A stretch of 64,000 bases of DNA from Hemiscyllium ocellatum (lineage: Eukaryota), in contig NC_083410.1 of the NCBI RefSeq assembly GCF_020745735.1, forward strand, positions 32,338,117 to 32,402,116. Reading direction: 5' to 3'. Position 1 is the first letter of the stretch; each line of letters starts with the position of its first letter. The position numbers and the translations under genes were made by a program. The notes below the pieces were generated by a model. The model was not told where the DNA came from, searched no databases, and saw nothing but the letters and a program-made list of their open reading frames with translations. Shown one piece after another: positions 1 through 64,000 of the stretch.

Positions 1-1838
1 AAGGGGACATGAGATAGCTTTGGCAAATAGGGTTAAGGAGAATCCAAAGGGTTTTTACAAATATATTAAGGACAAAAGGGTAACTGGGGAGAGAATAGGG
101 CCCCTCAAAGATCAGCAAGGCGGCCTTTGTGTGGATCCGCAGGAGATGGAGGAGATACTAAACAAGTATTTTGCATCAGTGTTTACTGTGGAGAGGGGCA
201 TGCATGATGTACAATGTTGGGAAATAGATGGTGACATCTTGCAAAATGTTCATACTACAGAGGAAGAGGTGCTGGATGTCTTGAAACGCATAAAAGTGGA
301 TAAATTCCCTGGACCTAATCAGGTGTACCCTAGAGCTCTATGGGAAGGTAGGGAAGTGATTGCTGGGCCCCTTGCTGATATATGTGTATCATCGATAGTC
401 ACAGGTGCACTGCCGGAAGACTGGAGGTTGGCTAACGTGGTGCCACTATTTAAGAAAGGTGTTAAGGAAAAAATAGGGATCTATAGAATGGTGAGCCTGA
501 CATCAGTGGTGGTCAAGTTGTTGGAAGGAATCCTGAGGGAGGATTTAGGTGTCTTTGGAAAGGCAAGGACTGATTAGGGACAGTCAACCATGGCATTATG
601 CATGGGAAATTGTCTCACAAACTTAATTGAGTTTTTAGAAGAAGGAAGATTGATGAAGGCAGAATAATGGATGTGATCTATATCAGTAAGGAATTTGATA
701 AGGTTCCACATGGTAGACTGGTTAGCAAGGTTAGATCTCATGGAATACAGGGAGAACTAGCAATTTGGATACAGAACTGACTCGCAGGTAGAAGACAGAG
801 GGTGGTGGTGGAGGGTTGTTTTTCCGACTGGAGGCCTGTGATCAGTGGTGTGCCACAAGGATTGGTGCTGGGTCCAAAAATGACTTTTTGTCATATAAAT
901 AAATGATTTGAATGTGAACAGAGGAGGTAGAGTTAGTAAGTTTGCAGATGACTCCAAAATTGGAGGTGTAGTGGACAGCCAAGAAGGTAACCTCAGTGTA
1001 CAATGGGATCTCAATCAGATGGGTCACTGGACTGAGAAGTTTAATTTAGATAAATGTGAGGTATTGCATTTTGGGAAAGCAAACTTAGCAGGACTTATGA
1101 TAAGGTCTTGGGAAGTGTTGCTGAACAAAGAGACCTTGGAGTGCAGGTTCATAGTTCCTTGAAAATGGAGTCGGAGGTAGATAAGATAATGAAGAAGGCA
1201 TTTGGTATGCTTTCCTTTATTGGTCAGTGCCTTGAGAATAGGAGTTGGGAAGTCATGTTGCGGCTGTACAGGACATTGGTTTGGCCACTTTTGGAATATT
1301 GTGTGCAATCCTGGTCTCCATTCTATTTGGAAGAATGTTGTGTAACTTAAAAGGGTTCAGAAAAGATTTATAAGCATGTTGCCAAGGTTGGAGGATTTGA
1401 GCTACAGGGAGAGGCTGAACAGGCTGGGGCTGCATTCCCTGGAACGTCAGAGGCTGAGGGGTGACCTTATACAGGCTTATAAAATCATGAGCAGCATGGA
1501 TAAGATAAATAGACAAGGCCTTTTCCCTAGTTGGGAAAGTCCAGAACTAGAAGGCATAGGTTTATGGTGAGAGGGGAAAGATGTAAAAGAGATCAAAGAG
1601 TCAACTTTTTCACACAGAGGGTGGTGCATTTAGGGAATGAGCTCCCAGAGGAGGTGGTGAAGGCTGGGATGATTACAGCATTTAAAAGGCATCTGAATGG
1701 GTTTACGAATATGAAGGGTTTAGAGAGGTATGGACCGGATCCTAGAAAATGGGATTGGATTAGGTTAGGATATCTAGTTGGCATGGACGAGTTGAACCAA
1801 AGGGTTTGTTTCCGTTCTGTACACCTCTATGACTCTAT
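1..1838 (+). mobile_element. CR1-clade LINE (HER1-like), ORF2 RT region to 3' tail, frameshifted
   Basis: ORF fragments [52 protein letters not shown]; ends in a CTCTATGACTCTAT tail at ~1825-1838; runs off the left window edge. Confidence 0.95.
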
Positions 1839-3334
1839 ATTGTGGCTAACAAGAAGCAGAATGGCCTAAAACCTTGCTAATTATATTGGGACGGTGTATT
1901 TAAAATTGTTGCATTTTAAACCAATGTAGTTTCTAATACAGTGTGATCATAAATATTAAAATCAGATGGATATTTGGTTGCAGTCAAAAGCATCCTTGAT
2001 GTCCCAAATATACCTTAGCCCTAACCCCAGAACACCTCTTATTTTGTTTCAGTCCTGAGGACTGCCTTAACATGTAGGTTTGAAGATATCTATTTTAATT
2101 GCACAATAGAAATTCCATTTTTCAGGTCTTTTTGTATCCTCTATTACATTTTCTTTTGTTTGGAAATGTACAGCAAGGCTGAGTGATAACAGTAGCAAAT
2201 ATCTGTGAAGCTAAAGGCAATGATAATGCACTTAATCTGGAGAATCCGCGACTATGTTGCCTCCATAAAACAACTTCCTTATTTTCAGTGGAAACGTAGC
2301 AAAGACCTAATGGAACTGGTAACAAAAAAAATTCTGAATAATGCACTTTCCTTGTATTAAATATATTACTATGTTGAAATGAACATGAATTCTCATTGTA
2401 AATGTCTTATGTTTAACCATTAGCCGCATACCTCTCACACGTGTATCCACATTGGCCTAGATTTTCAGCACATCAAGAGGATGGTGAAATGTGTTCTTCT
2501 GAGAAGATTCACTCTGAACCTGGCTGATTTCCAGTCTTGGAGCCATGTGCACAATCTTAGTAGAAACATCGATTCCATCAAGGGATTGGCTGAGATTAAT
2601 GACAGCATTTATTGCTCACTACAACATTGCTGCTATATATTTTAAATTCTTAAAATATTTGCTGCTATAATTCCTTGAATGATTGGTCACAGTAACTCCC
2701 ATAGATGTTTAGACTATTAAGAATTTAAATAATCTATACAGACAGTCACTGTTAAAGCCATATATGGAATCATATTTGTTGGTAAAAGCATTTGTAAGCC
2801 CAGAATTTCATATATCAGGGACTCTCTTACAGTCTATACTGTCTATACCAAGAAATGCCATACTGTATCCAATGTTTTTGTAGGTTAAATGGTAGAAGAT
2901 ACATCAGGTAATGTATTTTAATTGTTTCAACATCATAGTAATATAATCACCTTGTTACAATCAGACAAGAAGAGATAATTTAGCTTCCTTTTCCTTAACC
3001 CTTCTCAGCCAATGGTATTGTCTTTGATATACGGCTATTACACATTAATTAAGATGTCACGGTGATCAAAATTAAAGTTTTCTCAAATAAAAGAAGGAAG
3101 AATTGTATTACTTACTAACCCTGAGAAAAGTAATAAAATACAACATCAAAAACGTAAGGGAAAAATTTCAGCAGATCGAGCAGCTAAACACTGAGCATCT
3201 GAAATAACACCACAGAGGCCAGTTACCTGTCATCAAGTCATCCTTTATTTATACGTGGAGAGTCCTTGTCACTGATCCAGCCCCCTCAGAGCCAGCTGTC
3301 AGAAGTGTGCTGGATACTCGACACTCCTGTTCTT

Positions 3335-4078
3335 TTTTTTTCTTTTGTTTTCGGAAGAAGGAGCTCACTGGCAATGAAGGGCAGGACGTTGGAGATCACG
3401 ACTCTCTGGGCCGTGACCTCCAAAGGGTCGACTGGCAAATGCGTCCCGCCCACAGTGAGCCCCCTCTCCACGGCCAGGTGGACCGCCTGCTCGGTCTTAA
3501 GAAAGAATACGGCCTTCCCGTACATGCGGGCCACAGCGACGATGGCCAGTGGGCCAACCACACTAGCCATGGCCTTACTGCAGGCCTTGATGGTCATGTT
3601 GGGATGGGGATAGGCCTTTACCCCCAGGCGTTTAGTCAGGTGCCTGAAGGGGGATGTGGCTGCTTCCGGGGTTGGGACGGCCAAGCCGAAGGCAGCGGCT
3701 ACCCCGGCGTAGGTCCGGCTGGGCCCTGCGACCTTTGGGCTCGCCATACTCTGCTGCTGGAGGTGGGCCTTTGGTGGTAGTAGTGGCGGAAGTCCTGGGG
3801 TTGTGCCCAAGGCCAGTCACCCGAGGAGTGTCCCAGGCAGCGACGGTGGAAACCGGCCTCAGGCAACGGCAGTGGCAGAGGCAGAGGCAGGCTTCGGGTG
3901 AGTCCCAGGTAGGCCCTTGGTCACCAGTAGGGGCAGGCCTGTTGGGAGGGTCCCCAAGGCAAGTTCCAGGCAGCCCCAAAACTGAGTCCCGGGCAGCAGC
4001 GGTGGAGGTGGGCCGCAGGTTGCAGCAGTTGTGGAGGTTGTGGGGAGTGGCCTCAGGCGAATCCCAGGCAGCGGTGGT
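3335..4078 (-). mobile_element. Tx1-clade (L1 group) non-LTR retrotransposon fragment: GC-rich repetitive 5'UTR + first ~132 codons of ORF1 + polyA
   Basis: ATG at 3747 (MASPKVAG...LTKRLGVK...ARMYGKAVFFLKTEQAVHLAVERGLTVGG...LEVTAQRVVISNVLPFI) resembles the Tx1 ORF1 RRM-type region; degenerate polyA at 3335-3351; flanked by GACACTCCTGTTCTT at 3320-3334 and 4079-4093. Confidence 0.85.
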
Positions 4079-4093
4079 GACACTCCTGTTCTT

Positions 4094-4582
4094 TTCTTTT
4101 TGTTGTTAAAGACAATTTTATTTCTAATTTTACTGAAATATCTAAATAGCATCACTTGAAATCCATTCCAGAACCTTATTACACATCATCTGCTGCAGCA
4201 GGTGCATCACCACCCTTGGTATTTCGTGTATATGTGTGCTCTATGTTTGCACACCAACTTGATCATGCCTTTTGAAAGCAGCTCCTGGAGGGCAGCTCTA
4301 GCCAGTGAACCTCTGATTTTTAACCTTTCAGAGACAACAGCAGGCGTGATGAGTTTGTAGTTGGGTATCTCTTTCAACAGCTTATCGTATGTGGCTTTGT
4401 CAAACAGGATCAAGTTGTTCAGCTTGTCTCTTACTTTTCCTTTTGACCACTTCTTTTTCTTGACCTTGCCCCCAGTCTTGTTTACTGGATCTTTATCCTT
4501 TTTGCCTCCTTTGCCTCCATCTTTCTTCTTCTTATCATCTTTTGGAGGCATGTTGCTGCTTCAAGATGTCGGAGCCGAAAAG
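4094..4582 (-). pseudogene. RPS25: Full-length processed pseudogene of 40S ribosomal protein S25 (eS25)
   Basis: Intronless ORF from 4551, [11 protein letters not shown]...[17 protein letters not shown]...[24 protein letters not shown]; small deletions near the C-terminus shift the frame (the native [14 protein letters not shown]-stop lies in another frame, stop at 4179-4181); 5' end CTTTTC (TOP-like) at 4582; AATAAA at 4117-4122; degenerate polyA ~4094-4107; 15-bp TSD at 4079-4093 and 4584-4598. Confidence 0.97.
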
Positions 4583-5148
4583 CGACACTCCTGTTCTTAG
4601 CTGTTAGCCAGGCCTCCCTGATTGGACCAGATTAATAGCCCCAAACAAGGAACTCATATTCCATGAGTTCCACCTGGCTGACCTCATTAGAATCACTAAA
4701 CATCCATGAAGTGTTCTGAGTGTTCAGCAGAGCAGAACCGTGTTCCAACACAGCCTGCAAACCCATGGCCAAATCCTCCACTCTCCCAGTACTAGCAAGC
4801 CAGAGGATCAGCACTGGTTCAAAAGACAGTGGAGAATGGCATGCCAGGAACAGCACCAAATATATTTAAAATAAGTTGAGAGATGATCTCACTCTCTTCG
4901 GAGATGTTATACATTGATACATAGACTGAGGAGTAATTTCCTATCATAGTTACTTCAATAGGTTTTAAGCAGAATGTATGCTTCCAAATCAGACAAATAT
5001 CTTTCCCTGTGGTCTCCCTGTTTTTCACTTTCCTTTTTCCTTACATCAAGCTGTTGGATCTCTCCCTCTCATGTCTCTCATTCCGCATTGAAACTCTGAG
5101 GACTTTGGCTCATCCTTAGTTGATGGTGATATGTTCAATTACAGCAAC

Positions 5149-5709
5149 TATTTGTATCATCGATAGTCACAGGTAAGGTGATGGAAGACTGGAGGTTGGC
5201 TAATGTGATGCCACTGTTTAAGAAAAGTGGTAAGGACAAGACAGGGGACTATAGACCAGTGACCCTGACATCGGTGGTGGGCATGTTGTTGGAGGGAATC
5301 CTGAGGGACAGGGTGTATATGTATTTAGAAAGGCAAGGACTGATTAGGGATAGTCAACATGGCTTTGTGCAGGGGAAATCATGTCTCACAAACTTGATTG
5401 AGTTTTTTGAGGAAGTAACAAAGAGGATTGATGAGGGCAGAGCAGTAGATGTGATCTATATGGACTTCAGTAAGGCATTCAACAAGGTTCCCCATGGGAG
5501 ACTGATTAGCAAGTTAAGATCTCACGGAATACAGGGAGAACTCGCCATTTGGATACAGAACTGGCTCAAAGGTAGAAGACAGAGAGTGGTGGTGGAGGGT
5601 TGTTTTTCAGACTGGATGTCTGTGACCAGTGGAGTGCCACAAGGATTGGTGCTGGGTCCACTTCTTTTCGTCATTTATATAAATGATTTGGATGTGAGCA
5701 TAAGAGATA
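5149..5709 (+). mobile_element. CR1 LINE internal RT fragment
   Basis: ORF 5178-5774: [54 protein letters not shown]. Confidence 0.95.
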
Positions 5710-5752
5710 TACAGAGGAATCTTGATTATCTGAATACCAATTATCTGAAAAT

Positions 5753-6550
5753 TGGTCATGTCTTTTTGTGGTGAGTTGGTGTTCATGTATCCTGGTAGCT
5801 AGTTTTCTGCCTGTTTGTCCAATGTAGTGTTTGTTGCAGTCCTTGCACGGTATTTTATAAATGACATTTTTGCTTGTTGTCTGTATAGGGTCTTTCAAGT
5901 TCATTAGCTGCTGTTTAAGTGTGTTGGTGAGTTTTCAGCTACCATAATGCCGAGGGGTCTGAGTAGTCTGGCAGTCATTTCTGAGATGTCTTTGATGTAG
6001 GGGAGAGTGGCTAGGGTTTCTGGATGTGTTTTGTCTGCTTGTTTGGGTTTATTGCTGAGAAATCAGCGGACTGTGTTCAATGGATACCCATTCTTTTTGA
6101 ATACACGGTATAGGTATAGCCACAAGAAGACATGGCCCTCTCTCACTAGTATCCTCACATACAGATGAGGAAGGACACCACTTCGACTGGGACAACACAT
6201 CCATCCTAGGACAAGCCAAACAAAGACATGCATGAGAATTCCTAGAAGCATGGCATTCCAACTCGATCAACAAACACATCGAGTCAGATCCTATCTACCA
6301 CCCCCGAGAAAAGGAACAGGAAGTGACTTCACCACAGGAAATAACATCACCACAGGAAATGACATCACCAGCCCAAAAAACCCAAACATATAAATAGAAA
6401 GCAGGAATTTTCAGCAGTGCTTCGCCTGAGGCCCACTGAAGATGTTACCTAGTAGGGTGATGAAATGTCTGGAAATGAACCTTAAAGCTCACCGAGCAAA
6501 CCTACATTCAAAACCTCAACCTGAGCTACACATTTTCTCAAAACCCGCTA
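5753..6550. mobile_element. Penelope-like element 3' part with internal inversion (5753-6108 minus; ~6116-6550 plus)
   Basis: Minus strand: NVIYKIPCKDCNKHYIGQTGRKLATRIHEH (GIY-YIG endonuclease). The plus strand continues the same domain, ATRRHGPLSLVSSHTDEEGHHFDWDNTSILGQAKQRHA*EFLEAWHS, followed by an 18-bp triple repeat, TATAAA and a hammerhead motif. Confidence 0.9.
6433..6472 (+). ncRNA. Minimal type I hammerhead ribozyme motif in the Penelope terminal repeat
   Basis: CCA-CTGAAGA(6436-6442)-stem II TGTTACCTAGTAGGGTGAT-GAAA(6462-6465)-TGTC-TGG; the flanking CCA/TGG can form stem I. Confidence 0.7.
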
Positions 6551-7927
6551 CTTAAAATATGTTTACTCACTCTTTAGGCCACAATAACTATTTTGCCAAG
6601 TAGTTGTACATGTCTGAGACCTGTTCTTTAGTGCATTTTAATCAAGCATTCTTTCATGTCAATTGCTTCAGGAGTAGCAATCACTTTTGCATGCTTTCAC
6701 CGGTATTCCAGGATCATGCCGTGCATTCTTCACTTGCAGATGATCTTTCAAAAGATCAAAAGTAAGAGTCAAGACATGTGTATCCTTCCCTCTTGGTCCT
6801 AAGGTTCCAGCTGATGGCCAAATCGTCCAATTCAGTTCCTTTAAAAAAAACTCTCATAAGTAAGGACACAAATATCTCAAGTGAAAATTGTCAACAATTA
6901 ATCTCATTTACAGTTCCCTTTCACTTGATAAGATTCCATTTAATTATGCCTAAGATGCGTTATCCCCATTGCCAGTGTCGCTGGGATGACAGGTTTTTAT
7001 TGTGGTCAAATAATTTCTTCTTAAACAATTCTTCCCATTTTATTAAATATATATGAAAACCCCTAGGCTTTTGTTTAAATTAAAATGTCAAAAAATTAAA
7101 TTTATGTTTCCCCTTAGACATCAATTAAATTTCCCATTCCGTGCTTGAACTAGCAACCTGTATCAAGATATTTTATCAATCCCAATGATGGAAACAATTA
7201 TGGTCGTTTTAAATGGTGTGTTTATATTGCAGGCACAAATAATCAAAGCCAATTTAATGTCCGCCCGTTCTCAAATAATGTCTGAGTAAAATTCCTGTGT
7301 TCCTGGCTTAGTTCTTGAAACCTGTTTGAAAACACAAAAATAAAATCCACTTTGGCTCAAGAAGAAGCTTAATGGGTTAAAAATGCCCAAGCGTGTATGA
7401 ATTTAGAAATGTTCACTATTTAGTCCTGTCCAAATCACACACCTAAAAACCTGGAATGCAGAGGATACATTTTTTTAAAAGCTGTTAGCAGGAAGTTAAT
7501 TCTCTGCTAGTCTGAGAAGGACAGGATCCATACAACCAGGTGACGTCATGTTGTAATTTTACATGTTTTGTTTTAAGAAACTGTCTAAATCGTCTGATAA
7601 TTTCACTTAACAAAAATATTTTGCCTTAAAGAAAACCTTTTTTAAGCGCTTTCTGAAGACTACCCTCAAAAACCAACACAATTATACAGACAAAATTTTA
7701 TCCATTCCAAATTTTGAGTTCAATTTGGATATTTTCCAAAATGCAGCCTATCTATATGCTTTGAGAAGCAGCTTCCCACAGCACAGGTTTTTTTAAAAAA
7801 ATCATAATTGAAAACTGAAGTTTGTGCCACTTACTTGTTGCTAGTGATTCTACCTATGTTCAACTCAATGACAAGATGCCCCTGTACTGAACCCTGTCAA
7901 GACTTGTGGTGAGCCTTTAATGGAGTA

Positions 7928-8229
7928 TTAGATTATCTACAGTATGGAAACAGGCCCTTCAACCCAACAAGTCCACACCGCACCTCCGAAGACTAACCCA
8001 CCCAGACCCATTCCCACCTGACTAATGCACCTAAGACTATGGGCAACTTAGTATGGCCAATTCACCCGATCTGCACATCTTTGGATTGTGAGAGGAAACC
8101 GGACCAAACCCATGCAGACAGAGGGAGATTGTGTAAACTCCACATTGACCATCGCCCAAGGCGGGAATCAAACTCAGGCCCCTAACACTGTGAGACAGCG
8201 GTGCTAACCACTGAGCAACTGTGCCACCC
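7928..8229 (-). mobile_element. HE1-like tRNA-derived SINE
   Basis: Reverse strand begins GGGTGGCACAGTTGCTCAGTGGTTAGCAC, has the core shared with 40462-40775 and a CR1-derived 3' end with a TAATCTAA tail. Confidence 0.9.
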
Positions 8230-9245
8230 ATTGGCAGGGATCCTAGATAATGGTTATGAGGAGCATTAATTACTAAACTACTGGTCTCTTACAGCCATTG
8301 TATTAGGCAGAAGATGCCACTCTTCCGTCCACTCCCATTGCCAACAGCCCCACACGACCACCACAACTTCCATGACATTTATGCAGTTGCGGTCAGTTCA
8401 CTCATCCAGACTGCCTGCCAGGACCTCATATCTATTGGACAATGGCACTGAGTGCGGTTCGTACAAAGATAAATTCTATATTCCAACACCTGCCTCACAC
8501 ACAGTCACAACTTCCTGTTTTTGACCATGGACCAAAGTTAATGTTAATATAAATGGTGTGACCATCTCCTGAAAAGCTGTACCCAGGTAACGCTCCCCCT
8601 TCTTGACGTATTGCAGCAACCCAGCTCAGACTCTTGCTTATAAACTCTGAGCCAAATTTCTTCAATGAACCAATGTTGCAAATATGGATACTGTGGGTCG
8701 TGCCAGGGTCCACTAGTTTTCACATACTACAGATGCAGCACATCTCCTGGACAGCTACCTCTGTTATATTTACTTAATTAATTTGTATGTTAAATATTTT
8801 AAAAATGAATTTTCTAACTTTACTTTTCAACTGTATTAATCTTCCACCAATTTAAACTACTTGGCCAATTTTAACAGACACAGATGAAATTCTGACTGAT
8901 CATCTACCTGTTTTCCTGTCATGTTACAATTCAGCTCTGACAGGTAGAAACAGTTTGAACAGCTTCTCCACTGCCAGTTTTTATCTCCTGTCACTGCCAT
9001 CCTTCTCTCAGACGTTCACTCTCATGGTCTATTTTAGAGTCATGCTGACTTGTTGCACACTCCTCCCTGTCAAGATGTGGCGTTACCCCACCATGTGGCA
9101 TATATGGTATGCCTGGAAAAGTGTGACTATACAATTATGAAATCCTGACCAACAAAAATATTTTAATCTTATAGCTTGTGATTTCCTAGTAGCTAAGTGG
9201 CCTGCTATCATGAACCACTCAAAAGTGTATTACAAAACATCACTT

Positions 9246-10036
9246 AGTCACAGAGTCGTAGAGATGTACAGCACGGAAACAGACCCTTTGGTCCAACTAG
9301 TCCGTGCTGACCAAATATCCCAACCCAATCTAGTCCTATCTGCTAGCACCTGGCCCATATCCCTCCAAACCCTTCCTATTCATATACCCATCCAGATGCC
9401 TTTTAAATGTTGCAATTGTACTAGCCTCCACCAGTTCCTCTGGCAGCTCATTCCGTAAACATACTACCCTCTGCTTGAAAAAGTTGCCCCTTAGGTCTCT
9501 TTTATATCTTTGCCCATTTATTCTTAAACCTATGCCCTCTAGTTCTGGATCCCCACCCCAGGGAAAAAACTTTGTCTATTTATCCTATCCATGATTTTAT
9601 AAACCTCTATAAGATCACCCCTCAGCCTCTGATGGTCCAGGGAAAACAGTCCCAGTCTATTCAACCTCTCTCTATAGCTCAAATCCACCTGGCAACGTCC
9701 TTGTATAGCTTTACTGAACCCTTTCAAGTTTCACAACATCTTTCTGATAAGAAGAAGACCAGAATTACACGCAATATTCCAAAAGTGGCCTAACCAATGT
9801 CCTATACAGCCGCAACATGACCTCCCAACTCCTGTACTCAATACTCTGACCAATAAAGGAAAGCATACCAAAAGTCTTCTTCACTATCCTATCTACCTGC
9901 AACTCCACTTTCAAGGAGCTATGAACCTGTACTCCAAGGTCTCTTTGTTCAGCAACACTCCCTCTGACCTTACCATAAAGTGTATAAGTCCTGCTAAGAT
10001 TTGCTTTCCCAAAATACAGCACCTCGCATTTATCTG
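9246..10036 (-). mobile_element. CR1 LINE 3' fragment
   Basis: DKCEVLYFGK, LYRTLVRPLLEYCV, RLRGDLIEVYK; CTCTAYGA-type tail at the left end. Confidence 0.95.
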
Positions 10037-10399
10037 CCACTCCCCGACTTGATGGGTCATTGTTCATTCATCTTCAGCTGGAATTTGAGAGAGTTCCATT
10101 TCCTTTGAGATTGACTAGATAGGATCTCCGGTGGTGTGATTCCATTTGTGTATATTTGTAGAAGAATTTTATTGCAGTTTTGAATCATCACTCCCTTCTT
10201 AGTGCATTCTAAGGAAAAATGTTGATTTTGTAATATCACTACAGTTTTAACACCTATATCATTTCTGAGTCCTCTTGTTCTGAAGATTCCCTTAACATTC
10301 TTATTACTGCAATAGGTCTCCCATTTAAGTTCCACTAATAGGCTTTTAGATGTCCAGCCTTATTGCAATAGAAACATGTAAAGACCTTCCAGTCACTTT

Positions 10400-11300
10400 T
10401 TGGTTCTACCTTTTCTGCTCTATTACTTTGGTGTTCTTTTTTCTGTTCTATAAAATGCTTCTTTGGTCTAGGATATTTCATGACCAAGTAACTGACTCTA
10501 CTTTCCTGATTTCTTTGGAATTCAAGTTTATAAACAAATTCTATCTACTTCATTTTCTCTCTTTCATTTAATTAGTATCTTTTCATTTCTCTTTCTCTCT
10601 CTAAGTCCAGTTTCTTAACTTCTGACTGTATTGTAGGTAGTTTCAGGTGTGAATCCCAATTTCAGGTTTCCTTCCTTCTAATTCTAAATGTTGGATAATC
10701 TTTTGAACTATCCTTATGAAATTCTGATTATTTTATCTTCAATTTATCTGCTGACTGACTCAAATTAGCTTTCAAATAATGCACTGTCGTGTCTTCCATT
10801 TCCTGAAAATCCTGAGCAACATTCAAAACCATCTTCAAATTCCATGCAACACACTTTACCACAATACGGCTTTTTAGTTTCCAGAATCACATGACCTATT
10901 ATTCTAAAAAGAAAGGTACATATCCTTCCGAAACCCAATGAATTCACCACTAACCCTAATTACCCCATTTGGCATGATCCCAGCTGATGTTATTACTGGA
11001 TAAGTCAGATTCCAGATTGAAATCGGACTTGAAATATCATATTTTGGTTATTTTATTAGTTTTATTAACATTTTCTTTCACTGAAACACAAACATGCAAT
11101 ACCTCAGATTTGGTTTAATCAACAAAGCATGTGTTTATTACAGAAAACAAATGAAGATAAACTAGAATAAACTATTTTTATATCTAACACGGGTATAAAA
11201 GTTTTGAAACATATGAAATACAATCCTATTAATCCCTGGAACACCCCTTTACAGTATTCACACCAGACAAAATTCCCTTCTCCATCACATCTGTAGAATT
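10400..11300 (-). mobile_element. Possible highly decayed LTR retrotransposon 5' region (LTR + gag-like coiled coil)
   Basis: Minus-strand E/K/R-rich segment LKLPTIQSEVKKLDLERERE near 10570-10650; otherwise heavily degraded. Confidence 0.3.
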
Positions 11301-11334
11301 TACCTGACCATATGCTTTCATTTGCACTTTCTTA

Positions 11335-12135
11335 TTGGCAGCCAACATAGTAACAGTATTTCACTGTGCAACCATACTGATTGATTCTGGCTACTCTAAA
11401 AGGAATGGTAGCTCTTATAATGTGTTGTCATCCCCAAATCTGAAAATGGTGGAATTCTCAAATTATTCAATTTTGTTCTTATGTTCATTATTAAGTGGCA
11501 TTTTAACCACTCTTTCCACATATTTCAGATGTGCATCCACTGTCTAATACTGCACAATTGAAAGATTCTGCCACCAACATATTCATCATTGGGCTGAAAT
11601 TATTAACAATATATTGCCCTATTTTTGATCCATTCTCCATTTTCTTCCTCTGAATCTTCTGTTTCGTGTTTGGTTTTGCATGCTCTTTATTAAACCATTT
11701 GGACAGACAGTACTCTGAATCACCCCTGAAATATCAATTGACTATACCCTGATCATTTCTGAGGTTCATTCATTTGTTGTAAGTTCCAGTTCTGTTCACC
11801 TCTCACAGTATTTATGTCCTCATTTCTTTCAACAGCCCATCAATATTGTGTCCTTTACTTTCAGATGTAAGACTATTGTGGCATAAAAAATGCTAGAAGG
11901 GAATGCTTTCCAAAGAATATTTTCAGTAATTCTGACACTTGTTCTATCAGCTTGCTTATCTGAAACTGCCATTGAAACTAGAAATTGGTCTAAACTTGAT
12001 ACTTTGGCACAACCTAATTAACTGAAATGGTAACATAGTTTGGGAATTTATAAATAGATTTTCCACATAATTTGTTGAATTCTATTGTGTACTCTTCTGT
12101 GAGACTACCTTCACTCTTTCTGAATTTGCTATTGA
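11335..12135 (-). mobile_element. Decayed Ty1/copia (GalEa-like) gag-protease fossil
   Basis: Minus-strand KFRKSEGSLTEEYTIEFNKL (gag), a degenerate zinc knuckle near 11700-11760, VAESFNCAVLDSGCTSEICG (protease active site, AVLDSGCTS at 11527-11553) and FRFGD (11430-11444). Confidence 0.65.
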
Positions 12136-12473
12136 CAAGATTAGCATTTTTGGCCATCCCTAATTGTCCAGGACCTTTCAGAGGGCAGTTAAGGGCCAAC
12201 CACATTACTGTGGGCCTGGAATCACATCTCGGTCAGACCAGGTAATGATGTCAGATTTCTCTCCCTGAAGGACATTGGTGAACCAGGTAGACTTTTGCAA
12301 CAATACATAGTAGTTTCATGGTTACCATTGTAGCAATTAGCTTCATTTATCACAGTTATCAATTGAATTTAAATTCCATGGACTTCCATTGGTGGATTTG
12401 AATCAACATGCCCAGAAAAATATGGGCTGCTAGATTGCTATTTCAGTAACATTACTGCTATGCCACCACCTTC
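12135..12473 (-). mobile_element. Second tRNA-derived SINE family, old copy
   Basis: Shares GGGCAGTTAAG..CAACCACATT..CTGGAGTCACAT..CCCTAAAGGACATT blocks with copies at 14795, 16225, 19835 and 29560; B-box-like GGATTTGAA near the right end. Confidence 0.75.
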
Positions 12474-12972
12474 CTAGTAACTAGGAAAAGGACTGATCTT
12501 AAATCATACCTGTAGGTAATACTGAAATCCAGCAACTCTGTCACATTGTCAATCCTTGGTATTAGATTATACATAAAGGAGGGATAGGCTTTTCCAATAG
12601 AAGAGTCAATGTCATCCTGCTGCTGTTAATTTACCAATGAAGGTGTTACCTTGAGCATGACAGCTCTGACTACTGTGTGAGAATAAAGTAAGTATTGTGG
12701 GATGCCTCAGGGTCACAGGGATGCAGTAGTATAAAATAAAAGGTTAGAAATTATTGTTGCTGATATTGGTAGGAAAATACTTAATGCATTTGTATGACAT
12801 TCCTTTGTCCACTAATTCAACAGAGGTGCTAACCAGTTCATTTTAAATGGACTAATGTGTCTGATAAAATAATAGAGAAATGTTATTTGAATGCATTAAG
12901 TATTAGTCTGCTCACATTGTCAGTCTCAGAGAATTTTGGATGTTCACCATTAAAAAAAATGGCACATACAAG

Positions 12973-12973
<1 letters not shown>

Positions 12974-13003
<30 letters not shown>
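12974..13003. repeat. (TG)15 microsatellite
   Basis: Direct reading. Confidence 0.99.
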
Positions 13004-13007
<4 letters not shown>

Positions 13008-14049
13008 TCCACTTACTCTTCCTTGTTCAGATAGGGTACAAAGTTGCTGATGCAGAATCTTATGGATGGTTTATCAAAAATCTTTGTGTACAAATGAATA
13101 TAATCACTGAACCAAGGCTGACAACAAGAGTTATACACGGGAGATTCACATGAACTAATATGTACCCTGACTTGTTTAGACATACAGATTTTTAAAATGC
13201 TAATACAGTCTTAAAAGAAATAAGTAATTTTAATACGGATTATGATTCTTTAAAATTGATTTTCAGTGATCCCTATGCACTAGTGGATTTGTCATACAGA
13301 TATATTCCAAACAATGTAAGCAAAAAGCTCTCATTATTTTACATGGAATGTTACAATGTATGGATACACAGCAAAGGCATAACTTTTTAAAATTACTTCT
13401 CACAAGTCTAAATCTAAGTGTACTGTTTATTACCCAAACCATTTGGGAAGGTACTTGTAAGTTGCTTTCTTGAAACTCTGCAAGTTATGGCAGTAGGTAC
13501 AGAGACAGTGCTGTTAGGAAGCGAGTTTCTAAGGGAAGGCAGACCAGCCCCAGACCAGATCCACCACCCATCCCATATAATCCCCCACTGCCAGCCTACT
13601 CACAGAATTGACTCCCACTGTCCAGTAGCCTGACTTCCCCCCTATGAATCAAATACCTCCCTACCTCAGCTGGCCTGATCCCCCACACTAATGACACACA
13701 ATAGCCCCATTCCAATTCACTGGCTTGATATCCTCGCACCCACACCCCCTCTCCCCCACCTCCACATCTGGATAATACCTTCAAATGACTAAACACCACA
13801 CTCCCAACCTACCCTAAGCGCTATGTCAGATATCTGATACACTGACACCTTGTTCATTTGGCACCCTGCCACCTGGCACCTACATACTTGGCACACTGAT
13901 AATATAGTGGCAATTGTCCCCATATCAATCTTAAAATTAATGAAATGTCCATTGCCAAAATGTTTGACTTGGATTACCTATTTCCCCCAGAAGACCTTTC
14001 ATCTTCTATTTTTGTATCTTTACTCAATTAATTGTTTGGTTTTTCATTG

Positions 14050-14540
14050 GAACTTTGTTGTTCGGTAACTGTCTTAACTTCTACACATTTTCTTACACCT
14101 TGACTTAGAGGTGACGCATTCTTTTTTAATAGCTGAGTGCTGCTTGTGCCAGTGAGATTTCTTTTCTCCACAGTGTTAGCACTAACTCTTAGTTTCTGCT
14201 GTCTGGTCAACTCTCATTTCTCACATGTGCCTTTCGGGTCATTGTACTTTGGGAACTGAATGGATTCTGATTATCTGTGATCAGGCTGATTTCTTATAAT
14301 TAATCTCTGATTTTTTCAAACTTCTGCTCCACTTTTGATCTGGATGGTTTTCTCTAAAGTTAAAGCTTCATTGGATTCTAATTAATCTGGCAAAGATTCA
14401 TCAGTAATTCCAACAGCAATTCTGTCTTTTACAAATGTTGGATTTAAATCCATAATCACATTTCTCCACCAATCTGTGGAGATCATTAATGAAATTACTT
14501 TCCGAATGCTCTGGATGCTGTACTCTTCTATTAAATCTTG
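14050..14540 (-). mobile_element. Decayed Gypsy gag fragment
   Basis: Minus-strand FINDLHRLVEKCDYGFKSNICKDRIAVGITDESL..LESNEALTLEKTIQI, followed by the knuckle remnant C*HCGEKKSHWHKQHSAIKKEC. Confidence 0.7.
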
Positions 14541-14794
14541 CCAATTAAAGAGTTGTTAAAAGCTTGCTCAACTTTATCAAAAGTATCAGGGTGTTATTTT
14601 ATGTTTTGTCTGTTTCAAAGGCCAATATCCATAATTAGAACGAGTCAACAAAAGACTTGCAGATATTTACAAGGGCTTTATTACAAAACTAAAATGCAGC
14701 TCAAAGATGAGTTTCCATGTTTTCCTTCCACTGTCCAGAAGCCAACTCCCCACAGGGGCAGAATTCAGCTCTTGACATTTTTTTTATTCATTAA

Positions 14795-15118
14795 TGGGAT
14801 GAGAGTGTCATTGGCTAGGCCAGCATTTATTACCCATCCGTTTTGACCAGGGGGCAGTTAAAAGTCAACAACATTGCTGTGAATCTGGAGTCACATGTAG
14901 GCTAGACCAGATAAAGATGGCAGTTTCCTTCCCTAAAGGACATTAGCGAAACAGATGGATTTTTCCAACAATCAACAATGGTCATCATTGTACTCTTAAT
15001 TCCAGATATTTATTGAATTTAAATTCCACCATCTGCTGTGGCAGGATTCAAACCTGGGTCCCTGAATGTTATCTGGATCTTTGGATTACCAGTCCAGTGA
15101 TAATACCACTAGACCATT
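14795..15118 (-). mobile_element. Second SINE family copy
   Basis: Same blocks as 12135-12473. Confidence 0.8.
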
Positions 15119-15219
15119 ATTTTATATTTAAATTTCTAATCGACCTGTTCAGACATGTTATGATACATATCTGGAGCAGATGGGGCTTGAATCCAGGCCT
15201 TCAATCCAGAAGAACCTGT

Positions 15220-16170
15220 CAGAGTTCCACTCCTTTTTTCCATATCCAGACATTCCTTTATACATAACTGAACATTATTTTTTTCCACCATCAAATCACC
15301 CATGTTTCTACTTAAGTGAAACATTTATTAGCATTCCCTAACAGAGTTAGTGGAGAATTCCAATCTTTTTTCTCTTTTTTTACAAACTGAAGTGTTTTTA
15401 CACACCAGTGAACATTTTGTTCCACCACAAAATCACCTGTGTTTCCTTTCTCCTTTATCCTCCAATGCTAAATCACTGTTATTTCCAAACTAATTATCAA
15501 AGCCTATCTGGAGTAATGCAATAACCCCAAAGATGAGGGAAAGAGGGAAGGGACTAAATCAAAATGGAGTTGAAGGGGAAAATAAGGCAATCCAACTTCT
15601 GTGGTACCCACCTCTCTCTAAAGGCATTACGACATACATTCTCCCTCACCAAGAACATCTAGGCGAAAGTTCCACTCTTCGGGTTTTGCATCCAGAAGTG
15701 TTTTGCACATAATTGAATGTTTTTTTTCCATCAACAATTCACTGGAGTTTCCCTTTACCTTCCATCTCAAACTCACCCATGTTTCCATCTAAATTACAAT
15801 TGACATGCAAAGCCCATCAGTGATAGCGCAGTGACACCAACCAAACAATAGAAAAGGTAGGGAAAGAGGGAGGGAACTCAATCAAAATGGTGTTAAAGGA
15901 GGAAAGAGAGTTCCACTCTTTTCCTTTTATCTTTTCTTATGTTCAGAAATGCTTTCACGCACAACAGAATGATTTTTATCCCATCACCAAATGTCCTGCA
16001 TTGCTTTTTGTCGTTAACCTCCACCAATAAATCACTCTCCAGTTAATCAAATTACTTGCAAAACCCAGCAAGAGCAATGCATATTTCATTCCTTCCTTTC
16101 TTTTATACTCAGATGTGCTGTTACACACAACTGAAGTCGTTTTACTCCCCGTCATCAAATCACTTGTTGT
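15220..16170. repeat. Degenerate array of ~85-bp units with variable spacers
   Basis: About five copies of TTCCACTC..CAGA..ACAYAACTGAA..TTTTTCCACCATCAAATCACC.GTGTTTC (~15225, 15357, 15670, 15911, 16090), plus two copies of AAGAGGGA.GGGA..AATCAAAATGG (~15541, 15864). Confidence 0.6.
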
Positions 16171-16224
16171 ACTTGTTCATTTATTAACCACCTAAAGCAC
16201 CGCTCTTTTGTTTGTTCATTGATA

Positions 16225-16545
16225 GCATGTGGGCATTACTGGCTAGGTCAACATTTATTGCACATCTCTATTTTTTAACAGTCAATTCTTGATTGACATA
16301 CAGATGTAGACCAGACTGGGTAAGGATGGCGGATTTTCTTCCCTAAAGGACATCAGCGAAACATTTTATTTTCCAGACAATCAACAGTGGTTACACCTGG
16401 TCACTATATCTTTAGTGCAGATTATTACTGAATTCAAATTTTACCATCTACGTGGCTGGATTTGAAACCATATCCTCAGAATGTTGACTTGAGTTTATGG
16501 TTTACTAATTCAGTGGACATTATAATTACAACGTCACATTCCTCA
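16225..16545 (-). mobile_element. Second SINE family copy, decayed
   Basis: Same blocks as 14795-15118. Confidence 0.7.
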
Positions 16546-17126
16546 GTGATTTTGCAGAGATGAATTGCTATTTGTAGCACTTCTAATGATTGCTTATGGT
16601 TTGAATAAAGATTCCTTTCTCTTTAGTGGCTTTACTGCATGAATATGGTTGTCTGTGAATTAATGAATTCTTCTTAACCATTGTTTCTGTTATGTTTCTT
16701 CTGACTCCAACTGTGACCTCAATAGTTTGCTTACAAACATCTATTTGTTTAAGATTTTCATTGCCCAACATTGCTTTAATTGCTCGAGCTTTATTACATA
16801 CCAGTTCTGTGACCCCATTTTCAAATCACTTCTGGGGTCATTGATTTCCCTTACTGTAGCAGAGCCTAGTAGTGTCTGCTCCCTATGGTCACAACACTCA
16901 CTCTGAGCTGCAAATGCCTTGCTTTCGTCTAGATTTAATAGACTGCAAATGTGCCATTTTTCAAAAAAAATTGTATTCTCCTTGTTAATCAGGAATTTTA
17001 ACCTCTGATGTCTATTAATTCTCCAATCTAGAACTGTCAAGTATTGCTTGTGCTCCAACTCCATGTAGCTTCCAGCTCACATTGTTTATTTGCCTCTCTT
17101 TCCAGGTCTGACATGATTTTCTTTGG

Positions 17127-17482
17127 ATCATAGAATCCCTGCAGTGTGGAGAGAGGCCATTTGGCCCATCAAGTCTGCACTGACCCTCCAAAGACCATCC
17201 CAACCAGAATCATGCCCCCTCCCCTATCCCCATAACCCTGCATTTATCCTGCTAATCCACTTAGCCTGCACATTCCTGGACACTACAGAGCAATTTAGCA
17301 TGGGCAATCCACCTAACTCGCATCTTTGGATTGTGGGTGGAACCAGAGCACCCAGCAGAAACCCGTGCAGAGACGGGGAGAAGATGCAAAAATCCACACT
17401 GCTAGTCACTCAAATTTGGAATTGAGCCAAGCTCCCTAGCTCTGTGCAGCAGCAGTGCTAACCACTATGCCAGTATGCTGTC
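17127..17482 (-). mobile_element. HE1-related SINE
   Basis: HE1-type core (CAATTTAGCATGG..CACCTAAC..CATCTTTGGA) with a GATTCTATGAT tail. Confidence 0.85.
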
Positions 17483-17489
17483 AATGGCA

Positions 17490-18910
17490 AGCACTGTCAA
17501 CCACATTTCCCTTGATGCTAGATTGTCCTTTGTTGATTCTTATGATTTGTCCACTGTTTGCTGGCTATTTGCACAGAGTGCTCTTACATTGGTATCTGGA
17601 AAGTTTGTCTGGGTTTGCTAGAATTTGTGCTGTACAGCTAAATCAAATTGTAAACCCACAGCTGCCATCATGTTATAATGGTGCAGCTGAATTGTATCCT
17701 TAGATGACCATGCTAATGTCATGTGGTTCTTACTGCAGTCTCCTTGATGAAATATACATTTCTGTCATCATCCTTGTTTTAATTTGGGATCTGAAAGGTC
17801 TATTTTGATCCATATGGAACAGGAACATCACTTGGTAGTCTAATGGAAAGAGGCCCTTGATTTATTGCATGACAGCAATGGTATATAAATTGCATTATTA
17901 GAATGTACATTGCTACTAAGTCTGTTGGGAAACCTAGGCTAAGAGATCAATCCCCTTCAAGATCAGAGGATGTTTTGCCTTTCTCCACCAAGTTCTTGTG
18001 ACATCATCAGATTCTGACATGGTCTCCTGAAATCCTCATTAACCAGGATTGATTTATTGAGGATGATGTTGTTAGATTAAGGGATATGATGTGCCAAGAG
18101 TTTATATAATGGTTGAATATAATGTGCTTAGTGTTTGAATGCAATTCTGCTGCTTCTAATGACCCATGGTGCCTCATGGTTGCTAGTTTTGAGCTGCTAG
18201 ATCTGTTCAAAATCCCATTTAGCAAAGTGATAATTGTGCACAATATGATGGATGGTATCTTCACTGTGATCATGAGACTTTGTGTCCAGGAGGACTGCAA
18301 TGGTCAGACTCACTAATCCTGTCATAGGTGCATCTGCAGTAGGTCAAATGGAGAGGATGATTTCAAATAGGCTTACCCTCTTTTGATTTTTCCCTCTCTA
18401 GCTGCTGTAGGTGTAGTTTGGCAAATATGTCCTTCAGGACTTGGCCAAATTAATCAGTGATGGTGTGATCAACCCACTCTGTATTAGGCAGTGACAATCC
18501 TTACCTAGAATCCTTCCTGTGCCCTTGCTATCTTCAGTGTTTCTTCTAAGTATTAATTAACACAGTAAAGCTGTGATTCATCAGTTGTCAGAAAACAGCT
18601 TCCTGATGAAGGGCTTATGCCCGAAACGTCGAATTTCCTATTCCTTGGATGCTGCCTGACCTGCTGTGCTTTAACCAGCAACACATTTTCAACAGAAAAC
18701 AGCAAGTGGTGAGCAGAAAGAGATTACCATGCCCATGTTTAACTTGCTGCTAGGAGACTTCATGGGAAGCAGACAGTGAATGTTAAGGACGCCCAGGACA
18801 CTCCCTCTTGAAAGTATACAATTGCACTTATCTCTAGAGGATCTGTCAGGTTTGTTGGACTGAATATATTGGATATACCAGAGGGTGATGGTGTTGTATC
18901 CAAATAATTG
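17490..18910 (-). mobile_element. Very decayed LINE (CR1/L2 group) endonuclease region
   Basis: Remnants of AP-endonuclease-like motifs on the minus strand around 18400-18560; no intact ORF. Confidence 0.4.
18600..18692 (+). mobile_element. 93-bp Penelope-derived insertion starting with an intact minimal hammerhead ribozyme
   Basis: TTC-CTGATGA-A-GGGC TTAT GCCC-GAAA-CGTC-GAA (18600-18633); 11-bp TSD CAGAAAACAGC at 18589-18599 and 18693-18703; sequence matches the end of the GIY-YIG element at 39448-40138. Confidence 0.9.
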
Positions 18911-19599
18911 TTTTTTCTCACTGAGGACAAATTGTTATGATCAGAAGCAGGAACTTGCTGATTTTTTCCCTCCCTCATCTAGTTCAATGGCTTTATCACA
19001 CATTTAGTGAGACTTACATAGAGTGTACTCATCCAATTCCTTGATACTTTGCCTCATAACCCACTTTGTTATAATGGTTTGCAATAAAATAATGTTCATG
19101 ATGACACGTTTGAGTAAATGAGTTTCTCAAAGATATGTAGAAGCGAAGTCACAGCTTAGTTTGAGCTGACATTTACCTTAAACAAGCTAAAATAATTATA
19201 AGCCTTCAGTCCTTTTTTCAATTTGTTAGTTTCTGAATGTTTTTTCAAGAATGATTCTGATTTTCTTTGGTGTTGGTGCAGTTGCTATCAAGAGATCCTT
19301 TTAAGATGTTTAATTCAGCTCAATGCTGAGATTATTGACAACAAGGAAATGTGAAAGATCCAAGTTAAATTTAAAATGTTATGGACATGCAGAGTGAAGG
19401 AGAGGAATAAAGGTAAGTAGATTTTGGAAGATTGCCTGACTGGAGACAAAAGATCATCTCAAAGAACTTTCCAACCATGTTCTTCCATTCATTTTTCTAA
19501 TTTATGATTTAGCAATAGCAAGAAAAAATGTTGTAAATTTCAGAGTTCAATGCACTTCACTAAAATGGCATATTTAACGTTCAAGTTTTTCCAACTCTC

Positions 19600-21200
19600 C
19601 TTGTAGTAAGCACACTCCAATTCAGGCAACAGCCTGATAGAGTTCTTTTGCAACCACTCCAAAGCTTCCACATCCTTCTGAAAGTGTGTTGACCGCAACT
19701 GTATTCATCGCTCCAAATGTGGCTGAACTAAAGTCTTACACAACTGCAACACAATTTGCCAACTTTTATGCTCATTTATCTAATCGATAAATGTAAGCCT
19801 TCCTCACCACCTATTCCACTTCCTAAAAATTGATTCACGGGATGTGGATGTCACTGGCCAGGCCAGTATTTGGTGCACATCTCTCATGCCAGTAGGCAAT
19901 TACAGTCAACTACATTCCTATGGGTCTGGAGTCACACATAGGCCAAACCAGGGAATGACAATTTCCTTACTAAACTTTCCTTCCCTAAAAGACATTGGTT
20001 AATGAAATGGATTTTTCTGCCAATTAGCAACAGCTTCATGGTCATCATTAGACCCTTAATCCCAGATTTTGTTTTATTGAATTCAAAATTTTCACTATCT
20101 GCCATGGCGAATTTGAACACTGGTCCCCAGGACATCACCTAGGTCTCTGGGCTACTAATCCAGTGATAACACCAAAAGGCCTTTGCCTCCCTTGGTGTTG
20201 CCTCTTTCAGGGAACTATTGACTTGAACCCCAAGTTCCCCTTACATCAATGCCCCTAAGGGTCCTGCCACTTACTGTATACTTCCGTTTTGCATTGGACC
20301 TGGCAAAATGCATCACCACACATTTCTCCAGATTAATTCCCAGCTGCCATTTCTCCGCCTGACTTTCCAACTAATCTATATCCTGATGTATCCTTTGACA
20401 ATGTTCCTTGCTATCTGCAGCTCCACTAATTTCTATGTCATCCGCAAACTTACCATTCACATCACCTACTTTTTATCTAAATCATTCCTATGTATTACAA
20501 ACAATAGAGATGCCAGCAATGATCATTTTAGAATATCACTGGTCACAGACTGCAGTCAGTGGAACACTCCTCCACAATTACTTTCTGTCTTCTATGGTCA
20601 AGCTAATTTTATATCCAACTTACGAATTCAGCATGGATTCCATATGGTTTAATCTTCTGGACCAGACTATCTTGAAAGACCTTGTCAAACACTTCAATAA
20701 AGTCCACATAGACAACATGCACTGCCCACCCTCATCAACCTCTTAATCACTTTCTCAAAAAGCTCAATCAAATTTGTGAGACAAGTCGTCCCCTATACAA
20801 AGCCATGATAACTCTCCCTAATAAATCCATTCTTTTCCAAATGTGAGTAAATCCTATATCTAAGAATCCTCTACAATAATTTCCCGAGCAGTGATGTAAG
20901 TCTCACTGGCCTATAATTTCCTGACTATCCCTGGTGCCCATCTTAAACACAAGGAAAACATTGGCTATTCTCCAGTCTTCTAGGACCTCACAAGTGACTA
21001 AAGAGGATACAAAGATCTCTGTCAAAGACTCAGGAAACTCTTTCCTTGCTTCCCTCAGTATCCTGGGATACACTCCATTAGTCCCTGGGGATTTACTTAC
21101 CTTAATGTTTTTCAAGACACACAACATATCCTCCTCCTTAATTACTATATTCCTTAGAATATCAACATACCCTGCTCTAATCTTACCATAATCCACATAT
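19600..21200 (-). mobile_element. Decayed CR1 LINE ORF2, interrupted by a SINE
   Basis: KSPGTNGVYPRILREAR, EDWRIANV (ORF 20903-21238); RT remnants to ~20190, resuming left of 19835. Confidence 0.85.
19835..20190 (-). mobile_element. Second SINE family copy nested in CR1
   Basis: Same blocks as 14795-15118. Confidence 0.8.
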
Positions 21201-21654
21201 ATGAGTATCTTTTTGGAAATTGAGAGGATAATGGTCATTGGAAGCTAAAATGAATGTTAAATGGGATGAATTGGCACTCAGCAGGGGAGAGAAACAAAGA
21301 TAGAACTTGAGGCATCAGGCACTGAAGAGTCAATTGGAAACAATGGTCAGCATAGTTTAAGGATAAAAGGGAGAAGAGCAGAGTTCAGGTGGTGAATAGT
21401 GATGTAAATTCTTAAGGTGAAGTGAGTACTAAAGTAACCACAGCTGTTACAGCAGAAATGACAATGAGTTAAACGATAGCATCAAGACAGAAGGATAGGG
21501 TAGGGACAGTTGCTCAACTGAGAGTTTTATACACTAACACAAGTAATATAAGAAGAGTCAAACATAACTTGTGGGGTATGACATTTTGGCTGTTACTGAG
21601 ACATGGCAGAAATCTGGTACTGAATATAACTTAGTATTCCAATATTAATATCAT

Positions 21655-21950
21655 CCAAAACTAGAGGGTATCGATTTAAGGTGAGAGGGGAAAGATTTAA
21701 AAAGGACTTGAAAGGTAACATTTTCACACAGAGGTTGGAGCATATATGGAATGAGCTGCCAGAGGAAGTGGTGGGAGTAGGTACAATTACATTTAAAAGG
21801 CATCTGGATGGGTATATGAGTAGGAATGGTTTAGAGGGATATAGTCCAAATGCTGGCAAGTGGGACTAGGTCAGATTTGGACGTTTGGTCGGCACAAACG
21901 AGTTGGACCAAAGGGTCTGTCCCTGTGCTTCGTGTCTTTATGACCCTCTA
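21655..21950 (+). mobile_element. CR1 3' end
   Basis: RGERFKKDLKGNIFTQR..WNELPEEVV, then the 3'UTR and tail. Confidence 0.9.
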
Positions 21951-23164
21951 AACTAGTAATATGTTGGCCCTAGCTCCTGTATTAATTTCAACTTTCAGAG
22001 TATGTTTTCCTATCTCTAAGACATGCAATGCTCATGGTCTTTTCTGATTATCTTATACTGTCGACATTGTGTGTGTGACATTAATAAGAGGGGAAGTTGA
22101 ATCATCTTTTGATACAAAAGCAAAATACTACAGACTCTGGAGATCTGACATACGAGCAGAAAGTGCTGGAAAAACTCAATGGTCTGGCAGCATCTGGGGA
22201 AGAGAGAAACTGAATTAACGTTTCAAGTCTAATATAACTCTTCATTAAAAATGGACTGTTGGATTTCCGAGTTAAATAGAAGAGTGACATTAGACTCAAT
22301 ATTAACACTGTTTCTCATCTTCTGATATTTATCTTTTGCTTGCTTATTCTGAACTTCATTGATGTGTTTCCTTTTACAAATATTCTTAATACCTTCCTTG
22401 CTGGCAGTTATGTGGTGTTGTAGCTGTGTTGTTGGTTACATGTGCTTTGTTTTGGTACCTGGCTTGACCTTTGGAACCGAATTTCTTGTATATCCATGTC
22501 AAATGTCTCTTGATGATACATGCTTTGGTTAAGTGTGACAACCCATGTCTGAACATATTGCTGATTTCATCCGCTTTGCTGATTGTCGCAATAGTTCATT
22601 GTTGTAAGGCTGCAATATCACTACGTACTTGTATACATTTTCAAGTGATGTGTCAATGGTTTAGTTTTTTCTCTTGACCAGTTGTTGCTTTCTAAAGGCT
22701 TTAATTGGTGTGAAGATGATCACTAATTTAATGACAGTTCTATTTTGGAAAGTCGTACACATTCCCTTTGCTATGGCAGCTCATGACAAACTGTTTAACA
22801 GATTCCTGAGGTTGAATTTCAGTACAGCATGAGTTAAAGTCAGTTTGCCCTGTAGTTAATTCTTATCTTGAGGAGATCTTTGAGAATATGACAAATCTTT
22901 TCTGCATATTTCTGGTCATTGATGGATAAATGAGATACCTTAAACTGGAACAGTGGGATTTGAACCCACGTTCCCAGGACAATTAGCCAGGGATTCTGCA
23001 ATATTAGTCCAATGGTATTATATACTATCTCTTCATGTGTAAATTAATAGCACATGGATCAGGAACAGTGGAGGTCCAAAGACATTTCTGGGTCCACATA
23101 CGTAACTGCAAGAATATTATCATAAAAGCTAATTGAATCTTAGCTTTTGTAAAGATTTAGAATA

Positions 23165-23500
23165 TGAAAGGGTGTAATATTTTCTACTGCAATATAAAAC
23201 CTCCTTAGACCACATTTGGAGTATATGTACAATTCTGGGTATCACACTTTGAAACAACGTATTGGAAAGAATTCTGTATAGATTCACCAAGATGTTGCTG
23301 CTGCTTCTCGCTGGCCTGACTACCGATAGCAATTTAGGTTTTTATTTCACCAAAATGTTGCCAGCTTTCCAAGGGTTGGATTATGAGGAAAATCATATGA
23401 AATAGATTTGTATTCCCTGGAATATAGAGTTAGAGGGTAATTAGATTGAGCTTTTTGAATTTTAAATTCTAATATAACGTCAATAGAGAAAAACATTTTC
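23165..23500 (+). mobile_element. Decayed CR1 fragment
   Basis: LQYKTSLDHIWS-like remnants of LYKTLVRPHLEYCVQFW, and RFTKML. Confidence 0.6.
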
Positions 23501-23683
23501 ATTTCATACTTCTAAAGTTCAGGAGAGAAATTTCGAAGCATTCCTTTTTGCAATGGATAGTATGAGGAAATCATTTTTTTTGTCTATAAATTAGCAGCTG
23601 TGGAGAGTGATAGTTGGCTGGATATTGTAACACTTGAAACACCAAATGCTCCAAAGTTGGTACATTCAATTGTGAAAGGAGTA

Positions 23684-26600
23684 TAGAACAAAGAAAGGTA
23701 CAGCACAGAACAGACCCTTCAGCCCACGACGTTTTACCGAGGATTATTCCTAATCTAAAATAAAATAACCTAATCTACGCACCCTGCACTTCACTGCTGT
23801 CCATGTGCATGTCCAGCAGTCACTTAAATGTCTCTAATGACTCTGCTTCCACCACCACTGCTGGTAATGCATTTCATGCATTCACAACTCTCTGCGTAAA
23901 GAACCTATCTCTGAAGTCTTCTCTATCCCTTCCTCCTAATATCTTTAAACAATGACCCCTCATACCAGTCAATCCTGTCCTGGGGAAAAGTCTCTGGCTA
24001 TTAACTCTATCTATGCTTCTCATTACCTTGTACACCTCAATCAGGTCACCACTCTTCTTCCTTCTCTCCAGCAAGAAAAGTCCGAGATTAGTCAACCTCT
24101 CTTCATAAGACAAGCCCTCCAGTCCAGGCAGCATCTTGGTAAACCTCTTCAAAGCCTCCACATCTTTCCTATAATAGGGCAACCGGAAGTGGATGCAATA
24201 TTCCAAGTGTGGTCTCACCAGGGGCTTGTAGAGCTGTAGCAAAACCACATGGCTCTAAAACTTGATCCCCCTGCTAATGAAAACCAAAACACCATTTGCT
24301 TTCTTAACAACCCAATCCACTTGAGTGGCAACTTCGAAGGATCTATGCACTTGAACACAAAGATCCCTTTGTTCCTCTACACTGCCAAGAATCCTGTCTT
24401 TAATTCTATAAACAGCATTCGAATTCGACCTTCCAAAATGCATCACTTTGCATTTATCCAGGTTGAACTCCATCTGCCATTTCTCAGCTCAGCTCTGCAT
24501 CCTACATCACGCTGTAGCCTACAATAGCCTTCGATACAATCAATGGCACCTCCAACCTTTGTGTCATTGGCAAATTTATTAATCCACCCCTCAACCTCCT
24601 CATCCAAGTCAATTATAAAAACTACAAAGAGCAGAGGCCCAAGAACAGAGCCCTGCAGGACACCACTCACAACTGACCTCCAGACACAATACTTTCCATT
24701 TCCAACCACTCTTTGCCTTCTGTCAGCCAACCAATTCTGAATCCAGAGAGCCAAATTTCCCTGTATCCCATACCTCCTGACTTTATGAATGAGCCTACCA
24801 CAGGGAACCTTATCAAGTGCCTTACTGAAGTCCAAATATACCACATCCACTGCTTGACCTTCAATGACCTATCTCATCCTCTCCTCAAAGAACTCAATAA
24901 GATTTGTGAGGTATGACCTGCCCCTCACAAAGTCGTGCTGACTGCCTTTAATCATGCTATGCTTTTCCAAATTGTCATAAATCCTATTCCTTAGAATTAT
25001 TTCCAAAACCACAGATGTAAGGCCGACTGGTCTGTAATTGCCAGGGATTTCCCTATTCCCATTCTTGAAAAGAGGAACAATATTCGCCTCCCTCCAATCC
25101 TCCAGTACGACTTCTGTGGAGAGTGAGGAAGCAAAGATCTTCGCCAACAGCTTAGCAACCTCCTTTCTCACTTCCAGGATCAACCAAGGATAAATCTGGT
25201 CTGGCCCTAGGAACGTATCAATCTTAATGTTTGCCAAAATTTCCAGCTCATCAACTTCATCAATCTTGATCTGTTCAAGCCTGTTTCCCAGCTCCTCAAA
25301 GTTCTCAATCACAGCAAGGTCCCTTTCCTTTGTGAAAACCGAAACAAAAAACTCATTTAGGGCTTCCCCTATCTGCTCTGACTCCACGCACAAGTTCCCT
25401 ACACTATCCCTGACCAGCCCTACCTTCTCCCTGATCATTCTCTTATTCCTCATGTCCATAATCCTTCCTGCCAAGCCTTTTTCATGCCCTTCCTGGCTCT
25501 CCTCAGTCCATTTCTGAGCTCCTTTCTAGTAAGTCTTTAATCCTGTAAAGCTGTGCTAGATCCTTGCTTCCTCCACCTTATGTAAGCTGCCTTCTTCCTT
25601 TTGATGAGAAGCTCCTCTGATCTCGTCATCCAAGGCTCCTTAACCTTTCTACTTCTTGCCTGTCTCAGAGGAACAAATTTGTGCATCACTTGCAACAACT
25701 GCTCCTTAAACAATCTCCTCATGTCAGTTCTGCCTTTCTGTGGAACAATTGCTCCCAATCTGTACTTCCTAACTCATGTCTGATAGCATCATAATTTGCT
25801 TTTCCTCAATTAAATATCTTCCTTTGGTAACTGCTCCTTTCCCTCTCCAAGGCTATGTTAAATGTGAGGCAGTTGTGGTCACTGTCACCAAAGTGTTCTC
25901 CCACTGTGAGATCTGGCACCTGTCCTGGCTCATTTCCGAGCACCAAATCCAAAATGGCCTCTCTCCTTGTCGGCCTGTATACATACTAAGTAAGGAAACC
26001 CTTCTGAACACACCTGACAAAAATGGCTCCATCCAAACCCATCTGCACTAAGGAGATTCCAGTCGATATTGGGAAAGTTGAAGTCACCCAAAACAACAAG
26101 CCTGCGACATCTGCATTTTTCCAAAATCTGCCGGCCTATGAGTTCTTCAATCTCCCTACTGCTATTGGAGGTCTGTAGAAAACCCCCAATGAGGGGGCTG
26201 CTCCCTTGCTGTTCCTAATTTCCACCCATGCTGACTCAGTAGACAAACCTTCCTCAACAACCTTTGTTTCTGTCGCTCTCTGATTAACAATGCTGCACAC
26301 CCTCCTCTTTTTCCACCCTCCTGTTCTTTTTAAACATTCTAAACCCTGGAATATCTAGCAATCATTCCTGCTCCTTTGAAACCCATGTCTCCGTTATGGC
26401 CACAACATCATAGTCCCACGATCCATGCTCTAAGTTCATCACTCTTATTTCTGACACGCCTTGCATTAAAGCAGTCACACTTTAACCGATCCCTTTGTTC
26501 CACCACATGAAAAACCTTCCTGATTGATTCACTACACCCTGTCACTTCCCCATATCTAACTATCCCCCCCTCAGCTTTGAAGCTCCCACCCCCTGCCAAA

Positions 26601-28215
26601 CTAATTCAAACCCTTCCGAACCACACAAGCAAATCTCCCACCTAGGACATTTGTGCACCTCCAATTCAGGTGCAACCCGTCCTTCATGTACAGGTCCCAC
26701 CTTTACCAGAAGGCATCCCAATGGTCTAAATATCTGAAGCCCTCCCTCCTGCACGAGCCTTGCAGCCAGGTGTTAAGCTGCATTCGCTGACTGTTCCTCA
26801 CCTCACTATCTCATGGCACCAGTAGCAGACCTGAGATCACTACCCTACTCGTGCTGCTCTTCAGCTTCCAACCTAGCCCTCTGTGGTCACTTTTCAGATC
26901 CTCAATGCCTTTCCCGGCTGTATCATTGGTGCTAATATGTACCACGATTTCTGGCTGCTCGCCCTCCTCCTTCAGAATCCTGTAAACTCGATCGGTGACA
27001 TCCTGGACCCTGGCACCGGGGAGGCAACATACCTTCTAGGAGTCCTGTTCCTGACCATAAAATCTCCTATCAATCCATCTAATTATTGAGTCCCCTACCA
27101 CTAGTGCTTTTCTATTCTCCTCCCTTCTCTTCTCAGCCTGAATAGACAATAGACAATAGGTGCAGGGATAGGCCATTCTGCCCCTCAAGCCTGCACCACC
27201 ATTCAATATGATCATGGCTGATCATCCTTAATTAGTAACCTATCCCTGCCTGATCTCCATAACCCTTGATTTCACTCTCCTTGAGAGCTCTATCCAACTC
27301 TTTCTTAAATGAAAGAGGGCCTCCACTGCCCTCTGGGCCAGAGCATTCCACACAGCCACCACTCTCTGGGTGAAGAAGTTTCTCCTCATCTCTGTCCTAA
27401 ATGGTCTACCCTGTATTTTTCCGCTGTGTCCTCTGGTTCGGCACTCACCCATCAGCGGAAACATGATTCCTGCCTCCAGAGTGTCCAATCCTCAGTGCCA
27501 GAGACCAGACAACTATGGCTTTCCCCTGATAGGCCATCCCCACCAGCAGTATCCAAAATGCTATACTTATTGCTGAGGGGAACAGTCACAGGGGATCACT
27601 GCTCTGTCCGTCGGTTCCCTTTCCTCCCTTGACTGTAAGCCAGCTGTCCTTATCCGGTATCTGAGGAGTGAACACCTCCCTGTACATCCTCTCAATTTTC
27701 CCCTCAGCCTCCCGGATGATCCTCAGTTCGTCCAGCTCCTGCTCCAGTTCCCTAACTCGGTTTTTGAGGAGCTGGAGCTGGGTGCACTTCCCCCAGATGT
27801 GGTCGGCAGAGACATATGTCATGTCTCTCACCTGCTACATTCTGCAGGAGGAACATGCAGCTTCCCTAAACAGTGGTTTTCTGCTAATCTGAAAGCCCAC
27901 ACAGGACTAAACTAGGAAGAGAAGAAAAGAAAAAAAAAAGAGAAAATCTGAAAACTTACCAAGTTTACAGACTCTTACTAAGATTAGAGGAGGTGGGTGA
28001 GAGAGATGCCCTATGGTATAGGGTCCCAGGTTTAGATCTCATCCACTTAAAAACTTCCTGGCAGCTCTCATTTCTCTCCATCCTCTCTCCTCACTGCTCT
28101 TTTCAAAATGGAGGCCCGACTCTCGAGCTAAGTCCCTCTTTAAGTTGGAAAAACTGACCTATCCGACATTCTCCTCTGCCCTCTCTCCTCACCACTCTGT
28201 TCAGAAAATGTGCAG
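23684..28215 (-). mobile_element. Near-full-length CR1 LINE (5'UTR, ORF1 zinc-finger/coiled-coil/esterase, ORF2 APE+RT), decayed
   Basis: ORF1 GKCTQLQLLKNRVRELEQELDELR; APE CFNARRVRNK and VVLGDFNFPNIDW; RT YLDFSKALDKV, QGSVLGPLLF, KFANDTK; possible 6-bp TSD GGAGTA at 23678-23683 and 28216-28221. Confidence 0.93.
27142..27492 (-). mobile_element. 3' end of a different CR1 subfamily nested in ORF1 of the host CR1
   Basis: RTRGHSGKIQGRPFRTEMRRNFFTQRVV; (CTATTGT)n tail. Confidence 0.9.
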
Positions 28216-28857
28216 GGAGTACCTGCACATAGATTTTAATAGATCTCTCAGACCACTTCAAGTATAATTGAATAACACTTAGTCAAAAACAATTGAGGAA
28301 GAAGGTTAGTTTCAAATCGCTGAAGTACTATTGTTAGCTCAGAGGGAGCTATGGTCTCAGTGAAGCTGCGGGAGCAGTGTGGTAACTCTGTGCAAGTGGA
28401 GCTTGGAGAATTCTTGGAGCATTTATCATCCCATTAGAGCAGAAATCATGCTGTGTCTCAGCAAACAAGTGTTGGGCAAGGGCAAATCTGTAAGCATAAG
28501 TGATTTATTTGTGAAGCTCTTGGTGCAAAGGAATGGCCAGGAGCAGTGTAGTTTTGCTTAGCATAACTAGAAAGCTGGAACTGTGGTAATGAATAAGTAC
28601 TGAAGTGTAAGCTTCTGAATTCAGTTGAACACAGTCTCAAGAGAAGAGATTGAGCAACTGGGTAGTGATCAGTCTTTGATACAGCCTGAGTTAGAGACAT
28701 GATGAGGGAAATCTGATGCTAGACCATTGAAAGAGAGAAGACTTCATGAGGGAGACAAGAGTTTTAAATAAATTTTGTGACTCAGAGATCCCTCCCATCT
28801 GGGTGGGTTGCTAAGAAATTTATGGGGTCTGAATTGGTTGTATCTATCGCTTATAGA

Positions 28858-29175
28858 TTGCATGATGGCTCACTACTGCACCACAGCACCAGGAACCCAG
28901 GTTTGATTCCAGCCTTGGGTGATTGTCTGTGTGGAATTCACACATCTTCCCTGTTTCTGTGTGGGTTTCTTCCAGGCTTTCTTCCCACAGTCCAAAGGTG
29001 AGCAGGTTAGGTGGATTTGCCATGCTAAATTGTCTATAGTATCCAGGGGTGTGTAGGCTAGGTTGATTAGCCATGGTAAACCATGGTGGGGGATGCAGAG
29101 ATAGAGATGCTCTTCAGAGAACAGTGCAGACTCAATGGGCCGAATGGTATCTTTGTGCGCTATAGGGATTCAATG
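28858..29175 (+). mobile_element. HE1-related SINE
   Basis: B-box-like GTTTGATTCC, HE1 core, GGGATTCAATG tail. Confidence 0.8.
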
Positions 29176-29559
29176 TACAGTTTATGATGTGTTTGACACA
29201 TTTACCTGTTAATTCATGTTTAACTTTGAGGTAATGAGACACTTTGTTGACATTGTACAGAGAAAAATCTTGTAATTGTTTAAAATTGTACAATTTCATG
29301 GCTTTTTTCTCCTAGTAAGTCACTGGGATGTCAAATTTTGACTACTTTAACTAAAAATAACTGGTTGCTAACCAGATCGGAATAAAGCTGGGGCCTTGTT
29401 TGGAGCCATAAACAAATTTGATCGACTAGTCTGGGATTAAAAACAACGTTAATTATCTGGAATACTCCCAACCAATCAGCAGCAAATATGAGCTCAACCA
29501 ATAATTTAAAATCTGAGGTCAGTGAATCTTTGCTAGCCTTGAACATTAGACAGCTAGGC

Positions 29560-29885
29560 TGAGGGGTGGCAATTGCTTCATGATAATATCACTGAACTAT
29601 TAATCCAGAGATTTTGGGCACCTGGGTTAAAAACCTGCCAAGGCAAATAGTGGAAGTGAATTCAATCAAACAAATCTGGGATTAAAGGTCTAATGATGAC
29701 GATAAAACTATTATTGATTGTTGGAAAAACCCATGTAGTTCACTAATGTTAGTTAGGAGAGGAAACTGCCTTCCTTACCTGCCCTGGTGTGAATGTGACT
29801 CCTGACTCATGGCAATGTGGTCAACTCGTAACTGGAATCTGAGCAATAGATGGTGACCTAACCAAAGTGCCCATATTCCATGGGT
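29560..29885 (+). mobile_element. Second SINE family copy
   Basis: Reverse complement of the 14795-15118 blocks. Confidence 0.7.
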
Positions 29886-29974
29886 TTTTTAAAATATCCA
29901 AGGATGGATTAATAATACAGATCGGCCATGATAATCTTGGTTATACTCCTGTTCTTTCATCTTAGAAGATAGGT

Positions 29975-30800
29975 GCTCATCATTGAGCTTGGTTATGCAG
30001 GGTGCAGCACTTATCTGGAAATCTTATCCAATGCATACTGGAGTGCCCCTCCTGAGCAGTCTAGGCAACAGAAGTACATCTTCAGAAGACAGATCATCTG
30101 TTCAATGATGACCAGAGTAGGTGCATGGGCAGCCTTTTGGTGCTGTTCAGTCTCACTCTGAGGGTGTACGGTGGGGTCATTAGCCATGCCATCTGCGGCA
30201 TCCCCATCATTCATGAACCAGCTCAGGAGTTGAAGCAGGGGGAGTGAGCATTTAAGAAATCTGGGACTTTTACAGAATGCAAATATCGCAACAGTTCCCT
30301 GGAAAGTGGATGCATACCTTCAGGATTTCTTGCTTGTGATCACAAACAAGTTGAATGTTAAGATAGTGAAATCATTTTCTATTCAGAAATCAGGCTGGAT
30401 GACGACATGGAACTCAGAGCATCACATGCGAGCAATCAATGACTGTTTGTACATGAGGGAACTGAGTGATATCCGAACATCCAAAGGCTGTCTGGGGTCT
30501 GTGGTGAACAGGACAAACTGTATTGCTTTGTTGTATTGCAAACTATAAAAGGCAACAGTTTATGCAGAAATGCACTTGAGCCAGTTGGGATTGTGCACAC
30601 AAGTTCCTCGGTTAAGGTTTGAATGGAGTTGGTAGTTAGGAAGTTCATGCTACTGTGATCTTCCATGCCACAAGTATTGTGTGGTTGCATATCTGCCTGC
30701 AGGAGGCAGCATATATGTGATCACTTCACTAGTCATGAGAAAATGCTGGCATTACTGCCTTTGACTTATCTGCAAGTAATTACAATAACTTCAGAATGTC
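29975..30800 (-). mobile_element. PIF/Harbinger DDE transposase fossil
   Basis: Minus strand FPHVQTVIDCSHV (IDCSH at 30426-30440), LNRK*FHYLNIQLVCDH..FPG, and HAPTLVIIEQMICLLKMYFCCLDCSGGALQY (ORF 30011-30214), in canonical HARBI1-type order. Confidence 0.85.
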
Positions 30801-32159
30801 CTATCTCAGTAGAGTACTCAACAAAGCTGAAGACCCTGGTTTCCCACTTCAAACACTGCTTGCTCAACCACAGCTGTAGGCCACTAAGACTCATGGTTTT
30901 GTTGGCACTGGTTATCCTTTTTTCTCCTCTTCTTCACCATTCTCCTGCCTTTTCTTAACCTCATTAAAGCTAATATAATTTTGGGGTTATGTTTGTCAGA
31001 CATTTAACATGGAAATACTGATTTGTGAAGAAATAACAAAGAATGAGATGTATACTACAAAATGGCAAATGCTGGAGAAACTCAGCAGGTCTGTGGAGAG
31101 AGAAACAGTTAACTTTTCTAGGCTTATATAACTCTTCTTCTTCTACTCTTTTGTCATTATCAGACTTTTTGTTCTTGACCTAAAGTCTGTCCTACATCTA
31201 TCTTTACATGGTGACTGGTTTTTGCCTTCCTGTGGGTGCCTTATTCAAGATATTTGTAGCCTTGATCTTTACATGTCTTCCCATGCATGTGACAATTAAC
31301 ACAACCTGACTTCTTGTGGCTTTCATTATCTCCTGTGATACAGTATCATGAACTTGGAATTTACAGTCTGCATAACTGTTATATCCCTACATCCTTAATT
31401 TTGAAATACACAAGCCAGTGAATGTTCCTGTGAGGCTGAATGTGGAATAATCCCCTCAGCACTATCACTACTGTTGGCAATTCTTAGGTATCCTACATAT
31501 CAATGGTTAGAGAGTCATAGGACATAGTTGGGATGTTGGCATTTCAAGCTACAAGAGCTTATTTACTGTTATTCAGCTGTGAAAGCTTCCCTTCAATGCA
31601 AAACCATTAACCAATTGCTCACACAACAGCATTGTTTGTTTTTTGTTTGAATTCCCTCAGTTAGGTGTGTTCATGTTGTACAGGAATATGTGCAAATATG
31701 ACTGGGTCCCCTTGCATTTGCACTGTGCATTCTCTGAGTGGCCTTATTTGTGTAAAAAGGTGGTTATAAATTTTTCTTTTGACTTTTTCACCCGCCTTAC
31801 CCCCCTCCACTCCACCTCAACGTTTTCAATATACTTCCAGTGACCTAACAGCCACATCATTTAAGTTTCATGCCCTATTATTTGTTTTCATCCAGTTTAC
31901 CTTTTTGTGAATCTTTTCCATTGGACCCCCTACCCCACCTTATCTCTTCAACACCCTTTTCTTTTCACAAACCTTTTTGGTGGTCCACTACCTGCCTACC
32001 CAAGTCAAGTTTGCTGGCATCAGAGAGTGTGGCTGCTTCGTTTGGGTAGCCTGTTGACCAGGTCAGTCTTTACAATGTAAACTGATGTTTATTTATGAAG
32101 GAGTTAAATAATGGAGCCTAAGGGAAGAAATCTACTACAACTGAAATGTTTTTGAGAAC

Positions 32160-33590
32160 AAAGAGCTAAGAATAGGACTGCACAGCACCAGGCCCTTCAG
32201 TCCAGCAAGACTGCTTTGATATAAGATGCCTTTCAAAGCTAAAAACTTATTGCCTCTATGCAGTCTGGGTTCCTCTTTCTGTCAAGATGCCTCTCAAACA
32301 TTGCAACTGTGTCCTCCACCACCTCTTCTGGCAGTGCATTCCAGCCACTTACCAAGCTCGTGCAGAAAACTTGCCAGTCACGCTCCTTTCAACTTATTCC
32401 CTTAAACCTACGTTCCCTAGTAATTCACATTTCTACTCTGGGAAACAGGCTCTGACTATCCATTCTATACATGCCTCTCATAATGTTCTAAACTTCCATC
32501 AGTTGGCCTCTCATCCTTCAACGTTCAAATGAAAACAAACCAAATTTGTCCAATCTCTCCTCATAGCTCATACCCTCTAAACCAGGCAACATCCCGGTCT
32601 CGTTTTGTACCGTCTCCAAAGCCTCTACATCCTTCTGGTATTGTAGTGATTAGAACTGCACATAATATTCCAAAAGTAGCCTATTTAAAGTTCTGTACAA
32701 CTGGAACATGACTTAGTAATTTTTAGATTCTGTGCACCCAAGTGATGAAGGCAAGCATGCCGTAATTTGGAGGAGCTGGTGTTGGACTGCAGTGTACAAA
32801 GTTAAAAATCACACAATACCAGGTTATAGTCCAACAGGTTTACTTGGAAGGACAACCTTCAGAGCACTGCTCCTTCATCAGGTGGTTGTGGAGTATAAGA
32901 TCGTAAGACACAGAATTTATAGCGAAAGTTTACAGTGTGATGTAACTGAAATTTTATATTGAAGAAGACCTGGAAGCATACCATATGCTTTTTGACCACC
33001 TTTCTATTTGTGTTGCCACTTTGAGGCAACTGTGGACCTGTACGCCTAGATCCCTCTGTATCCTGATACTATTAAGGTTCTGCCATTTATTGTGTACTTC
33101 CCTCCTGCATTAGATCTTCCAAAATGCATCATCTTGAATTTGTTCAAATTATACTCCATCTGCTGTTTCTCCACCCAAGACTCCAGCCTGTCCATATCCT
33201 GCTGTATCCTCTAGCACCCTCTTCACTATCCACAGCTCCCCCAATCTTTATGTTGTCTGCAAATTTACTAATCAGGCCATCTACATGCCCTTGTCAAAGG
33301 CCTTGCTAAAGTCCATATTAACAACATCTAGTCCCTGCCCTCATCAATCATCTTTGTCACTTCCTTAAAAAACTCAATCAAGTTTGTGGGACATCACCTT
33401 CCCCATACAAGGTCATGCTACCTCTTGCTATTAAATCCATACTTTCCAAATGTGAGTATATCCTATCCCCAAGAATCTCCTCCAATAATTTCCCTAACAT
33501 TGATGTAAGCTTCCTCAAATATCCCTGTTGCCCTTCCTAAACAAAAGAACACTAGCTATTCTCCAGCATTTTGGGGCCTCACTTGTGACT
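32160..33590 (-). mobile_element. Decayed CR1 LINE 3' half
   Basis: Antisense CR1 signatures (CACCACCTCTTCTGGCAG, AATATTCCAA, TCTGCAAATTTACTAAT, AAACTCAATCAAGTTTGT). Confidence 0.85.
32765..32972 (-). mobile_element. Penelope-derived short element (second family) with a degenerate hammerhead, nested in CR1
   Basis: Minus strand CTGATGA-AGGAGC AGT GCTCT-GAAG (CTGATGA at 32875-32881); flanking AAGCATRCCRTA duplication; homologous to 40183-40307 and 61771-61933. Confidence 0.7.
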
Positions 33591-36169
33591 GAAGAACTTA
33601 TCAGTTAAACTCAACCATCAGGAAACTGCATCTAATTTAGTTTCTTTGCTTTCTCTTCTAAAAGCTCCAGTTGGGCCTAGAAGATTCTACCCAGTGCTGT
33701 AGATTCAGACTTTTGAAGTACCCTCTATTTGTGATTATGAGATCTTTTGGTAGTTTCCACGCCCACACATTTGATGCGGTGTATTTCATTGATAGAAAAG
33801 GAGGTGAATCCTGTTCCCTCTGTGGAAAATTTACTGTGTTGAAACCTGTGTATTTTACACCCAGAAACTGCATCGTGTGGCATCACTCTGAATGTACTGT
33901 AGGCTCAATGACTCCGATCAAACAGCTTATATTCTATGCTGATACAAAATATTTTGCTACTGTAGCCTGTGTGCTTTATTTTGCAAATGTTTTGATTTGA
34001 AATGGTCAACACACACATACATACATATATGTATGTCCAGCTCCTGACATTATAAATTAGCATTTCAGATAATCCATTTTCATAGCATATCGATCAAATA
34101 CTTTTTAAAAATGTGAATTGACCCAGAACAATTTCCTTCCTGAATGTTTTATCCATTTGTTCCCTATTCTGTGGTGAGAGACATTTTTCAAACCTTTCTC
34201 TGGCTCGTGAATTTTGTATTTACTTCTTTCGGTCTTAAATAGCTGGCTTGCTTCAACATTTCATCTTTTCTTTTCAAGGGAGCAAAAGATATGTTTGACA
34301 CAAAAGAGGTATAGGCTGAGCATTCTGGAGTGCAATAAATGAACAATTTGATTAGGTTGATGCTTGTCATGTGGACTATGCGAGAGACTCCACTGTATGA
34401 GGATTATCATTGAATTGTTGGCTAAGTGCATCAATTACCAATAGTTGATCCTGACATTTGGTTTCAAAATGTTCTTTTTCTGCATCTGTCTCTATCTCTG
34501 CCTCTATACCACATCTTTTCCATACTCTCTCTTTCTTTCTCCCTCCCCACCTCTTTTTCTCAGTCCTACAATGTAGAAACCGCAGAAAAAGATTGTTTTA
34601 AGTAATTATTTAGGGCAAAGCAATTCTTAATTGTTCATTTCATACATCTGCAATGAACAAGCACGTGTGGGCTTTGTTCTAATTTTTTAACAGCTGACAA
34701 ATCAAAGATGTGCCTACATCAACATCAATTGCATTTCAAATACTGCACATTAAAAAAGTTGAAATGGAAGATCAGACTAAATGAGTCTCAGAAAGAATTG
34801 ATTAAGTTTAAATTGATTCACAACATGATGAAATGTATTCTTTATCCTAGTTATTCAAAGCAATCATTAGGGGTTTTCAAGTTTTGTAAGAACTGTACTC
34901 AAAGATATTTTATAATTGTTGGTTTGATTGTAGAGTAATTACACTTTACAAACACTGCTGAAGCTAGCATACTCTGCTGGAGATCAGTCTGAACTCCAGC
35001 TCACAGTGTGTGGCGATGTTGTTATAGGTCTGCTTTCCAAGTGATGTGAGTGGCATGTCTGTTTTTAAATACCTTGAGAAGTGCCATCCGAGTAGTAATC
35101 AGTAGATTTCCCCATCCTACAGATGGCAGGTACACTGGCTGTTGGAGAACTATAACATACAAACTACAGGTGAGTCCAGAGTTAGCTAGTCTCGGCCACG
35201 ACGATGATAGGGCACAATTGTTTCAGCTCAGCATCCTGAACCAAAAAGAGAAATTAAGCAATATTGTTTCTCCTTGTCACTATTCTGGGATTCTTCCTGG
35301 AATAGTATCAGTGTGTCAGCTAAGGTCAGGTTAGAGCTTGATTGCAATGTCTCACAGTTGAATAGTTCACTAATACTTATTGCCGAGAATCACAGATGGA
35401 AAATGGCCTCATGTGTAAAACTATTGTTAACAGTATAAAGCATAATGTGATGAGGTGTTGGCATTTTTAGGAGATTTGATTTACATCAAAGGTAAACGGA
35501 GAGAAAAAAAGGATTCTTGCCTCTGGCAGATGAAGGACCCTGCTTGAAATAAGTTTTTAATTCAAACACACGCAAACCGACATTACAAATTTTGACACTA
35601 ATTGTCAGTGTCACTCAGGTCACAGGATTAATGTGTGGAAAATAGCAATTGGTATGAGTTTGCCTCCAAAAGAGTGTTTTACTTGATGCAGCTCCTGTAA
35701 CATAAGAAACTGGGTATGAATATCATGGTATTGAAGACTGCAACAGACATTGATTACAACTAACTATTATGTAGAAATATTACATTCCTCGGGGACATGT
35801 GTACCTTAGGCTAGTAGGTTATAACAGAAGAGAATGCATCCATCAGCATGTAGTGATATAAGTGACCTGAGGTGATCAGTAAGTTTTGCATGAGTAGTTA
35901 GGAGACAGCACATCCTGATGAAGACAGACAGTGAATGTGTGTTTCTGTGCATTTGGAGCAAAGTGGGAATTCAATGCAGAGGGGAAGAGATGTATTTTGG
36001 GGTTTTTTTTGTGTTTAATAGTTTGTAAGGATTATATCAAGGACTAGGGAATGAGTTAATGATATTATTTGATATTAAGCATCTGCCAAAAGGTTTAATT
36101 TAAAGGGGTAAGCAGGGAAGGTTAAAGCAATAGTATGCAAAGTGCCATAGAATATTTTATATCACTTGA

Positions 36170-36335
36170 GAGAGCAGACGGGAGCTTCAATTTAATGCCT
36201 CATGAAATATGGCATTTCTAATAGTGCAGCACTGCTTCAATAGTGCACTTGAGTGTTAACCTGGATGTCTATGCTCAAATCTGTTGAACATACAATTTTC
36301 TAATTCAGAGGCAACAACGATATCAACTGAGCAAT
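36170..36335 (-). mobile_element. DeuSINE (SacSINE1-like) fragment
   Basis: Reverse-complement match to 41500-41680 (AGTGCAGCACT..AGTGCACT..TGCTCAA..TCAGAGGC). Confidence 0.55.
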
Positions 36336-36679
36336 CGGAGTACCCTAATTAAAATGTTCTGGTCGACTATCAGTTTTCTGAATAATCATTTGTTGAATCT
36401 GTTAATAATAACAGAATAATAATCTGTTGAAACAGCTCTGAATTTTCTTATAACCTCCAGAGTATATAAAGGTCATTACTTTATGTTTCTGCCACTAGAG
36501 TTATTCATCTATTTTGATTTTTTAAATTTAGTTAATATTTCCTTGTTTTCTCTTATATACTTAGTCTTGGTCTTCTTTGCTGCAATGTCCACTTCACTGT
36601 CCACAAGCTCCCACAGAAATGGAGCTAATCTACTGAGCAAACAGGAACCTATTCAACCTTCACGTCCATAGTCAGATCC

Positions 36680-37325
36680 AAGGTCATCTTATACTCTATC
36701 ATTGACAGATACTTGCACGTGCTCACACTCAGAGGTCAAGCTCTAACCATCGTCAACTCTTTCACCGAGTTAAATGAGAGCATAGGCCTCACATTAAACA
36801 TTCACCAGCCCAACCAAGTTGCACTGTTTCCCCAGTTATAAAGATCTACAGCAAGGTTGTGGGAGTCGACTGTCAACAAAGACAGACATCAACAATGAAT
36901 TTCAACACCACCTTCTGTGTGTCAGTGCAACCTTCGGTCACCTGAAGCAGGGTGATTTTGAAGACATAAAGCCCAGCTTCAAGCAATCATGGTCTAAAGA
37001 ATAGCAATGATACCCACCATCCTATATGGCTTAGAGATGTGGATTATGTACACAGGACCCTCACAATTGTGGAGAAGTACCACCAGTACTGGCTCTGCAA
37101 GGTCTTGCAAATCCATTGGGAGGATAGATACAATGATGTTAGTGCTCTCAGTCAGACCAAGGTTCCCAGCAGTGAATTAATGACCATGTTCTATCAGCTC
37201 CACATTGTCAGTATGCCTAATATGAGATTGCCGTAATAAACACTTTATTCAGAGCTTCAACACAGCTAGTGAGCTCCAGGAGATCTGAGAAAATGCCTCA
37301 AAGCCTTATCCAAAAAGTGCAAAAT
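36680..37325 (+). mobile_element. RTE-clade LINE C-terminal fragment, decayed
   Basis: IPTILYGLEMW and EKYHQYWLCKVLQIHWEDRYNDVSALSQ match the RTE C-terminal consensus LLYGSETW..LE.FHQRCLR.IL.I.W.D. Confidence 0.75.
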
Positions 37326-38580
37326 CACAGTGTTGGGGATAATGTATTAACATGGATTGAGGATTGAGGATGGTTTACACACAGGCGATTATTAGCTATT
37401 ACAAGCTGGGAAGATGTTACTAGTGGAGTATCAAGGATCAATCCTGCGGCCTCAATTTATTACTATCAATATTAATGAATTGGTGGAGGGGCTAGATGTA
37501 ATACACCCAAATTAGCGGACAGTGCAAGAATAGGTGGGAAGGCATGTTGTGGTGACAACATAAGAAATCTGTCAGGTGATGTCATTAGGTTGAGTAAGTG
37601 GGCAAAAACCCAGAGTTTAATCTAAGAAAGTATGAGGTCATGTACCTGATGAAGATTCAAAGGAAGGCTATTCTTTTAAATGGAGAGTGGCCACAAAAAG
37701 TGCGGTGCAGAAGGCTCTAGGCAGTACTGTGCAAGTAATTATGAAAGGGAGGACTGCAGATGTTGGAGATCAGAGTCAAGAGTGTGGTGGTGGAACAGCA
37801 CAGCAGGTCAGGCAGCATCTGAGCAGCAGGAGAATCGATGTTTCAGGCATTCCTGATGAAGGACTCATGCCCGAAAGGTCGATTCTCCTACTCCTTGGAT
37901 GCTGCTTGACCTGCTGTGCTTTTCCAGCATCACACTCTCGACTAATTAATTAAGAAAGCATGTGGAATTCTGCCCTTTATCACTGTGTGGTTTGTAATTT
38001 AAAAATAGGTGTTGATGAGGCCTCACCTGGAGTACTGTTCACAGTCTAGGTCCTTGTATTTAAGAAAGGGTGTGTTGCTATCAGAGGAAATTCAAAAGAG
38101 ATTAAAATGAGTAACACCTGTGGTGATGTAGTTGATTTATCAAGAATGGCCATACAGATTAGGCCTTTATTCATTATATTTTAGAAGAATAAAGGGTGAT
38201 CTTATTGAAACGTACAAGATTTCCATGGGGTTTGACATGGTAAATATTGAGAAAACGTTTCCACTAGTGAGGGAATCTCAAACTTGGGGACATAATCATA
38301 AAATAACGGGACATTAAATAACACAAAGGTGTGTAAGAATTTCTCCCCTAAACAGCAGTGAATGGCTAGAATTCTCTACCACAGAGAACTGTGGAGGTTG
38401 CATCAGTAAAAGCATTTAAAGAGGATGCAGATATATTTTTGAAATATTTGGGCGTTGAGGGATATGATGAGCTGTTGCAAAAGAGTTGAAGTCTGGGCAG
38501 ATCAGCCATCGTTTTATTGAATGGCAGGGCAAGTTTTGAGGATCAAATGGTCTATTCCTGGTCCTGTTTCTTACAGTCTT
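37326..38580 (+). mobile_element. Decayed CR1 LINE 3' half
   Basis: QGS..GPQ, KLADS, RPHLEYC, RRIKGDLIETYKI remnants. Confidence 0.8.
37742..37943. mobile_element. Penelope-derived inverted-repeat insertion with a central hammerhead
   Basis: Left arm is the reverse complement of the right arm (~80 bp); CTGATGA at 37853-37859, then GAAA-GGTC. Confidence 0.85.
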
Positions 38581-38677
38581 ACTTTCTATATTGCCAACTG
38601 CAGAAATCTGTGCAAGACTGACTTAAGTTGAGGAAAGCATCTGGGAAGGATCTAAGTACCTTGAGTATCCCCTTCAA

Positions 38678-38809
38678 AGAAGGGCTGAAGAAAGGCTCAT
38701 GCCCAAAATGTCGACTCTCCTGCTCCTTGGATGCTGCCTGACCTGCTGCGCTTTTCCAGCAACACATTTTCAGCTCTGATTGCCAGCATCTGCAGTCCTC
38801 ACTTTCTCC
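38678..38809 (+). mobile_element. Penelope-derived terminal fragment with a degenerate hammerhead
   Basis: 12-bp TSD TATCCCCTTCAA at 38666-38677 and 38810-38821; CTGAAGA..GGCTCATGCC..AAAATGTC. Confidence 0.88.
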
Positions 38810-39447
38810 TATCCCCTTCAATGGCAAGCTGAAGTCAAGTATCGACTAAGAAAGAAGCACATGGCAATCCACGCATCCCACCCTCCATTCCCCCAACCAC
38901 CTTTTGGCCCACTCATGTCAGAGGATGTAGTGCATGTATTGGGCTCTCCAGTCACCTGAGAACTCATTTTAATGAGGAAACAAGTCATTATTGACCATGA
39001 TATACTGTCTAACAAGAAGATTCACATTGGTAGCATTTTCAGAATTGTATCTTTAAAGGTATTCCTCTTGTCTTTCTGCATACCATTGTAATAAACTTTG
39101 TCAATCTGTTTGCTTCAGTATTTTTAATTTAGCCTTTTTAAATTAAACATTTCCAAAACTTTTAATCTTGTATTCATCTGAACAAATGTAAGAATACCAA
39201 ATTTCAAATTACATGAATTTATACTAGAAGAGCAAAGATGCTGATTAGTTGGCAAGCTGACACTAATTATAGGTTATGAAGTCAAAGTTTTAAACTATTT
39301 CCCTGTCGACTGGTCCTAGATATTTCTTAATCTCTACTCATGATATATATTATTGTATTGTACCAACTAACATTTAAAATGCTATGACATCTATTTCCTA
39401 CATTTAATATAAAGGACTTTGCAAATTACAACATGTACATAGTATGG

Positions 39448-40138
39448 AGAAAGTGAGGACTGCAGATGCTGGAGATCAGAGCTGAAAATGTGTTGCTGGA
39501 AAAGCGCAGCAGATCAGGCAGCATCCAAAGAGCAGGAGAATCGACATTTCGAGCATGAGCCCTTCTTCAGGAATGAGGAAAGTGTGCCAAGCATGCTAAG
39601 ATAAAAGATAGGGAGGAGGGACTTGGTTGGAAATGCGATAGGTGGAAGGAGATTAAGGTGAGGGTGATAGGCCGGAGTGGGGGTGGGGACAGGTTAGGAA
39701 GGTAGTGCTAAGTTCGAGGGTTGGGACTGAGACAAGGTGAGGGGAGGGGAAATGAGGAAACTGGAGAAATCTGAGTTCATCCCTTGTGGTTGGAGGGTTC
39801 CTAGTCGGAAGATGAGGCACTCTTCCTCCAGCCGTCATGTTGTTATAGTCTGGCGATGGAGGAGTCCAAGGACCTGCATGTCCTTGGTGGAGTGGAAGGG
39901 GGAGTTGAAGTGTTGAGCCACGGGGTGGTTGGGTTGGTATGTCCGGGTGTCCCAGAGGTGTTCTCTGAAATGTTCCGCAAGTAGGCGGCCTGTCTCACCA
40001 ATATAGAGGAGGCCACATCGGGTGCAGCGGATGCAGTAAATAATGTGTGTGGAGGTGCAGGTGAATTTGTGGCAGATATGGAAGGATCCCTTGGGGCCTT
40101 GGAGGAAAGTAAGGGGGGAGGTGTGGGTGCAAGTTTTG
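39448..40138 (-). mobile_element. Penelope-like element 3' end with GIY-YIG endonuclease and hammerhead
   Basis: Minus strand FTCTSTHIIYCIRCTRCGLLYIGETGRLLAEHFREH..HPVAQHFNS; CTGAAGA(39564-39570)..GAAA-TGTC; 10-bp TSD CATAGTATGG at 39438-39447 and 40139-40148. Confidence 0.92.
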
Positions 40139-40182
40139 CATAGTATGGTTTAGATGAGCAATGTTTATTGTCTATTATAGCG

Positions 40183-40307
40183 TGCTGATGTTGGACTGGG
40201 GTGGACAAAGTTAAAATCACACAACTGATGAAGGAGCAGTGCTCTGAGAGCTAGTACTTCCAAATAAACCTATTAGACTATAATCTGGTGTTGTGTGTTT
40301 TTTAACT
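40183..40307. mobile_element. Penelope-derived short element (second family) with 5' inversion and hammerhead remnant
   Basis: AGTTAAAATCACACAAC is inverted relative to GTTGTGTGTTTTTTAACT; CTGATGA at 40225-40231. Confidence 0.7.
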
Positions 40308-40461
40308 GCGTTGGAATGATGTAATGATTATTTAGGTTTATGCAGAGGATGCATGACACTCATAGAATCCTGATTATGGGGTGGGGGAGGAGGATGGTAT
40401 GGGGGAAATAGATCCTTTAGAGAAAATATTCCCAGAAAATAACATTTAAGTACACAATATT

Positions 40462-40775
40462 GGGCGGCACGGTGGCACAGTGGTTAGCACTGCTGCCCCA
40501 CAGCGCCTGAGACCCGGGTTCAATTCCTGACTCAGGCGACTGACTGTGTGGAGTTTGCACGTTCCCCCCGTGTCTGCGTGGGTTTCCTCCGGGTGCTCCG
40601 GTTTCCTCCCACAGTCCAAAGATGTGCAGGTCAGGTGAATTGGCCATGCTGAATTCCCGTAGTGTTAGGTAAGGGGTAAATGTAGGGGTATGGGTGGGTT
40701 GCGCTTCGGCGGGTTGGTGTGGACTTGTTGGGCCGAAGGGCCTGTTTCCACACTGTAAGTCTAATCTAATCTAAT
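40462..40775 (+). mobile_element. Young full-length HE1-like SINE
   Basis: Pol III A box TGGCACAGTGG (40473-40483), B box GGTTCAATTCC (40517-40527), CpGs retained, CR1-like 3' end, (CTAAT)3 tail. Confidence 0.95.
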
Positions 40776-41409
40776 TGTGGCAATAGATAAATGAAACAAT
40801 ATTGAATTAAATTACTTCCCAACCAAGAAAGCCCATTTGAATGGAAACAAAATTGATTATCTGAATCCAAAGGTGCCTGTTCCTCATTTCTATTGCAGTA
40901 CCACTGTTGTATTTAACATCAGTTTCTGTGAAACCGACTAAATTTCAGCAAAAGACTTAACTTCCGATGCTTTAGAATTTCACTCAGTGGAGTCCAACCA
41001 CAGGGGAGCTCCCTCTCTACGCATAACAATGCTGGCCGTTAGTGAACCTTCATTGAGCTTATTTTAGGACCTACTTTGCTAAATTAGTCCTAAGAAATAA
41101 ATAACCTTAAGCTATTATAGAAACTCTAAACATGTGACCCTTACTCTCCAAATAGCAAGGTAAACAATAGAAAATTCTTCGAAGCAAAATGACTGTGATT
41201 TGAAGGCAAAGCTCAGTGAAGTTTCTCCCTGAGCACCAAAGGTAATCTCAAAAAACGCCAGGTTACCACCTTAATGTTGCAATCCCTATTATTAAACCCA
41301 GAACAGAGATATATTGCAACAACAGCCAAATAGACACAGCAGGTGAGAAATCAATGTTCAACAGAACATTTTATCAACTACATCAAAATTTATTTTAATA
41401 TTTTATTTC

Positions 41410-41900
41410 ATTCTGACCTGAGCACAATACTCATCTAGCTCTATTTCAGGAGGTTGTAGGTTCAAGCCCCACTTTAGGCTGGACTGTGTCAAGCTTGGCT
41501 CACAACCACTCTTGCCTCTGAGTCAGAAGGACATGGGTTCAAGTCCCACTTAAGAGAATTGAGCACATTATCTAGCTTGACACTTCAGTGCAGCACTGAA
41601 GGAGTGCTATACTATTGGAGATGCCAATTTCCAGATGGATGTTAACCCAAAAGCCCAGTATTTGTTCAGGTGCTTGATAAAAAGGCCCAAGTCACATAAT
41701 AATATTAGGGCAAACAATTTTGTCTGTATTCTGATAGACATTCATTCATCAAACATTATCAAAGCACACTAACTCTTAATATAGATATATGAAACCATTT
41801 GTCACTGTTAATTGACCCCTATATTTGCCTGTGGGGCAACAGTGACTACAAGTAACTGATAGACTATAAAGCAATTTTTAAAATCCTGAGGATATAAATG
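41410..41900 (+). mobile_element. Ancient DeuSINE (SacSINE1-like)
   Basis: tRNA-like head GCCTCTGAGTCAGAAGG..GGTTCAAGTCCCAC (partly duplicated upstream), then Deu-domain-like GAGTGCT..GGAGATGCC..CAGATG..GTTAACC..TCAGGTG. Confidence 0.6.
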
Positions 41901-42809
41901 AAAATTTATCTTCAGCTATCATTACAATTTTTCCTTTGAGGATATTGGTCTTTTCTTGGGTACAGTTCCATAAAAGAATGGTGTTCTCTTCAGATGCTTG
42001 TTGTGATGATGATTATTTCTGTATGGCCTTCAGAATAACAATTGTCTGAGTATTTGATTTTGTCATGCTATCTCTGTTTTGTCTGATCTTTGTTGGTCAT
42101 TCACAGATGTGAACATATGAGGAGTCACAGAACAATGAATGTTTTGGCAACCTTGGCAATTTATTTCTTTGCTCACTCCACCAATCCAAGGTAGTTGTTC
42201 TATCTTCATCGAGGTTGAGATCACATAAAACAGCAGAGAATGAAAATTAACGAGACCATGCTTTCAGAGGCACCATTCACATGTGCATCAGTTGGAAGTT
42301 AGAATGCAATTTCCAAATGCAGCTAACGCATAGCAGCTGCAAGGCAAATATACAGCAAGTAAAATTAAGTCCAGTGACCTGCTAAAGCAGGATTTTTTTG
42401 CAAGCTCAGAATTCTACACATGGTTTGTTGGTGTCTATGAGAAAACCATTTTCTGTAGCTTGGCTGCGCTAACATGGGTCTCACAGAGTATAATAGTATC
42501 CTTGGAGTTTTGTGATCATTCCAGTAAATTATCTGATCTTGAAAGGTTTTTACTATTGTTTACAATTCCTGCACAAAGTATTGGAAGACATTATGGTGTC
42601 TTCTTTAAAATTTAAAATGGCCTGGATTGTATTCTGAAGGCAGGCTCCCCACACACAGTCACTTATATTATACATATGACTCTGATGTATAGAGTACATT
42701 GAGGCAATTGTAAAGGGAATGGTTCTGAAAGGATTAATGTTGGAGATTGCATTAAGCTCTGTTCGGCAGACAATGTCACACAATGTTGACTGATGAAGAA
42801 TGATTCATA

Positions 42810-42943
42810 AGATCCCAATGTGATCAGATGTGTTATTTCTGGCTTCTTAAATTTGACAAAGCACTGGGACCAGAGGAGATCCCAATGTGATCAGATGTGT
42901 TATTTCTGGCTTCTTAAATTTGACAAAGCACTGGGACCAGATG
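42810..42943. repeat. Tandem duplication, 2 x 67 bp
   Basis: 42810-42876 and 42877-42943 are identical except for one base. Confidence 0.95.
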
Positions 42944-44970
42944 AGATGTATCAAAGGAAACTGAAGGAACTGAGTGGAAATTGTAGGTCATAATCTTTCA
43001 TTCTTTCCAATACTCAGGAGAGGTGCCAGATGTCTGGAGAATTGCAAATATCAGGACCTTGTTTATTATAATTTGCAAGGATGATTCCAGCAATTACAAA
43101 TCAATCACTTTAACCTCAGTGGTGAGGAAAATTTTAGATACAAGTATTCAAATAGAACTAGTCATAGAGTCATATAGCATGGAAACAGACTGTTTAGTCC
43201 AACTAGTCTACGCCAATCATGTTCCCAAACTAAACTAGTCCTAGTTGCATGCATTTGGCCCATATATCTCCAAACCTTTCCTGTTCATGTACTTATCCAA
43301 ATGTCTTTTATATGTTGTAACTGTATCTGCATCCACCACCTCCTCTAGCAGTTCATTCCACACGGGAACACTCTGCGTAAAACAGTTACCCTTCATGTCC
43401 TTTTTAAATCTTTCTCCTCTCACCTTAAAAATATGCCTCCTAGATTTGAACTCCGCCAACCTAGGGAAAGGCACTTGCTATTCACATTATCTATGCCCCT
43501 CATGGTCTTATAAACCTCTATGAAGTCACCCTTCAACTTCTTACGCTGTAGTGAAATAAGGTCCAAGCTTATCCAACCTATTTTTATAACTTAAATATTC
43601 CATTCCTTGCAAAATCCTGGTAAATATTTTGTGAACCTTCTCCAATTTAATAATATCCTTCCTATAGTAGGGCTATCAGAATAATGTATGGTACTTCAGA
43701 AGAGGCCTCACCAATCTTAACACGGCGTCCCAACTCCTATACTCAAAAGTCTGAGCAATGAAGGTAAGCATGCTAAACGCCTTCTTAACCACCCTGTCTA
43801 CCCGTGATGCAAATTTCAAAGAATTATGTACCTGAATCCCTAGGTCGCTGTTCTACAACACTATCCAGAACCCTACCATTAATTATATAAGTCTTGCCTT
43901 TGTTCGTTTTAACAATACGTAATAAACTAAACTGGTAGCCACATGGAAAATAAGCAGATTGATGAGGAAGAGCCTAAAGGAGAAATCACATTTAACTAAT
44001 TAATATATTAATTTGTGGAGGTAACAAAAAGGATTGATGAGAGCAACACTGTTGATATGGTGCACATGGACTCCCAGAAGGCATTTGATACAGTCCCACA
44101 CAACAGATTTGTGAGATAAGTTATAACTCATGGAATAAAAGATACAGTAACAATTTAAAATTAAATATAAAATTGGTTGAGTAAAAGGAAACAGTTTCAT
44201 TCAATGGATGTTGTTTGAGCTGAAGAAAGGCTGGAGTCCCTCAGTGGTCACTATTGGAATTCTTGCTTTGACTATTACATATTAATAATCTAGATTTGGC
44301 GTGCGAGGGGCAATTTCAAAGATGTGGATGATATGAAACATGGATGAAGTATAAACTGTAAAGAGGTTCATGTAGAACTTCAAAAAGGCTATATGCAAGT
44401 GAAGTGGTGGTTAGATGGTTAATGTGGAGCAATGCAGAGAAGTGTGAGGTGTTGCATTTTGATAGGAAGAACATGTGCAAACAATGTAAAATAATTCATA
44501 TATTTCTAAATGGCTTGCAGGACCAGAGGGACCTGATGTTTATGTGTGCAGTTTGTTGAAAATGATAGGACAGGTAAAGACAGCAGTGAGTAAAGCATAC
44601 ACAACTCTGGGCTTTATTAATAGGGGCACAGAATATAGGAGCTAGGAGGTTACGCTGAACTTTTATAAGAAACTTCCTAGTATTCAACTGGCCATACGGG
44701 TGCGGTTCTGAAGACTATACTATTCAAAAGATGCAATCACATAGGACAGAATGCATGCACAAGACTGTTTTCAGGGATGAAAATCTTTAGTTATGAAGAT
44801 AGGTTAAGGAGGTTGGAACTGTCCTTTATGCATAGAAGACTATGAGGAGATTTGATAAATCATGACAAGGCTGAAGAGAGTGCATAGGGAGACATTGCAC
44901 CTACTCATTCACCATTCAAGAATGAAAGGATAGAAATTTAAAGTGTTTTCCAAAAGAAGCAAATGTGACA
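42850..44970 (+). mobile_element. Old CR1 LINE ORF2 interrupted by a younger antisense CR1
   Basis: PDVWRIANI..NYKSITLTSVVRKIL before 43160; RT remnants (MDSQKAFD..) resume after 43925. Confidence 0.8.
43160..43925 (-). mobile_element. CR1 3' fragment
   Basis: RGERFKKDMKGN..WNELLEEVV; CTATGACT tail at the left end. Confidence 0.92.
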
Positions 44971-47900
44971 TGAGATCAGAGGAATAATCAGACCGAGCTC
45001 AAAACATGAACTCTGTTTCTCTCTCCATGACACTGCCAGACCTGCTGAGTTTCTCCAGTATTGTGTTTGTTTTAAACAAGCTAACTTGGTGCTGACAAAA
45101 TAGTTGTGTGATTCCAGTGCTTACATTTTGACTGTAATTACCTGGCTATATTTATCTTTTGCTTACTTTTCACTGTATGAAACTCCTCCTCCTCATCACC
45201 GATAAGATATATTCCATGCTTACCTAACATGCCAAATTCACTTATTTGACTTACATTACATAATCAATTGCAACTAAAACAACACTGAAGTAGTTTGCAG
45301 AGAACACAGTCACACTGGGCCTGAAGGGAGAGTCTGGAATACAGAAGCATTGAAGAGTGAAGGGTGAAATTTTGGGCACGAAAGAGAAGAGAGAGGGATC
45401 CAGGGGACCTTATATCTCATTGGGTTTAAACACAGGGTACTTCTTTAAAAAAAACTTTAGTTCTAGTCAAGTGAACAAATTACAGAGACATCAAATTTTA
45501 TGAAGTAATGAGTATATTACTATCTTAAAAAAGAACATTTACAACACCTAGACTTTTCCTGAAGCATAGAGAAAGTATATTATGTAATACATTTTCACCA
45601 TTACTCATGATTCTTTGAAAATCATGGAAAATACAAGTATTTTCAAGGCCCTTGTAACAAGATCATAGAATTTTACAATTCGCACAGTTCAGCCCATCAT
45701 GTTGGTACTGGCTCCCAAAAGAGCTAAGAAGATAGAAATATGAACGTCTGTGGATCTATTGCCTCCTCTTCAGAGCTTCCTCAGAACTCCTACACCAGAA
45801 ATTACTTTAAGAAGGTTGTGCATTGGCAACACACTTGAAATAATGTTTTATACCCTCTGTTAAGCATTTAATTCTATCAATTGATTTACTGTTGCTGGCT
45901 TTTCAAGACTTGTTTAGTAACACCAAGGGAAATAGCCCGTAAGGAGGATATTAAGGAGAAACAATTTTCTTTCCAGTTCCTTTCCTAGCAAAGTTGGGGG
46001 AAGGGTGGGTGACTGTTTCTGCTGCTACATTTGGGAATGGCTTGCTGAAGAGCCCTTGTTCTACTCACTTTGAGCAACAAACACAATAAGAGCTAGGCAA
46101 ACTAATGCTTGTCAGGGCACTAATTTTCAAAAGGTCAACAAGGAAAATGAATGTTCCTTTCTTCACTCTGTCCAACAAGAGGAGCTTAAAATCAGAGTCT
46201 GAGAAACCCAAGCCCTGAAAATTCAAGATGACAGTTTCTATCTCAGTTTAAATTTAAGTGGACAAAAAGAATGTAATAAATTTCATGTTAGTACAGATGT
46301 GAAATTTTAGTAGTACACCACAAATGGGTTTGAAGTATATATAATTTTGTCTCTTTCATAAAATGTGGGTGTCTCTGGCTAGGCCTGCAAATAAATACCA
46401 TGTATATCTCACAGCATGGCCAATGGTAAAAGTCTGGATTTTAATTGTTTCTTTTGTTTGAAACCAATCATTTAAACTAGGCTCACCAGTAACCAATGGC
46501 TGACAAGAAGGCTGGAAATATTAAATATTGGACAAGCTGTGCTGTTATATTGTATGTAGAACTATAGAATCTTACTTGTATGTGTTGAGGTTCTCCACCT
46601 CCTGATGCTGCCTGGTTTGCTGTGTTCTCCCAGCCTTCTGTTTGTCTACCTTGAGGTTTTAAAAAGCTCACAAAAAGATTTGAACTGCCTGAGCTTTCTC
46701 ATGTTGCATTTGGTGGATTTCACAGTTCAAATCAGTGGAGGGTAGTCACTGAGGAATGCTCTGGGCAGAATTTTATTGCGGACTGCACAATGTGAGCTAT
46801 GGTGAAATGTTTAGCAGAAACACGTGAGGAAGTCTGACGAGGCCTATTGGGAGCAACTTGCTGCATCTTTTAGGCAAGGGGCGAGATTTCAATTCAGGGG
46901 AATTATCGCTTGTTAAACACCATATTACCTGCACGACTTGACTCATTACAATGCAGTTTTAAATCTTAGCAAACGCATCAGGCAAACTAGGCATCGAGAA
47001 TTCTCAAAGAGGCAATCAGAGGAGGTACTTGGCAACTTCAGCTCACTGCTGGCTGTGGGGAGCTTCCATGTGGCTCAGCACCAAACAATATCTCAGAGCA
47101 TGATTCTTAGGCACCAACTACATGCACCCTTCTCCATTGGTATCCAAGATTTGCCAACCCTTCACTATCCACATGGCACCGCTCTGATCCACTTAGGGAG
47201 CTCAGACCTGCCTTGCAGAGCATCTTGGCAAATAGGATTGAAAGGCCATTGCAAGGTCACTGCACCAAGGAACAGACAGCCAGCTCATGGATTGGACCAG
47301 GAAGCATTTCAGGGCTACTCACTTCCTCTATTAGTACCAACTTGCATGCTCGTGGCATCCCTGTCTTGCTTTGCTTGTTAGCTTATTGCCACTTCAGCTA
47401 GAGTCTAAAGGCTATCAGTACTCCCTTACTGACATGCTTATTTGTGCAGACCCACAGACAGGCTGCATGTCAGTAGGGATCGCTCCAGGCTGGGAAGACA
47501 TCTTGCTTATAGCACACTGAGATGCCAATCTAATTCTGACATCATGTGGAGCTGCCTGCTTGGCAAATGCATGGCAACAGAATGGTCATATTAGACAGTA
47601 GATGGGGCTTATCCAGATCCATTCAAGAGGGGCTGTTGTTGGTTAGAACATCTTGGAACCATCAGACAACAGCACAGCCTGAGGACAGTCCAAGGGTTTG
47701 ACCATGGCCTTTTGTCCATTTAGATCAAGCACAATCAGGGAACCACAGTCTAGGGTACGGACAACAGTAAATCTTGTTAGGGCATTACAAACAGTCAAGC
47801 AAATTGATGATCATCAATTGGAGTCTGTCAGAGGTCTGGGCAAATACAGTCCTTGGTGTCTGTACATTGATCATTGCGGAGGGTTCAAGCATGGGACTGT

Positions 47901-48139
47901 ATGGTCAGCAAAGGGATCATTGCCAAAAAGGGTAGGAGATTCAAGGCTTGAGGTGGGAGGGGGAGGGTGGAGAAGCAGGGGCAGATATTAAAGTGGGGAC
48001 AAGGTCAATGTTGGGGGGGAGGAAGTCAAGGTAATTGAGGGTGAGGTGGAAAAGCATCAGAGGGTATATTGTAGGTTTCAAGAGGGGGAGATATCGGCAG
48101 TGACCACAACCACATGGCCTCCATTGGGGATGTGTCAAG

Positions 48140-48455
48140 TTCCTGGGGTCGGGGAGTCCAGAACTAGAGGGCATAGGTTTAGGGTTACATGGGAAAGATA
48201 TAAAAGAGACCTAAGGGGCAACTTTTTCCCACAGAGGGTAATAAATGTATGGAATGAGCTGCCAGAGGATGTGGTGGAGGCTGGTACAATTGCAACATTT
48301 AAGAGACATTTGGATGGGTATATGAATAAGATGGGTTTGGAGGGATATGGGCCGGGAACTAGCAGGTGGGATTAGATTGGGTCGGGATATCTTGTCGGCA
48401 TGGACGGGTTGGACCGAAGAGTCCGTTTCCATGCTGTACATCTCTATGACTCTAC
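48140..48455 (+). mobile_element. CR1 3' end
   Basis: PGVGESRTRGHRF..RGNFFPQRV..WNELPEDVV; CTCTATGACTCTA tail. Confidence 0.95.
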
Positions 48456-48559
48456 AGGGTGAGTGTCATGAAGGTATAATATAGGGACTCAAGAGGCAGG
48501 GAGAACAATTAGACAAAGTTCAATGAGGTAGGTCTCCACATGGGAGTATGGTTTAGCAT

Positions 48560-49290
48560 GTTATATACTTCAATTAGTTCTCCTCCCATCCTTCTAAATT
48601 CTTCTAAGTATAGGCCTAAACTGTTCAATCTCTCCTCATGCAATAATTCTTTCATCTCTGGAATTAATCTCGTGAACCCTTTCTGAACTGTTTCTGATGC
48701 AATTGCATAAGAGGACCAAAACTGTATGCAGTATTCCAGATCTCACCAATGCCTTGCACAATTGCAACAACATTTCTTTGCTTTTATACTCCATTGCTCA
48801 GCAATGCAATGCCAAAATTCTATTTGCACCCCTTATTGCCGGCTGTACCTGCAAACATGCTATCTGTGACTCCTGCACAAGCACAGCCTGTTTCCTCTGC
48901 ACTGAAGCATTTTGATGTTTCTCTACATTTAGATGATAAGTTGCCTTTCTATTCCTCCAATCAAATGGAGACCCTACACTTATCCATGCGAAACTCCATC
49001 CACCAAATTTTGGCCCATTCACCCAATCTAACTATATCCACTTATAAAATTCCTATTTCTTTGTTGCAACTATACCACCTATTTTAGTATCATCTGCAAA
49101 TTTGGCTCTAGTTCATTCTATTCTGGCATCGAAATTCGTTTAGGACTTAAACAGTTGAGGTCAGAGGACCGAGACCTGTGGCATAACATTAATTACATCT
49201 TGCCAACCAGAAATTTATCCCTACTCTCTGCTTTCTGTTGGTTAGCTAAACCTCTATGCAAATAACTTTATGACTCCCAATCCCATGTGA
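48560..49290 (-). mobile_element. Decayed CR1 RT fragment
   Basis: Antisense TCATCTGCAAATT (KFADD) and downstream CR1 remnants. Confidence 0.75.
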
Positions 49291-49294
49291 TCTT

Positions 49295-49780
49295 AAAATC
49301 CGAACAGTGGAGAGTTACTCCCCTCCTTCACATTGACTTAAAATGTTGTTAGGGCCCTTTGATGCTGAATACAGTCAACACTGCCATTATATCTAGGGTA
49401 GTCATGGTCTCTTCCTCTGAGGAATTCAGTTCTTTATCCATTTTGGACCAAGAGAAACCTGGCAGCTCTAGCAAAATGCAAACTGATCATCAACAATTAA
49501 ATGATCGCTGAGTTCATGCTGCTTGGTAGCCCTGCTGGAAGTATTCTCAATCATTAGTGAAATGATAGAAAGTAAAGTGATGGGGCGGCAATTGATCAGA
49601 TTAGAGTTATCCTGCTTAGGACAAGGTTAACTCAGGTAATTTGCAGATTGTTGGGTAGGTGCCATCACTGCAGCTATGCAAGGATGGATTGTCTCAGATG
49701 TGACTAGACCTGGAGCACCAATCTTCAGTAATAAAATCGGTATGTTAGGCCCATAGTATCCAGAGTTGTCCAGTGTCTTT
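49295..49780 (-). mobile_element. Decayed L2/CR1-group LINE fragment
   Basis: Minus-strand LDIMAVLT-like remnant of the LD..AFD RT motif near 49375-49400. Confidence 0.4.
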
Positions 49781-51212
49781 AGGAGAGAAGTGATGGAAGA
49801 AAGTTGTAAGTTAATAAAAGAGAAAGCTTCAGATACTCCTGCATAAACTGGAATTTACTGAATACCACAAGTCCAATTTTTAAGTTATTGATGTTTTCCT
49901 GTCACAATAATCACAAAATAATTTCTGCATTAATGCAATTTTTTATATGAGACATGATATTAGATTACTTTTCAAATTAAGCCATTACTTTCAGAGGTGA
50001 TGAAAGACTCAAATGCCGACAGATAACAGAATTAAACATAAGGCACAGACGAGGAATCTCATTGTGTACAGCCAGAATCAAAACAGAGAACATGTGACTC
50101 GAAGATCAAAAACCAAGAAGAATATTGGACAATTCCTATTGGAGCTGTAAAACACTGGAATGTAAAGGCTACTTAGCTCGACAGGCCTGTTCCCTTCTGA
50201 TAGATGAATAGCTTTTTAGCATATCCCATAACTCCTTATGTCTCCAGATATAAATGATACATTGTTTGGGGGGAGAAATAGCAACGGAAAGAATCACTGA
50301 TAGAAGTTATTAACAAGGCCACTAACATTAGCTACACTGTACAGAAGAGTCTACAATAAGAAATAATGAGGGTCTGTAAGAAAGCTACTGCAATAACCAT
50401 GAGCAAATTGGTAAAGGTACATTGATGATAAGTTCATCAAATACATTCAGGGCAATTTTTCAGAACAATATGTTTCAGAACCAGTTAGGGAACCCCTTTC
50501 TGCATCATTTTAAAAAGTAGTGATAGAAGTAATGATCTCATAGTATAGGATCCTCCAGGTGTGAATATAATGACGGAATCTCACATTCTCCTTGAGGCTG
50601 AGAAACTTGAAACTAATGCAACTTAATAAATGCGCATACAGAAATATGAAAAGCATTGATTACAGCGGCCCGGGAAGATAGGTTAACGAGTAAGATGGTA
50701 GGGAAACAATAGCAGACATTTACAAAATTACTTCATAATTGTCAACAAATTATACGCCAGTAAGGAACATGGTTAGTGTTAGTGAAAACTTCACAAATTC
50801 CAAGTGAGTATATCTGGCAATTTGGTTCAAAGTGGAAAATTCAAATGGTGGTGGTGGTGGTGGTGTTGGGGTGGGTGGCGTGGTGCGAAGAGGAGCTTTA
50901 ATTAGATTTTATTATTGGAAGAAAGGTCTCCAGAATAAGAAGTGAGCAGGAGAGAATAAAATGTGTGGATTGAGAGGTCAACTGCAAGACAAGCAGATAT
51001 ATTTGACATCAAGAATGACAACATGTTGGGAGTGTAGTGAAAGCAGCTGATTTTTGAGTAGGATTGGTGCAAATTTCAAATCTTCAAAGTAAAACTCTGC
51101 ATAGCTTTGTATCTAAAAAACCGTGCCTCACAAACTTGATTGAATTTTTTGCAGATGCGGCCAAAGCTTTCAACAAGGTTCTCCATGGTAGACTGGTTAG
51201 TAAGATTAGATT

Positions 51213-51439
51213 CGAGAGTGTGGTGTTGGAAAAGCACAGCAGGTCAGCCAGCATCTAAAGAACAGGAGAATTGACGTTTTGGGCATAAACCGTTCATCAG
51301 GAATCACAGAATCGATGTTTTGGACATTAGCCCTTCATCAGGAATAGGAATGTTCCTTGGATATTGCCTGACCTGCTGTGCTTTTGCAGCACCACACTCT
51401 CGACTCTGATCTCCAGCATCTGCAGTCCTCACTTTCTCC
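51213..51439. mobile_element. Penelope-derived inverted-repeat insertion with two tandem hammerhead remnants
   Basis: 15-bp TSD TAGTAAG(A/G)TTAGATT at 51198-51212 and 51440-51454; TTCATCAGGAAT occurs twice (CTGATGA on the minus strand); the arms are inverted. Confidence 0.88.
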
Positions 51440-51514
51440 TAGTAAGGTTAGATTACATGGTATCCAGGGAGAACTAGCCAATTAGATACACCATAACCAA
51501 TTGGATACACCATA

Positions 51515-51800
51515 GCTCGGTGGTTAGCACTGCTGTCTCACAGCATCAGGGACCCACGTTCAATTCCAGCCTTGGGTGACTGCCTGCATGAAGTTTGCAC
51601 AGTTTTTCTGAAGTCTGCATGGGTTTCTTTCCATGGTAAGGTGGATCGGCCATGCTAAATTGCCCATATTGTCCAGGATGTGCAGGGTAGGTGGATTAGT
51701 CATGGGAAAAGCAGTTTATGGGGATAGGGTAGGGGGGGTGGGTTTGGCTAGGATGGTCTTCACAATGTTGGCATGGACTGTAGGATTCTATAATTCCATG
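51515..51800 (+). mobile_element. HE1-related SINE nested in CR1
   Basis: GGTGGTTAGCACTGCTG..GTTCAATTCC head and HE1 core. Confidence 0.85.
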
Positions 51801-52302
51801 AAAATTAGCTTGACGGTAGGAGACCGAGAATGGTAGTGGAAAGTTGTTGACCACTGGTGTGGCACAAGGATCAGTGCTGGGTCCATTGTTGTTTGTCACT
51901 TAAATAAATGATTTGGATGAGAATATAGGAAGCATGGTTAGTAAATTTGCAGATGTCACCAAATTTGGTGGTATAGTGGACAGTGAAGAAGGTTAACTAA
52001 GAGTACAGCAAGATCTTGAACAGCTGGACCAGTGGGCCGATATGTGGCATGTGGAGTTTAATTTAGATAAGTGTGAGGTGTTGCATTTTGGTAAGACATA
52101 CCAGGGCAGAACATACACATTTAATGGTCGGGCTCTGGGTTGTTGAACAGAAAGACATAGGGGTTCAAATGTACAGTTCCTTAAAAGTAGCAAAACAAGT
52201 AGACAGGGTGGTGAAGAAGGAATATCGCACGCGTGCCTTCCTTCTTCAGAGCATTGAGTATAGGAGTTGGGACATCATGTTATGGCTGTCTAAGACATTG
52301 GT

Positions 52303-55300
52303 ACTAATTTAAATCTTTGAAAGCTTACCCTGAGTGTCGGAGCCCTCCATTTTTGTTTTCAGCAACAGGAAGAGTGAAGCTTGGACTAGGGCCCCTTAGA
52401 GAAAGGTGAGTCACTAATTTAAATCTTTAAAAACTTACCTCAGAGAGCAATTGTTTTTGGGAAAGGAGGGACTTTTATCCCCTCAGCTATATAAGTGAGT
52501 ATTTTCTAAACACAAGACCTTACCTTTGTAGGGCTTCCCACCCTTCTACCTCCTCTAACCTTAAACACCAGGGACACATCAGGTAAGCTTCTCTTCTTTT
52601 TTACCTTCTGATAAAGGGAGAAGCAGGGATGGCAGTGCAGGAAGAGCAATGTTCCTCCTGCATGATGCTTGAGGTGAGGGACATCATTAGTATCCCATCC
52701 AAGTACATCTGCAGGAAGTGCACCCAATTCTTGCTCCTCCAAGACTGCATTAGGGAACTGGAGCGTAGCTGGATGAACTTCAGATCATTGGGAGGCAGAG
52801 TCTGTGATTAATAAGAGTTGCAGGGAAGTAGTTACTCCTCGGCATGAAGAAAGCTGGGTAACTGTTAGAAGGGGGAACAAATCAGTCAGTGCAGGGATCC
52901 CCTGTGGTCGCTCCCCTGAAAAACAAGTATACCATTTTGGATACTGTTGGGGAGATGACTTATCAAGAGCATGCATAGGGGTGCAGGTCTTTAACACAGA
53001 ATCTGTCCTCTGTTGCACAGAATGGAAGGGAGAAAAGGAAGAGAGTGTTAGTCATTGGGAACTCAATAGTTAGAGGGTCAGTTAGAAGGCTTGTTGGGAA
53101 TGAAAGAGACTCGGGTTGATGTGCTGCCTCCCAGGTGCCAGGGCCCGTGATGTCTCGGATTGTGTCTTTGGAGTCCTGAAGGGAGAGGGTGACCAATCCC
53201 GAGTCGTGGTCTACATAGGTACAAATGACATAGGTAGAAAGAGAGATAAGGATGTAAGGCAGGATTTCAGGGAGCTAGGGTGGAAGCTGAGAGCTAGAAC
53301 AAACAGAGTTGATATCTCTGGTTTGTTACCCATGCCACATGACAGCAAGGCAAAGAACAGGCAGAGATATCAGCTGAACAAGTGGCTGCAGGGATAGTGC
53401 AGGAGTGAGGGTTTCAGGTATATGGATAATTGGGGATCATTCTGGGGTGGGTGGAACTACAAATAGGACAGACTTCACTTGAACCAGAGGGGTACTAATA
53501 TTCTGGGTGGGAAATTTGCTCGTGCTATTCAGATGGATTTAAAGTAGCTCAGCAGTAGGATGGGAATCTGTTGTGCAGTTCCAGTACACAGGAGGATGAG
53601 GGAGGACATGGACAGGATTTCATAATCACAGGAGTGTGCTGGCAGACAGCAAATTGGTTTGAAGAGTATCTACTTCAATGCCAGAAGTATCCAGAATAAG
53701 GTAGGTGAGCTTGCAACATGGATATGTACCTGGGACTTCGATGTTGTGGCCATTTCAGAGACATGCACAGAGCAGGGTCAGGAATGGATGTTGCAGGTTC
53801 CAGGGTTTGGATCTTTCATTAAGGTCAGGGAAGATAGTAAAAGAGGAGGAGGTGTGGCTTTGTTAGTCAAGGACAGTATAACAGTAGCTAAAAGAACTTT
53901 TGACAAGCACCAGTCTACTGAGGTAGTATGGGCTGAGGTTAGAAACAAGAGAGGAGAGGACACACTGCTGGGAGTTTTTTATAGGCCTCTGCAGAGTTCC
54001 AGGAATGTGGAGGAGAGAATTGGCAAAACAATTCTGGGCAGGAGTGAAAGGAACAGGGTGGTCATTATGGAGAACTTCCCCAACATTGACTGGAAATGCT
54101 ATAACTCTAGTATCAGTTTTTGTCCAATGTGTGCAGGAGAGTTTCCTGACACAGTTTGTCAAAGGGCCGACAAGAGGGGAGGCTACACTGGATCTGGTGC
54201 TTGGTAATGAACCAGCCAAGGTGTTTGATTTAGTGATAGGTGAGCACTTTGGAGAGAGTGACCATAATTTGGTTACGTTTAGTTTAACGATGGAAAGGGG
54301 TAGGTACATGCTAAAGGGCAAGAATTATAGATGGGGAAAAGGCAATTATGAAGTGATTCGGCAAGACTTAGGAGGCACAGAATGGGGTATCAAATGCAGG
54401 GGATGGGGACAATCAAAATGTGGAGCTGGTATAAAGAACAGATATCGCGTGTCTTTGATAGGTATGTCTGTCTCAGTCAGGGAGCAAGTGATAAGGTAAG
54501 GAAACCATGGTTTACTAAAGAAATTGTATCTCTTGTTAAGTGGGAGAGGGACGCTTATGTGACTTTGAGACAAGATGATTCAGATGAGGCGATGGAGACT
54601 TACAGATTAGCTAGGAAGGATTTAACGAGAGAGTTAAGAAGAGCAAGGCGGGGTCATGAACAGTCTTTAGCAGGTAGAATAAAGGAGAACTCTAAAGCTT
54701 TATAGATATGTAGGAATAAAAGGATGACTACGGTAGGAATAGGGCCAGTCAAAGACAGAAGTGGGAAGTTGTGTGTGAACCCTTTGGAGATTGGAGAGGT
54801 GCTAAATGAATATTTATCATCTGTTTTCACTCAGGAAAAGGAGAATATTGTAGAAGAGCAATATGGGCTATTAGACGTGAAAGGATTGAGGTTAGTCAGG
54901 AGGAGGTGTTTCCAATTCTAGAATGTGTGAAGGTAGATAAATCCACTGGGCAGGATGGGATTTATCTGAGGATTCTCTGGGAAGCTAGAGAGAAGATGGT
55001 AGAATCTTTGACCTTGATCTTTGAGTCGTCATTGTCTACAGGTTTAGTACCAAAGGACTGGAGGATTGCAAATGTTGTGCCCTTGTTTAAGAAGGGCAGC
55101 AGAGATGACCCAGGTAATTACAAACCAATGAGCCTTATGCCTGTTGTAGGAAAAGATTTGGAAAGGAGAATAAGAGATGGGATTTATAATCACCTAGCAA
55201 GCAACAATTTGATTGGAGATTATCAACATGGTTTTGTTAAGGGCAGGTCATGTCTCACAAACCTCATTGAGTTTTTTTGAGAAGGTGACCAAACATGTGG

Positions 55301-56425
55301 ATGAGGGTAAGGCAGTTGACGTGGTGTTCATGATCGTCAATAAAGCCTTTCATAAGGTCCCACATTGTAGGTTATTGGAGAAAATGTGGAGGCTTGGGAT
55401 TGAGGGTGATTTAGCAGTTTGGATTAGAAACTGACTTTCTGTAAGTAGGTAATGAGTGGTGGTTGATTGAAAATATTCTGCCTGGTGTCTAGTTCCTAGT
55501 GGTGTGCCACAAGGATCTGTTTTGGGACCACTGCTGTTTGTCATTTTTATAAGTGACTTGGACGCAGGCATAGGTGAATGGATTATTAAATTTGTAGATG
55601 ACTCTAAAGTTGGTGGACTGGGTGGACAGTTTGGAAAAATGGTGCAGGTTGCAGGGGGACTAGGATAAACTGCAGAATTGGGCTGAGAGGTGGCAAAGGG
55701 AAGAATAACAAGAAGGCAGAATATTGGGTCAATGGAAAGATTCTTGGGAGGTTGGATGTGCAGAGAGATCTTGGTTTCCATGTACATAGATCCCTGAAAG
55801 AAGGTCTACGGTGTGTTAGATTTTGCTGGTAGAGGGATTGAGTTCTGGAGCTGTGATGTCATGCTGCAACTGTACAAAATGCTAGTGCAGCCTCATTTGG
55901 AATATTGTGTACAGTTCTGGTCGTCCCATTATAGGAAGGATGTGGAATCATTGGAAAAGGTGCACAGGAGATTTACCAGGGTGTTGCCTGGTCTGGAACA
56001 AAAGTGTTATGAGAAAAGGCTGAGGGTCTGTTCTTATTGGAGGGAAGAAGGCTAAGAGGGGATTTAATAGAGATGTACAAGATGATCATAGGATTAGATA
56101 GGGAGGACAGTGAGAGTCTTTTTCCTTGGATGACGATGTTGGCATGTACAAGGGGGCATAGCAACAAATTGAGGGGTGATAGATTTAAGACAGATGTCAG
56201 AGGCAGGTTCCTTACTCAGAGAGTGGTAAGGGCGTGGAATGCCCTGCCAGCCAATATAGTTGACTCAGCCACATTAGGGGCATTTGAACAGTCCTTGGAT
56301 AAGCATATGGATGATAATGGGATAGTGTATAGGGAGATAGGCTTAGATTATTTCACAGGTCGGCGCAACATTGAGAGCTGAAGGGCCTGTTCTGTGCTGT
56401 ATTGTTCTATATTCTATGTGCTATG
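52303..56425 (+). mobile_element. Near-full-length CR1 LINE (5'UTR, ORF1 from 52629, ORF2), frameshifted
   Basis: ORF1 CSSCMM..CRKC zinc finger, coiled coil and SGNH esterase motifs (VIGNSIVR, IGTNDI, DRLHLN); ORF2 YFNARSIQNK, VAISET, LDLVL, SDHN, QHGFVKGRSCLTNL, QGSVLGPLLF; (TTCTATR)n tail. Confidence 0.95.
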
Positions 56426-56427
56426 GT

Positions 56428-57106
56428 AGAGTCATAGAGTCATACAGCATGGAAACAGATCCTTCGGTCCAACTAGTCCATGCCGGCAATATTCCCAAAT
56501 TAAACTAGTCCCACCTGCCTGCATTTGGCCCATATCTTTCCAAAGTACATGAATACCTTTCCTATTCATGTACTCATCCAAATGTCTTTTCAACATTGTA
56601 ACTGTTTCTGCATCCACCACACCTTCTGGCAATTCATTTTGCACATGAACCACTCTCTGTGTAAAAAAGTTGCCCCTCATGTTCTTTTTAGATCTTTCTC
56701 CTCTCACCTTAAAAATAGGCCCCTGAGTTTTGAACGGTCTCACCTTAGGGGATAAAAAATTTTGCTATTCACATTATCTATGCCCGTCTGATTTTATAAA
56801 CTCCAACAAAGTCACCCGTCAACCAATGAGAAAAGTCCCAGCCTATAACTCAAACCCTCCATTCCTGACAACACCCTGGTAAATCTTTTCTGAACCTTCT
56901 CCAATTTAATAATATCCTTCCAGAATTGCACACAGTACTCCAGAAGTGGCTTCACCAACATCCTGTACAACATTAATACAACATCCCAACTCCTATATTC
57001 AAAGGTCTGAATAATGAAGGCAAGCACGCTAAACATCAACCCTGTCTATCTATGATGCAAGTTTCAAAGAATTATGCACCTGAACCCCTAGGTCTCTCTG
57101 TTCTGC
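56428..57106 (-). mobile_element. CR1 3' fragment
   Basis: LYRMLVKPLLEYCVQFW, RGNFFTQRVV; CTCTATGACTC tail at the left end. Confidence 0.92.
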
Positions 57107-57526
57107 AAGGCCACCTTTGAAGTACTGTGTACATTTCTAGTTCCTCTACAATAGGAAAGATGTTAATTAACTGGAAAGGGTGCAAAAAAATTTTATAAGC
57201 ATGTTACAAGGACTGGAGGTGTTCGAGTCATATGGAAAGGCTGGATTGGCTGGGACTTTTTACGCTAGAGTGTAGGAGGTTGAGGGGTGACCTTAAGAGA
57301 TTTATAAAATCGTGAGAGGCATAGATAAGGTGAAAAGCAAAGGTCGTCTTCCAGGGTAGGGGAATCCAAAACGAGAGGGTTAAGGTGAAAGGAAAAAAAA
57401 TTAAAAGGGGCCTGGAGAGCAACTTTGTCACATAGAGGATGGTGCATATGGGGAACCAATTGCCAGGCGAAGTAGTGGACGCAGGTATAGTTACAACATT
57501 TGAACAGGTACATGAATACAAAACGT

Positions 57527-57799
57527 TTAGATTAGATTCCCTACAGTGTGGAAACAGGCCCTTTGGCCCAATCAGTCCACACCGACCCACCCCTCCTCTG
57601 ACTAATGCACCTAACACTATGGGCAATTTAGCATGGCCCATTCACCTGACCTGCACATCTTTGGACTGTGGGAGGAAACCCACGCAGCCACTGGGAGAAT
57701 GTGCAAACTCCACACAGACAGTCGCCAAAGGCTGGGATTGAACCTGGGACCCTGGCGCTGTGAGGCGGCAGCACTAATCACTGAGCCACCATGCCACCC
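57527..57799 (-). mobile_element. HE1-like SINE nested in CR1
   Basis: Minus strand GGGTGGCATGGTGGCTCAGTG..GGTTCAATCCC; AATCTAATCTAA tail. Confidence 0.92.
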
Positions 57800-58289
57800 A
57801 AATGCAGGCAAATGAGACTTGTTCAGATTAGGAAATCTGGTTGGTGTGGATGAGTTGAACCGTTGCTGGATGACTACAATTCTACAGTTTCTGTTTAGGT
57901 CTCTGATGCTTCTCTTCTCTCATTTTTCTTAAAAGTAGCTGATTATGTATAAGATTGATTTTTTAAAAAAGTAATTACAATAAAGTGCAAAGATTTGATT
58001 TGATTTATTATTGTCACATGTTCTGAGATACAGTGAAAAGTATTGTTTTGTGTTCTAACCAGACAACTCATACCTTCCACAAGTACACCAGGATAGTAGA
58101 ACAGAATATAATGTTACAGCTACCAAGAAGGTACAGAGAAAAATCAACTCTGAGAGGTCTGTTCATAAGTCTGATAGCAGGGAGGAAAAAGCTGTTCTTG
58201 TTCTCAGTAATTCCTCAGTAACTAATAAATAAAATACAATAGTGATGGTATCATAGGTGATTTACTGTTGCCAGACACCAAGGTGAAAC

Positions 58290-58790
58290 AGACTGAACAC
58301 ATCTGTGTTTGCAATTCAAGGAACTTTGAATCTGATTTGAGGAGTTGGAATCTGAGCAGCAGATAATAGGAAGGGAGAAAGTTACCTTAACACTTTTCTC
58401 TGGGAGATGACCATGCCCATCTGATTAGGCAGTTCAAATTTGGCCTGTGATCAGAGACAGGACAGTGTGACTGTAGATAGGCAGGTATGGGAATCAAGGA
58501 AATAGTGTTTGAGGAATCTCAGCCCTGACAATTGTCCAAAGGTTATGAGGTTCTTGCAAGTTGGATGGATGAAAGTAGGGACTGCTGGAAGGATGAGCGA
58601 ACTGACCACGGCACCATGTTACAGGGCGCCATTCATATGAGGCAAGAAAATAGGAATACAGTACTGGTTGGAGACATACAATCAGGAGTGGATATTGTAC
58701 ACTGCAACGGTGAGCATGAATCCCGGAGGCTACATTGCTTGCCTACTGTTAGAGTTTACAACATCTTCGCAGGGCTGAAGAAGGCTTACA
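58290..58790 (+). mobile_element. Decayed CR1 ORF1 remnant
   Basis: LSKGYEVL, VLVGD, RRLHCLP resemble CR1 ORF1 esterase N-terminal motifs. Confidence 0.6.
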
Positions 58791-61074
58791 GAGAACTTTA
58801 CTCTGAATTGCATTGGGAGATTTGGAGAAACACACTGAAGGTCTGTTAGAAAGTTCGTTGGACAAATTCTAATGTAGAATTTTTTTGTGAAAAGGCAATT
58901 GGTGCTGAGTATTTGTTTTCTAATGGTACAAAAATCATACAGTCAGATGTTTGCTTCTCACCAGGAAAACAATCAATTTATCCCTCCAAAGAATCTCTCT
59001 GAAAATGCCAACAAATATCAGGGCATAAATATTAGGAGAGAGAACACCAATTGAATTTATATTCAATAATTAGGGTCCTGAGGTCAGTTTAGCAATGCTT
59101 TCTGAAGTAAGCTGACTGGGAATTGAACCCAGGCTTATTAATAAGTACCTTCACTAACCGAAGTGCTAAGGCTCTGTGTGTTCTCATATCTTGCTGATTC
59201 CATCCTCTTGAATCAGACCGAAAATGGCTTACTCATTCCAGTATTTGCTGTGTTCCAAAGCAGCACATAGCTCTCGGATTTAAGTAGTAATATCCTGTTT
59301 TGAGATAATTTTGTCAGAGTCAGAATTCATATAATGTATCTGTATTAATCAAAAAAACATACTGGGCATAATTTTCTCAGTTCCTGGAGGTGGTGAGAAG
59401 GGGAATAATTAGGGTCAGTGGCCCTTCTCACCACCTTGCCAATTAAACACTGAGTGAGAATGTCCACTGGTGACTTTCTTAACTCACTAGTATTGAGGTC
59501 CGTAAATGGTCAGTTAATGAACAGTTAAGGGCCTCAATTTGCCACCTCCCTAATTACCTATTTTTCCAAGAAGCAAGCAAAGCGGCAGTTTTCCTGACTG
59601 GATTACTAGGGTAATTCGTCACCCAGATTAAATTGGGGGTTCTTCATTTGTCACAACCAGAGGCCAATTGAAGGCATGAATGAGCTACAGCAATGTTTTC
59701 TCTTAAATGTCATCCCCTGATCTTTCATCTGACTGCCCTGGCTTTCCTTTCTCTGCGGTTCCCACCCTGTAAGAAGAAAAATAAAGAGATCTGCTGCTTC
59801 ACTATTGGATTCCTGGAAGAGTAGGCCTTGATAGACAGTCATTAGGACCCAGTTACTGCAAGCCTCTGATTGGTCAGGAGCTTCTGAAGACAGGAACGCC
59901 ACTGTGGAATGCTGTGATAGGCCAAGAAGCTTGCTAAAGCTTGTCAGACAGCACTTAACAAGTTGACTGGTGGGGGCCAGTGAATGAGTCAAAACCTAAT
60001 ACACCCACTCCCACATTTAGCCTCAAAACAGGAATCTCACAGCCAATATAAGTCTAATGAGTCTTTGCTGCAAGTTTTACTTTGATGTAGAAGGCTAATA
60101 TGTGGCATTTAAGCTCATATTTCACCTAGATGCAACCTAAATGGCAGATGCACCAGAAAGATACCTGGCAACTGTGTTCTTCAAAGTAATTTTTGGAAAG
60201 TTAATAAACATCCTGCTCCTGTGAAAGAAAACCTCTGTTACTTACTGATTCATCTGTGAACAGTGACTAATTGATTTTTCAAATATCACATTTAATACTT
60301 CAGACATTTTCTGCTCAAGTAGAATCCATTGGATCTGTCAATATAAATTCTGGTGTAGTAATGGAATAAAGCGTGGAATTGTCATTTCATTTGCCTTCCT
60401 TGTTTCTCCATGCATTCATCTCATACTGCAGCGTTATTGCAAAGAAATTTCCATCCAGAACCCTTTGCTGCAAATGTAATTGCATTTGAAAATAGGAGTT
60501 TTCTCAGGGAGTAAACAAAAGTCTTGTAATGTAAAGAAGGAAAATCTATACATTAACATGTAGCAAAGCACTAATGAAAATGTTCATGAAGCAAAGAATT
60601 GAAACAAAAGTATCCAACAAGTTAGGAAATCTCCTCTATAACATTAAGTAGACAACTTCTAAAGAACAATCCAATAACCATGTGCCTGTATTAAATGGGT
60701 GAACTACTCTAAGGCAAACAAAGCAGGACAAAGAGCATGAAACCTGGAATGGAATTCATTTGAATAAATATAGAGGTTTAATCAAGCTTGCATTGGTTGA
60801 CAATACATGCTCTTAACATGAAAATCATTTTACTGCCAAATGCAATCGACTGCAAATCGGGCACGCTTGGATATTGCGTTAAGCATTTGGAGCGCCTAAG
60901 AAATATTTCTCTAAGTATTAGTGAAACATTAGAGATTTGTAACAGTATTCTTCTTAGACTTTGAAAACAGTCTACTGTTTCAAAATGTTTTGATGCATGA
61001 CGTAAAGTCGGCTTGGCAACAGTTGAATGCTCAGTTTATGAGTGGAATATCCAGTGACCAACAACTACTTATCT

Positions 61075-61310
61075 AAAAGCAAAATATGATGAATTCTGGA
61101 TGTCTGGAATAAATCATAAAGTGCTGACAAAATTTAACATGTCTGGAACCCTCTATGGAGAGAGAAACAATATTAATGTTTCAAGTTGAGCATGACTCTT
61201 CTTTGAAATGCATATAACATATGGGAGTTCTGGACTTAAACCATTAATTTTGTTTCTCTGTCCACAATTGCTGCCATATCTGCTGATTTTATCCAGCATT
61301 TTCTCTTCTT
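61075..61310. mobile_element. Old Penelope-derived palindromic element
   Basis: GGAGAGAGAAACAATATTAATG is inverted relative to CATTAATTTTGTTTCTCTGTCC; single arms of the same family lie at ~22110-22245, 31060-31140 and 44990-45075. Confidence 0.55.
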
Positions 61311-61770
61311 ATACCAACAACTACTTGACTCGCCATTTGGCAATATAATCTGGTGCTGATGTTTTTCTAAAAACACAAATTCTCTTCTTCTCTTTCCTTT
61401 TCAATTACTTTTCATTCTTGAGTTTGCTGTGCAAAGGCAGGTCCAAACCACAGTGCCACTATCTCCACCATGGGTAGGGCAAAAAGACAAATCCCAGCAA
61501 AGATGGGTATCAAACCCCATGCTGTTGACACCAATCTGATCCACCCTGGCCATCCAACCAACCAATTGAACTACTTCACAGAGTCTGAGTTGCAATGGGA
61601 ACATGCACCTGTACATGTCACTGCACTGCAGAGCTATGAGTAGTAACGGTAGAGGCTCCCCAGCTTTCTTTTCATTCTTGACTGACCTGGAAATATTAAC
61701 TTTGTATAGTTTTCCACAGATCTAACTGATTTTCAGCATTTTCTGTTTTGTTTTGTTTCCTTTGCATCAG

Positions 61771-61933
61771 GTCAGGAGTCACATGACACCAGGTTATAGT
61801 CCAACAGGTTTATTTGAAATCACAATGTTTTTGAAGTGCCGTTCCTTTCTCAGGTGACTGTTGGACTATAACCTGGTGTCATGTGGCTTCTGACTTTGTC
61901 CACCCCAGTCCAACACCAGCATTCTCCACATCA
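61771..61933. mobile_element. Penelope-derived short element (second family), inverted-repeat structure
   Basis: CACATGACACCAGGTTATAGTCCAACAG is inverted relative to CTGTTGGACTATAACCTGGTGTCATGTG; approximate TSD TTTG(C/T)ATCAG on both sides. Confidence 0.8.
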
Positions 61934-62879
61934 TTTCTTTGTATCAGTAATGAATCCAATCACTGGAGAATTCATATATGACTGCAGTTTTGTTTGGATT
62001 CTTGCCTTTCCTCTTGCATTCAGCTCTTTCACCGTAATCTGAGTCAGGGATGTGCATGGTTCTGACAGAACTGAAATTGAGCATTTGAGAGCAGGCAAGG
62101 TAACTTATCATGCAAGTTTCCAGATTACTGTAAAAAACTAAACTGCTTGCTAATGGCTCACTGCAGAGTATTTTTGTTGTTGTTCCAGCGAACATTTAAT
62201 AAATTGTTAATCAAAACGTTTCCTGAATAATAAATCACCAACATAAGCCATTGAACAACTCCTCAATCATTTGCTCTGATGTATTTAATGGATGATGTGC
62301 TTCTGTCTCATTTTATTCCTTGCTTCTCCCTCTCATGTTGTTATTTTGTCCTAAATAGCTTGTCATGTTTTAGAGTTTTTTTGGTCATCATGGAAAGCAT
62401 TTGGGAATGAGTTATCCTTAAGTGTTGAATTTTAAAATAAAGTCATTTAGTAAAGGTTTACAAAGCCACTTGCTAAAACCACTCAGAAAAAGGATTTATT
62501 TGGTAACAGGCCAAACATCAAAATTGTGCATTACAGTCAGATGAGCAGGTTTATGCAATGTCACTGCTCACAATCTATTTCAAGCTGAGACAACATTGCC
62601 TCATCCCTAGTCCATTAAAGAATGAAAAAAAGCAGAAAACTCTGGAAGTATTCAGCAAGCCAGGCAGCATCTATTGAGAGAATGGTAACTTTTGGTATAA
62701 GATTGTTCCTATTTGTTTTCACAATAGTACGAAATGTGATGGTGGAGTGAATTGGGTCTTAATGTGCCTGTTTTGTGGCTTACACAGGACATATTTCATG
62801 AAAATGAAAGGCTTTGGGCTGAACTAATGGTGGTATTTATAATTGTAAGAGTTTTGAAGCAATATGTAAGATAGTATGC

Positions 62880-63175
62880 ATCCACTTGTGGGAAGGACAA
62901 GTGCCCATTGATATAAAATGACTGCTGAGACATCAAATAGACAACTTGGAAAAAATTTCCTGACACAGAGAGCATTGAAAAGGTGGAACTCTAACACAGC
63001 GGGCAGTTCAGTCAAATGGATATATTTCAGAGGATGCTAATAATTACCTGAGGGAAAAAGAAACGGAGGATACGCTGATAGAGGTAGATGAGGAAGAATG
63101 GGAGGAGGTTTGAATGGGTCATAAATGCAAATTTGGGCACTTGAAGTGAATGGCCTGTTCCTCTGCTGCACTTTT
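62880..63175 (+). mobile_element. Decayed CR1 3' end
   Basis: KFPDTESIE..WNSN remnants of FFTQRVV..WNSL. Confidence 0.55.
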
Positions 63176-64000
63176 TCTGGATTTTTGTAGATTAGATCAT
63201 TTAAATATATAAGAGAGGCCTAACACTGGTCTCAGCCCTATCCCCATTTCCAGAATTCATTTCCTCAGAGCCAAGGCATGCTGTATTCTTCAACAACTTA
63301 ACCAGCAATTCTTAAAGGAGCCTCTCTAAGAGCAAAACCTAAGATGTGTTTGGTGCAATGGTGATCTTGTTTAGAATGGCTTGATAGGATGATGCTGTGG
63401 TTGGTGGTTCGTGTTTAGTGGCTTTTCTACTTAGCTGGTAAGTGAAAGTGATTTTTGATTTCTTTCCATTTAGACCATTCAAATATTTGAATGTATTAGT
63501 TTGGTTCCATTGGGAATCATGGGGTTACCTCTTTAATAAACAGTGGAAACAATAGTAAGAAAGAATTCATTGACAAAGTGTATGCATATTGGATGCTGAG
63601 AAACAACTAGGTAAAAATGTATTCAATATTCTCAAATAGAAATAGTGATTACATGGATAAAAATTAATACATAAGACCACTTACTGAGAGAACAACAGAA
63701 TCACAAGAGCTGAGTTTATCTTTTTTGATGGGAGTTCTACCAGAAGTGAATCAGACAGAATTTCTGGATGACTTGAAGTTGATCCTAACAAATATTCTAT
63801 GTCAGATTACTTCAAATTTTCAGAAGAAATTGTGATTAACAGCAAGGCTTTTGCATGTGTTGTCATATAAAGTCAATAGATTCTTGATAAACAACTGGGT
63901 AAAAGGTTATTGCTGGAGCAATCAGGTCAGCCATGCTTTTAACGAATGTTTGATCAGGCTTGAGAGGCTGAGTGACCTACTCTTATCCTAATTTCTATGT

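Follow-up and report, generated by a model that had tools for sequence, protein, structure and literature searches.

Two A-tailed cDNAs at one triplicated 15-bp site of a shark genome: probable repeated target-primed insertion, with a Tx1-clade enzyme as candidate

In the 64,000-nt stretch of shark DNA analysed here (the window) the 15-mer GACACTCCTGTTCTT is present in exactly three exact copies (Table 1), as the original prediction had claimed, and none of 100 shuffled windows matched this count. The three copies bracket two antisense, A-tailed cDNAs that share one orientation, and a T-rich tract follows copy 1 as well as copy 2, which had been claimed too and can be read directly in the sequence. 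The tails of both inserts are short and impure. Elsewhere in the window the 15-mer has only two matches with two mismatches (at 26314 and 29942); as further target-site copies they were ruled out because the surrounding sequence is unrelated. The two inserts are the only A- or T-tailed retrocopies that were found in the 64 kb. For the sole other A/T tract of the window (27925-27941) no flanking duplication was found, and blastn within the window revealed no further copy of either target half or of either insert. The window contains no N and no repeats that are likely to confuse an assembler at this locus.

Table 1. Coordinates of the target unit, the three duplication copies and the two inserts (positions refer to the window)
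Feature	Position	Strand	Basis
Target unit, left part	3200..3319	.	adjoins 4599-4699 after excision; single copy in window
Target-site duplication copy 1, GACACTCCTGTTCTT	3320..3334	+	exact match
Insert 1, A-rich tail (AAAACAAAAGAAAAAAA read on minus strand)	3335..3351	-	sequence read
Insert 1, Tx1-type ORF1, N-terminal 132 codons, ends after ...ELLLP	3352..3747	-	homology
Insert 1, GC-rich 5'UTR with degenerate CTGCCTGGGA-type repeats	3748..4078	-	repeat families D1-D3
Target-site duplication copy 2, common to both inserts	4079..4093	+	exact match
Insert 2, processed RPS25 pseudogene	4094..4583	-	Pfam Ribosomal_S25 match, 5e-42
Target-site duplication copy 3	4584..4598	+	exact match
Target unit, right part	4599..4699	.	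single copy in window

Insert 1 (3335-4078, minus strand) joins a GC-rich repeated 5'UTR to the N-terminus of an ORF1. Its proposed identity as a Tx1-type 5'UTR/ORF1 piece is confirmed by ORF1 homology, the piece being 64% identical to P0005 (E=1e-38) and 60% identical over 73 residues to P0016. The closest relatives are the whale shark sequences P0006, P0002 and P0003, which were taken from EukProt as sequences without contigs. Tandem-repeat 5'UTRs are present in related elements, too. All ORF1 relatives extend beyond ...ELLLP, the point where insert 1 breaks off and, after 132 ORF1 codons, ends in its A-tail, without ORF2 and without the native 3' end of an element. When the window was searched for ORF2 with Tx1 ORF2 proteins (tblastn), only weak CR1 matches were obtained. 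Insert 1 is a fragment, i.e. a 3'-truncated Tx1-type transcript and not a complete element. Since ORF2 and the native 3' end are missing, it is passive A-tailed cargo and not a marker of the enzyme. In the 45 nt preceding its tail no AATAAA-like hexamer is found, so that premature polyadenylation at a canonical signal was ruled out. A tblastn alignment of P0005 that runs through the tail into the 15-mer was judged to be a product of chance.

Judged from sequence homology, the assignment of insert 1 to a real Tx1 lineage is supported because its ORF1 is homologous to ORF1 of elements that carry a Tx1L-like ORF2. Such relatives were read in assembly GCA_050626445.1, labelled Acipenser sinensis (loci L005, L006 and L013). 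P0016 is located in L005 directly upstream of an ORF2 with APE and RT, and this ORF2 is 59% identical to the Xenopus Tx1L ORF2 (YTX2_XENLA) over 100% of its length. At three loci the insertion site, GCTGTACCCTTGAGCAA in a SINE, is fixed, and so is the duplication of 17 bp. The nick context is |AGCA, and in L006 two head-to-tail copies sandwich the duplication. In a catshark relative the nick context differs. The site specificity of close relatives of the insert 1 lineage, and their tandem arrays with a sandwiched duplication, are thus supported. The full-length relatives that were read have stem-loops and a 3' end of the type ...TTAAATAG, without polyA. These ends disfavour polyA-based template choice in the relatives' families and suggest a stringent template recognition instead. 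A metagenome scan with the ORF1 alignment gave no confirmed locus, and a metagenome scan for the 19-mer ACTCGACACTCCTGTTCTT gave three matches with unrelated flanks, which is about chance expectation.

The second insert is a copy of RPS25. It starts with the 5'TOP-like CTTTTCGG at 4582, has its ATG at 4551, its stop codon at 4181-4179 and an AATAAA at 4122-4117, 16 nt before the tail (4101-4094, AAAAAGAA read on the minus strand). It shows what is typical of a processed pseudogene, namely a contiguous cDNA that begins at the 5' end of the mRNA, a CDS uninterrupted but for one frameshift, a tail behind the polyA signal and a 15-bp duplication. The parent gene we take to be intron-containing, after vertebrate RPS25. 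The earlier description as a full RPS25 mRNA copy is right as to length and has to be qualified in two respects: the copy carries one frameshift (near 4242-4221), and base 4583 falls outside a simple 15-bp scheme. This base, a C between the RPS25 insert and the third 15-mer, is equal to base 3319 and represents either a cap-derived G or the 16th base of the outer duplication. Were the RPS25 duplication truly 16 bp long, the second-strand nicks would lie one base apart.

Excision of both inserts together with two 15-mer copies leaves a 236-bp unit, which had been regarded as a solo LTR with a CATC duplication. This view was not confirmed. A solo LTR is expected to have TG...CA termini plus a duplication of 4-6 bp, and in the 236-bp unit these are mutually exclusive: it starts with TG at 3200 and reaches a CA end at 4701, whereas the CATC repeat demands an end at 4699. 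Also, no second copy of either target half was found within the window and the fetched loci. In minus orientation the unit contains CCAAT and TATAAATAAA motifs, which are suggestive only. No recognisable interrupted repeat was found in the target flanks. Interruption of a CR1 copy, which would mark the unit as an insertion, was dismissed as CR1 similarity begins only at 5149. An RNA gene as target was rejected as well, since Rfam gave nothing at gathering threshold for the whole window and only a chance sRNA match for this region.

At the two inserts (n=2 events, one locus) nick position and duplication length are equal, and the tandem layout sandwiches the duplication. The claim of a shared nick, orientation and duplication length is thus borne out by the sequence, except that the outer duplication is possibly 16 bp long (base 4583). 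One nick, one orientation, a 15-bp duplication and A-tailed antisense cDNAs represent, as the original prediction had stated, the signature of target-primed reverse transcription. Two separate events of this kind at one nick are, in our opinion, the probable origin of the locus, most likely carried out by the enzyme of a Tx1-clade element that prefers certain target sites. Such an enzyme is favoured, if indirectly, because full L1 has been reported absent in Chondrichthyes while Tx1 is present (whale shark genome paper, PMC8455134), and because the lineage of insert 1 is site-preferring elsewhere.

In this scheme the plus strand would be nicked between ...CTCCTGTTCTT and AGCT by an L1/Tx1-group endonuclease of APE type, and in the original site (TTCTT|AGCT) this first-strand nick would fall after 4598. 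An RNA with an A-rich tail would then be primed by the T-rich 3' end, and a second nick 15 bp off would produce the duplication. Since the duplication would recreate the site, a second event could occur at one of the GACACTCCTGTTCTT copies and result in the order site-insert-site-insert-site. Both cargoes, the 3'-truncated Tx1 transcript and the RPS25 mRNA, would be passive A-tailed RNAs. What we infer here is which enzyme was responsible, that it prefers this site in the shark genome, and in which succession the two events took place; the anatomy, the Tx1 affiliation of insert 1 and the behaviour of its relatives can be read from the sequences. In its nick context (|AGCT) the locus is similar to the relatives (|AGCA) and to the published Tx1L-EN site (|AGTT, PMC1950540). 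At the same time TTCTT|AG is an acceptable departure from the L1 consensus TTTT|AA. From the proposal of one Tx1 system at this locus the two target-primed insertions, the Tx1 lineage and the site-specific relatives can be retained, but the LTR as target found no support. Its far-reaching form, a shark Tx1 that combines a site-recognising endonuclease with relaxed, tail-based template choice and writes arbitrary polyadenylated host RNAs, together with fragments of its own RNA, into a single defined sequence where arrays build up, is conceivable but doubtful. Such an element would be an APE-type "writer" occurring in nature that places unrelated mRNAs at a specific site.

Among the alternatives, the site may have been hit again, by chance or as a hot spot, by an L1-like machinery that depends on polyA and lacks specificity. 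We consider this unlikely, though it deserves serious attention. Here TTCTT|AG would have been left unchanged by the first insertion and then reused by an unrelated retrocopy, with equal spacing of the second nick and without any Tx1 specificity. Both cargoes are indeed generic A-tailed RNAs that lack a Tx1 3' end, TCTT|AG differs from the L1 consensus TTTT|AA by two changes (PMC1950540), and if the Tx1 piece came first the right-hand 15-mer would have retained the entire original nick context. Moreover, as retrocopies are reported to occur fairly often in cartilaginous fishes (bioRxiv 10.64898/2026.06.26.734816), we estimate that some coincidences of this type should be expected per genome. 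For any given window with uniform insertion, however, it is very improbable that the sole two insertions in 64 kb agree to the base in nick, orientation and duplication length. Additionally, in either order one nick of the second event adjoined new sequence and yet its position did not change, and the machinery in question would have to act in cartilaginous fishes, from which full L1 is reported absent (PMC8455134).

A single insertion of a composite read-through RNA, in which RPS25 copy, 15-mer and Tx1 piece were already joined at the donor, appears very improbable. In element sense the order RPS25, tail, 15-mer, Tx1 5'UTR-ORF1, tail could in principle be one transcript, but a donor with the same site already hit is required, which presupposes site specificity. 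Furthermore, the transcription start would have to coincide precisely with the 5' end of the RPS25 mRNA, even though retrocopies arrive without a promoter, and the new duplication would have to equal the internal 15-mer. Equally little credence is given to an artefact or later rearrangement, i.e. assembly collapse or unequal exchange between alleles with different inserts at the site. An exchange within the 15-bp duplication would lead to an identical final structure, but the site would still have to be hit twice, independently, and a window without N and without confusing repeats at the locus speaks against an assembly artefact. Template switching in a single event was ruled out since no full 15-mer would result between the two cDNAs.

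Returning to two insertions by a Tx1-clade enzyme, a comparison with known systems reveals both common and deviating features. The relatives from GCA_050626445.1 have a homologous ORF1, a sandwiched duplication (in L006) and a nick before AGCA, but in contrast with the shark locus they are full-length with an APE and RT containing ORF2, end with ...TTAAATAG instead of an A-tail and target a tRNA-type SINE, and no foreign cargo was seen in them. Tx1L from Xenopus laevis, the archetype of site-specific Tx1 elements, inserts into Tx1D, and its ORF2 is the one to which the ORF2 of the insert 1 relatives is 59% identical. Its duplication comprises 23 bp, and it is not known to take mRNA cargo. Tx1L has an ORF2, whereas none was found in the shark window, and Tx1L-EN nicks before AGTT (PMC1950540), the shark locus being nicked before AGCT. 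With processed pseudogenes made by mammalian L1 the locus shares the full-length cDNA of spliced type, the tail after AATAAA, the 15-bp duplication and possibly a cap-derived G. It differs in its site (TCTT|AG versus TTTT|AA), which was used twice, and in its host lineage, reported to be without full L1 (PMC8455134).

If this reading were true genome-wide, target-specific Tx1 with trans-mobilised cargo would be extended from crocodilian SINEs to shark host mRNAs, and Tx1 would become the suspected source of processed pseudogenes in vertebrates of a lineage without L1. It would be relevant for the origin of retrocopies outside mammals and for efforts to find natural reverse-transcriptase systems that are site-specific and take up foreign polyA RNA.

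The closest precedent is known from crocodilians, where polyA-tailed SINEU copies occur in tandem at the Tx1-Mar target and sandwich a duplication of 16 bp (Kojima 2015, PMC4494074). These tandem insertions were described as sequential, with polyA-tailed non-autonomous RNAs being moved by a target-specific Tx1 into the same site, and for the families Tx1-8_Crp and Tx1-4_AMi LTR retrotransposons were described as targets (PMC4494074). Sequence specificity in the Tx1 clade, including transposon targets, which the original prediction had treated as established, is therefore published for crocodilian Tx1 families, and given the SINEU precedent the alleged unusualness of site-specific polyA RNA insertion was overstated. 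Crocodilian and shark loci have in common polyA-tailed non-autonomous RNAs and tandem inserts that sandwich a regenerated duplication (16 and 15 bp, respectively). In contrast, the crocodilian cargo is a SINE family and its specificity is derived from hundreds of copies, whereas in the shark a host mRNA and a truncated Tx1 transcript were inserted, into a target found once in the window, with specificity derived from one locus. The architecture of the shark locus is a neat example of the type already described and does not define a novel system, and as such it is one clean and instructive instance.

The 15-mer GACACTCCTGTTCTT occurs in exactly three copies in the window, as the original prediction had it, and these copies bracket two antisense inserts. 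Allowing up to two mismatches adds only two further matches in the window, both in unrelated sequence, and the count was reached by none of 100 dinucleotide-preserving shuffles. The pattern of 15-mers and inserts is real and non-random. A C precedes both outer copies (3319 and 4583) and a T the middle one.

Inserts, duplicated sites and other repeats in the window
Feature	Position	Strand	Description
15-mer copies	3320-3334, 4079-4093, 4584-4598		target-site duplication
Insert 1	3335-4078	minus	Tx1-type 5'UTR, part of ORF1, tail
Insert 2	4094-4583	minus	RPS25 cDNA (Pfam Ribosomal_S25, 5e-42)
CR1-like LINE fragments (many)	20-1869, 5149-5774, 20475-21238, 23874-25474, 53659-56381		with RT motifs
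Tandem repeat	42810-42947		67-bp unit, 2.1 copies, 98% identity
Microsatellite	12974-13003		(TG)15
Isolated A-rich tract	27925-27941		no duplication at its flanks

Among the CR1-like fragments, 5149-5709 is 83% identical to 381-929, thus both belong to one family.

Insert 1 comprises a GC-rich 5'UTR of 331 nt with degenerate short repeats, 132 codons of ORF1 and an impure A-tail of 17 nt, before which no AATAAA-type hexamer was found. Since ORF1 of all relatives runs on past ...ELLLP and includes a CCHC knuckle, the insert is truncated at its 3' side. It has neither ORF2 nor the native 3' end of the element and is therefore itself passive A-tailed cargo, which weakens the step from the presence of a Tx1 piece to the choice of the site by Tx1. 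No Tx1 ORF2 is found anywhere in the 64-kb window. In related elements the 5'UTR is a series of tandem repeats, with a unit of about 22 bp in L004 (1-95) and of about 70 bp in L007 (1-400). This recalls mouse L1 with its monomer promoters; the 5'UTR in the window is a degenerate version. At 3824-3832 the opposite strand of this 5'UTR carries the first nine bases of the duplication (GACACTCCT; chance estimated at roughly 0.04), so the element RNA would be complementary there to the element-sense strand of the site.

Insert 2 had been described as a full RPS25 mRNA. A TOP-like start (CTTTTCGG at 4582), an ATG at 4551, AATAAA at 4122-4117, a short and impure tail (AAAAAGAA) and the S25 match are indeed present, but the frame is broken once near 4242-4221 and the usual C-terminus then resumes in a different frame, which makes the copy a pseudogene. 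Base 4583 is either an extra G derived from the cap or a 16th duplicated base. The two tails (3335-3351 and 4094-4107) have an interrupted motif in common, ACAAAAGAA in insert 1 and ACAAAAAGAA in insert 2, and the final five bases of the latter tail (AAGAA) equal the first five of the duplication. Slippage, shared templating or mere tail decay could account for these likenesses.

The target unit had been taken for a solo LTR. It is at most a candidate LTR: its TG...CA ends and the CATC repeat are mutually exclusive. No second copy of the unit was found in the window or the fetched loci, and the sequence beside it shows no recognisable interrupted repeat. In minus orientation it contains CCAAT and TATAAATAAA motifs that would suit an LTR, without having proof value.

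The proteins nearest to the ORF1 of insert 1 are whale shark gene models (P0006, P0002 and P0003), followed by a catshark protein and host-derived metagenome contigs. These affinities and the abundance of CR1 in the window agree with its probable origin from an orectolobiform shark (assembly GCA_020745735.1). A homologous ORF1 with 60% identity (P0016) lies in locus L005 of GCA_050626445.1 just upstream of an intact ORF2 of 1296 aa with the domains Exo_endo_phos and RVT_1, which is 59% identical over its full length to the Xenopus "Transposon TX1 149 kDa protein". The putative Tx1 label of insert 1 is supported via such linked relatives. In another whale shark gene model (P0008), a Tx1 RT segment is followed by translated sequence resembling a 5'UTR and by the N-terminus of an ORF1; a gene model across head-to-tail Tx1 copies would give such a fusion.

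In GCA_050626445.1, which is labelled Acipenser sinensis and whose proteins the source flags as possible contamination, the fixed site GCTGTACCCTTGAGCAA of a tRNA-type SINE is occupied by Tx1L-like elements at three loci, with arrays in L006 and L013. The L005 element (9435-16807) has this 17-bp duplication at both ends, L013 (17394-17410) shows an identical 3' junction in an independent SINE copy and, additionally, a head-to-tail junction without duplication, and in L006 (9009-9026) two head-to-tail copies are separated by GCTGTACCCTTGAGCAA alone. These elements end in ...TTAAATAG after a stem-loop-forming sequence and have no A-tail. The ...TTAAATAG end recurs in a more distant intact relative, carried by the metagenome contig L012, and its sequence past the 3' end (6420-6579; ...TTAAATAG and (CTA)n) resembles the start of the contig itself (1-520), so that it looks like another tandem array. 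The Tx1-derived catshark element (L011, 9061-11894) lies within a SINE that is common in sharks and is flanked by a duplication of 13-15 bp, (AT)GGCCAATCCACCT. Its 5'UTR and complete ORF1 are followed by a short 3' region that ends in ...AATAAAAAGAT(AT); it lacks ORF2 and may be a non-autonomous ORF1-only derivative.

The primer strand of the window reads ...CTCCTGTTCTT before and AGCTGTTAG after the nick, that of the GCA_050626445.1 relatives ...GGGTACAGC and AGCAGTGTCC, and five of seven post-nick bases match (chance about 0.013, estimated for a single comparison). Tx1L-EN cuts before AGTT, and L1-EN with the Tx1L hairpin loop before AGCT (Repanas et al. 2007, PMC1950540). The common AG(C/T) after the nick is a suggestive but weak link to Tx1, because A at +1 suits L1-type enzymes too and the catshark site differs.

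We consider it somewhat probable, for this one locus, that Tx1-type machinery with a site preference made both inserts. They are the only tailed retrocopies in 64 kb and share nick, orientation and duplication length; one nick of the second event kept its position, in either order, though new sequence adjoined it on one side; and the lineage is demonstrably site-specific elsewhere, while L1 is lacking in the group (full L1 is reported absent from Chondrichthyes and Tx1 present; whale shark genome paper, PMC8455134). A chance or hot-spot re-hit at this one locus is rather unlikely, but the cargoes are uninformative on the enzyme, the readable full-length relatives look stringent and non-polyA, and TCTT before and AG after the nick make an acceptable L1-like site.

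Very probably, two target-primed insertions took place one after the other at the same site; no other reading is nearly as simple. With the Tx1 piece as the first arrival, RPS25 went into the right-hand copy and 4583 is a G derived from the cap; with RPS25 first, its duplication was 16 bp long and the Tx1 piece went into the left-hand copy with a duplication of 15 bp. A composite read-through RNA inserted once would require a donor at the same site and several coincidences. Template switching in a single event is rejected, as it would not put a full 15-mer between the cDNAs.

The originally proposed mechanism, a site-specific Tx1 system writing its own RNA and host mRNAs, is plausible on this analysis, and direct precedent for it lowers its novelty. 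Crocodilian Tx1 families are directed at a Mariner family, at LTR retrotransposons or at Harbinger elements, the crocodilian SINEU have polyA tails in all groups, and for SINEU-3 a 16-bp duplication in Mariner-N4_AMi was inferred (Kojima 2015, PMC4494074). A 2026 preprint counted retrocopies in cartilaginous fish and, by correlation only, ascribed retrocopies outside mammals to CR1 or Tx1 (bioRxiv 10.64898/2026.06.26.734816). Among the Tx1 relatives, the L006 array has the same layout as the window, i.e. site, insert, site, insert, site.
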